Assembly: GCA_963932905.1 (NCBI GenBank)
Contig: CAWVRN010000003.1
Coordinates: forward strand, 192,001 to 256,000
DNA from: an uncultured Bdellovibrio sp.
GTDB lineage: Bacteria; Bdellovibrionota; Bdellovibrionia; Bdellovibrionales; Bdellovibrionaceae
Length of the DNA: 64,000 nt
Direction: 5' to 3'
Shown: positions 1 through 64,000 of the stretch, piece after piece
How the letters are laid out: every line of letters begins with the position of its first letter
How positions within the stretch are numbered: the first letter of the stretch is position 1
Translations under genes and position numbers: made by a program
The notes under the pieces: model-generated
Databases searched by the model: none
What the model was told of the DNA's origin: nothing
Seen by the model: only the letters and a program-made list of their open reading frames with translations

Positions 1-55
1 TATGTAAAAAATATTCTCCAAACATTCGTTTAGGTGAAATTTACAGATTTACAAA

Positions 56-1624
56 TTATCGAACCGATTCAATTGATCTCTTTGTTGCTTCTACTTCAGA
101 GGTTGTTTTTTGCAATGATTTACCACAATAATTTAATAGCTGAGGAACAATTTCTTTAGAAGCTATAGTTTGATCTATTACGGCGCACATTAGTTTATTT
201 GAACTTGAAGGATGATTGACTAGTTTCCGATCCGTTTCGTTATTTGATAGTGTTTCACAGCCTTTATAGTTGTGAAATGTTTCTCGACTTGAAATTGTCC
301 GATAGTCCGAAAAATTTTCTCTGACCCCCGGGATACCTCCCCATGTTGGATTTGCCGTGTGTACTCCAGTCCAAGTTAGATCATGGTTTAGTTGCATTTG
401 AAATTGCTCAAATGATTTTAGCTCTTCTGAATTAACGCCCGAAACAAAAGAGCCATTAAAAACTATTTTTCCTTTTTCAAGACTGTATGTTTGGTCGTAT
501 ATTTTACCTCTGATGCGCACCTTAGTTGAAATTCTATCTGTTGAGCATGAGGTTCGATCAAAATTGATGTCTGCTTGTCTTTCTAAAAGGTGATTTGCAT
601 CATTAATAAATGTTTTTTCGAAAGCTCTGCACAGGGTGGGCGATTTTCCAAAGAGATCATCTCTATCTTTTTTATTCATTAGAAGAACTTGCCATAATTT
701 TGTTGGGTTAATTTCAACGATGCAGTTGGAAAAATCAACCGCACCGAGACTCCGAAATAACGATAGATCCTCTTCACTTTTAAATCCAATTGAAGACTTA
801 CATTTTCTTATGGATACTTCGTCCCTCAAAGCCGGAGCTAACGCCAAGCCAATTCCAGTCACTGCGCCTAGTGCCGTTCCTCTAATTGCCCTAGTTTCCA
901 TGCTTCCCTTTGGTGTCCACTCTTTTTGAATCTCTAAAATTTTTTGTACGGCATTTAACCGTGAAGAGTCTCTGCCGAGGGCCTTTATAGCATCGATATT
1001 TGGCATCGAATTAAATGAAGCTATTTTTTTTGATATTTTGTCTTTTTTAGATAAAAGGGTTTGATCAGAAGGTTTTCTTTTTAAAGCATCGTCTATTTCT
1101 TTAGCCTGACGTTCGAGATCACGTTTTATTTTAAGTTCCGAATCGTCATGATCTGCCATTGAATCCTGCATTCCTGTTTTTCCGGATCGATACTCATTAA
1201 GTATTTTTTTAATTTTCTCAATCTGATCAACTTTGAACCCTTTTTTTTTCAGCATTTTAACTGTGTCGTCCGCAAGTTCCGTTGAAAAGTAGTCTACTGA
1301 ATAAGTTTTGGAGCTCTTCGGGTCTGGTTTAGTTGAATAAGTGGCTTTTTTGAAAAATGAATCTAAATTGTCATCATTTAATTTAAACCGCATTTTTTCT
1401 GCTTTACGAGCTGAAAATTCCTCTCTACCGAGTGTTCCAAATGCTCCACCCATTGCACCAAATAAACCGTAAATCAAAGAGCATGAACCTAAATCATTTC
1501 CAGCGATGCACAATGAAGATTCCTTTACGGCACCTACAAAATTTTCATCAAAACAGAGTGGCTTTTTTTCTTGAGCAAAGACGATGTTAGATATTAGTAG
1601 GTAAAGGACTATGAATCTTTTCAT
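56..1624 (-). CDS. Hypothetical exported protein (signal peptide, several Cys), outside the ICE
   Basis: Long ORF; likely start MKRFIVLYLLISNIVFAQ at 1624 gives a Sec signal peptide; no family motif recognised. Confidence 0.7.
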   Translation of the reverse strand: MKRFIVLYLLISNIVFAQEKKPLCFDENFVGAVKESSLCIAGNDLGSCSLIYGLFGAMGGAFGTLGREEFSARKAEKMRFKLNDDNLDSFFKKATYSTKPDPKSSKTYSVDYFSTELADDTVKMLKKKGFKVDQIEKIKKILNEYRSGKTGMQDSMADHDDSELKIKRDLERQAKEIDDALKRKPSDQTLLSKKDKISKKIASFNSMPNIDAIKALGRDSSRLNAVQKILEIQKEWTPKGSMETRAIRGTALGAVTGIGLALAPALRDEVSIRKCKSSIGFKSEEDLSLFRSLGAVDFSNCIVEINPTKLWQVLLMNKKDRDDLFGKSPTLCRAFEKTFINDANHLLERQADINFDRTSCSTDRISTKVRIRGKIYDQTYSLEKGKIVFNGSFVSGVNSEELKSFEQFQMQLNHDLTWTGVHTANPTWGGIPGVRENFSDYRTISSRETFHNYKGCETLSNNETDRKLVNHPSSSNKLMCAVIDQTIASKEIVPQLLNYCGKSLQKTTSEVEATKRSIESVR

Positions 1625-1710
1625 AGTTTTACTCTCGGCTAATAGTTCGGAGTTCTTTAGCAATAATCTGTCACAAGCTAGACAATAGACCTGAAACTTT
1701 GTTTGTGTTT

Positions 1711-1988
1711 TGTCCTTCCTGAGACATAGTTAACACTTCATTCCGGGCACATGGGTTACACTTTCTGGCATAGGGGGAATTCTATGTCATGGAAGGATAG
1801 TAGCATGTTAGATGAAAAAGTTAAATTTATAGCGAGACTTTTAGATGGTGAAAAGATGGCGCCACTTTGTCGTGAGTAGAACCGTAGCACCGTAGCAAAT
1901 CGGGTCGAACCAGTGGACGACCCGTTTAAAATAAAAGTGTTACCTATGTCTCCGGAATAAACTGTTACCCATGTCCCCGGAATGGACC
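1711..1988 (+). mobile_element. Internally deleted IS481-family element (MITE-like relic)
   Basis: Starts TGT; each end has two tandem ~26-bp units inverted relative to the other end (left ttcattccgggcacatgggttacac, right rc gtccattccggggacatgggtaacag); retains a transposase N-terminus (MSWKDSSMLDEKVKFIARLLDGEKMAPLCRE*, 1784-1879) and C-terminus (RVEPVDDPFKIKVLPMSPE*). Confidence 0.8.
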
Positions 1989-1998
1989 CTGTTGGAAG

Positions 1999-2059
1999 TG
2001 GTGCGAATAACTGGACTTGAACCAGTGACCTCTTCCATGTCAAGGAAGCGCGCTACCAA
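1999..2059 (-). repeat. Distal att site: duplicated 3' 61 nt of tRNA-Val(GAC)
   Basis: Identical over 61 bp to 56450-56510; lacks the 5' 15 nt of the tRNA. Confidence 0.95.
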
Positions 2060-2321
2060 AATCGGTAGTAATGAAGCCCAAGCCAATAATTGAAACCTAT
2101 TTTCCTGACGCTTTTTAAAGGCTCCCACCAGGAACCCAGAACGCACCAAATTCAAGAATGGGAATCCAATACCTGCCAATTGGAGCCTATAAAAAATTTT
2201 AAATTCAGTATAAGAAAGGGTAAAAAAGGGATCTTTTATATGGAGCTAAACCTCAGAAGAAGAGATCTCCCCCTAAAGTTTAGCAACACCATACATGGAT
2301 GTTTTGATTGAAACCGGTAAA

Positions 2322-4745
2322 TTAAATGCTACCGATCTTGCGATTACGCAGACGGAGGGCATTTCCAACAACTGATACAGAGCTTAGGCTCATTGCGAGG
2401 CTCGCGATCATTGGACTTAGAACAATTCCAAAAACTGGATATAACAACCCCGCAGCGACCGGCACACCAAGCGCATTGTAACCAAATGCGAAAAGCAAAT
2501 TCTGCCTTATATTTTTCATCGTGGCCTGGCTTAGTTTGTGAGCCCGAACAATTCCAACTAGATCTCCCTTAACAAGAGTAACGCCCGCACTCTCCATCGC
2601 AACATCCGTACCTGTGCCCATCGCAATCCCAATTTGCGCTTGAGCTAATGCCGGAGCGTCATTGATTCCATCTCCTGCCATCGCGACAACTTTACCCTCG
2701 GATTGAAGGCGTTTTACAATTTCACTTTTCTGTTGAGGAAGAACTTCTGCTTCCACTCGGTCAATTCCCATTTCTCTTGCTACCACTTCAGCCGTATTAC
2801 GATTGTCTCCAGTTAGCATGACGACTTCAATTCCATTTGAATGGAAATATTCAATCGCTGGTTTTGCAGATTCTTTAATTGGATCTTTGACAGCAATAAC
2901 AGCCGCAGGCTTTCCATCTACGGCGGCTAGCATCGCCCCATGTCCTGTGCTTTGAAGTTCTTTCGCAATTTGAGCAAGCTCAGCAGCTTCGACCCCGAAT
3001 TTCTCAAGAAGTTTTTTATTTCCGACCAGAACAGTGCGGTTCTGATTTTTTCCGCGCACTCCCATTCCGGTGATTGATTCAAAGTCAACGATAGGCTCAA
3101 TTTTTAAATTTCTCTCTAAGGCTCCTTCGACAATAGCTTCCGCCAAAGGATGCTCACTTGATTTTTCAAGAGAAGCTACTAACGTTAAAATTTCTGATTC
3201 ATTAAAGCCGCTCAATGTTTTGACGACCGCAAGCTTTGGTTTTCCAACAGTTAGAGTTCCCGTTTTATCTACAACAAGAGTTGTAATTTTCTCTAAACTT
3301 TCTAAAGCCTCGGCGTTTTTAATCAATACACCAAGGTTTGCGCCTTTCCCTGTTCCAACCATAATTGACATAGGAGTCGCAAGACCTAAGGCACAAGGAC
3401 ATGAAATGATAAGAACTGCGACCGCGTTAATAATTGCGTGAGTCAACCGAGGCTCAGGTCCCACGAGATACCAAACAATGGCGGTAATGAGCGCAATGGC
3501 AATCACTGCTGGAACAAAATATCCAGAAACTGTATCCGCTAATTTTTGAATCGGCGCTCGGCTTCTTTGCGCTTGAGAAACCATTTTTACAATTTGTGAT
3601 AATAAAGTATCAGATCCAACTTTTGTCGCCTTCATGATCAGGCTTCCGGTGCCATTGACTGTAGCGCCTGTGACTAAATCACCTTTGCTTTTCTCTACTG
3701 GAATTGGCTCTCCTGTAATCATGGACTCATCAACAGAACTTCGGCCACCAGTCACTTCGCCATCGACTGGAATTTTTTCGCCAGGCCTGACACGCAAAAG
3801 ATCTCCAACGTGAATATGTTCAACTGGAACATCTTCTTCCGTTCCATCAGCTTTAACTTTTCGAGCTGTTTTTGGAGCAAGACCCAGAAGTGCGCGAATC
3901 GCGTTTCCAGTTTGGCTTCTGGCTCGAAGCTCAAGAACTTGCCCTAGCAGAACTAGAGCGGTAATGACTGCGGCGGCTTCATAATAAAGCGGCACCATTC
4001 CACCATGAACTTTAATACTTTCAGGAAATAGCGAAGGAAAAAATGTTCCGACCAAACTGAATAAGTAAGCTACTCCAGTTCCAAGCGCAATAAGAGTGAA
4101 CATATTAAAGTTTCGAGATTTGACAGACGCCCAGCCTCTTTCAAAAAATGGAAATCCGGCCCATAACACAACAGGCGTTGCCAGTAAGAATTGAATGCCC
4201 GCGTTTAGCCAAGCGGGAATGGCGTGCTGTACAGGCTGACCAGGAATCAGATCTGACATCGCAAGTAGCAGCAGAGGAATAGTTAAAGGAACGCTGACTT
4301 TTAATCGTTTTGTGAAATCAGTAAGCTCAGGATTTTCAACCTCATTCAAAGATACTTCTTCTGGTTCAAGTGCCATTCCACAGATCGGACAATTACCAGG
4401 TCCTTTTTGTCTAATCTCTGGATGCATGGGACAAGTGTAGATCGCTTCCGTATCAACTTTTTCAATCTTTTTATTTTGTGGCTCTAAATACTTCAATGGT
4501 TCGGCTTCAAATTTAGTTTTGCACTTAGGATTACAAAAGTAATAAGTTTCTCCATTATAATCGGTGTTCCCACCTTTAGCCGTTTTCGGATCGATCATCA
4601 TTCCGCAAACTGGATCTTTTACAAGATGTGTATCTTTCTTATCATCAATTGAGCAGCAGGAATGTCCCTCGTGAGAGGACGAGTGTTCATGCTTTTGATC
4701 ATGACCATGTTGATGGTTTTTGTGGTTATGCTGTGAATGATCCAT
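2322..4745 (-). CDS. copA: Copper-translocating P1B-1 ATPase with His-rich N-terminus, YHS and heavy-metal-binding domains
   Basis: DPVCGM..YYFC (YHS), YTCPMHP..CPICGM, TGE, CPC, DKTGT, GDGIND, YN and MxxSS motifs; start MDHSQ at 4745 after GGAG. Confidence 0.95.
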
Positions 4746-4794
4746 AAATACTCCATTCAAGTTTCCATTAAAGAGGAAGACTCGGTATAAAGTC

Positions 4795-4825
4795 ATCATG
4801 CACCTTCCAAGCATTGGAAGGTCAA
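4795..4825 (-). promoter_or_regulatory. CueR-type promoter/operator of copA
   Basis: TTGACC-19 bp-CATGAT with dyad ACCTTCCAA-N3-TTGGAAGGT. Confidence 0.85.
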
Positions 4826-4897
4826 TAGGAAAAATAAACTGCCAACTGCAAAATGAATGGTTCCGACATGTTTTAAATCGATAATTTGACCTGGATC

Positions 4898-4928
4898 TTG
4901 ACCTTCCAATGGTAGGAAGGTTTATATT
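4898..4928 (+). promoter_or_regulatory. CueR-type promoter/operator of cueR
   Basis: TTGACC-19 bp-TATATT with ACCTTCC-N7-GGAAGGT. Confidence 0.85.
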
Positions 4929-4963
4929 TAAGCTGTGTTGTAACAATCAACAAAGGAAACTGT

Positions 4964-5353
4964 ATGAATATTGGCGAAGCGGCAAAAATATCAGGTGTGA
5001 ATGCCAAGCTTATTCGACATTATGAATCTATCGGTATTATTCCAAAGGCAAGCCGCTCTGAAGCTGGTTATCGTACCTATACAGAAACCGACGTTAATAT
5101 TTTAGCCTTTGTGAAGAGATCCCGAAATATGGGCTTTTCTATGAAAGAAATTAAGAAGCTCGTCAGCTTGTGGCGTAACAAAACAAGAGCCAGTGCGGAG
5201 GTTAAGGGCCTAGCTATTAAGCATATTGATGAGATGGAAAAGAAGATTACCGAGCTTCAAGGAATGGTTAAAAGCTTAAAGCATCTGGCTAAATGCTGCC
5301 ACGGCGACCAGAGACCTGATTGTCCCATTTTAGATGACTTGGCGAGCCATTAA
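4964..5353 (+). CDS. cueR: Cu(I)-responsive MerR-family regulator
   Basis: MNIGEAAK HTH; C-terminal CHGDQRPDCPIL metal loop. Confidence 0.95.
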   Translation: MNIGEAAKISGVNAKLIRHYESIGIIPKASRSEAGYRTYTETDVNILAFVKRSRNMGFSMKEIKKLVSLWRNKTRASAEVKGLAIKHIDEMEKKITELQGMVKSLKHLAKCCHGDQRPDCPILDDLASH

Positions 5354-5365
5354 ACCCGTCTTGAA

Positions 5366-5396
5366 TTGACCTTCCAACTATTGGAAGCCCTATTCT
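5366..5396 (+). promoter_or_regulatory. CueR-type promoter/operator of the multicopper oxidase operon
   Basis: TTGACC-19 bp-TATTCT with CTTCCAA-N3-TTGGAAG. Confidence 0.8.
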
Positions 5397-5426
5397 TGTC
5401 ACAAAAGAAGGGTTCGGGTCGTATTT
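5397..5426 (+). promoter_or_regulatory. Putative ECF sigma promoter
   Basis: TGTCACA-N16-CGTATT, the same motif and spacing as the two sites next to the ECF sigma gene. Confidence 0.7.
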
Positions 5427-5432
5427 AAGATT

Positions 5433-7670
5433 ATGAAAACATCTCTATTCAATCTCATATTAAGTCTTTTTGTTGTCACTCTCACTAGCCCTGCTTTTGC
5501 TAAAACGGTTCGCTATGAACTTAATATCGCCAATCAGAAGGTTAATATCACGGGAAAGGAAGTTGATTTCGCTATCACAGTTAACGGCGGAATCCCAGCT
5601 CCTACTTTAGAATTCACCGAAGGCGACGACGCAGAGATCACGGTGAACAACAAACTTGAAAATGAAGAGGCTTCAGTGCACTGGCATGGGATATTGCTTC
5701 CACCAGAAGAAGATGGCGTAGCTTACGTGAACACTCCGCCCATTTTTCCGGGTCAATCTCGTACTTTTAAATTTAAGATCAGACAGCACGGAACCTATTG
5801 GTATCACTCTCATACGATGGTCCAAGAACAAAAAGGCGTCTATGGTGCCTTTATCATTCATCCCAAAAAAGAAACTATTAAAGCTGATAAAGAAGCCGTC
5901 GTTGTTTTAAGTGATTGGTCTGATGAAAACGCGGATCAAATCATTCGAAACTTAAGAAAAGATGGTGACTACTATCTTTACAAGAAAAATTCTGTACGTT
6001 CGATTTTTGGCGCAGCCAAAGCAGGAGAGCTTAAAACCTATTTTGCTAACGAACTTGATCGCATGGGTGGAATGGATCTTTCTGATGTAGGTTATGACGC
6101 TTTTTTAATTAATGGAAAAAAAGACTCTCAGTTACTTGTAGCGCATCCAGGTGAAAAAGTCCGAATCCGTATTATCAATGCAGCAGCTTCTAGTTATTTC
6201 TATGTGTCTCTCGGCAAATCCCCAATGCAGGTGATTTCCGCTGACGGAGTGGATATTGATCCTATTTACACGAATGAAATTTTAATGGGAATGGCCGAAA
6301 CTTACGACGTCCTCTTTACGGTTCCTGAGCATAAAAATTTCGAGCTTCGCGCTACGGCTCAAGACGTAACTGGATTTGCTTCCGCATGGATTGGTATGGG
6401 CCCTAAAGTCCCAGCTCCGGATAAGCCGCTACCGGATCTCTACGCCCCTATGAATCACGGCTCGCACGCAGGCCATGGCGGAATGGATCATTCAAAAATG
6501 GATCACAGTAAAATGAACCACGCAACCATGGACCATTCTAAGATGGATCATAGCCAGACGAGCCCCGCAACAATGGATCATTCGAAAATGAACCATGGCA
6601 ACATGGACCATAGTAAAATGGATCACTCCAAGCCTAAAGCTAAACTTTCTGCAAAAAAAGAATCTGCCGATCCTCATGCGGGTCACGGAGTGGTTCAAAC
6701 CATCACTCCCGGTGAGGTCGTTCCAACTTTGACAGTTGATAACTTGAAAGCCAAAGAGTCGACGGTTCTTCCCAAAACTGCAAAGGTCACCGATCTTAAG
6801 CTTGTCTTGGGCGGAGATATGGAACGTTACGTTTGGCATATCAACGGAAAAGCCATTCATGAAGACCGCGATATTTTAATTAACGAAGGAGATACCGTTC
6901 GGTTTACTTTCGTGAACGAAACAATGATGCATCATCCGATGCATCTGCATGGACATTTCTTCCGAGTGCTAAATGAAAATGGCGACCGCTCACCACTAAA
7001 ACACACTGTCGACGTGCCACCGTTGGGAACACGGACCATTGAGTTTTACGCTAATGAACCCGGCCAGTGGATGCTTCACTGTCACAATCTCTATCATATG
7101 AAAACAGGAATGGCGCGCGTTGTGAAGTACATGAGCTTCAAGCCACCGCCTGAGATTGCGGGTCATGAAAAACACGATCCACATTTACATGACCATTGGT
7201 ACAAGTCTGGGTATTTGCAAGCGGCTACCAATCATGCAGAAGCTGGATTCAAATTCACTCAAACTTGGAACGAGTTTGAAGGAAAAATTGAAACGCGAAA
7301 AGACGATGATTGGGATGCGGAAGGCGATCTTTTTTACCGAAGATGGTTCAATAACTACTTTAACGTCATACTTGGTGGTTCCGTCATTCATGACGAAACA
7401 CGTGGTCAAATAGGTTTTGGGTACTTGCTGCCATTACTTATCGAGACCAATGTTCTTGTGGACCACAAAGGAAAACTTCGAGTCGATCTTGAAAAACGCT
7501 TTCAATGGACAAGTTCGCTCTTTACAGAGGCGGAATACACTTGGAGACAAGACGATGAGTTTGGCTCTGATCTCGCTGTCTCACTTATGTATGGACCACA
7601 ATGGCATTGGGGCGCGGGTCTTAAATTCACGGACAAAAGCGTGGGCGTTGGATTTCAATACAAGTTCTAA
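5433..7670 (+). CDS. Multicopper oxidase (PcoA/CopA-like) with Met/His-rich linker and C-terminal putative beta-barrel
   Basis: Signal peptide; HWHG, WYHSH, HPMHLHGH, HCHNLYHM copper motifs; amphipathic strands ending in Phe. Confidence 0.92.
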   Translation: MKTSLFNLILSLFVVTLTSPAFAKTVRYELNIANQKVNITGKEVDFAITVNGGIPAPTLEFTEGDDAEITVNNKLENEEASVHWHGILLPPEEDGVAYVNTPPIFPGQSRTFKFKIRQHGTYWYHSHTMVQEQKGVYGAFIIHPKKETIKADKEAVVVLSDWSDENADQIIRNLRKDGDYYLYKKNSVRSIFGAAKAGELKTYFANELDRMGGMDLSDVGYDAFLINGKKDSQLLVAHPGEKVRIRIINAAASSYFYVSLGKSPMQVISADGVDIDPIYTNEILMGMAETYDVLFTVPEHKNFELRATAQDVTGFASAWIGMGPKVPAPDKPLPDLYAPMNHGSHAGHGGMDHSKMDHSKMNHATMDHSKMDHSQTSPATMDHSKMNHGNMDHSKMDHSKPKAKLSAKKESADPHAGHGVVQTITPGEVVPTLTVDNLKAKESTVLPKTAKVTDLKLVLGGDMERYVWHINGKAIHEDRDILINEGDTVRFTFVNETMMHHPMHLHGHFFRVLNENGDRSPLKHTVDVPPLGTRTIEFYANEPGQWMLHCHNLYHMKTGMARVVKYMSFKPPPEIAGHEKHDPHLHDHWYKSGYLQAATNHAEAGFKFTQTWNEFEGKIETRKDDDWDAEGDLFYRRWFNNYFNVILGGSVIHDETRGQIGFGYLLPLLIETNVLVDHKGKLRVDLEKRFQWTSSLFTEAEYTWRQDDEFGSDLAVSLMYGPQWHWGAGLKFTDKSVGVGFQYKF
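6484..6632 (+). repeat. Coding tandem repeat of MDHSK/MNH pentapeptides
   Basis: Degenerate 15-bp units (atggaYcaYWSNaaR) in frame in the oxidase. Confidence 0.85.
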
Positions 7671-7682
7671 CTTGGAGCGAGA

Positions 7683-8171
7683 ATGAATTTCCATAAAAGG
7701 CAAATATTAGTTTTCAGCTTGGCAATGATGACGTTCATTGCTTGGGCTCATGAAGGAAAGCATCATCCAAAGTCCAACACTCAAGAGAAAACCAGTTTTG
7801 TTCAAATTAACGAATTGTATTTAACGGACGTAAAACCCATTTTTGAAAAAAAGTGTTTCGACTGCCACGGCTCATCAAGCTCATCAGCTTGGTATCGAAA
7901 TGTTCCTGGCGCGAAACAGCTTATCGATAGCGACATTAAAGAATCAAAAGAGCACTTAGATATGTCTTCTGATTTTCCTTTTAAAAGTCATGCGACTCCG
8001 CTTGAGGATTTAGACGCGATCCAAAGCTCAATTGATAAGAACGAAATGCCGCCTTTTCGTTATCGCATTATGCATTCAGACAGTACCTTAACCACTGTTG
8101 AAAAAGAAAAAGTCAGCAAGTGGGTGCAATTTGGAAAAGAAATTTTAAAAGTAAAACAAACCAACCAGTAA
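7683..8171 (+). CDS. Exported monoheme cytochrome c (haem-binding domain protein)
   Basis: Signal peptide, CFDCH heme motif, EMPP distal ligand. Confidence 0.8.
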   Translation: MNFHKRQILVFSLAMMTFIAWAHEGKHHPKSNTQEKTSFVQINELYLTDVKPIFEKKCFDCHGSSSSSAWYRNVPGAKQLIDSDIKESKEHLDMSSDFPFKSHATPLEDLDAIQSSIDKNEMPPFRYRIMHSDSTLTTVEKEKVSKWVQFGKEILKVKQTNQ

Positions 8172-8184
8172 AGGAATTACCAAA

Positions 8185-8808
8185 ATGAAAATATTTTTAA
8201 TGTCACTCTCGCTTTTGATCAGTCAGATCGCATTCGCGAGTGAGCCGCCACCGAACTATCCGCTGGTTAAAGGAATAATCAGAAAATTAGATATTAATTC
8301 TGGGCGCGCTTCCATTAAGCACGAAGAGATTCCAAATCTGAACATGCCTGGTATGACAATGTCGTTTCTTGCCCAAGATCCCGAGATTCTTGCGGGTCTC
8401 GCTGTCGGCGATCAAGTTAACTTTGTCGCTGATGAAGTCGAAGGAGAACTTGTCGTTCTTTGGATTGAAAAAACAGCCCCGCCAACAGCAGAAACTTCAA
8501 ACGTTACTTGCACTGGAACGGCCAACACTTATCCAAAAACGAATGTCGAAATTGAAATTCGGCATGGCAAGTTTAGCACAATCCGCTATGAATACGCAGA
8601 GGGGCCTTATAAAGGAACCTCTCACATTAATTCAATCGGTCGAATGCAAATGCATAAACGTAACGGCTTTTTTATCGCTCGCTCCGGCACTGGAGAACTT
8701 GATTCAAAACTTATTTTTAAAGCTCAGGATGGGAAAATTTCTGATGCTTGTTTCACAAACTTTAGCGCAAGTATGAACAATGCGATTGTTCAGTGTGCTT
8801 TTGAATAA
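8185..8808 (+). CDS. CusF-like periplasmic copper-binding protein with C-terminal extension
   Basis: Signal peptide; IKHEEIPNLNMPGMTMSF resembles the CusF H..M.M site. Confidence 0.8.
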   Translation: MKIFLMSLSLLISQIAFASEPPPNYPLVKGIIRKLDINSGRASIKHEEIPNLNMPGMTMSFLAQDPEILAGLAVGDQVNFVADEVEGELVVLWIEKTAPPTAETSNVTCTGTANTYPKTNVEIEIRHGKFSTIRYEYAEGPYKGTSHINSIGRMQMHKRNGFFIARSGTGELDSKLIFKAQDGKISDACFTNFSASMNNAIVQCAFE

Positions 8809-8935
8809 TTGAAGACATGTCTGGATTAATTTTTGCATATTTTCGCTCTAGCAAGCAAGAAAACGTTCGTTCTGGGATTTTTTTCCTCTTGCGATGTTTC
8901 TGGTGTGGCGATTTTTAAGACTAGGGAGGTTATTT

Positions 8936-9412
8936 ATGCACGGACACACGAACCACGAAAATCATGGCGGAGGAATGCACTACAAGCACCTGGCAATCAT
9001 GACATTTCTTTCATTTTTAGCCATGTACATTCTTATGTATGCAATGGTTGATCGCTTGGAAAATGTTTATCACAGCTTCAACCAAGTCTATATGGCGGCA
9101 CTCATGACTTCGCCGATGGTTTTGATCGAACTTATTATCATGAAAATGATGTACCCAGATAAAAAGAAAAATATGGTAATTCTTGCAGTTAGTACGGTTG
9201 CGCTTGTCGTGTTTTTTTCGTTCATTCGATTTCAGACAGGGATTTCTGACAAACAATTCTTACGGTCTATGATACCCCATCATGCAGGGGCCGTACTTAT
9301 GTGTAATGAGGCGAAGATTTCAGACGAAGAAATTAAGAGTCTTTGCAACAGCATTATTGAAGGTCAGCAAAAAGAAATTGATAAAATGAAGGCGATCTTA
9401 AATAGACTTTAA
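8936..9412 (+). CDS. DUF305 (CopM-like) membrane protein
   Basis: Three TM helices then FLRSMIPHHAGAVLM..Q..EI..M; start at 8936 after GGAGG. Confidence 0.8.
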   Translation: MHGHTNHENHGGGMHYKHLAIMTFLSFLAMYILMYAMVDRLENVYHSFNQVYMAALMTSPMVLIELIIMKMMYPDKKKNMVILAVSTVALVVFFSFIRFQTGISDKQFLRSMIPHHAGAVLMCNEAKISDEEIKSLCNSIIEGQQKEIDKMKAILNRL

Positions 9413-9438
9413 ATAATCGCCTTTATAAAATCTGGGAA

Positions 9439-9774
9439 TTATTTGGCTGTAATTTCCCCTTTAAGCATATTCATTCCACAAGCAAAACCAAGTTTACCTT
9501 TTTTAACTTTACCTAAATCGATCGAAACTGTTTCGTTAAGTGGCAGTTTCTTTTCGATCTTTTTATCTTTAATTTTGATGTCGGTCGCGCAAGTATTATC
9601 CGTTGTTCGCGTCACTTTTAGAGTCACGGGAACATTGGCTGGGACTTCCAAATTGCTAGGCTCAAACCCTCCTTCGGTAATTTTGATTTCAATAACTTGG
9701 CTTTCATTAGCAAAAGCTGCGATTGGAGAAGTCAGAGACAGAGCAAAACAAAGTGACAAAATTATTTTTTTCAT
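9439..9774 (-). CDS. Exported cupredoxin-domain protein
   Basis: Signal peptide; GFEP, FACGMNMLKG motif; start MKKII after AAGGA. Confidence 0.85.
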   Translation of the reverse strand: MKKIILSLCFALSLTSPIAAFANESQVIEIKITEGGFEPSNLEVPANVPVTLKVTRTTDNTCATDIKIKDKKIEKKLPLNETVSIDLGKVKKGKLGFACGMNMLKGEITAK

Positions 9775-9787
9775 TTCAATTTCCTTT

Positions 9788-10159
9788 TTAAATGTTAGGC
9801 AAAATGTAAGCGAATCCAAACCCAATAAGAAACACGAAAAGACTTACAGTATAAAAAATCTTACTCGTTTTTCGTCCTCTGATGCAAGCATCTCGAAGCT
9901 TCGGATCAATCGGACAAGGCGCATTTCGATTCATCCAAAGTAAAACACCATTTCCAGCCAGCATGACTCCTGAAAAGCCAAAAAGTAAGGCTTTATTTTC
10001 TGATGCCCAAATGAGGCCCGGAACATTGGAAGCTAAGCCTGCCATGACAGCGCCTAACCCTAGGCTCACCAACAAAGCTGGAAGAGCACAACAAATCAGC
10101 GTGCTCATCGAGCCGAACAGTGTGAGATAGTTAACAACTCCATCACGAATCTTGGTCAT
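9788..10159 (-). CDS. MerT/MerC-like heavy-metal membrane transporter
   Basis: CCALP in TM1, cytoplasmic CPIDP..C pair, three TMs. Confidence 0.7.
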   Translation of the reverse strand: MTKIRDGVVNYLTLFGSMSTLICCALPALLVSLGLGAVMAGLASNVPGLIWASENKALLFGFSGVMLAGNGVLLWMNRNAPCPIDPKLRDACIRGRKTSKIFYTVSLFVFLIGFGFAYILPNI

Positions 10160-10443
10160 TTTTTCTCCTCAAAACTAGCTTCGTAGCCAGCATCTTTAAG
10201 AATTTCAGCGACTTTTTCATTTGGAAGACGCTTTCCATCTTTGAAATTCAGTTTCACGAATTTATTAGCAAGACTTACTTCAACTTTTGCGACTTCTGGT
10301 TGAGCCATAAATTTTTTCTCGATACCTTGTGCGCAAAAAGCGCAGACCATACCTTTAACATTCACTTTAAGTTCTTCGCCTGCGAAGGCCAAACTTGTAG
10401 ATAGAATCATCACTGATAATAGAATTAATTTTTTCATATTCAT
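10156..10443 (-). CDS. Periplasmic HMA-domain metal chaperone (MerP-like)
   Basis: Signal peptide; GMVCAFC motif. Confidence 0.85.
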   Translation of the reverse strand: MNMKKLILLSVMILSTSLAFAGEELKVNVKGMVCAFCAQGIEKKFMAQPEVAKVEVSLANKFVKLNFKDGKRLPNEKVAEILKDAGYEASFEEKK

Positions 10444-10448
10444 ACTCC

Positions 10449-11084
10449 TTAAAAATGCACCATGTAGTTAAACGCCCATCCACCATCGAATCTCGCTCCC
10501 ACTTCCCAGAGCGTATTTTTCATATAAAATCTTAAAAACTGGGTCATTTCGATATTGGATTCATTGAGATGTTTCTCGCCTTGAAGAATCAGCCACACAT
10601 TTAAATCGGCATAGTCCGCTAAGAAAGGAGCTGTTCCAACGCGAAGTTTAGAGTGGTTATAATCCCGCTCTGGAAGTTGAGCATTTTGTTCATTACTGCG
10701 ATTTAAGTAAAGATGATCGAAGTAAATATAGTACTTTCGACTTTCCCAATCAGCGACGAACTCAGCTAGATTTACGCCATAATTTTTAGAAGCAAATTTT
10801 TCGTAGCCAGCACCGCCGCTTAAATAAATATTCCCTTGAGAGTCATCATTATTCCATCGCTTTAAGAGAAAGTTCACACGCGGAATGTAAAACTCAGATT
10901 TAGAATCCCGAAGATAAGTTCCAGCAACTGCAAAATGTGGGGTTAACGAGTAAGTTAGTAAGATCTCGTTCATCTCTGGGTTATTGTAGGACATCAAGCC
11001 CACGGCATCCTTATAAGATACTGGATGAGCGTACACAAAATTCGATGAAAGTAAGATCGAAGCTATTAGCAGACGTATTTTCAT
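10449..11084 (-). CDS. Exported protein, probable small outer-membrane beta-barrel
   Basis: Signal peptide, mature N-terminal His, aromatic-rich strands, C-terminal Phe. Confidence 0.6.
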   Translation of the reverse strand: MKIRLLIASILLSSNFVYAHPVSYKDAVGLMSYNNPEMNEILLTYSLTPHFAVAGTYLRDSKSEFYIPRVNFLLKRWNNDDSQGNIYLSGGAGYEKFASKNYGVNLAEFVADWESRKYYIYFDHLYLNRSNEQNAQLPERDYNHSKLRVGTAPFLADYADLNVWLILQGEKHLNESNIEMTQFLRFYMKNTLWEVGARFDGGWAFNYMVHF

Positions 11085-11103
11085 AGGGGTTACTCCTACA
11101 TAG

Positions 11104-11133
11104 GAATACGAATACTTTGATAGAGTTGTGACA
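11104..11133 (-). promoter_or_regulatory. Putative ECF sigma promoter for the 11084-9439 operon
   Basis: Minus strand TGTCACA-N16-CGTATTC. Confidence 0.75.
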
Positions 11134-11194
11134 GCTATACGCAGAACACTATTAAACGCTTGAAATCACTTAAGTTTAGCGTTTCAATTTGAGA

Positions 11195-11224
11195 TGTCAC
11201 AAACCGCTCGTGAGCGTCGTATTC
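11195..11224 (+). promoter_or_regulatory. Putative autoregulated ECF sigma promoter
   Basis: TGTCACA-N16-CGTATTC directly upstream of the sigma gene. Confidence 0.75.
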
Positions 11225-11240
11225 TATGTAGGAAGGGTTA

Positions 11241-11777
11241 ATGTCGAAAGACTTGAAAACAAAGTCAGACGAAGAACTTATGCAAAGCTATCAAGATGGT
11301 GGTGTCGCGGCTTTTGATGTCCTTTTTGAAAGACATTCCGGACGTGTTTTTGGATTTCTTTCTAAGAGACTTACAAAAAAGAAGGAAGCCGAGGATTTAC
11401 TACAGGAAGCGTTCTTTAAACTGCATCGTTCAAAGCATTTGTATAACTCGACGCTGCCTTTTTCACCTTGGTTATTTTCAATTACGCGCTCTGTTTTGCT
11501 GGATTTTGCTAAAAAGAAAAATTTAGAAGATCCAGTTGATATAAGTGATTTCGATAAAATTGCGATAGCTGAAAATCCGGAGATACGACACGACTTAGAA
11601 GGTCTCGTTTCGGCTCTGCCTCAAACCCAAAGTGAAGCGTTAAGTCTTCGCATTTATGAAGATAAAACGTTTGAGGAAATTGCTTCTCGTTTATCGACTT
11701 CTCCTGAAAACGCCCGTCAGCTTGTGAGTAGGGGAATTAAAAAACTCAAACAAGCGCTTGTAAGAAAGGAAGATTAG
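11241..11777 (+). CDS. ECF RNA polymerase sigma factor
   Basis: Region 2 (AEDLLQEAF, FSPWLFSI) and region 4 (TFEEIASRL..ARQLVSRG). Confidence 0.92.
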   Translation: MSKDLKTKSDEELMQSYQDGGVAAFDVLFERHSGRVFGFLSKRLTKKKEAEDLLQEAFFKLHRSKHLYNSTLPFSPWLFSITRSVLLDFAKKKNLEDPVDISDFDKIAIAENPEIRHDLEGLVSALPQTQSEALSLRIYEDKTFEEIASRLSTSPENARQLVSRGIKKLKQALVRKED

Positions 11778-11778
11778 T

Positions 11779-12309
11779 ATGGATTTAGGTCAAAAAAATG
11801 AATGGCTCAAAGACTTCACAGAGTTTTCAAATGTTACTTCTGATCAGGTTCCAGCTTCAGCTTATGCGAGGCTGAAGAAACGCCTGTTCCCCAGTCCTTG
11901 GATTGTTTTTGGCAAAATTCTAGGAGTTCATGCCGTTGTTGGATCTTTGTCTTTGGCCGTGTGTAACCAGTTTGGCCTTAATCCCTTTAATACTCAGCAA
12001 TCATTGACGGATTGGTTTATGAAAATCGCGGGTCATAACTTTTGTATGCTTTTGTGCGGAATGTTCTTTATGATGACCACATATATTCTATCGAATTTGA
12101 TTTTAACTTTTGAGGAAATTGAATCTGTTAAGCGACATGAATGGTTACAAACAGGAATTATTGGCCTTGTTTCATTAGCCGCATTCCATTTCTTTGGAGC
12201 TGAATTGATCGGAACATTTATGGCTTTGTGGATAGCGGGAGCTTTAATTGGCGGATACGTTTCAATTGAGGGAAGCTATCGATTCAGAAGAAACTTTTTT
12301 ACTGTCTGA
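11779..12309 (+). CDS. Membrane protein, probable anti-sigma factor
   Basis: Coupled to the sigma gene; about four TMs; H/C/M residues (H..C.QFG, HNFCMLLCG). Confidence 0.6.
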   Translation: MDLGQKNEWLKDFTEFSNVTSDQVPASAYARLKKRLFPSPWIVFGKILGVHAVVGSLSLAVCNQFGLNPFNTQQSLTDWFMKIAGHNFCMLLCGMFFMMTTYILSNLILTFEEIESVKRHEWLQTGIIGLVSLAAFHFFGAELIGTFMALWIAGALIGGYVSIEGSYRFRRNFFTV

Positions 12310-12491
12310 TGAAATTATCCTCCTTCTATGATCAAAAGCGGGTTGGCTCAAGGTAAGATTAGTAAATCACGAGCAAAGAGTTACTACAAGAAAACAGCAC
12401 GAAGTCAAACCTCCCTTCGTGCGCTTTTATAAAGTCTTGAAATGAACTTCAGCCTTTAACAAAAGGCTATTAAGTGTGAGATTTGAGCTAT

Positions 12492-12920
12492 TCAAATTAA
12501 AGGAAACAGTGATTTTTTTAAAGTAAGGAGATGTTTTTCAATCAAGTCACGACTAGTTCTGAATCTTTGCATTTGTTCTTCGCTTGAACTAGACTGCCCT
12601 ACGGGGTCATCTACAGGCCAATGAAGCTTTTGGGCCGTTTTCGATGGCAAAACCGGGCACACTTCTTCAGCGCAAAGTGTGATCACGAAATCTAGATCAC
12701 TCATAAATTCAATTGAAAGGTCATCAATCGATTTTGAATAGTTCTCACTGATATCAATACCAATTTCTTTCAGAGTCGAAATTGCGAATGGCTGAACTTT
12801 CCCACTCGGATTCGAGCCTGCACTTTGAATTTCAAATGTATCGCCAAGTATGGACTTAGCTAGCCCCTCCGCAATTTGGCTTCGCGCTGAATTCGCTACA
12901 CAAAGAAATAATATTTTCAT
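12492..12920 (-). CDS. arsC: Thioredoxin-type arsenate reductase (LMW-PTP fold)
   Basis: CVANSARSQ P-loop, TLCAEEVCP, HW..DP. Confidence 0.9.
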   Translation of the reverse strand: MKILFLCVANSARSQIAEGLAKSILGDTFEIQSAGSNPSGKVQPFAISTLKEIGIDISENYSKSIDDLSIEFMSDLDFVITLCAEEVCPVLPSKTAQKLHWPVDDPVGQSSSSEEQMQRFRTSRDLIEKHLLTLKKSLFPLI

Positions 12921-12935
12921 ATCTAGATTCCTATT

Positions 12936-13634
12936 TTAAATTTTCTCAAGGTTAATCTTTAAATTGTGTTCTTTTCGTTCGCTGTAGCGATCAACCAAAA
13001 AATCGCGAATATCTCTAGTTAAAAATGTAAACTTCATTAACTCTTCCAGAACGTCAACAACCCGGTCTCGATATGAAGATGCCTTCATTTTCCCATCTTC
13101 ATCAAATTCGTTGTATGCCTGCGCCACAGAAGACTGGTTCGGGATAGTTAGCATTCTCATCCAACGTCCAAGAATGCGTAAAGTATTAACTGCATTAAAT
13201 GATTGAGATCCGCCCGAAACTTGCATGATTGCAAGAGTTCGCCCCTGAGTTGGACGTACTGCATTTAAACTCAGCGGAATCCAATCAATTTGATTCTTAA
13301 TTACACCAGATACATTTCCATGCATTTCCGGAGTAACCCATACCTGCCCTTCAGACCATATGCTTAGCTCGCGAAGTTCAGCAACCTTTGGATCACCCTC
13401 CGATTCCTGATCAAATACTGGAAGATCCTTTGGATCGAAAAATTTTATCTCAGCTCCCATCTTTTCTAAGATTCGTCCACACTCCTGTGCCAATAATCTT
13501 GAATACGATTTCACTCTAAGTGATCCGTGCAAGATAAGAATTTTAGGTGCGTGTGTCGATGAATATAATTTGGAATTCTCAGGTTTAAAATGAAAGTCGA
13601 CTTTATCAAGGTATGCAGGAGATTCTTTTTTCAT
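12936..13634 (-). CDS. arsH: NADPH-dependent FMN reductase ArsH
   Basis: [27 protein letters not shown]. Confidence 0.95.
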
Positions 13635-14698
13635 TTTGCCGCCGATGTAGAAATTTTGATTGAGTCAAAAAAATAGTTTCGCTTAATCCATAGTGACACA
13701 TGAACCAAACCTACAAGCACCGGGACTTCTACCAATGGACCAATAACCACAGCAAAAGTCGCCCCATGACCAATTCCGAATGAAGCGATAGAAATGGCAA
13801 TAGCTAGTTCAAAATTGTTGGAGGCTGCGGTAAATGACAGGGTTGCAGACTGCGAGTAGTCGGCCCCAGCTTTTTTGCTCATAATAAATGAAATTAAAAA
13901 CATAGTTAGGAAATAGATAGTTAGAGGAATTGCGATTCTAACCACATCAAAAGGCAGTTGAAGAATTTGCTCTGCTTTTAAAGAAAACATGAATATGATC
14001 GTCAGAAGCAGAGCAATCAAGGTAATTGGACTTACACGAGGTAGAAATTCTGATTCGTACCAGTCGTTACCTTTCTTGGATTTTAAAATTGCACGGGTAA
14101 CTATGCCCGCAGTGAATGGTATGCCTAAATATAAAAGGACGGACTTAGCCACATCTAACATGGAAATCTGAATTTCGGTTTCTTGCATATTAAGAAAATG
14201 AGGAAGCCACTTCAAAAAGAAGAAGGCATAAAAAGGAAATAGAAGAATTTGGAATATTGAATTGAAAGCCACAAGTCCAGCGCAATATTCTGGGTCCCCG
14301 TCTGATAAGTCATTCCACACAAGGACCATGGCAATACAGCGAGCAAGACCAATCAAGATGAGGCCAACCATGTAATCAGGATATCCTCGAAGGAACAAGA
14401 TCGCTAAAGCAAACATAAGCAAAGGGCCAACGATCCAGTTTTGAACAAGAGAAAGTAATAGGACCTTCTTATTTTTAAAGACTAAGCCAATTTGTTCGTA
14501 CTTAACTTTTGCAAGTGGCGGAAACATCATCAGAATCAAACCGATTGCCAAAGGTATTGATGTTGTCCCGTAATTAAATTGATTAGCAACCCGAACCAAC
14601 GACGGCGCGAAGTTTCCAAGTACCAAGCCAAAGCCCATCGCTAGAAAAATCCATAAAGTAAGATACCGATCAAAAAAAGAAAGTCTCTTTTCCTTCAT
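13631..14698 (-). CDS. acr3: Acr3 arsenite efflux transporter
   Basis: [38 protein letters not shown] overlaps the regulator stop (TGATG). Confidence 0.95.
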
Positions 14699-15102
14699 CA
14701 GCAATTTCCTTCAAAGCAGTCGATAATTCGACAGCAAGCCACTGCTTCCTTACTTTTTGCACAGGCAGCTTCTATCTGCTGTAGGGACTTTTTCATTCGT
14801 TGCAGATCTTTAATTTTCTCCTGAATTTCCGCAATCTTTGACTCTGCACGAACCTGAACATCACCACAGGTAGCTCTCATATCAGTATTCATAAACAACA
14901 GTTCCTGAACCTCTTTTAACGTGAATCCTAAGTTCTGAGCGCGTTTGATAAAAAGAATTCGCTGAATAGTTTCCTTGGGATAATGTCGGAATCCAATTCG
15001 TGTCGATGGCTTTTTAATAAGGCCCTTACGTTCGTAAAATCGAACAGTTTCTACCCCAACACTGGCTTCACTCGCTAATTTTCCAATAGTAAAATCACCC
15101 AT
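14698..15102 (-). CDS. MerR-family metalloregulator heading the ars operon
   Basis: [20 protein letters not shown]; Cys at TCGDV plus C-terminal C..CC..C..C. Confidence 0.9.
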
Positions 15103-15107
15103 AACCA

Positions 15108-15139
15108 ACTTTAAACTCCGTACCATAGTACGGAGTCAA
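15108..15139 (-). promoter_or_regulatory. MerR-type operator/promoter
   Basis: TTGACT-20 bp-TAAAGT enclosing the perfect dyad ACTCCGTAC-N4-GTACGGAGT. Confidence 0.88.
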
Positions 15140-15240
15140 TGCAGAAACGGAAACTTTTTGTAGGCATGCGATAATTTTGTGCATTTAAAGTAGAGCATCG
15201 AGAAATTCCACTAAAAATGCCAAAAAAATCGGAGGAGAAA

Positions 15241-15316
15241 TGGTGGTCTGTAGTGGACTCGAACCACTGACCTCGTCCATGTCAAGGACGCGCGCTACCA
15301 ACTACGCTAACAGACC
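15241..15316 (-). tRNA. tRNA-Val(GAC), element-borne copy
   Basis: GGTCTGT/ACAGACC acceptor stem, CGTCC-TTGACAT-GGACG anticodon arm, GGTTCGAGTCC T arm, encoded CCA; 76 nt. Confidence 0.95.
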
Positions 15317-15457
15317 AATTTAGACACACTAAACTTCGCAAAATCGATTTTGCTTAGCTTGCTACCAAGCTACCAAACCCCAGACAGCTGTCGGAACCTT
15401 GATACTAAATTCTTTCGAATTTCTAGCGACATAGAAGAGTTTGTTTTCCTGATGCAG

Positions 15458-15485
15458 TTCCATGTGAAGGAAGCGCGCTACCAAA
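15458..15485. repeat. Relic internal att-like site
   Basis: ttccatgtgaaggaagcgcgctaccaaa matches 2033-2060 at 27 of 28 positions. Confidence 0.8.
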
Positions 15486-15915
15486 TTCAGCGCTTTACAA
15501 TTCATCACTAAGTAATAATCAAAGGCCTTTCGTTTTCAAATTTTTGAAAAAACAATCGCGCAAACGGACCGCTCCAAAATTGCTTGAACATCGATTTGGT
15601 TAAGCTGATATAAAAGTTGGTTTTAGGACAATTAATGATTTCTTATAGGAAACGGCCGAACTCGTGAAAATGGCCGCAGCAGAGGGTTTAGAAGAAATAT
15701 TACGGTGCATTATAGTGCCGTTCTGCACGATTTATCTTTCTCTAGTCGATCTTAATGTTAGCATTATTTAGAAAAGAAGATCGGTTTCCCCGGCCAGGGA
15801 AACCGATCTTTAAAAAATTATACAACAGCGGTGGCTGAAGAATATTTTTCCGGTGAATAGATCATATAATATTCAAAGCCCTCCGCAACAAAATAGTTTG
15901 CATAGGAGGGAATCA

Positions 15916-16917
15916 ATGCAAAAAGTCGAGAAGTCCCATTTCTCTACATCAGGGAGAAAACGGGATAGCACAGCAACAGATATCAGTTCAATAATTTATG
16001 CACTCAACAACTTTAGGAAAGAGCGCCTAGCTTATATTCTGGAGCAAAGTGGATTTGAAACAGATGGTGAAAAAGAACATCTGATTAGGCACATTACAAT
16101 CGCCTTACATAAAGGCACAATGGATTTAGAATTCGTAAAGGATTGCGTTTTAAGTTGGGAACCATGGAGTCGCCGTCACGTGTTTTTTTTTCGCCACGAT
16201 GAACTTCAACAGCTTGACCTCGAAACCATTGTGCAAGAGATTCCAAAAGAATATAGGCATCTCGTAGGACGAGATCGTCGTTATCTTAATTCAATGAAGA
16301 TAGAAGTTGAGAGTATCGAAATTAGTCCATCTAAGCTAAAAATGTTTATGCGCGCACCAGCTCTCATTGAAATCAGAGAGCAAAGCGAAGATGAATTTGG
16401 ACACGACAACGGATTAAAGAAATATGCATACCGCGACGTTAAAATCAGAAAAATCTATGTTTTTGAATTAGACATCATTAGCGGTACTGGGTTTGTATCC
16501 ATTCCATCCATTCAATCGAAAAGTAAATACACGAAAGAAGCGGAATTAGTTTTAAAATTCGTAAACAGAATTTTCCCGAGTCTTTCATTAAACAAAATAC
16601 AAATCAGGGACTCCATAAGCAATTTGCGATTGTTAGAAAATATCAAAAACAAAGGCCTAGATGTTCATATGGGCGAACTCAAAGCCTTGTTTAGGTCTAC
16701 TTCTAAAAAAGATCTGGCTGACGAAGACATTCCAGAAGAGGTCTCGAAAATTATCGACGAAAATCATTTGGAAGAAGGAATTTTTGAAGTAGGCGACTTA
16801 GAACTGAAAAAGATCTGTAGTATGAGAATCTATAAAGATAGTCGTTTAGGTATTTTCCGAGACATTGACGAAGAAGAATTCCGGTATGTTTGTGAAACAG
16901 TTCTTACCAACACATAG
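15916..16917 (+). CDS. Hypothetical cytoplasmic protein (candidate defence gene 1)
   Basis: ORF with GGAGG RBS before the ATG at 15916; no family recognised. Confidence 0.65.
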   Translation: MQKVEKSHFSTSGRKRDSTATDISSIIYALNNFRKERLAYILEQSGFETDGEKEHLIRHITIALHKGTMDLEFVKDCVLSWEPWSRRHVFFFRHDELQQLDLETIVQEIPKEYRHLVGRDRRYLNSMKIEVESIEISPSKLKMFMRAPALIEIREQSEDEFGHDNGLKKYAYRDVKIRKIYVFELDIISGTGFVSIPSIQSKSKYTKEAELVLKFVNRIFPSLSLNKIQIRDSISNLRLLENIKNKGLDVHMGELKALFRSTSKKDLADEDIPEEVSKIIDENHLEEGIFEVGDLELKKICSMRIYKDSRLGIFRDIDEEEFRYVCETVLTNT

Positions 16918-17800
16918 GCCCCCGTTCGAAAACGTAGATCTTGGTCTGATGGATTATTTGTCCATGAATGAGGTGGGAGCTACTTTTTTTCTGTCGGATT
17001 TTGATTTTTTAGGAATCCCAACAGGTAAATTGAACTCGTCAATTCAAATTTTGAGAGCACAGGGGTATTTGGAACTTCAGGAATCCTTGGTTTGCGAGGA
17101 CTGCCTTAAAGCAGTTTTAGATGAAGACATTTGTGATTTTTGCGGAGGTTCGGTTCTTGGAATCAGTGAAACTATTCAAAAAACACTTACTATAAAGAAG
17201 CCGGTTATGCGCTCCGAAGATTCAAAATGGCCCATAGACAACCGTTACTTTGAATCTAGTGTTATCGCGGTATATTCCAACGGCAAAGAGCATTCATACC
17301 GGGCAAACATTAAAGATTTTGAACTTTCTATCGCTGCATCCGCACTCATTAATAGTCTGCCGCCCGTCTATTTTAAAAACGCAGATGCGGTTTTGCATCT
17401 ATTATCGTCAGAGCACTTTAGGCCAAAAAATCGCCGTAGTCCAAGACGTTACACTTACAAAATCAAGATTAAGGAGAAGAAAAATATGCAATCGGTAACC
17501 ATAAATGGAAACAGCAACAAAGTTTCGCAGAGTATTCAAAAAGATGAGCAGAAGACTGAGATAGCAATTTCAGAAATCAAACATCATCTTGAGGAACTCA
17601 TTTCTAGATTAGACGCAAATGATCCCGAGCAATTAGAAATGAAAGAAAAAATCGAAGAGATAAAATCGTTAGATAGTGGTTCGTTTCTATCAAAAGGCAA
17701 AGACATTACACAAATGACATATTATCTTTCATCGATGTCTGATTTAAAGATTCCTGCGATCATCGCCAATATTCAGCATTGGTTAAAAGACTTATTCTAA
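16886..17800 (+). CDS. Hypothetical protein with CxxC..CxxC zinc ribbon (candidate defence gene 2)
   Basis: Overlaps the upstream gene; CEDC and CDFC; helical C-terminus; start uncertain. Confidence 0.65.
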   Translation: MFVKQFLPTHRPPFENVDLGLMDYLSMNEVGATFFLSDFDFLGIPTGKLNSSIQILRAQGYLELQESLVCEDCLKAVLDEDICDFCGGSVLGISETIQKTLTIKKPVMRSEDSKWPIDNRYFESSVIAVYSNGKEHSYRANIKDFELSIAASALINSLPPVYFKNADAVLHLLSSEHFRPKNRRSPRRYTYKIKIKEKKNMQSVTINGNSNKVSQSIQKDEQKTEIAISEIKHHLEELISRLDANDPEQLEMKEKIEEIKSLDSGSFLSKGKDITQMTYYLSSMSDLKIPAIIANIQHWLKDLF

Positions 17801-17881
17801 CTAAAACAGGGAACCGAGACTGCTTGAGTGGCAAGCTATAACTTTCAGTCTCGGCGCTTTGGCATATATACCTGCGGACTA

Positions 17882-19294
17882 TTAGGCTGCTCGGCCTCTA
17901 GCGTTTATTGGTCGAATTTTCGAAAGAGCATCGATACAATATCGATCCGACATTCCAGCAATATAATTTGCAACGGCCCGTCTTGGATCTATTAATTCAG
18001 GGTTTCTGTGCGCAAAAGAAACATGATGCCGCATACTTTGTGAAAGAAATTTGAACTCGTATTGTTTATCAAAGCCAGACTCGCTAAGTGGTTTTAACGC
18101 ATCGGTCATCTCACCGATAACATTGTTCGCCAGTAGGTCCTGCTCCACCACCTTGTCTTGCTTAAGAATAAATTCGTCGTAGCATGTGCGTTTTACGTCG
18201 TAATATATTTGGCCAGCCTTATTTCTTCTATCATTCCAATAAAGAAGATTGAGATCGGCTTTTCTCTTAGGTTTGTCACATTTTTTAATCCCCTTTTCAT
18301 CTATGAATTGCTCAAAGGCATCGGGTAACTCGTTAATATCTTCTATTTTTGAAACTACACTCTTTATTCCATCAAATACATGCATTATCATACTTTTCAT
18401 AAGGTTATTCCGAAATTGTTCTACCAGTTTATCCTTTTGTTCTGCATTGGAATCCGAATCGGTACTCGCAAGTCCATTCATTTTTGTAATCAGTTTAATC
18501 CAGGATTCTCGCGTCTCTTGGTAGTTGGAGTCTAAAATTGGCAATGCTTCTAACATTTCAGCTAGTACGTTCAGGACTTGGTGGTTACTAAACTGAATGA
18601 AGTAATCTACATAATCTTCTAAGTCAGAACAGATGTAGGCTATGTCATCTGCTGCTTCCATTAGAATACCCGCTGGATGCCTCACATTCTCAAGCCCAAG
18701 TTCATTCATCAATGACTTCAATTTGAATTTATCGGTTGAATAGCAATTTTTTTCCAATTCCGGCTTCTTAAGCGTAGCCGCGACTAAACAAGCCGTCGGG
18801 TCAATCCCCTCATAAAAAAACTCATTTAATAGAATATGAACAACTTGTTTGTTATCGTCAAAACCGTCCAACAATCCGTACTTTCGGGTTAAAGACTCTC
18901 CCAAAATTTTTGCGCCAGAGTGTCCGAACGGTGCGTGTCCAATATCATGAGCTAAGCAAGCAGACGCTGTAAGCTCTTCAAATTTTACTAGGAATGACCA
19001 GTAAATATCTCCAGTTAGAAACCCGTGATTCTTCAGTTGATAAGCGAGTTGCCTAGCTAACTGCCGTCCGATTTGCGACACTTCTATTGAATGAGTCAAC
19101 CTGCTACGAACATGATCATTCTCTGGAAGTGTGTAGACTTGAGTTTTTTTTGCCAATCTTTTGAAAAAATTCGAATGAACAATCATTCCGTAATCCCTGT
19201 GAAATACGTTGCGTGAATTTTCCGAGGAGTTTTTTGAATACACCGCCAAACTTCGAGCCGAGATTTCTTTCATCCAATTATTTCTTTTAAGCAT
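17882..19294 (-). CDS. dgt: HD-domain dNTP triphosphohydrolase (dGTPase)
   Basis: FKRLAKKTQV, RSRLTHSIEV, AHDIGHAPFGH, EAADDIAY..SDLED, YIAGMSDRY. Confidence 0.92.
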   Translation of the reverse strand: MLKRNNWMKEISARSLAVYSKNSSENSRNVFHRDYGMIVHSNFFKRLAKKTQVYTLPENDHVRSRLTHSIEVSQIGRQLARQLAYQLKNHGFLTGDIYWSFLVKFEELTASACLAHDIGHAPFGHSGAKILGESLTRKYGLLDGFDDNKQVVHILLNEFFYEGIDPTACLVAATLKKPELEKNCYSTDKFKLKSLMNELGLENVRHPAGILMEAADDIAYICSDLEDYVDYFIQFSNHQVLNVLAEMLEALPILDSNYQETRESWIKLITKMNGLASTDSDSNAEQKDKLVEQFRNNLMKSMIMHVFDGIKSVVSKIEDINELPDAFEQFIDEKGIKKCDKPKRKADLNLLYWNDRRNKAGQIYYDVKRTCYDEFILKQDKVVEQDLLANNVIGEMTDALKPLSESGFDKQYEFKFLSQSMRHHVSFAHRNPELIDPRRAVANYIAGMSDRYCIDALSKIRPINARGRAA

Positions 19295-19510
19295 AGACTC
19301 CCCGTATTTTGTTTTGTATTTAATCGTGAAGTCTTAAGATATCTTGAGTTAAACTTTGTTGTTTATCAATTCTCAGATTTAGACAACCAAAAGGTGTGTA
19401 AAAATAAACCAAATAGGTTTATTTAGTACCGAATTGATATGCATACTGTAAGAATTAATTGTCTCAACTAGAAAAACTATTAAATTAGAACTATTATTTT
19501 TAAAGGAAAA

Positions 19511-19534
19511 TCCGGACAGAGTCACCTCTGTCCG
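19511..19534 (-). terminator. Probable intrinsic terminator
   Basis: cggacagag/ctctgtccg stem followed on the minus strand by ATTTTCCTTT, just after the stop at 19541. Confidence 0.6.
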
Positions 19535-19540
19535 ACCAAA

Positions 19541-19963
19541 TCAGTTGATTTTAATAACACCCATTTTGCGAGCATCTTCATCCAACCAACGCCGTTGCTC
19601 TTCCATCGTCATAGTATCGAAGAAGTCAGCCCACTCTGCAAGGTGCGGAGAAGTCGGCAGAAATCCTGGTCCGCGCAGAAAATCTCCAAGAGGAGTTCCC
19701 TTATGCTCAGGCAATTGCAGGCTTCTAAATCTCTGGATGATAGAATTCAATTCACCTTCAGAAGCTTTGATTAAAGCCTCCCATTTAAAGAATCCATACT
19801 CTACCGCAATTACATGCTGAACACGCATCAAAGTAATTTCTTCTGAATCTTTAAGTACTCGCAGAACACGAGCTTTAGCTTCGGCCTTATCCGCCTTAAC
19901 TTGTTTAAATAACTTTCTCGCTTCATTTTTGAAAAATTCAATAGGACTAGATTGAGTAGTCAT
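19541..19963 (-). CDS. Small protein with the helical N-terminal domain seen in 'glyoxalase superfamily'/ankyrin fusions
   Basis: FKNEARKL...LMRVQHVIAVEYGFFKWEAL pattern; AAGGAG RBS. Confidence 0.6.
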   Translation of the reverse strand: MTTQSSPIEFFKNEARKLFKQVKADKAEAKARVLRVLKDSEEITLMRVQHVIAVEYGFFKWEALIKASEGELNSIIQRFRSLQLPEHKGTPLGDFLRGPGFLPTSPHLAEWADFFDTMTMEEQRRWLDEDARKMGVIKIN

Positions 19964-20146
19964 ACATCTCCCTTTAAAATAACTCGCTATATTGTTCGCA
20001 AATACGAGTCATAAAGTTAATGCTGACTCTTAGAAGGTTTGACCATAAGTCTTTGCGCGAACGACAGGCACAACCGTGCACCCATGTCACAATAATGCCA
20101 GAATTTCGTCATTCGAGTCAATAGCTCGACAAACGAAATTTAAAAC

Positions 20147-20725
20147 TTATTTGAATTTTAACATTCGGTAAATCCCCAACCACCCTAGCGGAGACAGAAG
20201 AAACACGGATGCCATTCCGGGAAAATAAGAAAATGGTTCCCGAACGACAAATGGAAAAACAAAGATATGCGCGAGTTCAGTTAGTCCCATTGACGTAAAG
20301 AAAGTCCAAATCAAGTAGCGACCAAACTCACTGTCTCGCTTTAAAAGATACGGAATGGATAACCAGCTACCTACTGAAGTAACAACCATTAATATAACTG
20401 GTACCGATAAAATCTCCGGTGTCGACACATCGGTAATTTCAGACAGTCGTTCAAAAAATCCCGAAACCTTTTCTTCTACTCTATGAATGACAAAAGCCAT
20501 GAAAGTAAAAATGAATGGCCATTTTAGATCATCGTAGTTAGCTTTTGATTTGAAACCTAGCCAAAGGAAGAAACCTCCGACAAAACCGGCAGAGATTATC
20601 ACCATCGTCCAAAACCCCAAAGACCAGAAACTCGAAAGTAGTACTAAAGCGGTTAAAATTGCAGCGACAGAAATACACGATCTGCTTTTATTTTTTTCCA
20701 AAAAGACTTCTTTTATGCCTGACAT
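20147..20725 (-). CDS. HXXEE-domain membrane protein
   Basis: HRVEE motif, YFPG, multiple TMs. Confidence 0.75.
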   Translation of the reverse strand: MSGIKEVFLEKNKSRSCISVAAILTALVLLSSFWSLGFWTMVIISAGFVGGFFLWLGFKSKANYDDLKWPFIFTFMAFVIHRVEEKVSGFFERLSEITDVSTPEILSVPVILMVVTSVGSWLSIPYLLKRDSEFGRYLIWTFFTSMGLTELAHIFVFPFVVREPFSYFPGMASVFLLSPLGWLGIYRMLKFK

Positions 20726-21079
20726 CTATTCAGTCCCGTTCAAAATCTTTTGAAGATCATCGGGAATTTGCATTGGTTCAAATATTCCTACATCAGCTCC
20801 GCCAGTATTTCCCTTTGGTGCTAACTTTAATATCGAGCCAGGCACTGCCAACATTATTCTTGGAATCTGACCTAAGAACTCTCTCACCAGTTTGTGTCGA
20901 ACACTATACCCTATCATTAAGACGTGAACATAGAGATGTTTTAGCGCATAGAACTGACCTAAGATGTGCGCTCGTTCCAGATGATTCCATTCTTCACTTG
21001 CAAATCCATTTACTTTGCTCTGATTAGCCAAATCAATTTCTTTCTCAAATGCAGAATCAATAGAATTTTCAACACTCAC
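20726..21079 (-). CDS. DUF3703-like protein
   Basis: HLERAHILGQ and GNTGGADV motifs. Confidence 0.8.
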   Translation of the reverse strand: MSVENSIDSAFEKEIDLANQSKVNGFASEEWNHLERAHILGQFYALKHLYVHVLMIGYSVRHKLVREFLGQIPRIMLAVPGSILKLAPKGNTGGADVGIFEPMQIPDDLQKILNGTE

Positions 21080-21092
21080 CGTTTACCTCAAA

Positions 21093-21740
21093 TTATTTTT
21101 TAAGTTCTTCCTCGATCGCTTTTTTAATCGGGTCATAACCAATCTCGCTCAGAATTTTACCGTTTACAAAAAAAGTAGGTGTTCTTCGTGCGCCGACAGC
21201 TTCTCCGTCAGCTTGATCTTGTTCAACTTTCCAACCATGTTTAGCCATTAATTGCTGAGTATCTAGCTTTGATAAATCAACACCGACTTCAGAAAGAATT
21301 TTTGGCAGCAATTCAGGTCTAGGACGTCCATGATCTGCCCACTCTGGTTGTTTTTCAAAAACTGCATCCAAAGCTGAATCGAATTTATCTTGCGCGCGAG
21401 CCTCTTCCAGCATGACCGCCGCTAGCTTTGAATTCCCGTGCAGTGGCATGTAGCGCAGCACAAGCTTTACCTTACCTTCATATTCAAACATTAAATTTTT
21501 AATTATTGGGTGCATTGCCCGACACGCCTCACACTCTGGATCTAGAAACTCTACGATAGTTACCTTGGCTGAGGCCGCGCCTTTTACCAAATTATGCGAC
21601 TTTATCAGAGTGGCCGAATCAACTTCAGGTGTTGAAACTATCGTTTCAGGTGCTCGACCGAAAGGCCAGAATGTATAACCCAGAAATAGAATTGCCACCG
21701 CAATCACTGACACAATTAAAAAGGATCTATTATTTTTCAT
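21093..21740 (-). CDS. DsbA/BdbD-like thiol-disulfide oxidoreductase
   Basis: EFLDPECEAC, TPTFFVNG, N-terminal anchor. Confidence 0.9.
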   Translation of the reverse strand: MKNNRSFLIVSVIAVAILFLGYTFWPFGRAPETIVSTPEVDSATLIKSHNLVKGAASAKVTIVEFLDPECEACRAMHPIIKNLMFEYEGKVKLVLRYMPLHGNSKLAAVMLEEARAQDKFDSALDAVFEKQPEWADHGRPRPELLPKILSEVGVDLSKLDTQQLMAKHGWKVEQDQADGEAVGARRTPTFFVNGKILSEIGYDPIKKAIEEELKK

Positions 21741-22155
21741 TTATTCTCCGTGTGGTTTTCATAGCTATAAATCCTAATGAAGTAAGAAGTATAAAACTAA
21801 TTAGCGACATAAGTGGGATAGTCAGAAAGCCAAATATTTCAACTTGTTTACTGGTACACGAAACGCCCTGACTACATGGGGTTATACTGTCAGGGATTAT
21901 TCCGTAATATAAAAGATTATGATAAGCAGCGATCAACAACCCAATTGCTGAAAGCGGCAATGCTGCCCGATAAAACCGACTCTCATCGTTCCATAGAGCG
22001 CTTCCCAAAATAACTACCAGTGGATACATACAAATGCGCTGGTACCAGCATAATGTGCATGGAGGATATTTTAACACTTCACCAAAGTATAAACTTCCTG
22101 CGGTAGCAATTAGTGAAACTAGAAACGAAAGCTGTATATAGTTAAATTTCATCAA
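21730..22155 (-). CDS. DsbB/BdbC disulfide bond formation protein
   Basis: PCTLCWYQRI and second Cys pair PCSQGVSC. Confidence 0.92.
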   Translation of the reverse strand: MMKFNYIQLSFLVSLIATAGSLYFGEVLKYPPCTLCWYQRICMYPLVVILGSALWNDESRFYRAALPLSAIGLLIAAYHNLLYYGIIPDSITPCSQGVSCTSKQVEIFGFLTIPLMSLISFILLTSLGFIAMKTTRRINEK

Positions 22156-22167
22156 TCTAATTTCGAC

Positions 22168-22632
22168 TTAATGATGATCGTGGTTATGATCAGTTTTTGT
22201 TCTTGGTATTACCTTAAATTGAACCGAGTGTTCTTTTCCATCAATTTTAAATTTAACCGCTAGGGAATCTCCATCGGCAATTTTCTTAACGGGATCAAAT
22301 AACATCAGATGCTTACCACCCGGCTTAAGTTCAAGTTTTGATTCTGGAGCGATTGTGTACTCATCCACCTTTTTCATAGACATCTTACCAGCATCTTCAA
22401 TTGTTTCGTGGGTCTCAAACGCTTTAAAGCCTTCAACACTAGACAAAACAACTTTGCGTGGAGATTTTGATTTGTTTTCGATTTCCACATAACCAGCGGT
22501 CACATTAGACCCTTTAAGCGGTGTAAATATCCTGGCATCCATAAATTTAATATCTTCAGCAGCAAAGCCCCCAACAGATAAAAGAAATAGTCCAATAAAT
22601 AGGCTTCGTACAAACTCAGAACGATGTTTCAT
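22168..22632 (-). CDS. PCu(A)C copper chaperone
   Basis: HE..M..LKPGGKHLML; signal peptide; His tail. Confidence 0.88.
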   Translation of the reverse strand: MKHRSEFVRSLFIGLFLLSVGGFAAEDIKFMDARIFTPLKGSNVTAGYVEIENKSKSPRKVVLSSVEGFKAFETHETIEDAGKMSMKKVDEYTIAPESKLELKPGGKHLMLFDPVKKIADGDSLAVKFKIDGKEHSVQFKVIPRTKTDHNHDHH

Positions 22633-23216
22633 ATATGCTCCTTAATTTTTTGCAAGATTACATCAGAATCACGAAGGCTGTCGATCGTATCGATCACAAT
22701 ACCTTTCTTATTTAAAATGAAAACTCTATCGGTATGAATAATCGAATAACCTAAATATGACTTGGGATTCTTCTCAACCATATAACTTGCAGGAAAAAGT
22801 TTAATTGTTTCATCTATTTGCTTTTTTGATCCACTTAACCCTAAAAACTCAGGGAAAAAATTAGTCGCGTAGTCAGCAACGTTGTTTGGATCATCATTTT
22901 CCTGGTCAACACTTACGAATAGAAATCTAATCTTTTTTAGTTCTTCTTGGCTCAGTTTGCTAAACGCGGTACCTACATAACTTAACGACATTGGACAGAC
23001 ATCCGGACATTTTGCATAACCGAAATAAATTAGATTAACACTTTTGGCCTTTTCACTAAAAGTCCACGGATTAGCTCTCAACGTCAGGGAAAAGTCGCCT
23101 CCCATCGTCGGCCCCTTTAATTCTTTCCATATTAGGTAACCAAGTGAACCCGCACAAACTAGTAACGCCAAACCAATCAATTGAAATATTCTTTTAAGTT
23201 TCACACTATTCCTCAC
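22629..23216 (-). CDS. SCO1/SenC family protein
   Basis: FGYAKCPDVCP, SVD..D, distal His. Confidence 0.92.
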   Translation of the reverse strand: MRNSVKLKRIFQLIGLALLVCAGSLGYLIWKELKGPTMGGDFSLTLRANPWTFSEKAKSVNLIYFGYAKCPDVCPMSLSYVGTAFSKLSQEELKKIRFLFVSVDQENDDPNNVADYATNFFPEFLGLSGSKKQIDETIKLFPASYMVEKNPKSYLGYSIIHTDRVFILNKKGIVIDTIDSLRDSDVILQKIKEHI

Positions 23217-23253
23217 TCTAACGTATGATCTTTTACTATTAAATTCATGTGGA

Positions 23254-23463
23254 TCACTTTTTAGGCCGACTATTTGTTTGATAAGAATCGGGCGTCACAC
23301 TCAAGGGCACTTCAACATTTGGGTTGGAGTCCGCGCTTCGATCTTGAGTATCAAAATGTGGAGCAATTTTTCTCGAAGGAGCCTTATCATTTTTCATAAG
23401 CGATTTCGGGACTTTCACGCTTTTCGATTTCTTCTTAACTACTTTCTTCTTTTTCGAAGCCAT
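23254..23463 (-). CDS. Small Lys-rich hypothetical protein
   Basis: GAGG RBS; in line with the operon. Confidence 0.5.
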   Translation of the reverse strand: MASKKKKVVKKKSKSVKVPKSLMKNDKAPSRKIAPHFDTQDRSADSNPNVEVPLSVTPDSYQTNSRPKK

Positions 23464-23481
23464 TTTTAATTCCTCATATTT

Positions 23482-25644
23482 CTATTTCTCTACGTTCAAT
23501 AGTCTTAATGAATTCGCTATAACCAAAAGCGTAGCGCCCATATCTGCTGCCACCGCCAGCCAAAGGCTTGAGTATCCTATAGCTCCCAATACTATGAAAA
23601 TCGCCTTGGTTACCAACGCAAACGTAATATTGAATCTAATTATATTCAAAGCCTTTCGGCCTTTATTTACAGCTTTTGCCAATTGATTTAAATCATCCGT
23701 CATTAGCGCAACGTCCGCTGTTTCGATTGCCGCATCAGTTCCAGCGGCGCCCATCGCGATACCGATTGTCGCTTGAGCTAGCGCTGGCGCATCATTAATT
23801 CCATCGCCAACCATTCCTACAAATTCGTGTCGGTCTATAAGTTTTTTGATTTCTTCAACTTTATTTTCGGGAAGCATATCGCCTTTTGCAGAGTCAATTC
23901 CAACACGTTTTGCTATTGCACTTGCTGTTAATTGATTGTCTCCACTTAGCATCGAAATTTCTAAAATACCTTCTTTGTGAAGGTCTTTGATTGCCTGATT
24001 TACGTTTGCTCTTGGTTCGTCAGCCATCCCCAGAATTCCAAGGATCTTACCATAGGACTGGCCATCATTTTTACGTCCAATTACAAGGACAGACTGTGCT
24101 TCACTCTCTAATGATTTTAGGTAAGTTTCAATCTCAGGTGTACAAACACCTAACTCGTGAGCCAATTTATGGTTACCCGCAAAAAACGAGAATGAGTCGA
24201 TCGTTCCTTCAATACCTTTTCCTTGAATGACTTTGAAACCGTGAACAGGCTTTGCCTGAATTTTTTTATCTTCAGAGTATTTAACAACTGCTCGCGCCAA
24301 AGGATGAGTTGATTCTTTTTCTAGTGATAAAGCAATGGTTAGCAATTCTGCTTCTGACTCGGCTTTGATCAATTTTGTCGATACAACTTTGGGAACTCCT
24401 TCAGTAATTGTACCTGTTTTATCCACTGCAAGTGCGCGAAGTTTTCCTAGTGATTCCAAATACACTCCGCCTTTAACTAGAACTCCCATTTTTGCAAGTG
24501 CTGTCAGTGCAGACACTACTGATACAGGCGTGGCAATTACCAGGGCGCATGGACAGGCAATAACAAGAAACACCAATGATCTATACAACCAAGTATTTGA
24601 ATCGCCATTAAACAAAAGCGGCGGACCTATCGCCAGCAAAATAGCAATCACTGTAACTACCGGGGTGTATATTTTCGCAAATTTATCTACAAATAGTTGG
24701 GCGGGAGCTTTCTGACTTTGAGCCTCCTCTACCATTCTAATTACGTTTGAAATTTTTGAGTCTTTGAAAAGACTTTTAACTTTTACTGTCAGCGTGCCAG
24801 TTTCATTGATCGTTCCGGCCAGAACAGTGTCACCAATCTGTTTAAAGACAGGCTGCGATTCCCCAGTTAGCGGAGCTTGATTAACCGAAGAGGTACCTTT
24901 CTCGACAATTCCGTCTAGCGGAACTCGATCACCACCTAGGATTATAATTGTCTCTCCGATTTGAACTTCCTCTACAGGTTTTGCAAACCTACCTTTTGGA
25001 GTTTCAACCAGAGCATTTTGGGGAGTAATTGAGAGTACATCCTGGATAGCTTTTCTTGCGCGCGCCACACTAAATGCTTCGAGCAACTCCGCTAGCGAAA
25101 ATAGAAAGACAACTGCCGCACCTTCGGAATATTCTTTAATGAAAAAGGCTCCCACAGCGGCTATCACCATCAATACATTCATATCTAAAGAAAGCTGTTT
25201 TACTGCTCTATATGCTTTCGGAGCAATTAGCGATCCGCCTAACAAAGTGGATGCTAAAAAGAGACCAAATAGGAGTTCTTCAGGTGGACTAGCCAACCAT
25301 TGTAGCAGCAAACCAATCGACAACAAAACTCCAGAGGTCACAACTAGCCAAACTCGAGATTTGTTATTCGAATAAAACGACGCAGTGACTTTCTCATCAC
25401 GAACCGTAACCCCGGATTTATTGATTAACGCTTTGACATCATCTCGAGTGACGTCTGGATCATGTTCGACTTGAACCTGAGACGACATCAAATTTGCCGT
25501 TACCCTACCTATTTTTGGAATATTCAGACTATTCTGGATAGCTGCTATTTCGTCAGCACAATCCATTCCGGCGACGTTAAATGTCGATGTAACACTTTTA
25601 TTGAGTTTATTTACAACAATCGTTGAATCTTGTGTTTCATTCAT
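23482..25644 (-). CDS. cadA: Zn/Cd/Pb-type P1B-2 ATPase
   Basis: GMDCADE, TGES, CPC, DKTGT, GDGIND, Lys in TM7 and ADMG in TM8. Confidence 0.9.
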   Translation of the reverse strand: MNETQDSTIVVNKLNKSVTSTFNVAGMDCADEIAAIQNSLNIPKIGRVTANLMSSQVQVEHDPDVTRDDVKALINKSGVTVRDEKVTASFYSNNKSRVWLVVTSGVLLSIGLLLQWLASPPEELLFGLFLASTLLGGSLIAPKAYRAVKQLSLDMNVLMVIAAVGAFFIKEYSEGAAVVFLFSLAELLEAFSVARARKAIQDVLSITPQNALVETPKGRFAKPVEEVQIGETIIILGGDRVPLDGIVEKGTSSVNQAPLTGESQPVFKQIGDTVLAGTINETGTLTVKVKSLFKDSKISNVIRMVEEAQSQKAPAQLFVDKFAKIYTPVVTVIAILLAIGPPLLFNGDSNTWLYRSLVFLVIACPCALVIATPVSVVSALTALAKMGVLVKGGVYLESLGKLRALAVDKTGTITEGVPKVVSTKLIKAESEAELLTIALSLEKESTHPLARAVVKYSEDKKIQAKPVHGFKVIQGKGIEGTIDSFSFFAGNHKLAHELGVCTPEIETYLKSLESEAQSVLVIGRKNDGQSYGKILGILGMADEPRANVNQAIKDLHKEGILEISMLSGDNQLTASAIAKRVGIDSAKGDMLPENKVEEIKKLIDRHEFVGMVGDGINDAPALAQATIGIAMGAAGTDAAIETADVALMTDDLNQLAKAVNKGRKALNIIRFNITFALVTKAIFIVLGAIGYSSLWLAVAADMGATLLVIANSLRLLNVEK

Positions 25645-25662
25645 AAATTTACCTTTTGACTG

Positions 25663-26037
25663 CTAATTTTTTTTCACAAAGCTTCCGGCTTTTATTGGTG
25701 CCATGTTTTCGGTTTTCAATACGACTTCGTGAATATTTTCACTTGAAGTTACAATTGCATCTGACACCTTTTGGTCTACGCACTCCACTCGAGTAACTGT
25801 ACTCCATCTTTTTTGGTGGGCCTTTCTCCTGCAATTGCTTTCGAAAATCTCTAGGGTCTTACCATTTTGAATGCTCCGCCCTTCCAGGCATACGGTAGCC
25901 GCACCGTTCTCTGAAGTCCTAATATCTCCCACGACATGTTCATGTCGTGGGAGTGCGGAACAACCGCCAAGGAAAACCAGAGACAGATTCAAAACTAAAA
26001 GTGTTATGTTACTTTGAATCTTTCTTGTCGTCTTCAT
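25663..26037 (-). CDS. Hypothetical lipoprotein
   Basis: Likely start MKTTRK; lipobox LGGC. Confidence 0.6.
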   Translation of the reverse strand: MKTTRKIQSNITLLVLNLSLVFLGGCSALPRHEHVVGDIRTSENGAATVCLEGRSIQNGKTLEIFESNCRRKAHQKRWSTVTRVECVDQKVSDAIVTSSENIHEVVLKTENMAPIKAGSFVKKN

Positions 26038-26227
26038 GTTCATGGTCCTCGTGTTTTTTGTCTTTATCATCACACTTACAATTCTTCTCGTCCTTCTTGC
26101 ACTTTTTACACTTGTGATCTTTGTGCGCGTGCGCACTCTTATCTTTGTGATTATGCTCGTCACCAGCAAAAGCGGACGTGCCGGTTAGCAGACCGAGCGC
26201 TGCAACTGTTAATAAAACTTGTTTCAT
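26009..26227 (-). CDS. Small exported His/Cys/Lys-rich metal-binding peptide
   Basis: AGGAG RBS; signal peptide AFA; HKCKKC..NCKC and HEDHEH. Confidence 0.7.
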   Translation of the reverse strand: MKQVLLTVAALGLLTGTSAFAGDEHNHKDKSAHAHKDHKCKKCKKDEKNCKCDDKDKKHEDHEHEDDKKDSK

Positions 26228-26269
26228 ACGTACTCCTTTTTAAAAAAGCGAAAATTCGCTTTCGTTGAT

Positions 26270-26620
26270 TCAATTGTCTGATTTTTCGACCGTCATTTCG
26301 CCTTCAACCTTAAACGTCGGCGTTTCTATTATGGCCGTATCTTTGGTAAGTATCTTAATGACTTTGCTAGTTCCAACTTTTACCGAATCGCAAGAATGAT
26401 CGACTTGCTCAATTTTCGCATTTGATTTTCTCTTGGGGCACACCTTTTTAAAGATGTCTACGGAATCACCTTCTTTAACTTCAGGCGATCCAATTTTAAC
26501 CCTAACTCCTTCAGGAATTTCAGATCGTTGCTCAGTTCCCATAATTTTATGGTAATGGGCACATCCTACATTGAACGCTAATACCGATAACATTAAAAAA
26601 ACTAACTTAATTTTTTTCAT
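26270..26620 (-). CDS. Hypothetical lipoprotein
   Basis: Lipobox NVGC; GGAG RBS. Confidence 0.65.
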   Translation of the reverse strand: MKKIKLVFLMLSVLAFNVGCAHYHKIMGTEQRSEIPEGVRVKIGSPEVKEGDSVDIFKKVCPKRKSNAKIEQVDHSCDSVKVGTSKVIKILTKDTAIIETPTFKVEGEMTVEKSDN

Positions 26621-26652
26621 TTAATCTCCAATTATTTTGATTTTGGAAGAAA

Positions 26653-26910
26653 CTAGTACGGCTTATCCATCCAGCGACCATATTTTTTTTTCGTTTTAAC
26701 CCGTTTAAGTTTTTTCCCTTTCTTTCCCTTACCGACGATAAAGAATCCCCATATTAGCATTCCCACAAACACAACCATCACTGAGACCGGATACCATGTG
26801 TAATCCGGTCTTTCTCTTCTTGTTAGCTCGGTCGGAGCTCGTAGAATACTTTCCTTGTTTGGATTCTCTTGAGCATGTGCACCAAAGTGCGAAAATGCCA
26901 ATTGATCCAT
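26653..26910 (-). CDS. Small single-TM protein
   Basis: AGGAG RBS; one TM followed by a basic tail. Confidence 0.55.
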   Translation of the reverse strand: MDQLAFSHFGAHAQENPNKESILRAPTELTRRERPDYTWYPVSVMVVFVGMLIWGFFIVGKGKKGKKLKRVKTKKKYGRWMDKPY

Positions 26911-26922
26911 AACAACTCCTAT

Positions 26923-29900
26923 TTAGTGGGCGACTCGTCCTTTCATTTTTGATTCAAACACCGAGAAAACGATTGGTAGTACAACCAGAGTAAGTAGAGT
27001 CGATGAAATAATTCCACCGATAACCACCGACGCCAGCGGTTTCTGAACTTCAGATCCAACGCCCGATGAAAGCATCATTGGAATAAACCCAAATACAGCA
27101 ACCAAAGCGGTCATCATAACCGGACGAAGTCGAACCAAAGTCCCTTGTAGAACCAAATCTTTTCCTGTCTTTCCTTCAAGTTTTAGCTGATTGAAGAAGT
27201 TTACAAGCACGACCCCATTCAGAACTGCTATACCCGACAACGCGATAAATCCGATACCTGCTGAAATACTAAATGGAAGACCATTCAAAATCAGACCGAT
27301 AACGCCGCCGACCAGCGCCATTGGCACACATGCAAAAATCAACAATGTTTGTGCAACACTGCCAAACGCCGCGTAAACCATCATGAGCACCAGTACCATC
27401 GCAACCGGAGCAAGGATCATCAATCGAGAACGGGCTTGTTCCAAGTTCTTGAAGTTACCGCCCCACTCGACATAGTATCCAGTTGGTAACTTCACTTCTT
27501 TTTCAACCAAGGCGCGCGCTTCATTAACGAAAGATTCAGTATCTCGACCGCGCAAGTTAATCAGTACAGCAGTTCGACGATTTGAGTTCTCGCGATTCAC
27601 TGAACCATACGTCTCTTGAAACTTGATCGAAGCAAGGTCCTTCAGTGGCACAATAGTATTTGTAGCAATCCCAACTGGAAGCTCACGAACGGCATCGATA
27701 TCAGATCGAAGATCGTTATCCATTCTAACAACGATTGGAAACTTCTTTTCAGCTTCATACAAATAGCCAGCTTCTTGACCACCTAATGCAATCGAGATTG
27801 CATTAAGCACGTCAGAGATAGAGGCATTATATTTCTTAAGATTTTCTTCTTGTGGCTCGATCTTAAGAACAGGCGAGGTACCCGCAAGATCTACTTCGAC
27901 GTCACCAGCTCCCTTAACCTTCGATGCAACCTCTTGAATTTTTTTTGCAGTTTGAACTAGGGTATCTAGATCAGGACCAAAGATCTTAACTGATACATCC
28001 GCCCGTGTTCCCTCTAGCAATTCATTAAAACGCATCTGAATAGGTTGAGATGCAAGATATGTTTGTCCCGGAACTTCCAGGTTCAACTTTTCCACGATTG
28101 CCGAAGTCAATTCTTGGTAAGTACGTTTTTTACCATCAATCTCTTTCCATTCAGAACGTGGCTTAAGCATGATGTAACTATCCGAAACGTTAACACCCAT
28201 AGGATCAGTCGCCACTTCACTCGTACCAATACGAGAGAACACGTGACTAACTTCTGGGAAAGTTTCTACCACTTTGTCCGCCTTACGTTGCATTTCAACC
28301 GACTGAGTTAAGTTTGCATTCACAGGACGAATCATGTGAAACGCAAATGACCCTTCACCAAGTTGAGGCAAGAATTCAGCACCGCGAGATGCAAACAATA
28401 CAACACCCACCACAACGGAAGCTACGGCTAGTGCCATTGTCATTTTCGCGCGTTTAAATGCAAAATTAAAGATTGGGATATAGATTGCGCGAATCCACTC
28501 CATCAATTTAGGCTCTTTATCCGCAGCTTTTCCTGACAAGAACACACTCGCTAAAGCTGGTGCTGTAGTAAACGACATTATCAATGAAGCCGCCACCGCA
28601 AAAATGAACGTAGAAGCCATTGGTTGGAACATTTTGCCTTCAACGCCAGTCAAAGCAAATACTGGTAGGAACACCATGATGATGATTAACTCACCAAAAC
28701 CGGCCGCCGTTCTGATTTCCACTGTTGCTTCGTAAACTGCTTCTTTCACTTCTTCACGAGACAGCGACCTTCCGAACTCTTGAGAGCGCTTATGAATATA
28801 GCGAACGCAGTTATCCAAGACAATTACCGTACCGTCGACGATAATACCGAAATCTAGCGCACCTAAGCTCATTAGGTTTCCAGAGATTCCCATTGGCTTC
28901 ATCACCAAGAATGTTGCTAATAGAGAGAATGGAATCGTCACAGCCGTAATAATAGCCGCTCGAATATTTCCTAATAGAATCAAAAGAATGATCGTTACAA
29001 GCAAAGCACCCATAATTAAATTATGTTCTACTGTGCCAAGAGTTGCGTTCACTAGATCAGAACGATTGTATACAGTTGTGATCGATACGCCTTCTGGAAG
29101 TTGTTTATTGATCTCGGCCATTTTTTCATGAACACGAGTTGATACTGTCCGGCTGTTTTCACCTAACAACATCATAACCGTTCCAAGAACCGCTTCCTCA
29201 CCGTCAAAAGTTGCCGATCCAGTTCGTAATTCTTTTCCTAGAGTTACTTTTGCAATATCAGCGATAGTGATCGTTCTAAAAGACTCTAAGGTCTTTACGG
29301 GAACTCGACCGATCTCATCAGGGTTCTTAATCAAACCCACACCCTGAATTAAAAACTGCTCGGCAGTTTGTTCTACGTATCCTCCGCCGACGTTTCTATT
29401 AACTTTCTCAAGAGCTTGAACGATGTCATCAAAATGAATTCCGTTCGCGGCCATTTTCTTTGGATCTGGTTGAACATGAAATTGTTTCTCAAATCCACCA
29501 GAAGTATTAATCTCAGCAACACCTTCAACCGTTAACAATCGCGGTTTAACAAACCAATCTTGCAAAGATTTTAACTCCATTAGCTGGCGAGTGCGTTCAT
29601 CACCGGATTTTTTCTCTTTGAAATCGATCACGTACTGATAGATTTCTCCAAGACCCGTTGAAATTGGACCCAAACCTGGCTTCGCAGATGGTGGCAAATC
29701 CGACGCAATCCCTTGAAGCCGCTCAGACACAAGCTGACGCGCTCGATAGATATCAAGTCCATCTTTGAACACGACTGTGACTTGTGAAAGACCGAATCGA
29801 GTAATCGATCGAACCTGCTGAACACCAGCGATACCTCGCATAGATGATTCAATCGGAAACGTAATTGTTCTTTCAATCTCTTCAGGAGCTAGGCCTTCAA

Positions 29901-30057
29901 TGACCGTGTTTACTTGCACCTGATTATTTGTGATATCAGGAACAGCATCAATCGGAAGACTTTGAAAACTGTAAATCCCAGCTACAACCATTAGGAGTGT
30001 TAACAATAGAATCACTCCTCGATTGAATATGGAAAAACGTATAATTTTGTTTAACAT
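26923..30057 (-). CDS. czcA: CzcA/CusA heavy-metal efflux RND permease
   Basis: LPIDAVPDITNNQVQ, MSLGALDFGIIVDG, RLRPVMMT; 1044 aa. Confidence 0.95.
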   Translation of the reverse strand: MLNKIIRFSIFNRGVILLLTLLMVVAGIYSFQSLPIDAVPDITNNQVQVNTVIEGLAPEEIERTITFPIESSMRGIAGVQQVRSITRFGLSQVTVVFKDGLDIYRARQLVSERLQGIASDLPPSAKPGLGPISTGLGEIYQYVIDFKEKKSGDERTRQLMELKSLQDWFVKPRLLTVEGVAEINTSGGFEKQFHVQPDPKKMAANGIHFDDIVQALEKVNRNVGGGYVEQTAEQFLIQGVGLIKNPDEIGRVPVKTLESFRTITIADIAKVTLGKELRTGSATFDGEEAVLGTVMMLLGENSRTVSTRVHEKMAEINKQLPEGVSITTVYNRSDLVNATLGTVEHNLIMGALLVTIILLILLGNIRAAIITAVTIPFSLLATFLVMKPMGISGNLMSLGALDFGIIVDGTVIVLDNCVRYIHKRSQEFGRSLSREEVKEAVYEATVEIRTAAGFGELIIIMVFLPVFALTGVEGKMFQPMASTFIFAVAASLIMSFTTAPALASVFLSGKAADKEPKLMEWIRAIYIPIFNFAFKRAKMTMALAVASVVVGVVLFASRGAEFLPQLGEGSFAFHMIRPVNANLTQSVEMQRKADKVVETFPEVSHVFSRIGTSEVATDPMGVNVSDSYIMLKPRSEWKEIDGKKRTYQELTSAIVEKLNLEVPGQTYLASQPIQMRFNELLEGTRADVSVKIFGPDLDTLVQTAKKIQEVASKVKGAGDVEVDLAGTSPVLKIEPQEENLKKYNASISDVLNAISIALGGQEAGYLYEAEKKFPIVVRMDNDLRSDIDAVRELPVGIATNTIVPLKDLASIKFQETYGSVNRENSNRRTAVLINLRGRDTESFVNEARALVEKEVKLPTGYYVEWGGNFKNLEQARSRLMILAPVAMVLVLMMVYAAFGSVAQTLLIFACVPMALVGGVIGLILNGLPFSISAGIGFIALSGIAVLNGVVLVNFFNQLKLEGKTGKDLVLQGTLVRLRPVMMTALVAVFGFIPMMLSSGVGSEVQKPLASVVIGGIISSTLLTLVVLPIVFSVFESKMKGRVAH

Positions 30058-30075
30058 ATATTTAATTCCTTATAA

Positions 30076-30681
30076 TTAATGAGAGTGACCTTCGGGAGCG
30101 CCACCAAAGGCGGCGATCTCGGCAATTCTAAGTAAGCCAGTTCCTTCGACTACAATTTGATCTCCTGCTTTTAAATCTTTCGACTTAATAACAGCTTTCT
30201 TGTCAGTTTTACTGACGAAGACAAAATCCACGCGTTTGTAGTGGCTATCTCGATAGCGATATAAATTTACTTCTGTCCCTGCGGTAACGATGGCAGTTTT
30301 AGGGATTTCAAACTGTGCAGAAGCAGGAACTTGAACTTTTTTAACATCAAAGTTCTTTTCCGCTTCAGGAGAAATCTGAAAACCTTCTTCTTCACTTGCG
30401 CTTACGATTCCTTTACCTGGGCCTATGTTCTCGTTACCTTCTTCGTGACCGTGGCCTCCATGGCCGCCGCCCTCGTCATGGTCATCATGCTTCTCGCCTT
30501 CATCTGATCCATGATCGTGATCGTCATGCTTTTCATCGCCTTCTTTTCCATGGCCTTCTTGCTTCTCGCCTTTTTCATGTTTGTGCTCGTCTTTCTTCGA
30601 TTCGTTAGCCATTCCAACGTTTTCGTAGAAACAGAACATAACTAGAGCACTAAATAAGATCGTTAAAAATCTTGATCTCAT
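30076..30681 (-). CDS. Short His-rich exported protein in the CzcB position
   Basis: Signal peptide, His/Asp/Glu tract, C-terminus IP..A....LKAGDQIVVEG like the membrane-proximal end of RND adaptors. Confidence 0.7.
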   Translation of the reverse strand: MRSRFLTILFSALVMFCFYENVGMANESKKDEHKHEKGEKQEGHGKEGDEKHDDHDHGSDEGEKHDDHDEGGGHGGHGHEEGNENIGPGKGIVSASEEEGFQISPEAEKNFDVKKVQVPASAQFEIPKTAIVTAGTEVNLYRYRDSHYKRVDFVFVSKTDKKAVIKSKDLKAGDQIVVEGTGLLRIAEIAAFGGAPEGHSH

Positions 30682-31907
30682 AATACAACCTCGCTGAATT
30701 TATTATCCATAATGAGAATTCGTCCGTATGTTTCCAAAGCTTCCAGCTCCGAAGCATTTCTTCGTTCTTCAAGATCAAACAACTGTCGATGCGCTTCAAT
30801 CACCAAAGGACTAGAAACTAACCCTTTGAAAAATTGACGTTCAACCTTCTCATGTCTTTCTTCAAGCGCCTTCACACTTAAGGAATTTTTTAGGCTCGCG
30901 ATCATTTTATTGTATCTATTCACAAGCTCACTTCGAGACGCTGACAATTTTTTACGAGATTGGTCAGCAACTAATTCAGCCTCGATAAGTTTTTGAGAAC
31001 GATACTGACGATTACCGCTGTTTGTTGTTAGAACTGGAATCGGTAAAGAAAGTCCGACGCCAACAAAGGTTGTTGTTTCGCCGTTGTCCTTTGTGAGCTT
31101 CATAGATGGGCCAAGTTTCAAATCAGGCCAAGCTTCACTTTCTGCTCTATCTTTCTGGCTTCTGGCAAGTTTAAGATCAGCAACTGCTTGTCTCATTTGC
31201 GGAGAAGCTTCAATATCACCTTCAACAGAAACTTCAGCCCACTTTTCTTTTCTAGAAGGAAGACTTTTCAAGATTGCTTCCTTCGAAATTCCAGTTACGG
31301 CTGATAATCCCTGAACTAACTTTTCTTGATCCGCTTGGAGCTGAGTTAGCTTTAACTGGTGATCAGAAAGCGCCATTTTAAACACCGTTAGCGACACATC
31401 CTGTTCGGGTGATAATGCCGGTCGTTTTTGAAACTGATCAACGATTTTGGTAAAGGTGTTAACAGACTCATTGCCTAGAGCAATTTCTGTTTTTAGATGG
31501 GAGAGGCGATACAGTGAAAGCATAATTTCTAGTCGAGTTTGATTCACTGAGAGATCACGAGAAGCTTGCGCTCTTTGAATCTCGCTCCTCGCTTCACTCA
31601 CTAACGCATCTTTCTTTCCACCTAATCTCAAAGTAAAGAGTAATGCGGCAGAGGTCTCAGTTTTGTCAGAACCCTTCCAAACACTATCTACATCTAAATC
31701 AGGATTGACCCATTGTTGGGCAGCGTCCTCTAGTTTTGATGCACTCTGTACCTGCTGCTCAGAAATTCTAATGTCCGAAGAGCTTTTCTCAGCGCATTTT
31801 ACAAAATCGGCATAGGAATTAGGCTGGCAATTTGATGCCGCCTCAGCCGAGAACACCGGTTGGAACGCAATAGATAGCGCTACGACAGTGCGAATAACAT
31901 TGTTCAT
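30678..31907 (-). CDS. TolC/CzcC outer-membrane efflux protein
   Basis: Signal peptide; two repeats with NP.L and WPDL; first gene of the RND block. Confidence 0.85.
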   Translation of the reverse strand: MNNVIRTVVALSIAFQPVFSAEAASNCQPNSYADFVKCAEKSSSDIRISEQQVQSASKLEDAAQQWVNPDLDVDSVWKGSDKTETSAALLFTLRLGGKKDALVSEARSEIQRAQASRDLSVNQTRLEIMLSLYRLSHLKTEIALGNESVNTFTKIVDQFQKRPALSPEQDVSLTVFKMALSDHQLKLTQLQADQEKLVQGLSAVTGISKEAILKSLPSRKEKWAEVSVEGDIEASPQMRQAVADLKLARSQKDRAESEAWPDLKLGPSMKLTKDNGETTTFVGVGLSLPIPVLTTNSGNRQYRSQKLIEAELVADQSRKKLSASRSELVNRYNKMIASLKNSLSVKALEERHEKVERQFFKGLVSSPLVIEAHRQLFDLEERRNASELEALETYGRILIMDNKFSEVVL

Positions 31908-32023
31908 TGGAATACTCCAAAAGTAAAAAGTTGTTTGTTTCGAAATCCAAAACGAAAAGCAGTAGCTAATCGATAGACTATCGAATCGTTAAAGTTGTCT
32001 TGAGATTGGAGCCTTATAGACTC

Positions 32024-32365
32024 TTAAGATATTGGAGGACGGAAAGGGCTTGATTTAAAATCTGAAAGATTAAAGTCACCTTTTACTGGTACGAAACCAG
32101 ATAATTCATGAGTCGAAAACAAAAGTAAATTAGCGGAAATAGTAAAAGAGCAGTGCCCTAGATGACAATTATGACATGCTCTGTGTTCGTGAGATGCTTC
32201 AGAATGATTCTCATCCTGGCAAGGAACAGCTGCTTTTAAAACAGACACTTTGTCTTCACTTGAAATAGAATTACGAGGGTGAGAGTCATCGCAAGAACCG
32301 TTCACAGGTTTTGAAACGCTAACCATAGTAATTAAGATGAATAGAAAAGCCAAAAATGTTTTCAA
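32024..32365 (-). CDS. CzcI-like exported His/Cys-rich protein
   Basis: Signal peptide, CHNCHLGHC, C-terminal RPP; upstream of the czcC-like gene. Confidence 0.7.
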   Translation of the reverse strand: MKTFLAFLFILITMVSVSKPVNGSCDDSHPRNSISSEDKVSVLKAAVPCQDENHSEASHEHRACHNCHLGHCSFTISANLLLFSTHELSGFVPVKGDFNLSDFKSSPFRPPIS

Positions 32366-32539
32366 AAACGTCCTTTATTTACTTAAACTTACCTCGACCT
32401 ATTTTATTTGTCAAAGCCGGGATCTGATATTTCAATCTTATAATCGGTAAGTTGACTTTGAGACTTAACCTCAAGAAAACATAAAGGATTTTGATTCAGA
32501 TTGAGACAATTGACCTTATTTGAAATAAATTAAATGTTT

Positions 32540-33316
32540 TTAGGAGTTCGGTCGCCAGACTTTTATTTCAGCCAGTTCTTCTTCTGTGGGAGTATCTTTC
32601 TGCCATTTGGATTTCAGGAATCTGTCCGTCTCAACTTTCCAAGGTAGCTCAACTCTATTTTCGAGTAAAAATTTATACCTTTCAACTCCCGACATTTTCT
32701 TGTTCTTCAGCCAATCTTCATATGCTGACTCTCGAATGATAAAAATGCTTCTGTCATGTCCAGCATTAAAAAATGCTTCGTAAGGGTCATCTGTAATTAA
32801 TGTGAATGTTTCCTTTACTTCCCCAGTTGTTCTATTCATCCAGTCTTCCCAGAGTCCCGCGACATAGTATGTTTCTTTGTTTTCAAGGCAGAATTGAACC
32901 ATTTGGCCGCCATGAGTACCGAAATAACATGATTCAATCGCTGACGTTAATGGAACTAAACAAGTGTGCCCTTTATTGAATGAGTTTCTCCATGTAGGTA
33001 CTTCATAAATATATTCAATAATTTTATTTCCGTTTTTGTCCAAGACCAACTCACCCATCCTGTTTCGCTTATAACGCCGCATACGAGCATTGTAAGTGGT
33101 GGGCTTAAACGGAAATTTGCTGGCCCACTCTGGACATATGGAAAAAATTAGCTCCCTTATTTGGGTTTTTCCATTTTTGTGAACTACAACTGGAGCCGTC
33201 TCTGTCTTTGGATATCCTCTTATCCTGAAATCAAATTCTTGCTGGACATACTTTTCGACGTCGAATTTTTTTGCGATATCTTTTGCTTTAGCGACTAGAA
33301 TATATGACTCACACAT
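32540..33316 (-). CDS. SRAP (YedK/HMCES) abasic-site processing protein
   Basis: Cys2 (MCESY), TYNAR, AGLWEDW, TFTLIT, HDR. Confidence 0.85.
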   Translation of the reverse strand: MCESYILVAKAKDIAKKFDVEKYVQQEFDFRIRGYPKTETAPVVVHKNGKTQIRELIFSICPEWASKFPFKPTTYNARMRRYKRNRMGELVLDKNGNKIIEYIYEVPTWRNSFNKGHTCLVPLTSAIESCYFGTHGGQMVQFCLENKETYYVAGLWEDWMNRTTGEVKETFTLITDDPYEAFFNAGHDRSIFIIRESAYEDWLKNKKMSGVERYKFLLENRVELPWKVETDRFLKSKWQKDTPTEEELAEIKVWRPNS

Positions 33317-33466
33317 TTTGACCTTCTATTTATGGTCGATTGATTCCAATCTAACATCAACCTGCAAATAATCTTTTCCCTGTCTATAAGTCTAATTCAA
33401 CGACATCTTTAGTCATTTAACAGGAAAGCCGTTGATTTGCACTTACATATAATTTACATATTAATC

Positions 33467-33802
33467 ATGGAACCGAAAGAGTGGCAACATTTGCTGGATT
33501 TTTTTAAGCACGTTCAAGCCAAAATTTATCGTGTAAAGTTCCATGGGACGATAACGATGGCTGACCGTAGGCGATACCAACCTTTGCTTAACAGCATTGA
33601 TATATTGGTTAAAGTGGCCTCCGGTGAAATTGAACAAAGCTATCGAAATTTTAAATATTGTAGAAATGCTTGGCTAAGAGTCGTTGACCTCCTTAAAAGA
33701 GATCGGGATTTTTTTGACGAGTATAAAAAAGACAAAGAGCTAAAATTGATTTTAAGGAAATTTTTAGAAAGGGGAACAAATGATCACCACAAAGTATATT
33801 AG
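33467..33802 (+). CDS. Hypothetical protein
   Basis: First of four closely packed ORFs; ATG at 33467. Confidence 0.55.
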   Translation: MEPKEWQHLLDFFKHVQAKIYRVKFHGTITMADRRRYQPLLNSIDILVKVASGEIEQSYRNFKYCRNAWLRVVDLLKRDRDFFDEYKKDKELKLILRKFLERGTNDHHKVY

Positions 33803-34016
33803 TCCAAAATTAGGTTTTTTGAAAAGCATGCCTGCATTACTGAGCTACGTCGAAAAAATGAAGTTCGATCTAGAATCTATAATTTCAATTGAAAAGAAAG
33901 ATTTTGGATACGCATTTAATGGACTTCGTTTTTCGTATCATGTCCAAACAGATTCTCAATTCAGTTTTTTTAGATTGAACCTAGTAATAAACGAAATTCA
34001 GTGTGAGGCATCGTGA
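33780..34016 (+). CDS. Hypothetical protein
   Basis: AGGGG RBS; overlaps both neighbours. Confidence 0.5.
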   Translation: MITTKYISPKLGFLKSMPALLSYVEKMKFDLESIISIEKKDFGYAFNGLRFSYHVQTDSQFSFFRLNLVINEIQCEAS

Positions 34017-34303
34017 CTCGAAGACCTCAATATCATCCTCCTGTTCCTAAAAACCCTGTATGGAAAAAGGTTGGAAATTTCTATTACGCGGATAAAACGG
34101 AGTTTGAGAAATTGCTCAGCGAATGTGTTTTCTTAGACAGCTATATACAAAAGACTCTAGGAAACGCATACAAATATATCGGGCATGTCTTAGCTGGAAT
34201 GGGGTTAGAAGCCTCCACTGCTGTATTTGTAGAAAGCGCATTAGATTCCTCGTTGAAAAAAAACGACCATTATCCAAGAGAGCAAGTTTACAAAAACCCG
34301 TAA
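34013..34303 (+). CDS. Hypothetical protein
   Basis: GTGA overlap; GAGG RBS. Confidence 0.5.
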   Translation: MTRRPQYHPPVPKNPVWKKVGNFYYADKTEFEKLLSECVFLDSYIQKTLGNAYKYIGHVLAGMGLEASTAVFVESALDSSLKKNDHYPREQVYKNP

Positions 34304-34312
34304 ATACCGTTT

Positions 34313-34528
34313 ATGAGCCCCGTCGAAACATTTATTTCTGAAAAGACGAAATTAGCCAACATCTTAAAAAGGTGGTGGCAGTATGAAGATGAAGAAATCG
34401 ACTTCGACCTCGTCTTAGGAAAACTGAGGTTGTTAGTTAATCAATGCCCTGACGAGTTTGCAGAACAGTTTCAACTTGAGCTGATCGAAATAGAAAATGA
34501 CCTGAGAGAATACGGACTAATCGAATAA
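34313..34528 (+). CDS. Small acidic hypothetical protein
   Basis: ORF 9 bp after the previous stop. Confidence 0.5.
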   Translation: MSPVETFISEKTKLANILKRWWQYEDEEIDFDLVLGKLRLLVNQCPDEFAEQFQLELIEIENDLREYGLIE

Positions 34529-34550
34529 AGTCCGTACTTCGTAATAAACT

Positions 34551-34961
34551 CTAATAGAGATAAATTATTACCATAAAGTTATTTTTACACCAATGAGCCC
34601 AATCACCCTCTTTAACAACTCCATGTCCAGATCGGCAAGGACCTAAATCTTTTGGGCGCGGCCAAACATCCTCAACTAGATATCGACCTCGATCAAAAAT
34701 CATTCTTCCACTTTTATCGAAAACTGCAAACCGTTCAGAGGAAGTAATGTCATACAAAAATCCATAAGAAAGCTTGTCCTTGTTTGGGAGTTTTTCTATC
34801 TCGCCTTCAGACAACGCAACCACGCCAGCGTAACCACCTTCCATGCCGCTGTCATGGAAAGTGTTCAAAGTGCCTCTCAGAAACGACCTCTGTTCTTGAT
34901 TATTAAAATCATTCAGATGAATCGGCTTTTTAGAAAAAACATTTTTAATAAATTCAAACAT
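34551..34961 (-). CDS. Hypothetical protein
   Basis: AGGAGG RBS. Confidence 0.6.
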   Translation of the reverse strand: MFEFIKNVFSKKPIHLNDFNNQEQRSFLRGTLNTFHDSGMEGGYAGVVALSEGEIEKLPNKDKLSYGFLYDITSSERFAVFDKSGRMIFDRGRYLVEDVWPRPKDLGPCRSGHGVVKEGDWAHWCKNNFMVIIYLY

Positions 34962-34976
34962 CAATTCCTCCTATAT

Positions 34977-35156
34977 CTATTGTGAACTTCCCACTAGCTG
35001 CTGATTCACTTTCCTCATACTCTCTAACCCCTTCCGTGTGCTATCTAAAGCTCTGCCTTGAAGATCTGTAAGAACTGATACAAGAAAGCCAGAAATAATG
35101 AGAATCCGAATCGCACCAAATAAAATAGTAAATGATCTAAAAACTATACTCTCCAA
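34977..35156 (-). CDS. 59-aa single-TM protein (not in the ORF track)
   Basis: AGGAGGG RBS, TTG start, MESIVFRSFTILFGAIRILIISGFLVSVLTDLQGRALDSTRKGLESMRKVNQQLVGSSQ. Confidence 0.6.
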   Translation of the reverse strand: MESIVFRSFTILFGAIRILIISGFLVSVLTDLQGRALDSTRKGLESMRKVNQQLVGSSQ

Positions 35157-35211
35157 AATTCCCTCCTGATAGGAAAGGAAAGCTTCCTTTCAAACTGTAG
35201 TCCAATCTAGA

Positions 35212-36858
35212 TTAGCCAAATGCAATAGGTTCGGTCGTTGGTCTTAGTAGTTGACGCAAGCCAGTTGGATTTTTTCCTATAATGCTTTTAATTGAACTTG
35301 AAACCTTAATCGAGTCTTTACTGCTTGAAGTCGCTAAATGGATTGAGTCAAATCCCAAATCTGAAATCCTCTCTGCATACACTTCACCTTTAAATTCAGC
35401 GCCAAGATTAGAGTCGATAAAAATTGGCGTACAATTCCCAATAGATTTCGATTCTTCGAAAAACGATTGTACATTAGAGTAAGTTTTTATTTTAAATCCA
35501 TTTTTAGAACTCCAAATTTCCCATGTTGTCCTATGAATTTCTTCGTCATCGATTAATACAAGATCCAGAGAATTTAAGTCTATTATTTCTCGAGTCTTAG
35601 AATCTAGAATTTCCGATACAGGAAATTGGATTGTAACCTGGGTTCCTTTTCCTAATTCTGAGGATAAAGAAAAACTACCGCCAATCTCCTTCAAGGTTTT
35701 AATTGCCGAAAAAACTCCGCGTCCAGTCCCGGTACCATTGTTTCTATGCGAGAATCCTTTGGTTCCTACTTTTCTGATAACATCATTTGATATTCCAACG
35801 CCAGTATCCGAAATTACAATTTTAACTTCGCCTGCGTTGCAACTCAGTTCGACTTCTATCTCTTTTTCTTTCAGGCAAGCATGAATTGAGTTATCGATAA
35901 CGTTGGATAAAATTCTCGCAAGCGAAGCACTGCTTAACTTCGTCTCGACATTGAAGTTAGGAGGTCCAATGTACTTAATATTCCCTCCCACAAATAGTGG
36001 GGACTTTTCAGTGATGATATCGTTAACAGCAGTTCCAAGATTAAAACTCCTGACGTCACTCAAATTATCAATCCTCATTTCTGCCTGAAGAAGAAAATTT
36101 GCAACTGATTTGGCACGGCTTACTGCCTGGTCTAAAGCCTTTTTCAATTGATTTTGAGGTAGATCCATCAATTCCACTAAAGCGCTGATAGCCGCAATCG
36201 GACTTCGAATATCATGTGCGACTTGTTGATTATTCTCTCGAATAGCTAGCATAACCGCTTTTTCAGCCTCTATGTCTTTAGAAGTCTTAATTTTGAGTCG
36301 CAATTCATTTAGTTCGTTTATTTCTAGTGATTTATCGCCTAAAAGATTATTTATCAAAGGATCGAAAATGTCTTTTGCAATTCTCTCTTTCGTAGATTGA
36401 ATAAAATAAATTCCGACAAGAACAAGAATCAGCGACCACCCCAAACTTCTGAAGATTGACCAAAAGTCGTCTAAGTAACTAAACCTTGCGCGAATAACCT
36501 GAGTTCCGGACCCAGTAATTTTCACTTCTACAATTCGCTCAAATAGCTTGCGCGATTCTGTACATGAATTTAATGACCTGTTGGCCCCAATAACTTGCGT
36601 TTCTCCAGAACAAACTTCAGCCCCAGTAGCTCCTGCTTGAGTTAAAACCATTCCCAAAATACTCTCCGCTAACACGCGGTTATTCTGATTAAAAGCGAGA
36701 CTCAAGAGATCAGCAGTTTGCTTAACGTATGTATCGTTTTTTACCTGTATCGCATAGAAAGATCGTACAGAAAAAAAGACCCAAACAGAGATCATAAAAA
36801 GAGCCACGATCATTTGTGGTCTAGTGTGGTACTTTTTTAACCATTCTTTTAATGTCAT
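35212..36858 (-). CDS. Membrane sensor histidine kinase with C-terminal receiver-like domain
   Basis: Two TMs with periplasmic loop; AHDIRSP H-box, N box, DTGVG, GTGRG; LIDD..FIDSNL. Confidence 0.92.
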   Translation of the reverse strand: MTLKEWLKKYHTRPQMIVALFMISVWVFFSVRSFYAIQVKNDTYVKQTADLLSLAFNQNNRVLAESILGMVLTQAGATGAEVCSGETQVIGANRSLNSCTESRKLFERIVEVKITGSGTQVIRARFSYLDDFWSIFRSLGWSLILVLVGIYFIQSTKERIAKDIFDPLINNLLGDKSLEINELNELRLKIKTSKDIEAEKAVMLAIRENNQQVAHDIRSPIAAISALVELMDLPQNQLKKALDQAVSRAKSVANFLLQAEMRIDNLSDVRSFNLGTAVNDIITEKSPLFVGGNIKYIGPPNFNVETKLSSASLARILSNVIDNSIHACLKEKEIEVELSCNAGEVKIVISDTGVGISNDVIRKVGTKGFSHRNNGTGTGRGVFSAIKTLKEIGGSFSLSSELGKGTQVTIQFPVSEILDSKTREIIDLNSLDLVLIDDEEIHRTTWEIWSSKNGFKIKTYSNVQSFFEESKSIGNCTPIFIDSNLGAEFKGEVYAERISDLGFDSIHLATSSSKDSIKVSSSIKSIIGKNPTGLRQLLRPTTEPIAFG

Positions 36859-38378
36859 TATTTCACCTTATAAATATATAGATGACCTTCACTACGTCTT
36901 AGAATTTTTTCGCTGATGGAGACCTTGTCATTTCTGTAAACAGCGACCGACTTTACAAAACCCAGGTGGACGATTGGTACTTCATCGAGAATTACTTTAC
37001 TTACTTTCTTATAGAAAGGGTCGATTTCATCACGCTTAACGATTTTTCGCCCCTCTTCAAGAATATCTCCAACCTTTTTATTCTTTAGCATTGGACTCGC
37101 GATGGCACCTTGTGGGCCAAGCAAATGATATATTCCATCCGGGTCGCCAGAGGCCACTCCGAAAGCTCCTGGAATAATGTCGGCTTCTTGGCCATCGTAA
37201 ATCGCTTTAATTAAATCGCTTTTCGATACAATTCTGGATTTATCCGAAATGGTAAGTCCTACTGATTCAAGAAAATGTCGTATTGAGACTTCTTGAACTT
37301 CCAAAAGTACGATTGGATTTAGTTTTGAAGCATCCCTTAATTCATCAACAAACTTTTTACCCTGTTCAACTCGACTTAGAACTTCTGACTCATCTATTCT
37401 CCCCGCCTGGTAAGGTAGGTACACTTGAGGATCTTGATTAGAAAAGTTTGGGTTACCGAGCAACGAATGATCTTTTTTCGCAAATTCATAAGCCAAATAC
37501 TGCAACGCTTGTCGGTACTCCCTTTTTTCGAAAAGTCTTCCTTTTTGCTGGTTTGGATATATTGCCTTGTGAGCCGCATCTTGTCCTACCAACACTGATA
37601 CTTTCTCGTTCGATGATACGGTTTCTGGAATGCTACTTCCCAATGCATAGGCCATGACGTCTAACTCTCCTCGGAGCAACGCTTGATAGGAATCCGCGGT
37701 ATTAATAACTCGAAGATCAATCTCGCCTTCCGGCGGTGTTTGAAATCGCATGTTTGGAACTAACCTTAAATGATCTTGACCCAACTCACTAATCTCGTAG
37801 GCTCCGGTGCCAATAAATTTCCCTTGAACCTCACGATAGGCCGAAAATCTACTTCCAGCGAGGTGTTCCAATGCCATCCGAAAGGAGCTTGAAAAGTTCA
37901 ACTCTAAGGTCTCATCATCGATAACTTTAATTCCCGAAATTGTTCCTGTTTTCTCGAATTCTGAAAATCCATCTATTTTATACAAAACATCTAACACACT
38001 ATTATTCGAAGACTTCGGATCAAGCTTTAAGGCATTTTCCCATGAGCTCTTAAAATGTTTAGCTGACAACCGAACGCCATCAGCGAAAAATCTAGAAGTA
38101 TCGATCTTAAAAGTTAGTTTTTTAAAATCTGGTGATGCCGACCACTCTTTGGAAGCTAGAGGAGCATACACGCCATTTTCATTGAAACTTACTAGAGCTT
38201 CAAATTGATTGCTTAAAGTTAAATCCCCAATAAGGGTATGCTGTAGTCCCGGACTAATACTTATCCAAGGACTGTTAAACGCGATTCTTAATGGTCGAAT
38301 TTCAGTAGTTGAGTTCATTTGAACAGCCCCAAATCCAAAAAGTGTTACTAATAATATAAGTCCTAATATTCTCTTCAT
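36858..38378 (-). CDS. Orphan family-5 (OppA/DppA-like) solute-binding protein
   Basis: Signal/anchor; PLA..W.., F.DG..L.A, IGTGAY, DEVPIV; no permease or ATPase genes nearby. Confidence 0.85.
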   Translation of the reverse strand: MKRILGLILLVTLFGFGAVQMNSTTEIRPLRIAFNSPWISISPGLQHTLIGDLTLSNQFEALVSFNENGVYAPLASKEWSASPDFKKLTFKIDTSRFFADGVRLSAKHFKSSWENALKLDPKSSNNSVLDVLYKIDGFSEFEKTGTISGIKVIDDETLELNFSSSFRMALEHLAGSRFSAYREVQGKFIGTGAYEISELGQDHLRLVPNMRFQTPPEGEIDLRVINTADSYQALLRGELDVMAYALGSSIPETVSSNEKVSVLVGQDAAHKAIYPNQQKGRLFEKREYRQALQYLAYEFAKKDHSLLGNPNFSNQDPQVYLPYQAGRIDESEVLSRVEQGKKFVDELRDASKLNPIVLLEVQEVSIRHFLESVGLTISDKSRIVSKSDLIKAIYDGQEADIIPGAFGVASGDPDGIYHLLGPQGAIASPMLKNKKVGDILEEGRKIVKRDEIDPFYKKVSKVILDEVPIVHLGFVKSVAVYRNDKVSISEKILRRSEGHLYIYKVK

Positions 38379-38380
38379 GA

Positions 38381-38725
38381 CTAACTCTGTATGATATGGC
38401 TAGCACCAGCCGTAATGATCGTTTTCTCGTCCATTTGGATATAACCGTTCTCCATCATGAATTGAATCGCCTTAGCAAAGCTTTCATCAAGGATCTCACC
38501 ATTCAATCCCGTTAGCTCAGAATACCTTTGACGAGCCGATTCTAGATCAATCTGCCTCTGTCCGGTGGGAAGTAAAAGATATCTGATTTGTCTAGCTGTT
38601 TCCCGTAGAATCCACTTTTGATTCTCGCCCTCAATCTCACTTGCTTTCCCATAAGCAGCAACTGCGACAGATGAAATTGGCATGTAGCTCAATATCAAAA
38701 GCATAATCTTTAAAATTTTCTTCAT
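38381..38725 (-). CDS. Secreted 114-aa protein, candidate precursor/substrate of the radical SAM enzyme
   Basis: Sec-type signal MKKILKIMLLILSYMPISSVAVA; ATGA overlap with the rSAM stop. Confidence 0.7.
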   Translation of the reverse strand: MKKILKIMLLILSYMPISSVAVAAYGKASEIEGENQKWILRETARQIRYLLLPTGQRQIDLESARQRYSELTGLNGEILDESFAKAIQFMMENGYIQMDEKTIITAGASHIIQS

Positions 38726-39792
38726 AAAACCCCCGTCTTATTTAATTCAAAATTTTCTTTCCAGCACCCTGGGTCAGGACCCAAAAAATTTCCAGTAGCA
38801 GCATACGCCGCATTCCTATCGCCCCCACATACTTCATAATGAGGACACTTTCCGCAAACTTCTACATTGCCTGCCCTTAGTTCTTTATAAATTGAATTGT
38901 TCAAATAAACTGATTCAAGCCCGTCTCTCAATGAGTGCCCTAATTTAATTTTAGATCGGCTGCTTGCGATTATATAGCCCTGATAGTCCACAACTATTAG
39001 TTCCCAATATCGACCGCTCCGTCCTAATCCAGGAATTAGCAGCTCAAATAGTGGACTCTGCGTAGCGCTCCTTACTTGGTACTTTGTAATAAAATGAATG
39101 ATATTTCGATAGGCCGCTTTTAGTTCAGCGCCTTCTAACGGACGATCTTCAGAAGCGTCCAGCAAACGTCTACCATATCCTTCTGGAACAAAACGAACGA
39201 AATTTACGGATTTAAACTTGAATTCCTTTGCAAGTTTAAAAAAGTCTTCCATCCACCCACTAGTGCGATAAGAAAGCACTGACAACACATTTACATTCAT
39301 ATTAAGTGCGAGGAGGTTATTAATACCATCAAGAGCCTTATCAAAATTTCCTTCTCCCCGAATGCGATCATGTCGTTTAGAGTCTGGACCATCTAGGCTC
39401 ACCTGAAATTCGATATCTCCCAATGATTTCAGCTTTCTTGCTAATTCTTTGGTAACAAGTGTTCCGTTTGTAAGGATACAAATCTTTGCTCCAGGAATAT
39501 TCTCTCGAATGTATTCTAATATTGGAAATAAGTGGGGGCTTACCATAGGTTCACCCCCGCAAAGTACAATCCAAGGCCGATAGTACATTTTGCGAATGAG
39601 TGCCTTGTACTGACGCAATATTTCTTTCCACTCATTCAAAGATAAAGCACCTTCATTTTTATGGTCAGGATGGTAACAATGCACACAACGTAAGTTACAT
39701 GAATTGGTAATGTCTAACTGAATAGGAAGATACCTATCGACATTGATGGTTTTTAGCAAAAAGGCCTCAAGAATGTTATTTAGAAACTTCAT
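38722..39792 (-). CDS. Radical SAM enzyme with SPASM-like C-terminus
   Basis: CNLRCVHC, GGEP, TNG, VSLDG..HDRIRG, CGKC.....CGGDR...DPGCW. Confidence 0.93.
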   Translation of the reverse strand: MKFLNNILEAFLLKTINVDRYLPIQLDITNSCNLRCVHCYHPDHKNEGALSLNEWKEILRQYKALIRKMYYRPWIVLCGGEPMVSPHLFPILEYIRENIPGAKICILTNGTLVTKELARKLKSLGDIEFQVSLDGPDSKRHDRIRGEGNFDKALDGINNLLALNMNVNVLSVLSYRTSGWMEDFFKLAKEFKFKSVNFVRFVPEGYGRRLLDASEDRPLEGAELKAAYRNIIHFITKYQVRSATQSPLFELLIPGLGRSGRYWELIVVDYQGYIIASSRSKIKLGHSLRDGLESVYLNNSIYKELRAGNVEVCGKCPHYEVCGGDRNAAYAATGNFLGPDPGCWKENFELNKTGVL

Positions 39793-39994
39793 TCCCGCTC
39801 ACCTTTTGCTGTATTGATTCTAATTCCTTAGCAATCATTTCGATCTTAGCAATGGCCTGTTTGTGAATCTTTGAAGACAGTTCTTGCTCATCAGATTCGC
39901 TAAGCTCTCTAGAATATTCTAGAGGTCCAACGAGTCCGAGGATATCATGCTTTAAACTCTCGATATCGATAGATTTACCCTCTAAATATTTCAT
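39776..39994 (-). CDS. 72-aa helical hypothetical protein
   Basis: GGAGG RBS; ATGA overlap upstream and 17-nt overlap downstream. Confidence 0.65.
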   Translation of the reverse strand: MKYLEGKSIDIESLKHDILGLVGPLEYSRELSESDEQELSSKIHKQAIAKIEMIAKELESIQQKVSGNEVSK

Positions 39995-41520
39995 AAAGAG
40001 CCCTCCATATTTATCGAGTATTGTCTCTGTTTGGTCGTGTAGGTGTTCGTTGAAATCTTCAACAACTCTGCACCTTTTCTAATAGATGTCTCATTCCTGT
40101 GGAGTTCTTCAAAAATTCTTCTCTCAAAAATCTCTGTAGCTATCTTGAGGCCTGGGAAATCTGCGTCGATGAAATTAGTTCGCATCGTTTGGAGATGAGC
40201 AATATTCAAAACTTCATTTCTTTTTAAAGCAACAGGAACAGTGAGACCTATTGTCTTTTTCCATTCCTTAAGGTTTGGGCGACCACCTTCATCGTATTTG
40301 GTATGAGCAACAAGTCTCTCGACATCGTTTTCTATTCCGCGAATATTTCCCGGGATCTCATCTCTACCAAAATACTCAAGCAAGTCTTTCGGTAGATCAT
40401 GAATTTCAATTTGTTTATTTTTGTGTTCAGCACACGCCCTATTGAGAAATCCAGAAATAAGCGCTGGAATATCTTCTTTCCGATCACTTAGTTTCGGCAT
40501 CATAATTTCAAAGATTGAAATACGCATATAGAGATCTTCTCTAAATTTTCCTTCAGCAACTAGCTTCTTCAGATCCTTGTTAGTTGCAAAAATAAAGCGG
40601 GCATTGGTTTTAATAGGACGATTTCCTCCAACTCTATAGTATTCTTTTTCTTCAACTACTTTTAATAATTTGAGTTGAAGTTCAAGAGAAGCATCCCCTA
40701 CCTCGTCTAAGAAAATATCGCCATCTCTCGCAACATCCAGAAGGCCCGCCTTTGTCTGTTTTGAAGCATCCGTAAATGCTCCCGGTTCTGTGCCGAACAG
40801 AATGGCTTCGGCCATGTTACGCTCAGTCGCCCCTATATTTAACTGCACAAACTCACGCGCACTCTGTGATTTAGAATCTTTGCTGAACTCACTCAGTCTT
40901 CTTGCCGCCGCACCTTTTCCTAGGCCAGTATCCCCTAGTATAAGCACGGGTCTCGACGTTTCACTCAATGCATTTAATTTTTCGCTCAATCTTTGCATTA
41001 CCGGAGACTCACAAACATACGTCGAATAAAGGCCTTTTTTTCCCGGAGAACTATTTTTAGTTTTTGCGAAATCTTCAAAAAAAGACATGAATGATTTTTT
41101 AATTATTTCTAGTCTTAGTTCAGTAGACGCATCGTCAAATGATTTAAATAGATAATTTGATGCACCTAACTTAATTGCGCGAGCAATTTCTCTCGTCGAA
41201 ACATCTGAAGTTAAAACTAGAAACTGGGATAATGGTTGGATTGATTTCAATTCCACTAGAAAGTCGATACCGTTTAATTTCTTTCCCTTTTTATCAACTC
41301 CCAGATCTTTATCCAACAGTACTAAATGTATCTTACTATCCGCTAAGAGGTCCTTTGCATCGGTCACATTGCTTGCACAAAGGAAATTAATTTGGTCAGT
41401 ACTATTTAAAGTCTTCTCCTCAACCAATTTGGAAAATATTTTTCGGCACATACCTTCTGTTGTGGTCTGCCACATTGGCTCATCATCAATAATTAGAACT
41501 TGAATATTTTTAGAAATCAC
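39991..41520 (-). CDS. Sigma54-dependent response regulator (NtrC-type enhancer-binding protein)
   Basis: Receiver IIDDE..LLDKDL; GDTGLGK, GAFTDA, FLDEVG, FREDLY, PGNIR; C-terminal HTH. Confidence 0.93.
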   Translation of the reverse strand: MISKNIQVLIIDDEPMWQTTTEGMCRKIFSKLVEEKTLNSTDQINFLCASNVTDAKDLLADSKIHLVLLDKDLGVDKKGKKLNGIDFLVELKSIQPLSQFLVLTSDVSTREIARAIKLGASNYLFKSFDDASTELRLEIIKKSFMSFFEDFAKTKNSSPGKKGLYSTYVCESPVMQRLSEKLNALSETSRPVLILGDTGLGKGAAARRLSEFSKDSKSQSAREFVQLNIGATERNMAEAILFGTEPGAFTDASKQTKAGLLDVARDGDIFLDEVGDASLELQLKLLKVVEEKEYYRVGGNRPIKTNARFIFATNKDLKKLVAEGKFREDLYMRISIFEIMMPKLSDRKEDIPALISGFLNRACAEHKNKQIEIHDLPKDLLEYFGRDEIPGNIRGIENDVERLVAHTKYDEGGRPNLKEWKKTIGLTVPVALKRNEVLNIAHLQTMRTNFIDADFPGLKIATEIFERRIFEELHRNETSIRKGAELLKISTNTYTTKQRQYSINMEGSL

Positions 41521-41623
41521 TGAAGGCCCCCACCTTTTCGACGAGACTGACTCTAGTTTTTTTGTTTCAGTTTTTGAAGCGCAAATGTCTCACTCTGTAA
41601 AGATTCTATGTCTCAATCTTTGC

Positions 41624-41648
41624 GTCTCAATGTCTGAGACATTGAGAC
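41624..41648. promoter_or_regulatory. Perfect 12-1-12 palindrome, candidate upstream activator site
   Basis: GTCTCAATGTCT-G-AGACATTGAGAC; further TGTCTCA half-sites at 41586 and 41609. Confidence 0.65.
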
Positions 41649-41739
41649 ACCCATTTCAATTCTCCAAAAAACGTACTTTTCGATCATTACCTCAGAATTC
41701 TAACCAGTTAGGCCCTCATGCAAACATTGATTGAAGCCG

Positions 41740-41754
41740 TGGCATGGTACTTGT
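41740..41754 (+). promoter_or_regulatory. Candidate sigma54 -24/-12 promoter of the transfer region
   Basis: TGGCAT-GGTAC-TTGT versus consensus TGGCAC-N5-TTGC. Confidence 0.55.
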
Positions 41755-41812
41755 CGTAAAACTATGCCAACACCTTTTCCGAGCTGAAAAGTGACAATAT
41801 TTGGGGGTAAAT

Positions 41813-42115
41813 ATGAAAAACAAAATCACGAAAATTGATACTAAGACTAAGGAATTTTTATTCAAAAAGTGTCCTTCATGCCAAAGCACTGAAATTCTAA
41901 AACTCGAAGAAGATACAATTTGCCTAAGCTGCGATTGGAACTCCGCTCAAATGGATGTTACTTCGGGAAACTTCGAGAAGCGCCTCGCACTTAACGCCTT
42001 CGCCGCCAAACAAGAGAAACCAATTCGAGTAAGATCCAAGATTCTGCACCTTGATACTCCGGAATCAGACGCCACTCCAAATCAAGAGCATTTATCATTA
42101 GCGGCCTGTGAGTAA
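41813..42115 (+). CDS. Small zinc-ribbon protein
   Basis: CPSC..CLSC; GGGGG RBS. Confidence 0.65.
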   Translation: MKNKITKIDTKTKEFLFKKCPSCQSTEILKLEEDTICLSCDWNSAQMDVTSGNFEKRLALNAFAAKQEKPIRVRSKILHLDTPESDATPNQEHLSLAACE

Positions 42116-42118
42116 CTC

Positions 42119-42328
42119 ATGCTGGCTTATATTCTTGAAAATTCAGACGCAACCGATTCTCAAGACGGTTCGATTTTGGTGAATTCAAAAAATTGGTCAT
42201 CAGAAGATTGGGAAAACTATTTGAAAACAATTGAATCTGAAAATCCCGAGGAGGAAGTATATGTTGGTACTGCAAACGATCTCGAAAATTTCGTCGCGTA
42301 CAAAAAGAACAATTCGAGACTATATTAA
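42119..42328 (+). CDS. Small acidic hypothetical protein
   Basis: 3 bp after the previous stop. Confidence 0.5.
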   Translation: MLAYILENSDATDSQDGSILVNSKNWSSEDWENYLKTIESENPEEEVYVGTANDLENFVAYKKNNSRLY

Positions 42329-42476
42329 TGGTTGGATCTCCCATCATTCGATTGAGCATCAATGGAATTCTAGAGAGGCCGTCACTAAGTGGAGAAACGG
42401 AGACAAAATTAACGTAGCTCTCTAACCGCTCCAATCCAAGCCACTTTTTCAAATTCAAATGAGCAAAGGAATACCT

Positions 42477-42875
42477 ATGACAACTATTGATATTAAAAAT
42501 CGATTTCACGTTTATACCGGCTTCAAAGAAGCGGCTGGAGTGAGGAACGCACTTCAGGCAGGAGAAGCCTACGAGGTTAATTCTCCTGAAAAACCACACT
42601 ATATAGTTAAGATGTGGGCGTTTCCAAGAGAGCTGTTCTATTTGGTAGCTAACAAGACAGGAGACGGAAATTTCACTCTGTTTGCGAAAAAGGTTATCGG
42701 AAATGATGTTCCAACTTTTCGCCGCCCAGTCGGATTCGGTTTTGTTTCCAAAGATCTAAAGAGGCATCTTGAAATTCAATTCACGTTTCCAAGACAGCGA
42801 GTATTTATGAGCTTGTTTCCCGATCAGGTAACAATCGACAGTCTTATTTCGGAAAGTGGCGGAGTTGACCTATGA
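42477..42875 (+). CDS. Hypothetical beta-rich protein
   Basis: AAGGA RBS before MTTIDI. Confidence 0.6.
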   Translation: MTTIDIKNRFHVYTGFKEAAGVRNALQAGEAYEVNSPEKPHYIVKMWAFPRELFYLVANKTGDGNFTLFAKKVIGNDVPTFRRPVGFGFVSKDLKRHLEIQFTFPRQRVFMSLFPDQVTIDSLISESGGVDL

Positions 42876-43192
42876 GTTCGTTCGGCAATATTCCCGTAAC
42901 ACTACTATTTCGATGTGATCTTAGAGACACGGCAGCGCTCGTTGGACTTGTTGAAATGAAAAAAAGAATTGGCACCATCGCCTACACTGGCCCCCTAGAG
43001 ATGAAGAATCTGGATTATATTGGACTTCTTAATTCCTGGCTTCGCCTTCGCGGGCAGCCAATTATTTCGATTCACCCGCATTTAAAGGTCGAACAACTTG
43101 AACGAATAGTAGATCCAATTTCCGAATGGGGTTGGAAAACTTCAGAGTGTGTTGCTGCCATCAACTTAGCCGGACTGCCCTTACCAAATTAA
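42872..43192 (+). CDS. Hypothetical protein
   Basis: ATGA overlap; GGAG RBS. Confidence 0.55.
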   Translation: MSSFGNIPVTLLFRCDLRDTAALVGLVEMKKRIGTIAYTGPLEMKNLDYIGLLNSWLRLRGQPIISIHPHLKVEQLERIVDPISEWGWKTSECVAAINLAGLPLPN

Positions 43193-43210
43193 TTTTTATC
43201 AGGAGAAAAA

Positions 43211-43576
43211 ATGGAAAAGAAAATTTCAAACTCGATTAGTGCCTTGTACCTATCCGCTATCGCTACAACTTTGTGGTCGTTTATGGCTTTCCTTGAAATT
43301 CAACAGCTAAATGCTGGATTTGAACTCGAACCATTCACTACCCCATTCACAGCCATTCGTTTCGCATTCGGACCGATCCTATTTGGAGTTTTAACCTTTT
43401 TCGTTGCGCAAGAGCTCAGAAAAAAAACTAAGTGGTCGTGGATTTGCGCAATTGCTCTGTTCGTTTTCAATTCCGTCGGCTTCGCATTCGTATTTTCAAT
43501 TTATGGAATAGTACAATTGTGCGACCAGGAAGTAAGGGAATATTTTCTAAAGCAAATGGACTTTAACCTGAATTAG
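43211..43576 (+). CDS. Small multi-TM membrane protein
   Basis: AGGAG RBS; 3-4 hydrophobic segments. Confidence 0.6.
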   Translation: MEKKISNSISALYLSAIATTLWSFMAFLEIQQLNAGFELEPFTTPFTAIRFAFGPILFGVLTFFVAQELRKKTKWSWICAIALFVFNSVGFAFVFSIYGIVQLCDQEVREYFLKQMDFNLN

Positions 43577-43637
43577 CCTCAACGAAATCATTTCGTAAAT
43601 TTAAGAGCCACTTAACCCACAAACAAAGGAATGGAAC

Positions 43638-43919
43638 ATGAAAATGTCCAACGGTTTGTTTGCGATTGTGTTGGCTCTATCGTTGTTTATGCCACTTACA
43701 GGTTTCTGTAGTGTCGAATCCACCCTAGGGACAATTCAATCCAAACTAATAAATCAAATTCTACCACTATGCGCGGTACTGGGACTGGTGTTTGCCGCTT
43801 TCTCATTTTTTACGGGAAATGCAAATGCTCGGTCCCATCTATGGCTCGCGATTATGGGAATGGTCATTGGTTTCGGTGCGCCTAGTATTATGACCTTTAT
43901 TCGCGGCTTAGTTAACTAA
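43638..43919 (+). CDS. VirB2/TrbC-like pilin
   Basis: Leader plus two hydrophobic helices ending IGFGAPSI; sits before the VirB3/VirB4-like genes. Confidence 0.75.
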   Translation: MKMSNGLFAIVLALSLFMPLTGFCSVESTLGTIQSKLINQILPLCAVLGLVFAAFSFFTGNANARSHLWLAIMGMVIGFGAPSIMTFIRGLVN

Positions 43920-43958
43920 ATTCGAAATCTCATTAGCCACTCTACCCTTTTTTGCGGG

Positions 43959-44282
43959 ATGCAAATGCCATTAAAAACGGAACCAACTAGCCACAGTTTA
44001 GAAAGAAAATTATTAATATTAGGATACGAAGTTCCGGACGTCCTGGCTATTTTTCTGCTACTCTCAATCCTTAATTTTTTATTCGGATCAACAAACCAAA
44101 AATTACTTCTGGTCTGGCTTCCCGTCGTCGTTGTGGCGCTGGTACTAAAAATAGGTAAACGAGGAAAACCAGATAATTATTTAATTCATCTTGCAAAATT
44201 TCAGTTTAATCCAAAATACCTGTCTGCCTTCAGTGAGCCGTCGAACTCAAAACCTTCACCAAAAATAGGAAAAACAAAATGA
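43959..44282 (+). CDS. VirB3/TraL-like membrane protein
   Basis: Two TMs, KRGKPDNYLIH; ATGA overlap with VirB4. Confidence 0.65.
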   Translation: MQMPLKTEPTSHSLERKLLILGYEVPDVLAIFLLLSILNFLFGSTNQKLLLVWLPVVVVALVLKIGKRGKPDNYLIHLAKFQFNPKYLSAFSEPSNSKPSPKIGKTK

Positions 44283-46681
44283 TTTCTGCATTGGCCGACC
44301 ATCTTCAAATATGGGGATTCGAAGAAGATGCTATTATCTACACGGACGGCTCGCTTGGTTTTGCTCTAGAAGCCACTCCGGTCGACGTATCCACATGGAG
44401 TGACGAAAGACTAAATGATCTCTCTATCAATATCCAACAATTCCTAAATGGTCTTTCCCCAAACATCGATATCCAATTTGTTCAGGACATTCTGCCGGGA
44501 AACCAAAAGGTAATTGAACATCATCTTTTATTGGGAAGCGAATCCCACAATGAGGTGGCAAAATCACTGTGCAATGAGAGAGCACAGCTACTTAGGAAAG
44601 ATGATGAACTTGGTTTTTTACCGACTCATCAGCTTAAAGTAATTGTCCGAAAACCCCTTAGTAGTTCCCTTATTTCAACCCCGAAACTATTTTCGAAAGA
44701 AAACAATTTTCAAGAAATTTCTGAAGCTAGACTTAAAAGCGAAATCGACAGCCTGCTTCGCTTAAGAGATAACATTGTCCAAGGATTAACATTACTAGGC
44801 GTCACCTGCCGATCATTCACATCCGACGAAATTGCTTCGATACTTTATAAACAGTGGAATCCTTCCCGTCGAATACCATTTCAGTCCTATGACCCCGAAG
44901 AAGTACGGCAAACATTGCTGTATTCAGACGTTGCGATAAGTTTGGCGGGGTTCGCGATTGGTCAGACTCAATTTCGAGTGATTTCTCTGAAACAACTTCC
45001 AGAGCAAACGTACTCGTCGATGGCATCTCAGCTAAGAGAACTTCCCTTTAAATCGCGATTGTATACAACGATACATGTCCCTGACCAAATGAAAGAAATC
45101 CAAAATTTGCAAACTCAGAGAAGAATCGCGTATTCCATGGCAGTTGGAAAACGCACCGGCGTATCCGACATTGAAAGTTCGGCAAAGTTCCAAGACCTAG
45201 AAACTTTGCTGGAACAAATGATTGCCCAGGGGCAAAAAGTATTTCACGTCTCAACTACAGTTCTTCTTCAAAGCGAAGACGAAACGGATCTAGAAAACCA
45301 AGTGGATCTTACGCTTTCGAAATTCAGAGAAATGGGAGGAGCCGAAGGACTAACTGAATCACTAGCTAGTTTTGACATTTTTGCGCAGGTCGCGCTTCCG
45401 AACTCGCGCTGTAAAGAGCGGGTCAAAAAAATTAAAACCTCGAACCTTTGTGATTTACTTCCCATTTACGGTCCATGGCCGGGTCACAAAAAACCGAGCA
45501 TTATTTTAAAGTCCCGAATGGGCAACATATTGAGCTTTGATCCGTTTGATCCTTCTCTTTCAAACTTCAACTCACTAGTCAGCGGAGCCAGCGGAAGTGG
45601 AAAGTCAGCGATGACTAATCTCTTACTAATGCAAATGCTTAAAGAAAACGTAAAGGTATTCTTTTGCGACGTAGGCGGCTCGTACAAAAAATTAACCGAA
45701 AATCTCTCAGGCCAATATGTTGAATTGGGGACAAACGATCATTTAGCAGTGAATCCCTTCGATTTGCTGCCTGGTGAATCGCTACCTTCTCCTCAAAAAA
45801 TCAAATTTCTATTGGGATTGGTCGAATTAATGACTAGAGAGGACGGCTCTGAGCGTATTCCCAAATTAGCTAGATCCGAAATTGAATCTGCCATTCAGAA
45901 AGTTTATGATACACAAAAGAGCCCTACTTTATCACATCTTCGCACACTACTGCTCGAACACCCTGAGAAGGAAATCAAAAACTACGGGAGAATTCTTTCT
46001 ACTTGGTGTGGCGATACACCCTATGGCCGATTCATCGACAAGCCTACAAACGTTGAATTCCAGAAGGATATAGTCGCGTTTGATTTGAAGGGCTTAGAAA
46101 ACTATCCTGATTTGCAGGGAGTATGCCTATACATTATTACCGACCTTGTTTGGCGAGAGGTTCAGAAAGATCGGTCCCGAAAAAAATTTATCGTTTTTGA
46201 CGAATGCTGGAGGCTTCTGCGCGACGATGCCGCAATTCTATTTATTGAAGAAGTTTTTCGGACTGTTAGAAAGTATTATTGTAGTGCCATCGCAATAAGC
46301 CAGGATTTATCGGATTTTCTAAACTCCAAAATTTCGTCAGCGCTACTGCCAAACTGCACTATAAAATGGATACTCACTCAAAACCAGAGCGACTTTTCAA
46401 AAATGAAAGAATCATTAGGATTAAATGATAACGAAATTTCATTGATCCAATCACTTCATCAAAAAAAGGGTGAGTATGCGGAAGCATTTCTGGTCGCAGG
46501 CGCCGAAAGACGAACTGTCGCTGTTATTGAGCCAACACCGCTTGAACTTTGGATTGCGACGACCGATCCTCGTGATTTGGCTGAAATCGAGCAATTTAAG
46601 AAAACAGAACCTCAACTAAGCCAACTTGAAATCTTAAAGCATCTAGCCAACAAATTTCCAAGGGGCGTCGCCGCTTCCTAG
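44279..46681 (+). CDS. virB4: VirB4/TraC-family T4SS ATPase
   Basis: 800 aa; GASGSGKS, D.GGSY, NPF, FDECW, RKY..ISQ. Confidence 0.9.
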   Translation: MISALADHLQIWGFEEDAIIYTDGSLGFALEATPVDVSTWSDERLNDLSINIQQFLNGLSPNIDIQFVQDILPGNQKVIEHHLLLGSESHNEVAKSLCNERAQLLRKDDELGFLPTHQLKVIVRKPLSSSLISTPKLFSKENNFQEISEARLKSEIDSLLRLRDNIVQGLTLLGVTCRSFTSDEIASILYKQWNPSRRIPFQSYDPEEVRQTLLYSDVAISLAGFAIGQTQFRVISLKQLPEQTYSSMASQLRELPFKSRLYTTIHVPDQMKEIQNLQTQRRIAYSMAVGKRTGVSDIESSAKFQDLETLLEQMIAQGQKVFHVSTTVLLQSEDETDLENQVDLTLSKFREMGGAEGLTESLASFDIFAQVALPNSRCKERVKKIKTSNLCDLLPIYGPWPGHKKPSIILKSRMGNILSFDPFDPSLSNFNSLVSGASGSGKSAMTNLLLMQMLKENVKVFFCDVGGSYKKLTENLSGQYVELGTNDHLAVNPFDLLPGESLPSPQKIKFLLGLVELMTREDGSERIPKLARSEIESAIQKVYDTQKSPTLSHLRTLLLEHPEKEIKNYGRILSTWCGDTPYGRFIDKPTNVEFQKDIVAFDLKGLENYPDLQGVCLYIITDLVWREVQKDRSRKKFIVFDECWRLLRDDAAILFIEEVFRTVRKYYCSAIAISQDLSDFLNSKISSALLPNCTIKWILTQNQSDFSKMKESLGLNDNEISLIQSLHQKKGEYAEAFLVAGAERRTVAVIEPTPLELWIATTDPRDLAEIEQFKKTEPQLSQLEILKHLANKFPRGVAAS

Positions 46682-46691
46682 AGGTGTAAAG

Positions 46692-47378
46692 ATGAAAAAA
46701 ATCATAATTCCAATTTTTGTTATAGCGCTGTGTGGCTCGAAACCGGCCAAAGCTAGCATGTTCGGAGAGGAAAACGCTGTATTAGCCCAAATCCTAGCAA
46801 ATGCAGTCCAACAGTTAACTCAGCTCAGAAATATTCTTCAGACCGAGCGAGACAACGTAAACCTTATCCGTGATCTTAATCGAGGTATCAACGACTCGCT
46901 ATATTTGATGAAAACAATTAGTCCGAATTCGAATCCAGGAATATATAAGGATTGGGAGAAAGTATCAGACGCCATTTACAAACTAGAGTCTATTTACGGA
47001 GTTGCAGTTGAATCTCGAGATCGAAAAGTACAAAACGATACTGATCAAAGTATTGCCGAAGCTGTTTCGATGAATAATACCATTTATAAGTATACAAAAG
47101 AAATAGATGAAATCGGCGAACGGATCAAAAATTACAGCCATTCAGTTTCTCCCGGTGGGGCAGCTAAACTGACCGCCCAGTCAATGGGTGTAATGATCAA
47201 TCTCCAAAACGAAATGTTAAGGACTCAAGCTTCAGGCCTAAAGCTACAAGCTCAATCGCTTGCAATCCAGAATCGTAAAGACAAAGAGAGAACTCGGCAA
47301 ATGCTAGCTAGCGCTGAAGGACTAAATACAGCCCTTCAATCCGCTAAGCCTCAATTTAAACTTCCCAAATTTGAATAG
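46692..47378 (+). CDS. VirB5/TrbJ-like exported helical protein
   Basis: Signal peptide, Gln-rich helices, position between VirB4 and VirB6. Confidence 0.55.
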   Translation: MKKIIIPIFVIALCGSKPAKASMFGEENAVLAQILANAVQQLTQLRNILQTERDNVNLIRDLNRGINDSLYLMKTISPNSNPGIYKDWEKVSDAIYKLESIYGVAVESRDRKVQNDTDQSIAEAVSMNNTIYKYTKEIDEIGERIKNYSHSVSPGGAAKLTAQSMGVMINLQNEMLRTQASGLKLQAQSLAIQNRKDKERTRQMLASAEGLNTALQSAKPQFKLPKFE

Positions 47379-47386
47379 AGAATTTT

Positions 47387-48346
47387 ATGGACATTAGTTG
47401 GATATCATCTCAGGCAAAAGAAATTCACGATTTTTTCGTTCAGATATTCTATTCACTAGCAGTATTGCTCATCTTGGTTGGAGTAATTCTAGATTATTTC
47501 AAATTACCTATTGGAGGAGTGCCTTCTTTTGCAGTTTTAGTTGGCCGAGCACTAGTGGCGTCGATTTTACTTATCGCCTATCCTCAGATTTCCAATTGGG
47601 TTTCCACAATCGCCGACGCGGTTGCCGATCATCTTGGAAGTGCAAATCATTACTCAAAAGTCCTCGATGCTGCTGGGGAAACATTAATGAATCACTCCTG
47701 GTCTTGGACATCTATTGGTGACACAGTACTATCAGTCGCGGCAATGGCCTCTTACGGGATCTTGTTCCTTTCAGTGTATTTTTTCGACGCCGCTATAATT
47801 TACTGCCTCGTTCTTTTATACATTTTCTCTCCGTTACTAATTGCTTTCTACATTTTGCCGCAAACAGCCAGTATGACCACAGGAGCTTTTCGAACGCTAT
47901 TTGAAATCGCTGCCTGGAAAATTGTCTTTGCCGTAATGGGCACACTCCTTTGGAGTACAGCGCTGAATAGTTTTGAGCAAAAAGGCCAAAACTTTATCAC
48001 TCTCCTCGCACTAACCTTAATGTTAGCTTTCTCAATTCTCCTCACTCCTATAGTTGTAAAAAACTTAATATCAGGAGCGATTTCAAATATTGCAACTCAA
48101 ACGGCCGGGCTCGCGGCAATGGGAATAACGGCTGGATATGCGTCTCCCGCAGTTTTGGCTGGGCTTGCAAAAAAAGGCTCTGGGAATGCGTACAAATTTG
48201 GTTACAGACTGACTAAAGAAAAATTTAATCAATTTCGATCATCCTCAGATGAAAATAAGAAAAAACCAAAAGAGTATTCCAGAACGATTAAGGCGAAGAA
48301 AACTTCCGCCGCTACTTCTAAACCTAAACCTGCGGAGTCAAAATGA
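47387..48346 (+). CDS. VirB6-like polytopic membrane protein
   Basis: About six TMs, SPLLIAFYILP, basic tail. Confidence 0.7.
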   Translation: MDISWISSQAKEIHDFFVQIFYSLAVLLILVGVILDYFKLPIGGVPSFAVLVGRALVASILLIAYPQISNWVSTIADAVADHLGSANHYSKVLDAAGETLMNHSWSWTSIGDTVLSVAAMASYGILFLSVYFFDAAIIYCLVLLYIFSPLLIAFYILPQTASMTTGAFRTLFEIAAWKIVFAVMGTLLWSTALNSFEQKGQNFITLLALTLMLAFSILLTPIVVKNLISGAISNIATQTAGLAAMGITAGYASPAVLAGLAKKGSGNAYKFGYRLTKEKFNQFRSSSDENKKKPKEYSRTIKAKKTSAATSKPKPAESK

Positions 48347-48888
48347 AGTTTACTACAGCATGGGCAAATATCGCATCACAAAACATCTCACTTAAACTTG
48401 CGACCGTCACCCTTGCGGTAACAAGTATTGTACAACTTATTGCTATAATTAATTTCACATCTAAGGATCTGCCGGTTATCGAAAGAGGATGTTTCTCCAG
48501 AGCAATTATCGCGAAACCCCTTGAAAACGGCAAAAACGAAATTGAATCGTTTTTAGCTGAAGCCCTACCTATGCGCTTTGATACCCACTCCTACATCCGT
48601 GACGGTTTCCTTTCGCTGGAACAGCTCACCATTCGAGAAAAAGAGCTGTCCTCCTTAAAACAGAAAGAGATCTCCCAAAAATTAATTATTAGTGAAATCA
48701 AGAGTGACACCAAAGAAATCACGGTCAGGGCAGATAGATTAATGTCAGTGGGAAAGATTAAATCGGTATTGCCAATTCAGCTTACCATCGCTCTACAAAA
48801 AACTAACAGGACAGAGTCCAATCCATACGGTCTAGTTCTAAGCTCGGTTACGCAGGTAGAAATCAACGACAAAGATAACAGTCGATAA
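48343..48888 (+). CDS. VirB8/TraE-like bitopic protein
   Basis: One TM; C-terminal RTESNPYGL motif. Confidence 0.7.
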   Translation: MKFTTAWANIASQNISLKLATVTLAVTSIVQLIAIINFTSKDLPVIERGCFSRAIIAKPLENGKNEIESFLAEALPMRFDTHSYIRDGFLSLEQLTIREKELSSLKQKEISQKLIISEIKSDTKEITVRADRLMSVGKIKSVLPIQLTIALQKTNRTESNPYGLVLSSVTQVEINDKDNSR

Positions 48889-48929
48889 CAAATCATAAGA
48901 GACACAAATTTCAAAAGCTTGGACAAAAA

Positions 48930-49298
48930 ATGAAATACTTGTGTTTCTTTGCAATGCCTCTGTTTTCTATGAATTTGTATGCAGAAAGCGTTAAAACCAT
49001 AAAACTCTGCGAGAAAAGCGTCGCAAACATTTCCATTTCTTCAAAAGGTACGGTGCTGGATTTCCCGTCCGAGCCGGAAAAGATTGTCTTGGGTACAAAG
49101 AACTCCTTTTCCATCGAATATATCAGGAATGACCTTGCGATTTCTCCAAGTGCTATCGGATCGGCTTCCAATCTGTTTGTATACCTGCAAGGTAGACGAT
49201 TTGTACTAAACCTCTCGACTTCTCAGGGTGGTACAACTTTATACTTCATTAAAGACTGTGACGATGACAGAAGAGTGGTAAAAAAAAATGGAAAATAA
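48930..49298 (+). CDS. Short VirB9/TraK-like exported protein
   Basis: Signal peptide; TVLDFP..P, SNLFV; position before VirB10. Confidence 0.55.
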   Translation: MKYLCFFAMPLFSMNLYAESVKTIKLCEKSVANISISSKGTVLDFPSEPEKIVLGTKNSFSIEYIRNDLAISPSAIGSASNLFVYLQGRRFVLNLSTSQGGTTLYFIKDCDDDRRVVKKNGK

Positions 49299-50169
49299 TA
49301 ATGTTGAGTTGGTTGCAGAACCAAAAATCGAATCAAGATTCGGATTCGGGCAAAAAACGAGCTATGCTAAAAGCAGAACGGCGAAAATCGGCGCCGCAGT
49401 TAGCTTGGTTTCAATAATTTCCGTTTTCTTATTTGATAGTCCCACACCCGTAGCTATCAAAGAAGAAGGAATCCTAATACCCGACTCTAGTCAAATTACA
49501 TCTAGCTATAATACTCTTGATATAGAAACCTACTCCCCCGTAAAGGAGTCGATCAATCAAGACAAAAATAAAAAAATTGCAAGTACGACCAAAGCGAGAA
49601 ATTTCCCCGGCTTGCAAAGAATTGAACGCAAAAGGATTGGCAGTGTCCCGCCTGGTACAATAATTAGAGCGAGGCTAATTACTGGTGCATCAAATGGTTT
49701 AGTTCGAGCTGAAACTCTCGAAGCCATAAGAATTCTAGGAGAAACCTATCTTCCTTCAAATACCACATTGCTTGGAGTCGGCCAGTCTGGCGAAGAACGA
49801 TTGACAGTGAAATTCACTAAAGCCGTTTTTAGGGATGGAAACGTTCAGTCAATCGAGGCACAGGCCGCTGACATGGAAGATCAAACTGTCGGACTCACTG
49901 GTTCAAAAGTCGGAAAGTACGCGACAAAATATGCTTCGGCTGTCGGATTAAATTTTGTTGGCGGAATGGCTGAAGGCCTTCAAGACCGAGAAATCGTTGG
50001 ACAACAAGTCCTTACAAAACCAAATGCGAAAAATGCCTTGCTCAATGGAGCAAGCAAAGCGGCACTTGAAATGGCAAACGAAACTATGTCGGATTTGAAA
50101 AATTCAAATCCCGCAATTCAAGTTCCCGCCGGGCAAGAAATTTTAGTGCTGTTTGAAGACAAAAACTAA
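49288..50169 (+). CDS. VirB10/TrbI-like protein
   Basis: One TM; VPPGTII.A.L, GLTG, IQVPAGQEILVLF. Confidence 0.8.
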   Translation: MENNNVELVAEPKIESRFGFGQKTSYAKSRTAKIGAAVSLVSIISVFLFDSPTPVAIKEEGILIPDSSQITSSYNTLDIETYSPVKESINQDKNKKIASTTKARNFPGLQRIERKRIGSVPPGTIIRARLITGASNGLVRAETLEAIRILGETYLPSNTTLLGVGQSGEERLTVKFTKAVFRDGNVQSIEAQAADMEDQTVGLTGSKVGKYATKYASAVGLNFVGGMAEGLQDREIVGQQVLTKPNAKNALLNGASKAALEMANETMSDLKNSNPAIQVPAGQEILVLFEDKN

Positions 50170-50224
50170 ACTCTCATTAAAAAAAGATTCTTAATAAGTC
50201 ACTACCTTAAAAAAAGCGGTAAAT

Positions 50225-51694
50225 ATGCAAAATTCAAATGGATTCGATAAGGCGCCAATAATTATTGAAACCATATTTAAATTTATTTCGACTCCTTCAA
50301 AAGAGATGTTCTACGGAATTAAATCTAGAACAATTCCATGGACCTTTTGCTCAGCTTGGGCCGGAATATTTGGTCTCATACTTTTTTTTAAAATTGATCA
50401 CTACTTTTTTCAATATATGCCATTTAGAAAACTGTACCCCTATCATCCAATTCTCTATAAAATATATTGTTTTTCACTGGTGACATTCTCATTTTGGCTC
50501 TGGTCTTTAAATCAAGCTCGGCTGAAAAAACAAAAACTTTCTACGCTGACGGCCGCATTCAAAAGCGCAGGACTAGTTTCAAAAATCGGACGTCTGCCAA
50601 ACTTAGTTTCAGATTACCCCATCGATGGAACAACCAGAAAGATGCGCCTAACAAACGCAGGATTTCCCGTCGCAAGTTTTAAAGATCAGTCTCGGTTTGT
50701 CGAAAGCGAACTGGGAATTTTTATCGATGAAGTAAGAGAAGATCGCGAAACTCGAACTGTAGATTACATCTATTCGCATTTTCCTATCCCTTCGGAAATT
50801 ATCTACACTCCCGATTTGGCGTCAAAGACTTACGAATTTCCAGTTGGTCAAACACGTGCAAATACCATTACTGCCAATTTGAAATCCTGTCCTCATCTTT
50901 TGGTTGCGGGACAAACTGGAGGAGGAAAATCGACTTTCTTAAGACAGGTAATTGTTCATTTAGCTATTCAAAATAAAAACACTCATTTTCTGCTGATTGA
51001 TTTGAAAGGCGGCCTGGAATTCTCGCTCTTTGAAAATCGAAAACAGTTTGAGGTTGTTCCCAGTGTTAAGGTGGCGATCGCGCACCTACACAAGATCGAA
51101 GCCAAAATTAATCAGAGACTTGAATTCTTAAAAGTTCAGGACTGTAAAGATGTCGATGCTTACTATTCTAAAGCTAACAAACCCAAAGAATCTATCGACC
51201 TCAATAGATTCGTGGTTGTGATTGACGAAGCAGCAGAAATGTTTTTGGCTGGGCACCACGCAAAGGCAAATGAAATTCAGCAAGCTCGAGCCGTTTTGAG
51301 TAAAATTGCACGACAAGGTCGAGCCCTGGGAATTCACCTAATCGTTGCGACCCAAAGACCCGATGTCAAATCCCTTGACCCTCAGGTGAAAGCAAATCTC
51401 GTTGGCGTAATATGTTTTCAGATGATGAACGACGCTTCCAGTATTGCGGTGCTAGGAAATGGTAGAGCTACCGACCTTCCTAAAGTACCGGGCCGCGCAA
51501 TTTGGAAAAACGGCGCGGACATGATTGAAGTACAAACGCCGTATCTGGCACCCGAGCTTTTAGATAGCTTAATTGGAAAACCTGACAACACTTCGAAATC
51601 AAAAGAGGCAGCTAACGAGGTTTCAAAATACTCAAATGAAGAGGTAACTGCCGAAATCGAACCGCTACACGATAGCTCAAACCCGAAGGGATAG
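50225..51694 (+). CDS. FtsK/SpoIIIE-family ATPase (probable TcpA-type coupling protein)
   Basis: Two TMs; PHLLVAGQTGGGKS, IDLKGG, VIDE, GRALGIHLIVATQRP. Confidence 0.9.
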   Translation: MQNSNGFDKAPIIIETIFKFISTPSKEMFYGIKSRTIPWTFCSAWAGIFGLILFFKIDHYFFQYMPFRKLYPYHPILYKIYCFSLVTFSFWLWSLNQARLKKQKLSTLTAAFKSAGLVSKIGRLPNLVSDYPIDGTTRKMRLTNAGFPVASFKDQSRFVESELGIFIDEVREDRETRTVDYIYSHFPIPSEIIYTPDLASKTYEFPVGQTRANTITANLKSCPHLLVAGQTGGGKSTFLRQVIVHLAIQNKNTHFLLIDLKGGLEFSLFENRKQFEVVPSVKVAIAHLHKIEAKINQRLEFLKVQDCKDVDAYYSKANKPKESIDLNRFVVVIDEAAEMFLAGHHAKANEIQQARAVLSKIARQGRALGIHLIVATQRPDVKSLDPQVKANLVGVICFQMMNDASSIAVLGNGRATDLPKVPGRAIWKNGADMIEVQTPYLAPELLDSLIGKPDNTSKSKEAANEVSKYSNEEVTAEIEPLHDSSNPKG

Positions 51695-51696
51695 GC

Positions 51697-52566
51697 ATGA
51701 AAGAAAACATACTTATAACCGAACGAGATTTTTTGATTCTGAAATATTTATGGAAATGGAAACTACTTTCCACCAAAGCAATTTCTATTAAATTTTTTCC
51801 GAATTCAAATGATGATACTGCTTACAAGCGAATGATGCTTTTAACGAAAGCTGGTTACCTGAAGCCCCGTTATGTGAATGACGAAAGTCCTCGGGGACAA
51901 ATTCGTCAACAAGTATGGGGCTTGAATCGCAAAGGATTTCATCGTATTCTTCAATATCTAGGCGAATTAAAAATCAAGGGATACTTCTCTTCTAATTCCA
52001 CTCATGATTACTTGGCAACATCTCTTCATCTTGGCGAATGGCTACTAAGACAGCCGCCAGATAGTCAAACATGGAGCGAGCAAGAGTTAAATTCGATTCC
52101 AACAGAACTGTGGCCGAACTGGGTTCCCAAATCAGACCTTCACCGCCCCGACGGTTTTACTGCATTCAACTATAAGAATCGTCGACACGTACTTGCTTTT
52201 GAAGTCGAACTACATGTCAAATCTTCAGCGAGGTACGAGGCAATTGCCGCCTATTACGATAGCTGTGAGGAAATCAATCACGTTATCTGGCTGGTGAAAT
52301 CAATTGGAAATTACAAGTCCATCAAAAAACATCTTAACAAGCACGGACTTAGAAATACGGATAAGCACCGATTTCTCAGTCTTAAAGAGTTTGAAAAACA
52401 CGGTTGGAATTCTAATTTCATAGATTGTGCAAACGTCACTTTGAAACTTCAAGACCTAATAATAACTCTACCTCCGACAACGCCCCGACAAAGCCCTCCC
52501 GGCCTTCTGACTCTAGACATGTTAAACGCCCGGAAAAGACCAAAAATTACAAGAACTTGCAAATAA
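51697..52566 (+). CDS. Replication-relaxation-like protein (wHTH plus PD-(D/E)xK), putative relaxase
   Basis: TERDFLIL.YL wHTH, HD, RPDG..AFEVELHVKS..RY. Confidence 0.7.
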   Translation: MKENILITERDFLILKYLWKWKLLSTKAISIKFFPNSNDDTAYKRMMLLTKAGYLKPRYVNDESPRGQIRQQVWGLNRKGFHRILQYLGELKIKGYFSSNSTHDYLATSLHLGEWLLRQPPDSQTWSEQELNSIPTELWPNWVPKSDLHRPDGFTAFNYKNRRHVLAFEVELHVKSSARYEAIAAYYDSCEEINHVIWLVKSIGNYKSIKKHLNKHGLRNTDKHRFLSLKEFEKHGWNSNFIDCANVTLKLQDLIITLPPTTPRQSPPGLLTLDMLNARKRPKITRTCK

Positions 52567-52728
52567 TCAAAATTTCCAAATTGTCCTGCCCTATATAACT
52601 CATCCTTTCGTCTTCGTACTCAATCAAATCAATCCTCATCAAATCTCTCGATACTATTTCCAAAATCACTTCACCCTAATCAAAAAAGAAGAATTGGAGA
52701 CACTAAACTAAAAAAGAAAGGAATTTGA

Positions 52729-53127
52729 ATGTTAGAAAAAAAAGAAATTGCGGCTCTCATGATACTACCTCTGATACTGAACGCATGCTCAACAGCTCCT
52801 AAATCAATGTTAACCGGGGCAATTGCCGGAGGCGTCGTCGGAGCTGGGGTTGGTCAGGCTCACTCTCAAAATTCCGGAGGAACCGCAGTCGGAGCAGTTG
52901 TCGGTATGGGCCTGGGTTCACTGATTGGATACCTCTCACACAAAGATAAAATAAAAACCCAAGAGCCTAAAGTTCTTGGTGATAAACCAATTGAAGAGTG
53001 GTCCCCCTCGATAACAAAACCAAAGATCCGATCTTACATGGTTCCAGACACAATTGATGGGAACAAGTACATTAAAGGCCATCGAGTGTTCGTTCTCGAA
53101 AGCCCTGGCGAATGGTCTAAGGACTAA
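52729..53127 (+). CDS. Glycine-zipper lipoprotein (VirB7/TraV-like candidate)
   Basis: Lipobox LNAC; GxxxG zipper; C-terminal H.V..L..PG.W. Confidence 0.65.
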   Translation: MLEKKEIAALMILPLILNACSTAPKSMLTGAIAGGVVGAGVGQAHSQNSGGTAVGAVVGMGLGSLIGYLSHKDKIKTQEPKVLGDKPIEEWSPSITKPKIRSYMVPDTIDGNKYIKGHRVFVLESPGEWSKD

Positions 53128-53170
53128 AATTTCAAATCAAGAGCCACCGAAATTACATCAAGGATAACTT

Positions 53171-54469
53171 GTGAACTTTACCATTCTCAACGGCGATTCT
53201 CGTGAAGTGCTGAGATCACTACCACCTATTTCTGTAGATTCTCTTTTAACGGACCCTCCTGCAGGCATCGGTCTTAGAGGTCTATCATGGGATTCTAGTA
53301 ACGGCGGAAGACAACAATGGATTTCATCGATGACTGAAATTTTCGCCGAATGTTTCCGGGTTTTAAAACCGGGAGCACATGGCTTCATCTGGGCAATACC
53401 TCGTACATCGCATTGGACAGCCACTGCTCTCGAGGATTCTGGTTTCCAGGTTCGAGATGTCGTTACCCATATATTCGGCAGTGGCTTTCCAAAAAGCATT
53501 GCCATCGATAAATCCATTCAAAGATCAAAATATTTAGACACCGAGGATCTCTATAAAGCGACAGATTGGATTCGTAAAAGAAGAGACCAACTAAAATTAA
53601 CGAATCGTACAATGGATGAAGTCGCTGGCGTTACAGGTGGGGCATGTCATTGGACCGCACTTCCTCCAAATGGAAATCCTCACGTGCCGACTTACGAAAG
53701 GTGGATCAAACTTCGTCCCCTGCTCGGTCCCGCACCAGAGTGGCTAGAAGAAATGATAAAACCCAGTTGGGTCGAACCAGAAAATTGGAACCTCGGAAAA
53801 TTAACAACCCGAAATAACTCCGTCTCAGAAAAATGGAAAGGCTGGGGAACTTCGCTGAAACCAGCGAGTGAGCATTGGATTTTAGTTCAAAAACCAATAT
53901 CCGAACACAACATAGCCGCGAATGTTCTCAGGTATGGAGTTGGTGGTATTAACATTGACGACGCTAGAACACCAGTAAACGGCAAAATTCCATCTACCTC
54001 AAATTTGAATTTTAAGAATGGCGGTTTAATTTGGGAGACCTCTGAACGTAGCAAAACTTCCGTCTATCACCAACACCCAAAGGGCCGATTTCCTTCCAAC
54101 CTTCTCATTACGAAATCGAACGAAGGTATTTGTCCGACGAAGCTCATTGACGACCAAGGAGAACGTGAAGTCGAAGTTTCCAATTACTTTAAGCTTTTTT
54201 CTCCCGAGGTTCCTTTCTTCTATTCAAAGAAGGCTAATCAAACTGAAAAGGAGATCTTCAACACGCACCCGACAGTGAAACCAATTAGACTAATGCGCTA
54301 TCTCGCTAAAATAATTACGCCACCAAACGGGACGATTTTAGATCCCTTTATGGGATCTGGAACAACTGGTATGGCCGCCATAAAAGACAACTTTAAATTT
54401 ATAGGTATCGAAAAAGACGAATCGTACTTTCAAATCGCAAAGCAGAGACTAGAAGGAGAGAGTAAATGA
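53171..54469 (+). CDS. Solitary N4/N6 DNA methyltransferase (beta-class motif order)
   Basis: TDPPAG, RVLKPG, HPTVKP, LDPFMGSGTT. Confidence 0.88.
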   Translation: MNFTILNGDSREVLRSLPPISVDSLLTDPPAGIGLRGLSWDSSNGGRQQWISSMTEIFAECFRVLKPGAHGFIWAIPRTSHWTATALEDSGFQVRDVVTHIFGSGFPKSIAIDKSIQRSKYLDTEDLYKATDWIRKRRDQLKLTNRTMDEVAGVTGGACHWTALPPNGNPHVPTYERWIKLRPLLGPAPEWLEEMIKPSWVEPENWNLGKLTTRNNSVSEKWKGWGTSLKPASEHWILVQKPISEHNIAANVLRYGVGGINIDDARTPVNGKIPSTSNLNFKNGGLIWETSERSKTSVYHQHPKGRFPSNLLITKSNEGICPTKLIDDQGEREVEVSNYFKLFSPEVPFFYSKKANQTEKEIFNTHPTVKPIRLMRYLAKIITPPNGTILDPFMGSGTTGMAAIKDNFKFIGIEKDESYFQIAKQRLEGESK

Positions 54470-54822
54470 GTGACGCAAATGAGCCCATTGAAAAGGAAAA
54501 AAATAGCAGATGCCACATATCACTCTCTGAAATTTCAGTAAGAAAGATCGATGGATGGTATGACCAAATCAACTCCAAAAAGCGAATAAAAATTCCCAGA
54601 AAAGATTTCGTAAATTGGATCATAGAGGGAAAACCAGACAATTTACCTAATAGCGAAATCAACGCAATCATCGAACATTTCTACGACGAAGAGAAATTCC
54701 TTAAACAGCTTTTAGTAGATATTAGAAAGGCCAAGTCTACTGGAATTTCTGAAAATTTAGAAGTAATTGTGCGCCCCAAAAAGTCCGAAATCAGGAAAGA
54801 AAACAGCGATTCAACGGCATAA
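54466..54822 (+). CDS. Small hypothetical protein upstream of the integrase (possible DNA-binding/excision factor)
   Basis: ATGA overlap; GGAG RBS; charged and helical. Confidence 0.55.
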   Translation: MSDANEPIEKEKNSRCHISLSEISVRKIDGWYDQINSKKRIKIPRKDFVNWIIEGKPDNLPNSEINAIIEHFYDEEKFLKQLLVDIRKAKSTGISENLEVIVRPKKSEIRKENSDSTA

Positions 54823-54919
54823 ATCCGCATGTGCATTTGCACGTATGATTTCATCGAAAAAGCTCGACTTACTTTCAAGTGGAGCTATTTGTACAGATAA
54901 CTTAACAGTGAGTTTCAGA

Positions 54920-56206
54920 ATGGAATCGAAAAATAAAACCGGTATTAAGGGCTTAACAGAAAGATGGAGATCCCATCAATTTCATGACTCTTATCAAGTG
55001 GGAAACTCGTCCGTAAAACCTACCAAGTGGATTTCCCCCAAAGACCATTTGACTGCAAATCAAATTGACAAGTACTTGAAAAACAAAAAATTGAGAAAAG
55101 AATCCGCGCTAGAAGACCAAGAATTTTTGACTTTAAGAAGCAGAATTTTATCAGAATTGACTTCAGAGTTCGGATTTAAGATATATAAAATTCAAGAAAA
55201 ACTAAATTTAGAAACTAAGAAGTATAATTTTGAAGAATCCGTCGACCTGTTTGTGAACTTCAAATCTGACACCAGTGTTCCAATGAAACACAAATCAATC
55301 CTCCAAAACGTCTGGCTGCCTTTCTATTTAGAAAAAGGCTGCGAGCATCCTAGGGAGTTTCGGCTTTGGAAAAAGCATGCTCAAATACACCTAAAGACTG
55401 TCAAAAAATTGAATTCAAACGAAAAATACTCAGTGAACAGTCTTAGTACCCTCACAAATACTCACAATGAGTATATGACGTTTTTGTTGGACAATGATGA
55501 CATCACTGAAGCGGAACATTTCAAGATTTTTGGACGAATAACTACAGAGATGAAAAAACGAGGACTCTCGTCAGTATCAAGAAAAAAAGATACTTATACT
55601 GAAGAAGACTTACTTTCGATTAAATTAAAAATAGACAAAAGATACTCCGGAGACCTCCGTATGAAAGCGCGAGCTTACGCTATCTATTTTGGCGTATGCA
55701 CCGGCCTTAGGAGAGGCAACCTGCTAGGTTTACGTATTAAGAATCTCCGTCCTAACGGTGACGTTCCTCATTTTGAAACGTGTGACAACATCGTACCAGG
55801 ATGGAGTCGCGGCATAAAAGGAACTGTCATTTTAGAAAATAGCACAAAGACATTTGTGGGCACGATAAAATTGCCCTTCGTTCAACCCTCTAGAGAAATA
55901 CTTTGTGAAGTAACCAAATTCCTAATCGAATACTGCAAACCTAACGATAGACTTCTAAATTGTAGTCCTCGAACTGTTGCAGACTGGTGGTCAGAAATTG
56001 CAAAAGATTGCGGGTTTAAATATTTAACTCCCCATGACTGGAAACATTCTTATGCAACAATAGGCGCATTACATTTGAAAGATTGGTATGATCGAAATCC
56101 GTACCTTTTGCAGATGTGCTGCTTACACCAGAAATATGAAACCACTCTTCAATATATAAATCAGAAGTCAGATCCATTCCTGGCTTCATTTAAACGAGCC
56201 GATTAG
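54920..56206 (+). CDS. int: Tyrosine recombinase/integrase
   Basis: TGLRRGNLLGL (Arg), TKT (Lys), HDWKHSYAT, LH..ETTLQY (Tyr); next to the target tRNA; start uncertain (frame opens at 54767). Confidence 0.88.
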   Translation: MESKNKTGIKGLTERWRSHQFHDSYQVGNSSVKPTKWISPKDHLTANQIDKYLKNKKLRKESALEDQEFLTLRSRILSELTSEFGFKIYKIQEKLNLETKKYNFEESVDLFVNFKSDTSVPMKHKSILQNVWLPFYLEKGCEHPREFRLWKKHAQIHLKTVKKLNSNEKYSVNSLSTLTNTHNEYMTFLLDNDDITEAEHFKIFGRITTEMKKRGLSSVSRKKDTYTEEDLLSIKLKIDKRYSGDLRMKARAYAIYFGVCTGLRRGNLLGLRIKNLRPNGDVPHFETCDNIVPGWSRGIKGTVILENSTKTFVGTIKLPFVQPSREILCEVTKFLIEYCKPNDRLLNCSPRTVADWWSEIAKDCGFKYLTPHDWKHSYATIGALHLKDWYDRNPYLLQMCCLHQKYETTLQYINQKSDPFLASFKRAD

Positions 56207-56223
56207 TAAACCAATAAATTAAG

Positions 56224-56257
56224 AAAAGCCCAGACTAAACATCTGGGCTTTTTTTTT
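56224..56257. terminator. Bidirectional intrinsic terminator between the integrase and the tRNA
   Basis: aaaagcccaga-ctaaaca-tctgggcttttttttt. Confidence 0.85.
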
Positions 56258-56449
56258 GTTTTTTCCGAAATTCAAACTGAATTAAGTAGCTTGTATGGGG
56301 ATATAGAGTTTTTCAAAGCGACGAACTTTAAATACTCAGACCGAATTAAATTACAAATGGTGAGTTTACCAGTATACCAAAATAGACAAAAAGTTTACCA
56401 AAACGACTTTTGTGTTTTCATCTAAATTATTGATTTTATTTATGAAAAT

Positions 56450-56510
56450 TGGTGCGAATAACTGGACTTGAACCAGTGACCTCTTCCATGTCAAGGAAGC
56501 GCGCTACCAA
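56450..56510 (-). repeat. Integrase-proximal att site
   Basis: Identical to 1999-2059. Confidence 0.95.
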
Positions 56511-56525
56511 CTACGCTATATCCGC
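56450..56525 (-). tRNA. tRNA-Val(GAC), ICE target
   Basis: GCGGATA/TATTCGC acceptor stem, CTTCC-TTGACAT-GGAAG anticodon arm, GGTTCAAGTCC, CCA; 76 nt. Confidence 0.96.
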
Positions 56526-57305
56526 CCGTTTTGAATTGGCTTTAATTGTTACTGGTTCTTTAGCTGATTGTAAACTGCAAACCTCATTATTAGCTCTTTG
56601 CACTAAATCTAGTTCGCGCCCGAATTCGATCATCCATTTTTCAAACACTGATTTTAAATCCATCGGTAATAACGTTTCATAGTTGCCGACTCGATCAATT
56701 GCTGCCGATGTCACCCCACAGCTGCGAATCGCCGTGAACTGAGCCACATCGTTCATCACATTCAGCGATAATCCGTGGCGAACAACCCCCCGATCCAATC
56801 TAATCCCGATAAATGCTATTTTTCCATGCACCGTGTACAGTCCCGGTGCCTCGTCAGACGAAAAGGCCTTAATTCCATAGTTTTTCAAAGTTGATGACGT
56901 CGCCTTGCTCATCACACACACGAAATCTCGCACACCAATACCGTAGGCTTTAAGATCGATCATTGGGTACACCACCAGCTGACCCGGCATATGCATCGTC
57001 GCCTGACCGCCCCTATCTGTTTTCACCACCGGGATTTTGGATTCGGCCGCCAAAACTAAATCATCTTCGGCACGGCCTCGAACACCCAAGGTAATCACCG
57101 GGTGAAATTCCATGGCCAGCACGTGAACCTGTTTGGTCCCGCGTACTGAATTGGACAATTCTAACTGTTGAGCCAGAACTTGATCATAAACCTGTAAACC
57201 CAGGTATTCTGAATGAATTAAATTTAAATCAGTATAACTCAACTCGGTCGTTCTCCCTAAATCCACCACCTGAATGAGTGACGGCGATGGCCCCATCTTG
57301 GCCAA
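56511..57305 (-). CDS. lipB: Lipoyl(octanoyl) transferase
   Basis: HPVITLG, DRGGQATMHMPGQLVVYP, KIAFIG, HGLSLN, CG; true start probably nearer 57230. Confidence 0.9.
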   Translation of the reverse strand: MAKMGPSPSLIQVVDLGRTTELSYTDLNLIHSEYLGLQVYDQVLAQQLELSNSVRGTKQVHVLAMEFHPVITLGVRGRAEDDLVLAAESKIPVVKTDRGGQATMHMPGQLVVYPMIDLKAYGIGVRDFVCVMSKATSSTLKNYGIKAFSSDEAPGLYTVHGKIAFIGIRLDRGVVRHGLSLNVMNDVAQFTAIRSCGVTSAAIDRVGNYETLLPMDLKSVFEKWMIEFGRELDLVQRANNEVCSLQSAKEPVTIKANSKRADIA

Positions 57306-58164
57306 AGAAACTGACGACTTCCAATGTCCCTTTTAATCGTCCCGGGCTTTTTCCGATAAAGCCTCCGGTCTCTGTATCAAAAATCTCTTCACCATCTTCG
57401 GTGACTCTTAATAAATCGCCTACATTTAGGCCCGATACTTTGCCTACGTTTAGAAACACGCGCTCACCTTGCAGTGAAGCAATTCGTCCTTCCCACACTA
57501 ACGTTTCTAATGATTTTGTGATTTGCGGAACAAATTCAAATAATGTGTCTTTCACTAACGTCGGCACAATGGGATTACCGCCGCCACTGACATCACCTTT
57601 TAGCAATTCTTCAGCCGCCGTTCCATTATCCTTGTACGTTACGACCTTCATGTGATTCATTAATTCGCGACCACCCTGATTGATCACGCGAACAACCAGC
57701 GAGCATTCATATTCCGTTGTTACCGATTTCATAATGCCTTTAGCCGGTACCGATCGTTTTACTTTTAATTCCTTGATCTCGGCTTCTAAAGCACTGTGAA
57801 CCGTGTATTCCTTCAAAGACTTCGTGATATCTTTTAAATCGTAAGGTCCTTGCGGCGTTTTCTTAACGTTTTCAATTCCTAGGTCTTTACTATCAAACGC
57901 GACAATTTCCTGCGAGCGGTTCAATTCATTGATCAATGATTTTTTAATTGCGCGGTTCATATCCGACGATAAAATCGATTTAGAATCATTAAATGGTAAA
58001 ATCATCAGACGTTTTTTCATCTGACCCTGATCAATCCGCGGATTCACCGGAATGTCTTTGACCATTTTCACCGGTTGACTGGTGCGCTTTTCAATATTTT
58101 GGCAGGCGCCCACTAAAAACAACGATCCAATCAGAAATAAGATTTTACTATTGCTTAAGTTCAA
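57229..58164 (-). CDS. Lipoprotein, CsgG/FlgT-like
   Basis: Lipobox VGAC; ILPF; C-terminal LNVGKVSGLNVGD. Confidence 0.6.
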   Translation of the reverse strand: MNLSNSKILFLIGSLFLVGACQNIEKRTSQPVKMVKDIPVNPRIDQGQMKKRLMILPFNDSKSILSSDMNRAIKKSLINELNRSQEIVAFDSKDLGIENVKKTPQGPYDLKDITKSLKEYTVHSALEAEIKELKVKRSVPAKGIMKSVTTEYECSLVVRVINQGGRELMNHMKVVTYKDNGTAAEELLKGDVSGGGNPIVPTLVKDTLFEFVPQITKSLETLVWEGRIASLQGERVFLNVGKVSGLNVGDLLRVTEDGEEIFDTETGGFIGKSPGRLKGTLEVVSFFGQDGAIAVTHSGGGFRENDRVELY

Positions 58165-59320
58165 ACGAAATCTCCTCGGGCTGAGTATTTGTTAGTTCTA
58201 CTTTCGCATAGCTTAGGCTCTTCACATCCATCGCCAAAAGCTTGTCCTGTATATCTTTAATGTTACCAACAAAATCCACTTCGTAAACTATACTATTGGC
58301 CGAAATCGACTTTTCTTTTACATTTTTTATATTACCGCTTTGAGCCTTCACGCGTTCTTTTAAAAGTTCAATCTTTTGCGGCTGAGAAGCCATGATAAAC
58401 TTAACACGGATCTTTTGCGAGTTAACTAGACCTCTTTGCAGGGCATCCGTCATCAGTGATACAATTTCGCCGCCAATCGATTCCGCTTCATCTGCTACTT
58501 TTTTGCTTATTTCGCTATCTAATTTACCGGCATCTTTTGCCAGTGGCATATCATAGATGCGTTTAATGTCGGCTAGCATTTTACCATTTTCTGCTTGAAT
58601 CAAATTTAAATGAATTTCTAAACGCATTTGATCCATTTGACGATCTGACCGTTTAGCCAATACATGACCGGATAACACATACGGCGTCTGCAGCAATCGC
58701 GCTAATTTCAAGGTTTCTTCTGCGTTTAATTGCGATTTATTGTACGATGTTGGCAGAGCCGCTGACAAGCCCACTTGGGCGGCTGGCGCTAGGTAAAAAC
58801 CGCCACGTAGGAAAATTTCTCCCAGTTTTTCTTCCATCACCGAAAGGGATTTACTGTTATTGTCATCGTCCTTATTCCACCATGAAGACGTCTTTTGCTG
58901 AATCGCATTTTCATAGCGCACCAACGGCAGAATGGACTGGTTTTTATCGATCTCTTCTAACTGGCCGATTGATTTTAAAACATTTCTAAATTCAGCTAAG
59001 TTAATTTTAAACATCAACGTTTGTTTTAATATTTTATCGGTTTGTTTAGACTCTGTTATATTTGAAAACGGTATAAACCGCGCGGATTTGTTAGCAAGCG
59101 TCGCACTGAGTGTTTTCTTGTTTTTGGCAAAACGTGCTTCACCTAAAACTTCATTTCCCAGCTCTTCTACAATCTGCGCAATGGCTTTTTCTTGAATTTC
59201 TTTTTTTGCTTCGGCGGGTGATTCCTTATCACTTTCAAACGTGTAGGAACGTTCTAGCAAACTAACCTGTGCATACAAAGAAAACGAGACCACTAAGCTT
59301 AAGAAAATTTTTAAAAACAT
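58148..59320 (-). CDS. Exported hypothetical protein
   Basis: Signal peptide; in operon with dnaE. Confidence 0.7.
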   Translation of the reverse strand: MFLKIFLSLVVSFSLYAQVSLLERSYTFESDKESPAEAKKEIQEKAIAQIVEELGNEVLGEARFAKNKKTLSATLANKSARFIPFSNITESKQTDKILKQTLMFKINLAEFRNVLKSIGQLEEIDKNQSILPLVRYENAIQQKTSSWWNKDDDNNSKSLSVMEEKLGEIFLRGGFYLAPAAQVGLSAALPTSYNKSQLNAEETLKLARLLQTPYVLSGHVLAKRSDRQMDQMRLEIHLNLIQAENGKMLADIKRIYDMPLAKDAGKLDSEISKKVADEAESIGGEIVSLMTDALQRGLVNSQKIRVKFIMASQPQKIELLKERVKAQSGNIKNVKEKSISANSIVYEVDFVGNIKDIQDKLLAMDVKSLSYAKVELTNTQPEEISFELKQ

Positions 59321-59328
59321 AAATCCCT

Positions 59329-62300
59329 CTAATTATTTTTAATTTCCAGAAAGTCCGTTCGTCCAAAACGGGAATGAATTTTTTCAAACAGATCGTTATT
59401 CACACTGACACCCGTAATGTCCGGATGATCAATTTCGATCACGCGATCATAATCTTGCAATTTCATTTTTAACGTCAGCGGCGTGTTACCTTTACTTTCA
59501 ATCAGTAGATCACTTAATAATTTAAGTTCGTCCTCCGTGAACGATTCTAAATTAAACACCACTCGTTTTGATTTTTTAATAATATCTTCTAACGGCACCA
59601 TGTTATCGACGATAATTTTAATGGCACCTTCAGAATCTTCTAAATTTCCGCCCACAAGTAGCGGTTTATCCGATTTCAAATCCCCTTCATGTTTGGCAAA
59701 CACATCTGGGAAAATGACCAGTTCGCACGATCCATACAGATCTTCTAATTTACCGAACGCCATACGCGTTCCTTTTTTCGTGATCATTTCTTTGAATTCA
59801 GCAATGATTCCCGACAGGATCACACGACGTTTTGGCTCGCGACGTTTATCACGATCTGACAACGGCGGCGTCCCCGCATCTTCCGCAGCTTGACGTTTCT
59901 TTCGCAGATCTTCAGCGATTGTGCCCAAATTTCCGTTCGTCCACACTTCCGCTAGTTTTTCATATCCATTCAGCGGGTGGTCACTGAGGTAGAACCCCAG
60001 AACTTCTTTCTCGTAGGAAAGTGTCGTCGTCCGACCCCATTTTTCAATATCGGGTAACACCGTCGATTTATCGGCTGTTTCATCCAAATCAAAGAACGAG
60101 GATTGACCCAGTTCACGATTTTTTTGAGTCACAAGTGCCGCATCTAAGAACGCTGAATAGCCAGACAATAACTGCGCCCGGTGGAATCCAAAACCATCCA
60201 TTGCCCCGGCTTTAATTAAATTCTCGATGACCTTTTTATTTACTTTACGAAGATCCACGCTTTCAAAGAAATCATCTAGGCTGGCAAATTTTTTACCTTC
60301 TTTTTTATTACGCGCTTCTAGAATCGAATCCACCGCTGCGGACCCCACACCTTTGATCGCACCTAAACCAAAGAAGACACCTTCGGATGTTACGTTGAAC
60401 AAATATTCCGACACATTGATATGCGGAGGTAAAACTTTAATACCATGTTTCTGACAGTCCTTAACGTACTTAACGACTTTGTCGGTATCACCAATCTCGG
60501 TCGATAGTAACGCAGCAAAAAATTCGCCCGGGTAATGATGCTTTACCCACGCCGTTTGTGCGGTGATAACTGAATACGCGGCCGCATGCGATTTATTGAA
60601 ACCGTAGTCGGCGAATTTATACATTAACTCGAATAATTCTTCTGATTTTTTTACATCATGGCCCTTTTCTTTGGCCCCTTTTAAGAAACGGATACGATGC
60701 TGATCCATTTCTTCTTTGATTTTTTTACCCATCGCACGGCGAAGCATATCGGCTTCACCCAGGGAATAGCCCGCAATAATCGAGGCAATACCCATAACTT
60801 GCTCTTGGTAGACCATGATACCATAGGTCTCTTCTAAGACTTTCTTTGTATCCTCTAACAGGTATTCGATCGGAGCTTCTTTATGTTTACGTTTTGTGTA
60901 TTCCGGGATGTTCGCCATCGGACCCGGTCGGTACAGCGACGTGATCGCTGTGATATCAGCAAAACTCGATGGTTTAATTTTACGAGTCGCATCCGTGATA
61001 CCTTCACCCTCGAACTGGAAAATCCCAGCCGTGTCACCGCGTGAAAGCAGTTCGTAGATTTTAGGGTCATTGATGTTTATAAGATTACTTTTTATTTCTT
61101 TGCCATGATTCTTTTTAATCATCTGCAAAGCATAGTGAATATGAGTCAGGGTCTTTAAACCCAAGAAGTCGAACTTGATCAGTCCAATTTTTTCAGCATG
61201 CTTCATGTCGTACTGAACGACGTTTTCACCATCAGCACCTTTGTACAGTGGTGCATGAGTCACCAGCTGACCATCAGCAATGATTACACCAGCCGCATGG
61301 ATACCCGCATGACGAACAAGACCTTCCACACGTTGAGCTAAATCTAACAACGTTGCGACGGTCGGATTCATATCCGCCATCTCTTGAATTCGCGGCTCCA
61401 TCTCCAGAGCTTCTTTCAAATTGATACCTAATTTGTCGGGAATTAGTTTTGTTACCAAATCCACTTCGGCAAATGTCAAACCAAGCACGCGACCGACGTC
61501 TTTGATCGCCGCACGCGCTTGTAATTTTCCATACGTGATGATTTGCGATACCGATTGAACGCCGTATTTTTGCGTTACGTAATTGATCACTTCGCCACGA
61601 CGATCTTGACAGAAATCGATATCGAAATCGGGCATGCTGATACGTTCAGGATTTAAGAAACGCTCAAACAGTAGGAAATTAGGAAGAGGATCTAAATCCG
61701 TAATTCTTAACGAGTACGCGACGATCGAGCCCGCACCCGAACCCCGGCCAGGGCCAACAGGGATATCATTATTTTTCGCCCAATTGATAAAGTCTTGGAC
61801 GATCAAGAAGTAACCGTTGAAACCCATCTTGTCGATGACAGCTAATTCGAAATTTAAGCGATCGATGTAAACAGGCTCTTGCTCTTTAGGAATTTCTTCA
61901 CCGCGCAATTTCGCTTCTTCAAATCTCTGTTTTAATCCTTCAAGGGACTTAACCGCCATCTCTTCTTTAACAGAACGACCGCCTTCCGTTGGGAACGTAG
62001 GCAAATGGTAAATGGCTTTACCGTTGGCATCCTTTAGATTGAATTTAATATTAATGCTATCGGCGATCAATTGCGTGTTCGTCACCGCTTCAGGGATATC
62101 GGCGAACAATTCATGCATTACATGCGGTGCTTTGAAATAAAATTCATTGCTGCCTAGTTTATAACGAGACTCATCGGATAAAGTTCTATTCGTACCAATA
62201 CAAATCAAAACTTCCTGTGCGACTTGATCTTCTTGATTCAAATAATGAACATCATTACCCGCCACGACTGGAATTTCCAATTTTCGGCTTAAACCAATCA

Positions 62301-62877
62301 AGAAATTATCTACGTCAGAGCCACGCATATGAATCGTACGACTTAATTCGATATAAAAATTAGCACCAAAGATTTCTTTTAGGCGAACGGCTTTAGCTTC
62401 CGCCGCGTCGGCGCCTTCTTTTAAGAACGTATCGATCAATTCACCACGGTTACCACCGCTTAGGGCAATTAGATTTTCAGAGTATTTCTTAAGAACTTCG
62501 TAATCAATACGTGGCTTCCAATAGAAACCCTCTTGATAACCGATCGAGCTTAATTGACATAGATTACGATAACCTTCGATATTTTTCGCCAGCAACACCA
62601 ACCGTCTAGGCCCCATAAAGGCATCACGGTCTGCTTTTTTCTCTAACCGGTTTTCACAAACGTAGGCATCAAGACCCAGGATAGGATTTACGCCCGCATC
62701 TTTACAGGCAAAATAAAACTCGATCGCACCGAACATAGAACCATTGTCCGTTAACGCCACCGCCGTCATACCCATCTCAGCTGCTTTTTTAGCAATCTGT
62801 TTTACGCGCGGTGAAGCTTCGAGTAACGAGTACTCGGAATGCACGTGTAAATGTACAAAAGGTATTTTTTCAGACAT
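59329..62877 (-). CDS. dnaE: DNA polymerase III alpha subunit
   Basis: PHP HLHVHSEYS, GRGSGAGS, MPDFDIDF, KFDFLGL, YGFNKSH. Confidence 0.98.
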   Translation of the reverse strand: MSEKIPFVHLHVHSEYSLLEASPRVKQIAKKAAEMGMTAVALTDNGSMFGAIEFYFACKDAGVNPILGLDAYVCENRLEKKADRDAFMGPRRLVLLAKNIEGYRNLCQLSSIGYQEGFYWKPRIDYEVLKKYSENLIALSGGNRGELIDTFLKEGADAAEAKAVRLKEIFGANFYIELSRTIHMRGSDVDNFLIGLSRKLEIPVVAGNDVHYLNQEDQVAQEVLICIGTNRTLSDESRYKLGSNEFYFKAPHVMHELFADIPEAVTNTQLIADSINIKFNLKDANGKAIYHLPTFPTEGGRSVKEEMAVKSLEGLKQRFEEAKLRGEEIPKEQEPVYIDRLNFELAVIDKMGFNGYFLIVQDFINWAKNNDIPVGPGRGSGAGSIVAYSLRITDLDPLPNFLLFERFLNPERISMPDFDIDFCQDRRGEVINYVTQKYGVQSVSQIITYGKLQARAAIKDVGRVLGLTFAEVDLVTKLIPDKLGINLKEALEMEPRIQEMADMNPTVATLLDLAQRVEGLVRHAGIHAAGVIIADGQLVTHAPLYKGADGENVVQYDMKHAEKIGLIKFDFLGLKTLTHIHYALQMIKKNHGKEIKSNLININDPKIYELLSRGDTAGIFQFEGEGITDATRKIKPSSFADITAITSLYRPGPMANIPEYTKRKHKEAPIEYLLEDTKKVLEETYGIMVYQEQVMGIASIIAGYSLGEADMLRRAMGKKIKEEMDQHRIRFLKGAKEKGHDVKKSEELFELMYKFADYGFNKSHAAAYSVITAQTAWVKHHYPGEFFAALLSTEIGDTDKVVKYVKDCQKHGIKVLPPHINVSEYLFNVTSEGVFFGLGAIKGVGSAAVDSILEARNKKEGKKFASLDDFFESVDLRKVNKKVIENLIKAGAMDGFGFHRAQLLSGYSAFLDAALVTQKNRELGQSSFFDLDETADKSTVLPDIEKWGRTTTLSYEKEVLGFYLSDHPLNGYEKLAEVWTNGNLGTIAEDLRKKRQAAEDAGTPPLSDRDKRREPKRRVILSGIIAEFKEMITKKGTRMAFGKLEDLYGSCELVIFPDVFAKHEGDLKSDKPLLVGGNLEDSEGAIKIIVDNMVPLEDIIKKSKRVVFNLESFTEDELKLLSDLLIESKGNTPLTLKMKLQDYDRVIEIDHPDITGVSVNNDLFEKIHSRFGRTDFLEIKNN

Positions 62878-62880
62878 TAA

Positions 62881-64000
62881 CTATTCCCATTCTATCGTTG
62901 ACGGTGGTTTGCTAGTGATATCATACACCACGCGTGAAACACCTTTAACTTTGTTCGTGATACGACTTGAAATTTCTTTCAAATCTTTAGTTTCAAACTC
63001 AAACCAATCCGCTGTCATACCATCCGTCGCCGTGACGGCACGAATCGCTAGCACATTATCGTATGTGCGGCCATCGCCCATAACCCCAACCGTTTGCACT
63101 GGAGTCAACACACAGAAAGCCTGCCATATTTTTGGATACAATTTCTTTTCTTTTAAATAATCGATGTAAATCGCATCGGCTTCTTTTAAGACCGCTAGTT
63201 TGTCTTTCGTCACTTCACCGATCACACGAATGCACAGACCAGGACCTGGGAACGGATGACGACCAATTAATTCTTCCGTCAAACCTAGTGCCGTTCCTAA
63301 CCGACGAACTTCATCTTTGAACAACATGCGAAACGGTTCCAGTAATTTGAAATTCAATTTTTCGGGCAGACCGCCTACGTTGTGATGCGATTTAATTGTA
63401 ACGGAAGATCCCGTGGTTGACACGCTTTCGATCACGTCTGGGTACAACGTCCCTTGCGCCAAGAAATGAATCGCGACTTTGTCTTGATCTAAAATACGCT
63501 TAACGGCTTTATCAAAAACTTCGATAAAGATACGGCCCACTGTTTTACGTTTTTTCTCAGGATCAGACAATCCCTTAAGACCTTCAAGAAATTCTTCAGA
63601 CGCATCCACCGGATGCAAGTTCAGTCCCAGGCTTTCATAAGACTTAATTACAGTTTCAAATTCATTTTTTCGTAGCAACCCATTATTCACAAAAACGCAG
63701 TACACGCGTTCTTTACCAAACACGCGTGTCAGCATCACAGCTAGAACGCTTGAATCCACGCCACCAGAAAGGGCACATAAGATATTTCGACTAGGCCCAA
63801 CTTCAGCACGCACGCGATCTTGAATTGATTTTAAGAAATCGTCGACTTGCCAATTTTTCTGAGCTTTTGTTTTATCGATAAAATAATGAAGAATCTCATC
63901 ACCACGTTGCGTGTGAACCACTTCCGGATGGAATTGAACGGCAAAAACAGAACCTTTTTCCATGGCGGCCGGATGATCATCGGTTTCTGCCGTGATCTGA
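62881..64000 (-). CDS. guaA: GMP synthase (5' part outside the window)
   Basis: QFHPEV, SGGVDS, QGTLYPD, IKSHHNVGG, KPPSTIEWE. Confidence 0.97.
   Translation of the reverse strand, partial: QITAETDDHPAAMEKGSVFAVQFHPEVVHTQRGDEILHYFIDKTKAQKNWQVDDFLKSIQDRVRAEVGPSRNILCALSGGVDSSVLAVMLTRVFGKERVYCVFVNNGLLRKNEFETVIKSYESLGLNLHPVDASEEFLEGLKGLSDPEKKRKTVGRIFIEVFDKAVKRILDQDKVAIHFLAQGTLYPDVIESVSTTGSSVTIKSHHNVGGLPEKLNFKLLEPFRMLFKDEVRRLGTALGLTEELIGRHPFPGPGLCIRVIGEVTKDKLAVLKEADAIYIDYLKEKKLYPKIWQAFCVLTPVQTVGVMGDGRTYDNVLAIRAVTATDGMTADWFEFETKDLKEISSRITNKVKGVSRVVYDITSKPPSTIEWE

Follow-up and report, generated by a model that had tools for sequence, protein, structure and literature searches.

The window, by which we mean the whole 64-kb stretch of Bdellovibrio DNA analysed here, carries six minus-strand genes that form a conserved, undescribed gene set lying inside a tRNA-Val-bounded ICE. 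No published description of this cassette was found in the literature. Its conservation supports the view that it is a functional unit, and comparison with related loci showed that it is a portable module and is not ICE-specific. Our preferred reading, to which we give a probability of about one half, is that a portable make-export-sense-respond module was captured by the ICE and wired to its transfer genes.

Under this reading, the cytoplasmic radical SAM enzyme (anSME-like, with one auxiliary cluster and no RRE) would act on the small protein ahead of its export, the likeliest target being the single conserved serine of the flexible C-terminal tail or a residue close to it. The small protein would exit through Sec (Tat in some relatives) by means of its unusually conserved signal peptide, and the orphan OppA-type binding protein would bind the modified tail or a released fragment in the periplasm. 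The ligand-bound binding protein would switch the hybrid kinase, and phosphate would pass to the receiver of the activator, in this clade perhaps via the 72-aa DHp-like protein. The activator would bind a palindrome and open a sigma-54 promoter driving a zinc-ribbon protein, several small genes and the mating-pore operon. Elsewhere, in other lineages, the same module may drive itself or RiPP gene clusters.

Gene content and organization of the cassette

From its upstream end, the cassette encodes a sigma-54 enhancer-binding response regulator of 509 aa (39991..41520; Pfam), a clade-specific 72-aa ORF with an H-box-like motif (39776..39994; hhalign and alignment), a radical SAM enzyme of 356 aa with a SPASM-derived C-terminal domain and no RRE (38722..39792; Pfam and Foldseek), a small exported protein of 114 aa (38381..38725; signal peptide and AlphaFold), a transporter-less family-5 (OppA/NikA-type) periplasmic binding protein (SBP) of 506 aa (36858..38378; Pfam) and a hybrid sensor histidine kinase of 548 aa (35212..36858; Pfam and a 20-sequence alignment), all on the minus strand. 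The activator gene overlaps the 72-aa ORF by 4 nt, the 72-aa ORF overlaps the radical SAM gene by 17 nt and the latter overlaps the 114-aa gene by 4 nt; the 114-aa and SBP genes are separated by a 2-bp gap, and the SBP and kinase genes overlap by 1 nt. The ORF coordinates thus bear out the six genes on one strand, and the junctions between them, described in the earlier note. A type IV secretion operon on the plus strand is transcribed in the opposite direction, away from the cassette.

The element carrying the cassette

Two tRNA-Val(GAC) genes located with ARAGORN, both on the minus strand and 41.2 kb apart, mark the left end (15241..15316, with the att-side repeat) and the right end (56450..56525) of an ICE of ∼41 kb. 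A 75-nt direct repeat, 83% identical, pairs the left tRNA-Val copy with 56444-56518, and the flank to the right of the 56450..56525 tRNA is kept in eight of nine genus relatives. A third fragment is present at 1995-2063. The plus-strand integrase gene (54767..56206) gave a weak tyrosine-recombinase match (Pfam Phage_integrase, E 8e-4), and genome G003 has DNA 88% identical to this region next to the same tRNA-Val.

Mating-pair-formation and DNA-processing genes occupy 42459..52566 on the plus strand (Pfam and NCBIfam). They comprise three small ORFs, genes for VirB2-like, DUF3487, TraC/VirB4 (E 1.5e-88), VirB5-like, TrbL and TrbI/VirB10 proteins, an FtsK-like coupling protein (matching FtsK_SpoIIIE) and a MobC-like protein. 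The relaxase candidate (51697-52566) is a weak match to the MobC-family ‘replication-relaxation’ model (E 1.6e-5, 24 bits against a cut-off of 200). The element combines paired tRNA-Val genes and direct repeats with genes for an integrase, a secretion system and a coupling protein, and the ICE context proposed for the cassette holds.

Occurrence of the cassette in relatives

Of 71 related loci, 61 have room for further genes, defined as at least 700 nt. The core order of radical SAM enzyme, small signal-peptide protein, SBP and hybrid kinase was present in 59 of these 61; the SBP gene follows the radical SAM gene in 59 of 61 and the kinase gene comes next in 51 of those 59. Relatives of the cassette were found in both Bdellovibrionota and Elusimicrobiota. 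Dozens of genomes share this gene order, which puts the arrangement far beyond chance. The activator gene was directly upstream of the cassette in 29 of the 71 loci and directly downstream of the kinase gene in 6.

The earlier note had tied the cassette to conjugation and suggested a search for its synteny. This search gave a divided answer. Conjugation genes do recur, flanking the cassette at no fewer than 11 other loci and belonging to two secretion-system types (phmmer placed them no more than 10 kb away in 7 loci, and Pfam detected them in 4 of 19 further loci), but 15 of the 19 Pfam-scanned flanks have none, and the query used matched no VirB4 in five cassette-bearing genomes. L043, a member of the window's own four-member clade, is among the loci without nearby conjugation genes. 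Homologues unlinked to conjugation genes had been named beforehand as a finding that would refute the proposal, and with so many of them the strict tie does not survive; the module is a general one, with just some of its copies connected to ICEs. IS elements break the SBP gene in two relatives, so the cassette is also dispensable.

The radical SAM enzyme

The enzyme matched the Pfam Radical_SAM model (PF04055, E 9e-27), and the cysteines of its CxxxCxxC cluster motif (C32, C36 and C39) are invariant in 27 sequences. With the motif beginning as early as residue 32, the enzyme has no N-terminal domain; no RRE (PqqD-like) domain was found in the enzyme and no PqqD-like gene in the cassette. Four further cysteines, C313, C316, C322 and C343, are also invariant in the family alignment. 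The assignment to the radical SAM/SPASM enzymes was right in part: the Radical_SAM match and a SPASM-derived C-terminus stand, but the Pfam SPASM model gave no match at E ≤ 0.01 and the seven-Cys SPASM pattern for two auxiliary 4Fe-4S clusters is absent from the enzyme. In an alignment with anSME, the C-terminal domain retains the Cys ligands of one of the two SPASM auxiliary clusters; the Aux-I cysteines are missing from the family, and the fourth Cys of CX2CX5CX3C is Asp.

Comparisons of sequence and of the predicted model (pLDDT 88) support peptide- and protein-modifying radical SAM enzymes, and not cofactor enzymes, as the nearest relatives. Foldseek ranked anSME, SuiB and SkfB highest, then ChlB and CteB. 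Among solved structures, the best sequence match was SkfB, over the N-terminal half only (E 2.5e-21), and anSME was the sole full-length match. A grouping with cofactor-biosynthesis enzymes, which had been named beforehand as a result that would count against the proposal, was thus not what we observed.

It is very improbable that the enzyme is of a cofactor type, carrying out AhbD/NirJ-like tetrapyrrole chemistry with the small protein as a periplasmic carrier of the product. The highest NCBIfam scores did go to heme b synthase AhbD (E 1e-36), NirJ1 and AhbC among the best 25 of 78 matches considered, all of which were far below their cut-offs. However, these three matches span only residues 26-212 (127 bits against a cut-off of 500), while the full-length matches were MftC, NirJ2, GeoRSP and anSME, and the top folds are those of peptide and protein modifiers. 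There are also no tetrapyrrole genes nearby, either in the window or in the scanned flanks, and the 114-aa protein contains no Cys or heme-binding motif. Neither the anSME models nor TIGR04280, the model for 'geopeptide'-type enzymes, appeared among the best 25 of the 78 NCBIfam matches.

Substrates of anSME carry the motif C/S-x-P-x-R, and the enzyme acts on Ser or Cys of proteins carrying export signals. It lacks an RRE, as does the cassette enzyme, and it and the SPASM/twitch maturases SuiB, SkfB, CteB, PqqE and MftC have the same fold and size as the cassette enzyme. The cassette enzyme differs in missing the cysteines of the first auxiliary cluster. An identity as a sulfatase maturase (anSME) was rejected, there being no nearby sulfatase gene and no C/S-x-P-x-R in the small proteins. 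The nearest outgroup radical SAM genes (L083, L084 and L087) adjoin PqqD-like genes, and genes for Cys-rich peptides also lie beside outgroup enzymes.

The small proteins

The 114-aa protein is the universal partner of the radical SAM gene. Its ORF is translationally coupled to the enzyme gene, and a regex search found a small signal-peptide ORF between the radical SAM and SBP genes in ∼51 of the 71 loci. Although 91 representative clusters match the protein at E ≤ 1e-3, Pfam and NCBIfam hold no family for it. Across 61 small-protein sequences, the N-terminal 25 residues are conserved and the remainder is variable, matching the leader-core layout of a RiPP precursor; only P16, A24 and S109 are conserved at 90% or above, S109 being the only conserved residue of the mature part. 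The signal peptide is kept across phyla, with L −7 in 35, L −4 in 38 and A +7 in 38 of 41 sequences, at positions that were not picked by the anchor regex. The SBP signal peptides at the same loci show no consensus.

AlphaFold predicts a winged-helix-like domain, with ∼90 aa folded, plus a flexible C-terminal tail (pLDDT 87, low in tail residues 106-114, which include S109). The secretion that had been proposed for this protein is consistent with the conserved signal peptide, but in this clade the product would be a folded domain of ∼90 aa and not a short peptide. Outer-membrane diffusion of such a domain, and hence true quorum sensing, is doubtful unless the protein is processed, and since the cassette contains no dedicated exporter or processing protease the small protein may never leave the periplasm. 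We infer that the radical SAM enzyme modifies the 114-aa protein and that the SBP senses it.

The bufferins offer a partial parallel: their precursors have a Sec signal peptide, are 80-120 aa long and fold as small proteins, and are described as modified in the cytoplasm and exported to the periplasm (PMC11626156). They differ, as described there, in using MNIO plus DUF2063 enzymes and in being Cys-rich copper binders; the cassette protein has no Cys, is paired with a radical SAM enzyme and is coupled to a receptor kinase.

The 72-aa ORF had been put forward as a second candidate precursor, a proposal we do not retain. Only 3 of the 71 loci (L012, L042 and L080) have a relative of it, Pfam has no family for it, and it resembles the DHp/H-box hairpin of a kinase. 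Its invariant residues are L14, H16, D17, L21, P24 and L25, and hhalign weakly matched residues 13-62 to the kinase DHp at 212-262, with H16 on H215 (E 0.0021, probability 13%). On this alignment, the ORF is a candidate stand-alone DHp/phosphotransfer or kinase-modulating protein.

The binding protein and kinase

The SBP matched Pfam SBP_bac_5 (E 3e-25). As had been claimed, it has no permease or ATPase, no such domain occurring in the 64 other window ORFs scanned or near the SBP gene in the scanned flanks of relatives. The kinase has two TM segments, a ∼90-aa periplasmic loop, HisKA and HATPase_c domains and a C-terminal receiver-like domain. In the 20-sequence alignment, H215, N319, N323, D351, G353 and G377-381 are invariant, as are the periplasmic C83 and C99; of the receiver hallmarks, D438 and D482 are invariant and T510 is kept in at least 90% of the sequences. 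Pfam Response_reg matched the C-terminal part alone only at E 0.27.

An alternative we regard as unlikely keeps the same output but has the SBP respond to a ligand from outside, for instance oligopeptides or cell-wall peptides of neighbours, recipients or prey. On this view the radical SAM enzyme and the small protein would not supply the signal; they would serve the receptor as an accessory periplasmic component, for example a modified co-receptor or modulator. Consistent with this, the nearest solved relatives of the SBP are peptide-binding proteins (including PrgZ, E 2.6e-12) or, more widely, bind oligopeptides, murein peptides, dipeptides or nickel. Also, 45 positions are invariant in 30 cassette SBPs, in contrast to small proteins that differ at nearly every position, and the SBP may therefore have another ligand. 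The folded small protein, lacking a cassette-encoded exporter or protease, is unlikely to cross the outer membrane. Against this alternative, the radical SAM gene, the small ORF and the SBP gene remain neighbours with an unchanged order in two phyla, an arrangement most in keeping with a producer-receptor pair. Cassettes sharing a genome differ in their C-terminal tails (L025 and L048, L020 and L021, L035 and L046), as expected of private signals, and the Elusimicrobial small proteins have only 25-35 aa after the signal peptide.

The preferred reading, in which the SBP senses the small protein, resembles known receptor circuits. The LuxP-LuxQ-LuxU-LuxO circuit of Vibrio senses AI-2, and both LuxPQ and AioX-AioS-AioR combine a transporter-less periplasmic SBP with a membrane hybrid kinase and a sigma-54 response regulator. 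The likeness to the Lux circuit extends to the receiver hallmarks kept by the cassette kinase and to the His-containing 72-aa protein encoded between the activator and enzyme genes. However, LuxP has a sugar-binding fold and the cassette SBP is of family 5 (OppA-type); the candidate relay protein is DHp-like and not an Hpt domain, and is confined to one clade (4 loci, window included); the activator scored 163 bits against a cut-off of 800 with the LuxO model; and the presumed signal is gene-encoded beside a radical SAM enzyme. The receiver hallmarks together with the low LuxO score suggest that the cassette may work in a Lux-like way and is not a member of that group.

Comparison with systems that control conjugation

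In ICEBs1, RapI-PhrI is described as using an element-encoded, Sec-exported pro-peptide to time transfer (PMC5812530). The plasmid pCF10 carries its own OppA-family pheromone-binding protein, PrgZ, to which the cassette SBP is detectably related, as noted above. In both systems, the peptides are imported and bind cytoplasmic RRNPP receptors, whereas the cassette has no permease and no RRNPP protein, and detection would be periplasmic and via the kinase. Both are also Gram-positive and have no radical SAM enzyme; the cassette host has an outer membrane. Signalling of the RRNPP/Phr type was rejected, since the 70 window ORFs scanned include no permease, ABC ATPase or TPR regulator.

The RteB protein of CTnDOT is NtrC-like. 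RteA-RteB is an element-borne two-component system that starts the transfer cascade of this Bacteroides conjugative transposon (PMC5812530), and CTnDOT and the cassette are alike in that a mobile element carries the two-component system. The trigger of CTnDOT is, in that account, tetracycline-dependent translation of the operon, with no SBP, radical SAM enzyme or exported protein described.

The activator and its predicted promoter

The activator, labelled a bEBP in the earlier note, has the full domain set of a sigma-54 enhancer-binding response regulator. Pfam matched Sigma54_activat (E 1e-49), Response_reg (4e-9) and AAA_lid_14, and the sequence reads as REC (DD at 12-13, LLDKD around 70), AAA+ with a GAFTDA loop and a C-terminal HTH. 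Its NCBIfam equivalogs all fell below cut-off, for example NtrC at 228 against 559 bits. The genome encodes rpoN (G000:C2:328170-328649, 220 bits).

Within the 293-nt gap beside the activator gene lies a predicted sigma-54-type −24/−12 element, TGGCAT-N5-TTGT (41740..41755, plus strand; consensus, PWM score 17.1), oriented towards the type IV secretion operon. The 64-kb window contains no other match to TGGCA[CT]N5TTG[CT]. The −24 GG and the spacing fit, but the −12 reads TTGT and not the canonical TTGC, a variant kept in both syntenic relatives, L012 and L080, along with the element as a whole, within poorly conserved DNA. As 36% of shuffled windows contained at least one strict-pattern match and the −12 is non-canonical, the weight of the site lies in its position and conservation. 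The 1.13 Mb of related loci contain 41 occurrences of the strict pattern; 30 shuffles gave 7.9 on average and at most 16.

A perfect 12-nt inverted repeat (41624..41648, strandless; repeat search), a candidate UAS, is centred ∼104 nt upstream of the −24/−12 element and is accompanied by half-site copies at 41584-41592 and 41609-41617. Palindromes of different sequence occupy the equivalent place in L012 (8124-8140) and L080 (8111-8127 and 8155-8171), the distance from palindrome to −24 being 103-159 nt in the three loci.

The first gene after the predicted promoter (41813..42115, plus strand) encodes a 100-aa zinc-ribbon protein (CxxC...CxxCDWNS...GNFEKR) that is conserved in L012 (48% identity) and L080 (38%) and has no family at E ≤ 0.1. 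A second small gene in the same transcription unit (42119..42328, plus strand) has a 69-aa product that shares 47% identity with ORFs in the corresponding position in L012 and L080.

Among 19 loci where an activator gene lies upstream, a site driving the cassette itself occurs in 10 and a divergent one in 4. The divergent site in L027 faces an F-type tra operon (TraU, VirB11-like ATPase, TraF, TraE and TraK). In Elusimicrobiota, nearby sites precede genes for a RamC-like lanthipeptide synthetase, other radical SAM enzymes, an ABC ATPase and MFS proteins. These self-directed and Elusimicrobial sites would suit a cassette that is self-contained cargo. Such a cassette would regulate only itself, or no more than the two small genes at 41813-42328, and would lie next to the transfer operon because of an insertion hot spot in ICEs, not because it controls transfer. 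A 344-nt gap between 42115 and 42459 would also suit this reading, as would a related ICE region in G003, a genome in which no radical SAM ortholog was found; the G003 contig ends inside the element, however, so that it says little about absence from that element. We consider such cargo status quite unlikely. The conjugation link recurs with both secretion-system types, in two layouts (divergent and tandem) and at four or more places on a quick radical SAM tree. Moreover, all genes from 41813 through the integrase are on one strand, and, between the promoter and VirB2, the one terminator-like site detected by a consensus scan (43778-43762) lies on the minus strand.

A conserved, predicted sigma-54-type promoter that points into transfer genes from beside the cassette suggests that the cassette probably decides when the element spreads, in keeping with capture of a portable module by the ICE. 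The earlier proposal that the activator gates the tra genes is thus favoured in the window by the conserved predicted element, the upstream palindrome and rpoN, but does not extend to the many unlinked relatives. A sigma-70-like promoter for the cassette, TTGAGA-16-TAGAAT (41603..41630, minus strand), overlaps the palindrome and is a consensus match only, at 10 of 12 positions in a consensus scan.

A cassette of six genes with a conserved core

The cassette occupies 35212–41520 of the minus strand, and the six open reading frames described in the earlier note were borne out in both coordinates and junctions: successive genes overlap by 4, 17 and 4 nt, are then separated by a 2-bp gap and finally overlap by 1 nt. 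Pfam assigned Response_reg, Sigma54_activat and AAA_lid_14 to the first gene product (the activator; 39991–41520), Radical_SAM to the third (the enzyme; 38722–39792), SBP_bac_5 to the fifth (the OppA-type binding protein, SBP; 36858–38378) and HisKA with HATPase_c to the sixth (the hybrid kinase; 35212–36858). It assigned no family to the second and fourth, of 72 aa (39776–39994) and 114 aa (the small protein; 38381–38725), and with all six proteins every NCBIfam model fell below its cut-off. The activator sequence has a canonical receiver and a GAFTDA loop, and rpoN was found in the host genome.

Among 41 related genomes, an orthologue of the enzyme was found only in the window's own genome and in G031, where the gene order is the same, the 72-aa frame is missing and an IS element lies in the SBP gene. 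A wider scan, in which each species was represented by a single genome, returned 305 relatives from 327 candidate stretches; 78 loci were kept, 71 of them with a strong family member. Where there was room of at least 700 nt, the SBP gene followed the enzyme gene at 59 of 61 loci, and the kinase gene followed in 51 of these 59, most of the misses being contig ends. The activator gene was directly upstream of the enzyme gene in 29 of the 71 loci and directly downstream of the kinase gene in six. A small frame with a signal peptide lay between the enzyme and SBP genes in ∼51/71 loci by regular expression, which missed several more. Homologues bear Bdellovibrionota names. The module occurs in Bdellovibrionia, Bacteriovoracia, Oligoflexia and Elusimicrobiota and in a handful of bins labelled otherwise, with two or three copies in several of the genomes. 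The cassette is a genuine signalling module, conserved and apparently not described before, and we treat its signal chemistry and self-sensing loop as hypotheses.

Some copies are rearranged. An Elusimicrobiales locus (L068, 9998–17229) has two convergent enzyme–SBP units with a kinase gene between them. Two relatives, G001 and G031, have an interrupted SBP gene (L092, on contig C47 of G001, 1158–19320; L011/L022, 1593–3368). In G001, DNA 97.9% identical to 20170–38192 of the window is followed 140 nt on by the contig end, inside the SBP gene; this end is unrelated, transposase-like sequence, and the remaining cassette and transfer genes were not found in that genome. In G031, an IS transposase lies between the small frame and the SBP remnant.

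The radical SAM enzyme and the small exported protein

The best matches of the enzyme profile among sequences of solved structures were SkfB, over the N-terminal half only, and anSME, over the full length. The AlphaFold model (pLDDT 88) had its best fold matches in anSME, SuiB, SkfB, ChlB, CteB, TigE and PqqE. The earlier note held that grouping with cofactor-biosynthesis enzymes would count against its peptide-signalling proposal; by both sequence and fold the enzyme groups with peptide and protein modifiers instead, and the matches to AhbD and NirJ cover only the core half. In the alignment to anSME, the cysteines of the first auxiliary cluster are missing and the fourth cysteine of CX2CX5CX3C is an aspartate, so that a single auxiliary cluster is to be expected. 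No RRE was found in the enzyme. The nearest outgroup enzymes (∼30% identity) adjoin genes for PqqD-like proteins and Cys-rich peptides. In one database protein (P0103, 476 aa) the enzyme and the small protein are in a single frame with no stop between them, which may be a genuine fusion or the result of a stop codon that was lost.

The N-terminal 25 residues of the small proteins follow one consensus across phyla, with several strongly conserved positions outside the regular expression used for selection, whereas the SBP signal peptides of the same loci gave no consensus. Some relatives have twin-arginine motifs. Past the signal peptide, the small proteins fall into unrelated classes of 25–110 aa. 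Searching 1.84 billion representatives at E ≤ 1e-3 gave 91 representative clusters of the window's class, and P16, A24 and S109 are the only positions with ≥90% conservation across 61 members. In the model of the small protein (pLDDT 87), a helix and a winged-helix-like domain are accompanied by a tail of low confidence that includes S109. Foldseek returned no solved fold at E ≤ 0.001, the weak rows being winged-helix domains, and a search of the Atlas gave weak structural rows only, with no usable feature match. Long RiPP precursors with Sec signals have a published precedent in the bufferins (PMC11626156); a bufferin-like, metal-binding role was rejected for the small protein, which has no cysteine and one histidine.

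The earlier note had also entertained the 72-aa frame as a substrate of the enzyme. We rejected it as a precursor because it is present in only three of the 71 loci and aligns to the DHp hairpin of the kinase. The alignment is in register, His on His, although weak (E 0.0021, probability 13%), and the motif L-x-H-D...L..P-L is invariant. A Pfam search at E up to 5 gave nothing significant for this frame, for the ends of the kinase or for a zinc-ribbon frame described below. Since the C-terminal domain of the kinase family also keeps the hallmarks of a receiver, a LuxQ–LuxU–LuxO-like relay is plausible in the window's clade.

The cassette lies within an ICE

Two tRNA-Val(GAC) genes (15241–15316 and 56450–56525) lie 41.2 kb apart in the window and share a 75-nt repeat with 83% identity. 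Between them are copper/RND efflux cargo, the cassette, a plus-strand transfer region, a DNA methylase gene and an integrase gene, the last abutting the right tRNA gene. The transfer region encodes VirB2-like, DUF3487, TraC/VirB4, VirB5-like, TrbL and TrbI proteins, an FtsK-like coupling protein and a protein with weak similarity to MobC. The DNA to the right of the right-hand tRNA gene is kept in eight of nine genus relatives, and in genome G003 the DNA from integrase to coupling protein, at the same tRNA gene, is 88% identical to the window. From the tRNA pair, the integrase, the transfer genes, the conserved right flank and the G003 copy, the cassette sits within an ICE.

In the empty-site test the left flank (13000–15230) showed no conservation in the genus, because it belongs to a second, copper/arsenic island that adjoins the ICE; the test thus shows a tandem array rather than a clean empty site. 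This island (∼13 kb, 1995–15316) runs from a third tRNA-Val fragment (1995–2063) to the left tRNA-Val copy. It encodes a Cu ATPase, MerR-type regulators, a multicopper oxidase, CusF, ArsC-like, ArsH-like and Acr3-like proteins and an ECF sigma factor, and its DNA was not found in the nine genus relatives compared.

Near-identical copies (98%) of four cassette proteins (P0001, P0130, P0137 and P0139) are encoded on one public contig. Its length, 42,003 bases, is near the 41.2 kb of the ICE, and it might be the ICE assembled alone or as a circle. Scattered pieces of the cassette and operon were found in metatranscriptome contigs from four runs in three studies, one contig corresponding to 38278–38797. 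Given their shallow depth, possible DNA carry-over and lack of starts and strands, these were not counted as evidence of expression, and the parts they leave uncovered are uninformative.

A sigma-54-type site before the transfer operon

The strict consensus TGGCACN5TTGCW, with up to two mismatches, gave 20 matches against 23.7 expected, and missed a candidate at 41740. This candidate was found with a pattern anchored on TGGCA[CT], which replaced the strict consensus: across the 64 kb of the window, TGGCA[CT]N5TTG[CT] matches only once, at plus-strand position 41740, in the 293 nt that separate the activator gene from the first gene of the plus strand. At least one match occurred in 36% of shuffled windows, so the weight of the site rests on its place and its conservation. 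The two syntenic loci, L012 and L080, share this element amid otherwise poorly conserved DNA. A perfect 12-nt inverted repeat is centred ∼104 nt upstream of the site, and L012 and L080 have palindromes of differing sequence at the equivalent place, 103–159 nt from the −24 element.

Downstream of the putative promoter, genes for a 100-aa zinc-ribbon protein, a 69-aa protein (both conserved), three small frames and the secretion proteins lie on one strand. The zinc-ribbon protein (41813–42115), the first past the site, has no family and an invariant CxxC...CxxCDWNS...GNFEKR; it may be a secondary regulator, acting on excision or transfer. A minus-strand frame of 160 aa (42117–42599) was rejected as a gene because a conserved plus-strand frame occupies that place. 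The arrangement makes it credible that the cassette here is wired to the ICE transfer operon.

In 1.13 Mb of related loci the TGGCA[CT]N5TTG[CT] pattern had 41 matches, most of them intergenic, where 30 shuffles gave 7.9 on average and never more than 16. Nineteen loci have both an upstream activator gene and sufficient DNA; of these, ten have a site that would drive the cassette, four have a divergent site as here and five have none by this pattern. The divergent site of L027 faces an F-type tra operon (TraU, a VirB11-like ATPase, TraF, TraE and TraK). In Elusimicrobiota, nearby sites precede genes for a RamC-like lanthipeptide synthetase, further radical SAM enzymes, an ABC ATPase, MFS proteins and truncated RpoN paralogues. 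The RamC-like class III/IV synthetase, in L056 (7027–10047), is behind a sigma-54-type site beside the divergent activator gene of the cassette, which suggests that the module controls a RiPP cluster there. Three proteins of ∼350 aa with only the sigma-54 DNA-binding domain adjoin the cassette in Elusimicrobiota (L026, 1239–2288; L060, 8735–9787; L070, 4347–5429), and sigma-54-type sites precede two of them. They may represent truncated paralogues of RpoN that act in regulation.

Linkage to conjugation genes

Relatives of VirB4 were found within the fetched flank at seven of the 78 loci, a count made by phmmer with the window's own secretion proteins, which undercounted conjugation genes. A Pfam scan of 19 further flanks gave conjugation domains in four, with F-type tra genes in L027 and coupling-protein and VirB11-like genes in L020, L049 and L051; the 52 loci searched by phmmer only may hide more. 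Whole-genome searches of 15 genomes placed a VirB4 copy 9–19 kb from the cassette in L027, L032 and L035 and 38 kb away in L046; in the others, including Oligoflexus tunisiensis and four Elusimicrobiota bins, the query used found none on the contig or none in the genome. Linked copies fall at no fewer than four places on a quick maximum-likelihood tree. The earlier note regarded homologous cassettes away from conjugation genes as evidence against a role in transfer: such cassettes exist, 15 of the 19 flanks having no conjugation domain, but linked loci recur. We conclude that the module is generic and that ICEs have acquired or retained it on repeated occasions.

Our most far-reaching interpretation, to which as a whole we give a probability of about 0.3, is as follows. 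The small proteins, exported by Sec or Tat, would be self-made signals modified at the C-terminal serine by a dedicated anSME-like radical SAM enzyme. They would be read in the periplasm by the OppA-type co-receptor, the hybrid kinase and the sigma-54 activator. Bdellovibrionota ICEs with at least two types of secretion system would use private signal variants to time the building of the mating pore, and in Elusimicrobiota RiPP clusters would be turned on by this same module.

The known self-signalling controls of Gram-negative ICE and plasmid transfer rely on acyl-homoserine lactones, and gene-encoded peptide signals for transfer are known only from Gram-positive elements (PMC5812530, an ICE review). 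If correct, our reading would provide the first gene-encoded (peptide or protein) signalling that controls conjugation in outer-membrane bacteria. Searches of the literature outside subscription journals and supplements gave no account of a cassette of radical SAM enzyme, exported protein, orphan binding protein, kinase and sigma-54 activator, on or off a mobile element. The reading would also imply a new class of radical-SAM-modified exported proteins, in which the single conserved serine is a concrete target for chemistry; a new receptor type, with an OppA homologue as kinase co-receptor; and, in predatory and environmental bacteria, a switch for horizontal gene transfer that can be put to the test. 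The elements concerned here carry genes for resistance to copper and arsenic. The compactness of promoter, palindrome, activator and small protein would allow direct testing in a surrogate host.

In three of the related loci the VirB4/TraC gene is read as two abutting frames (L021, 10802–13284; L025, 17625–20083; L029, 19285–21002). The split is at the same place in contigs C10 and C11 of genome G043, so an assembly error seems less likely than a natural split or a programmed frameshift.
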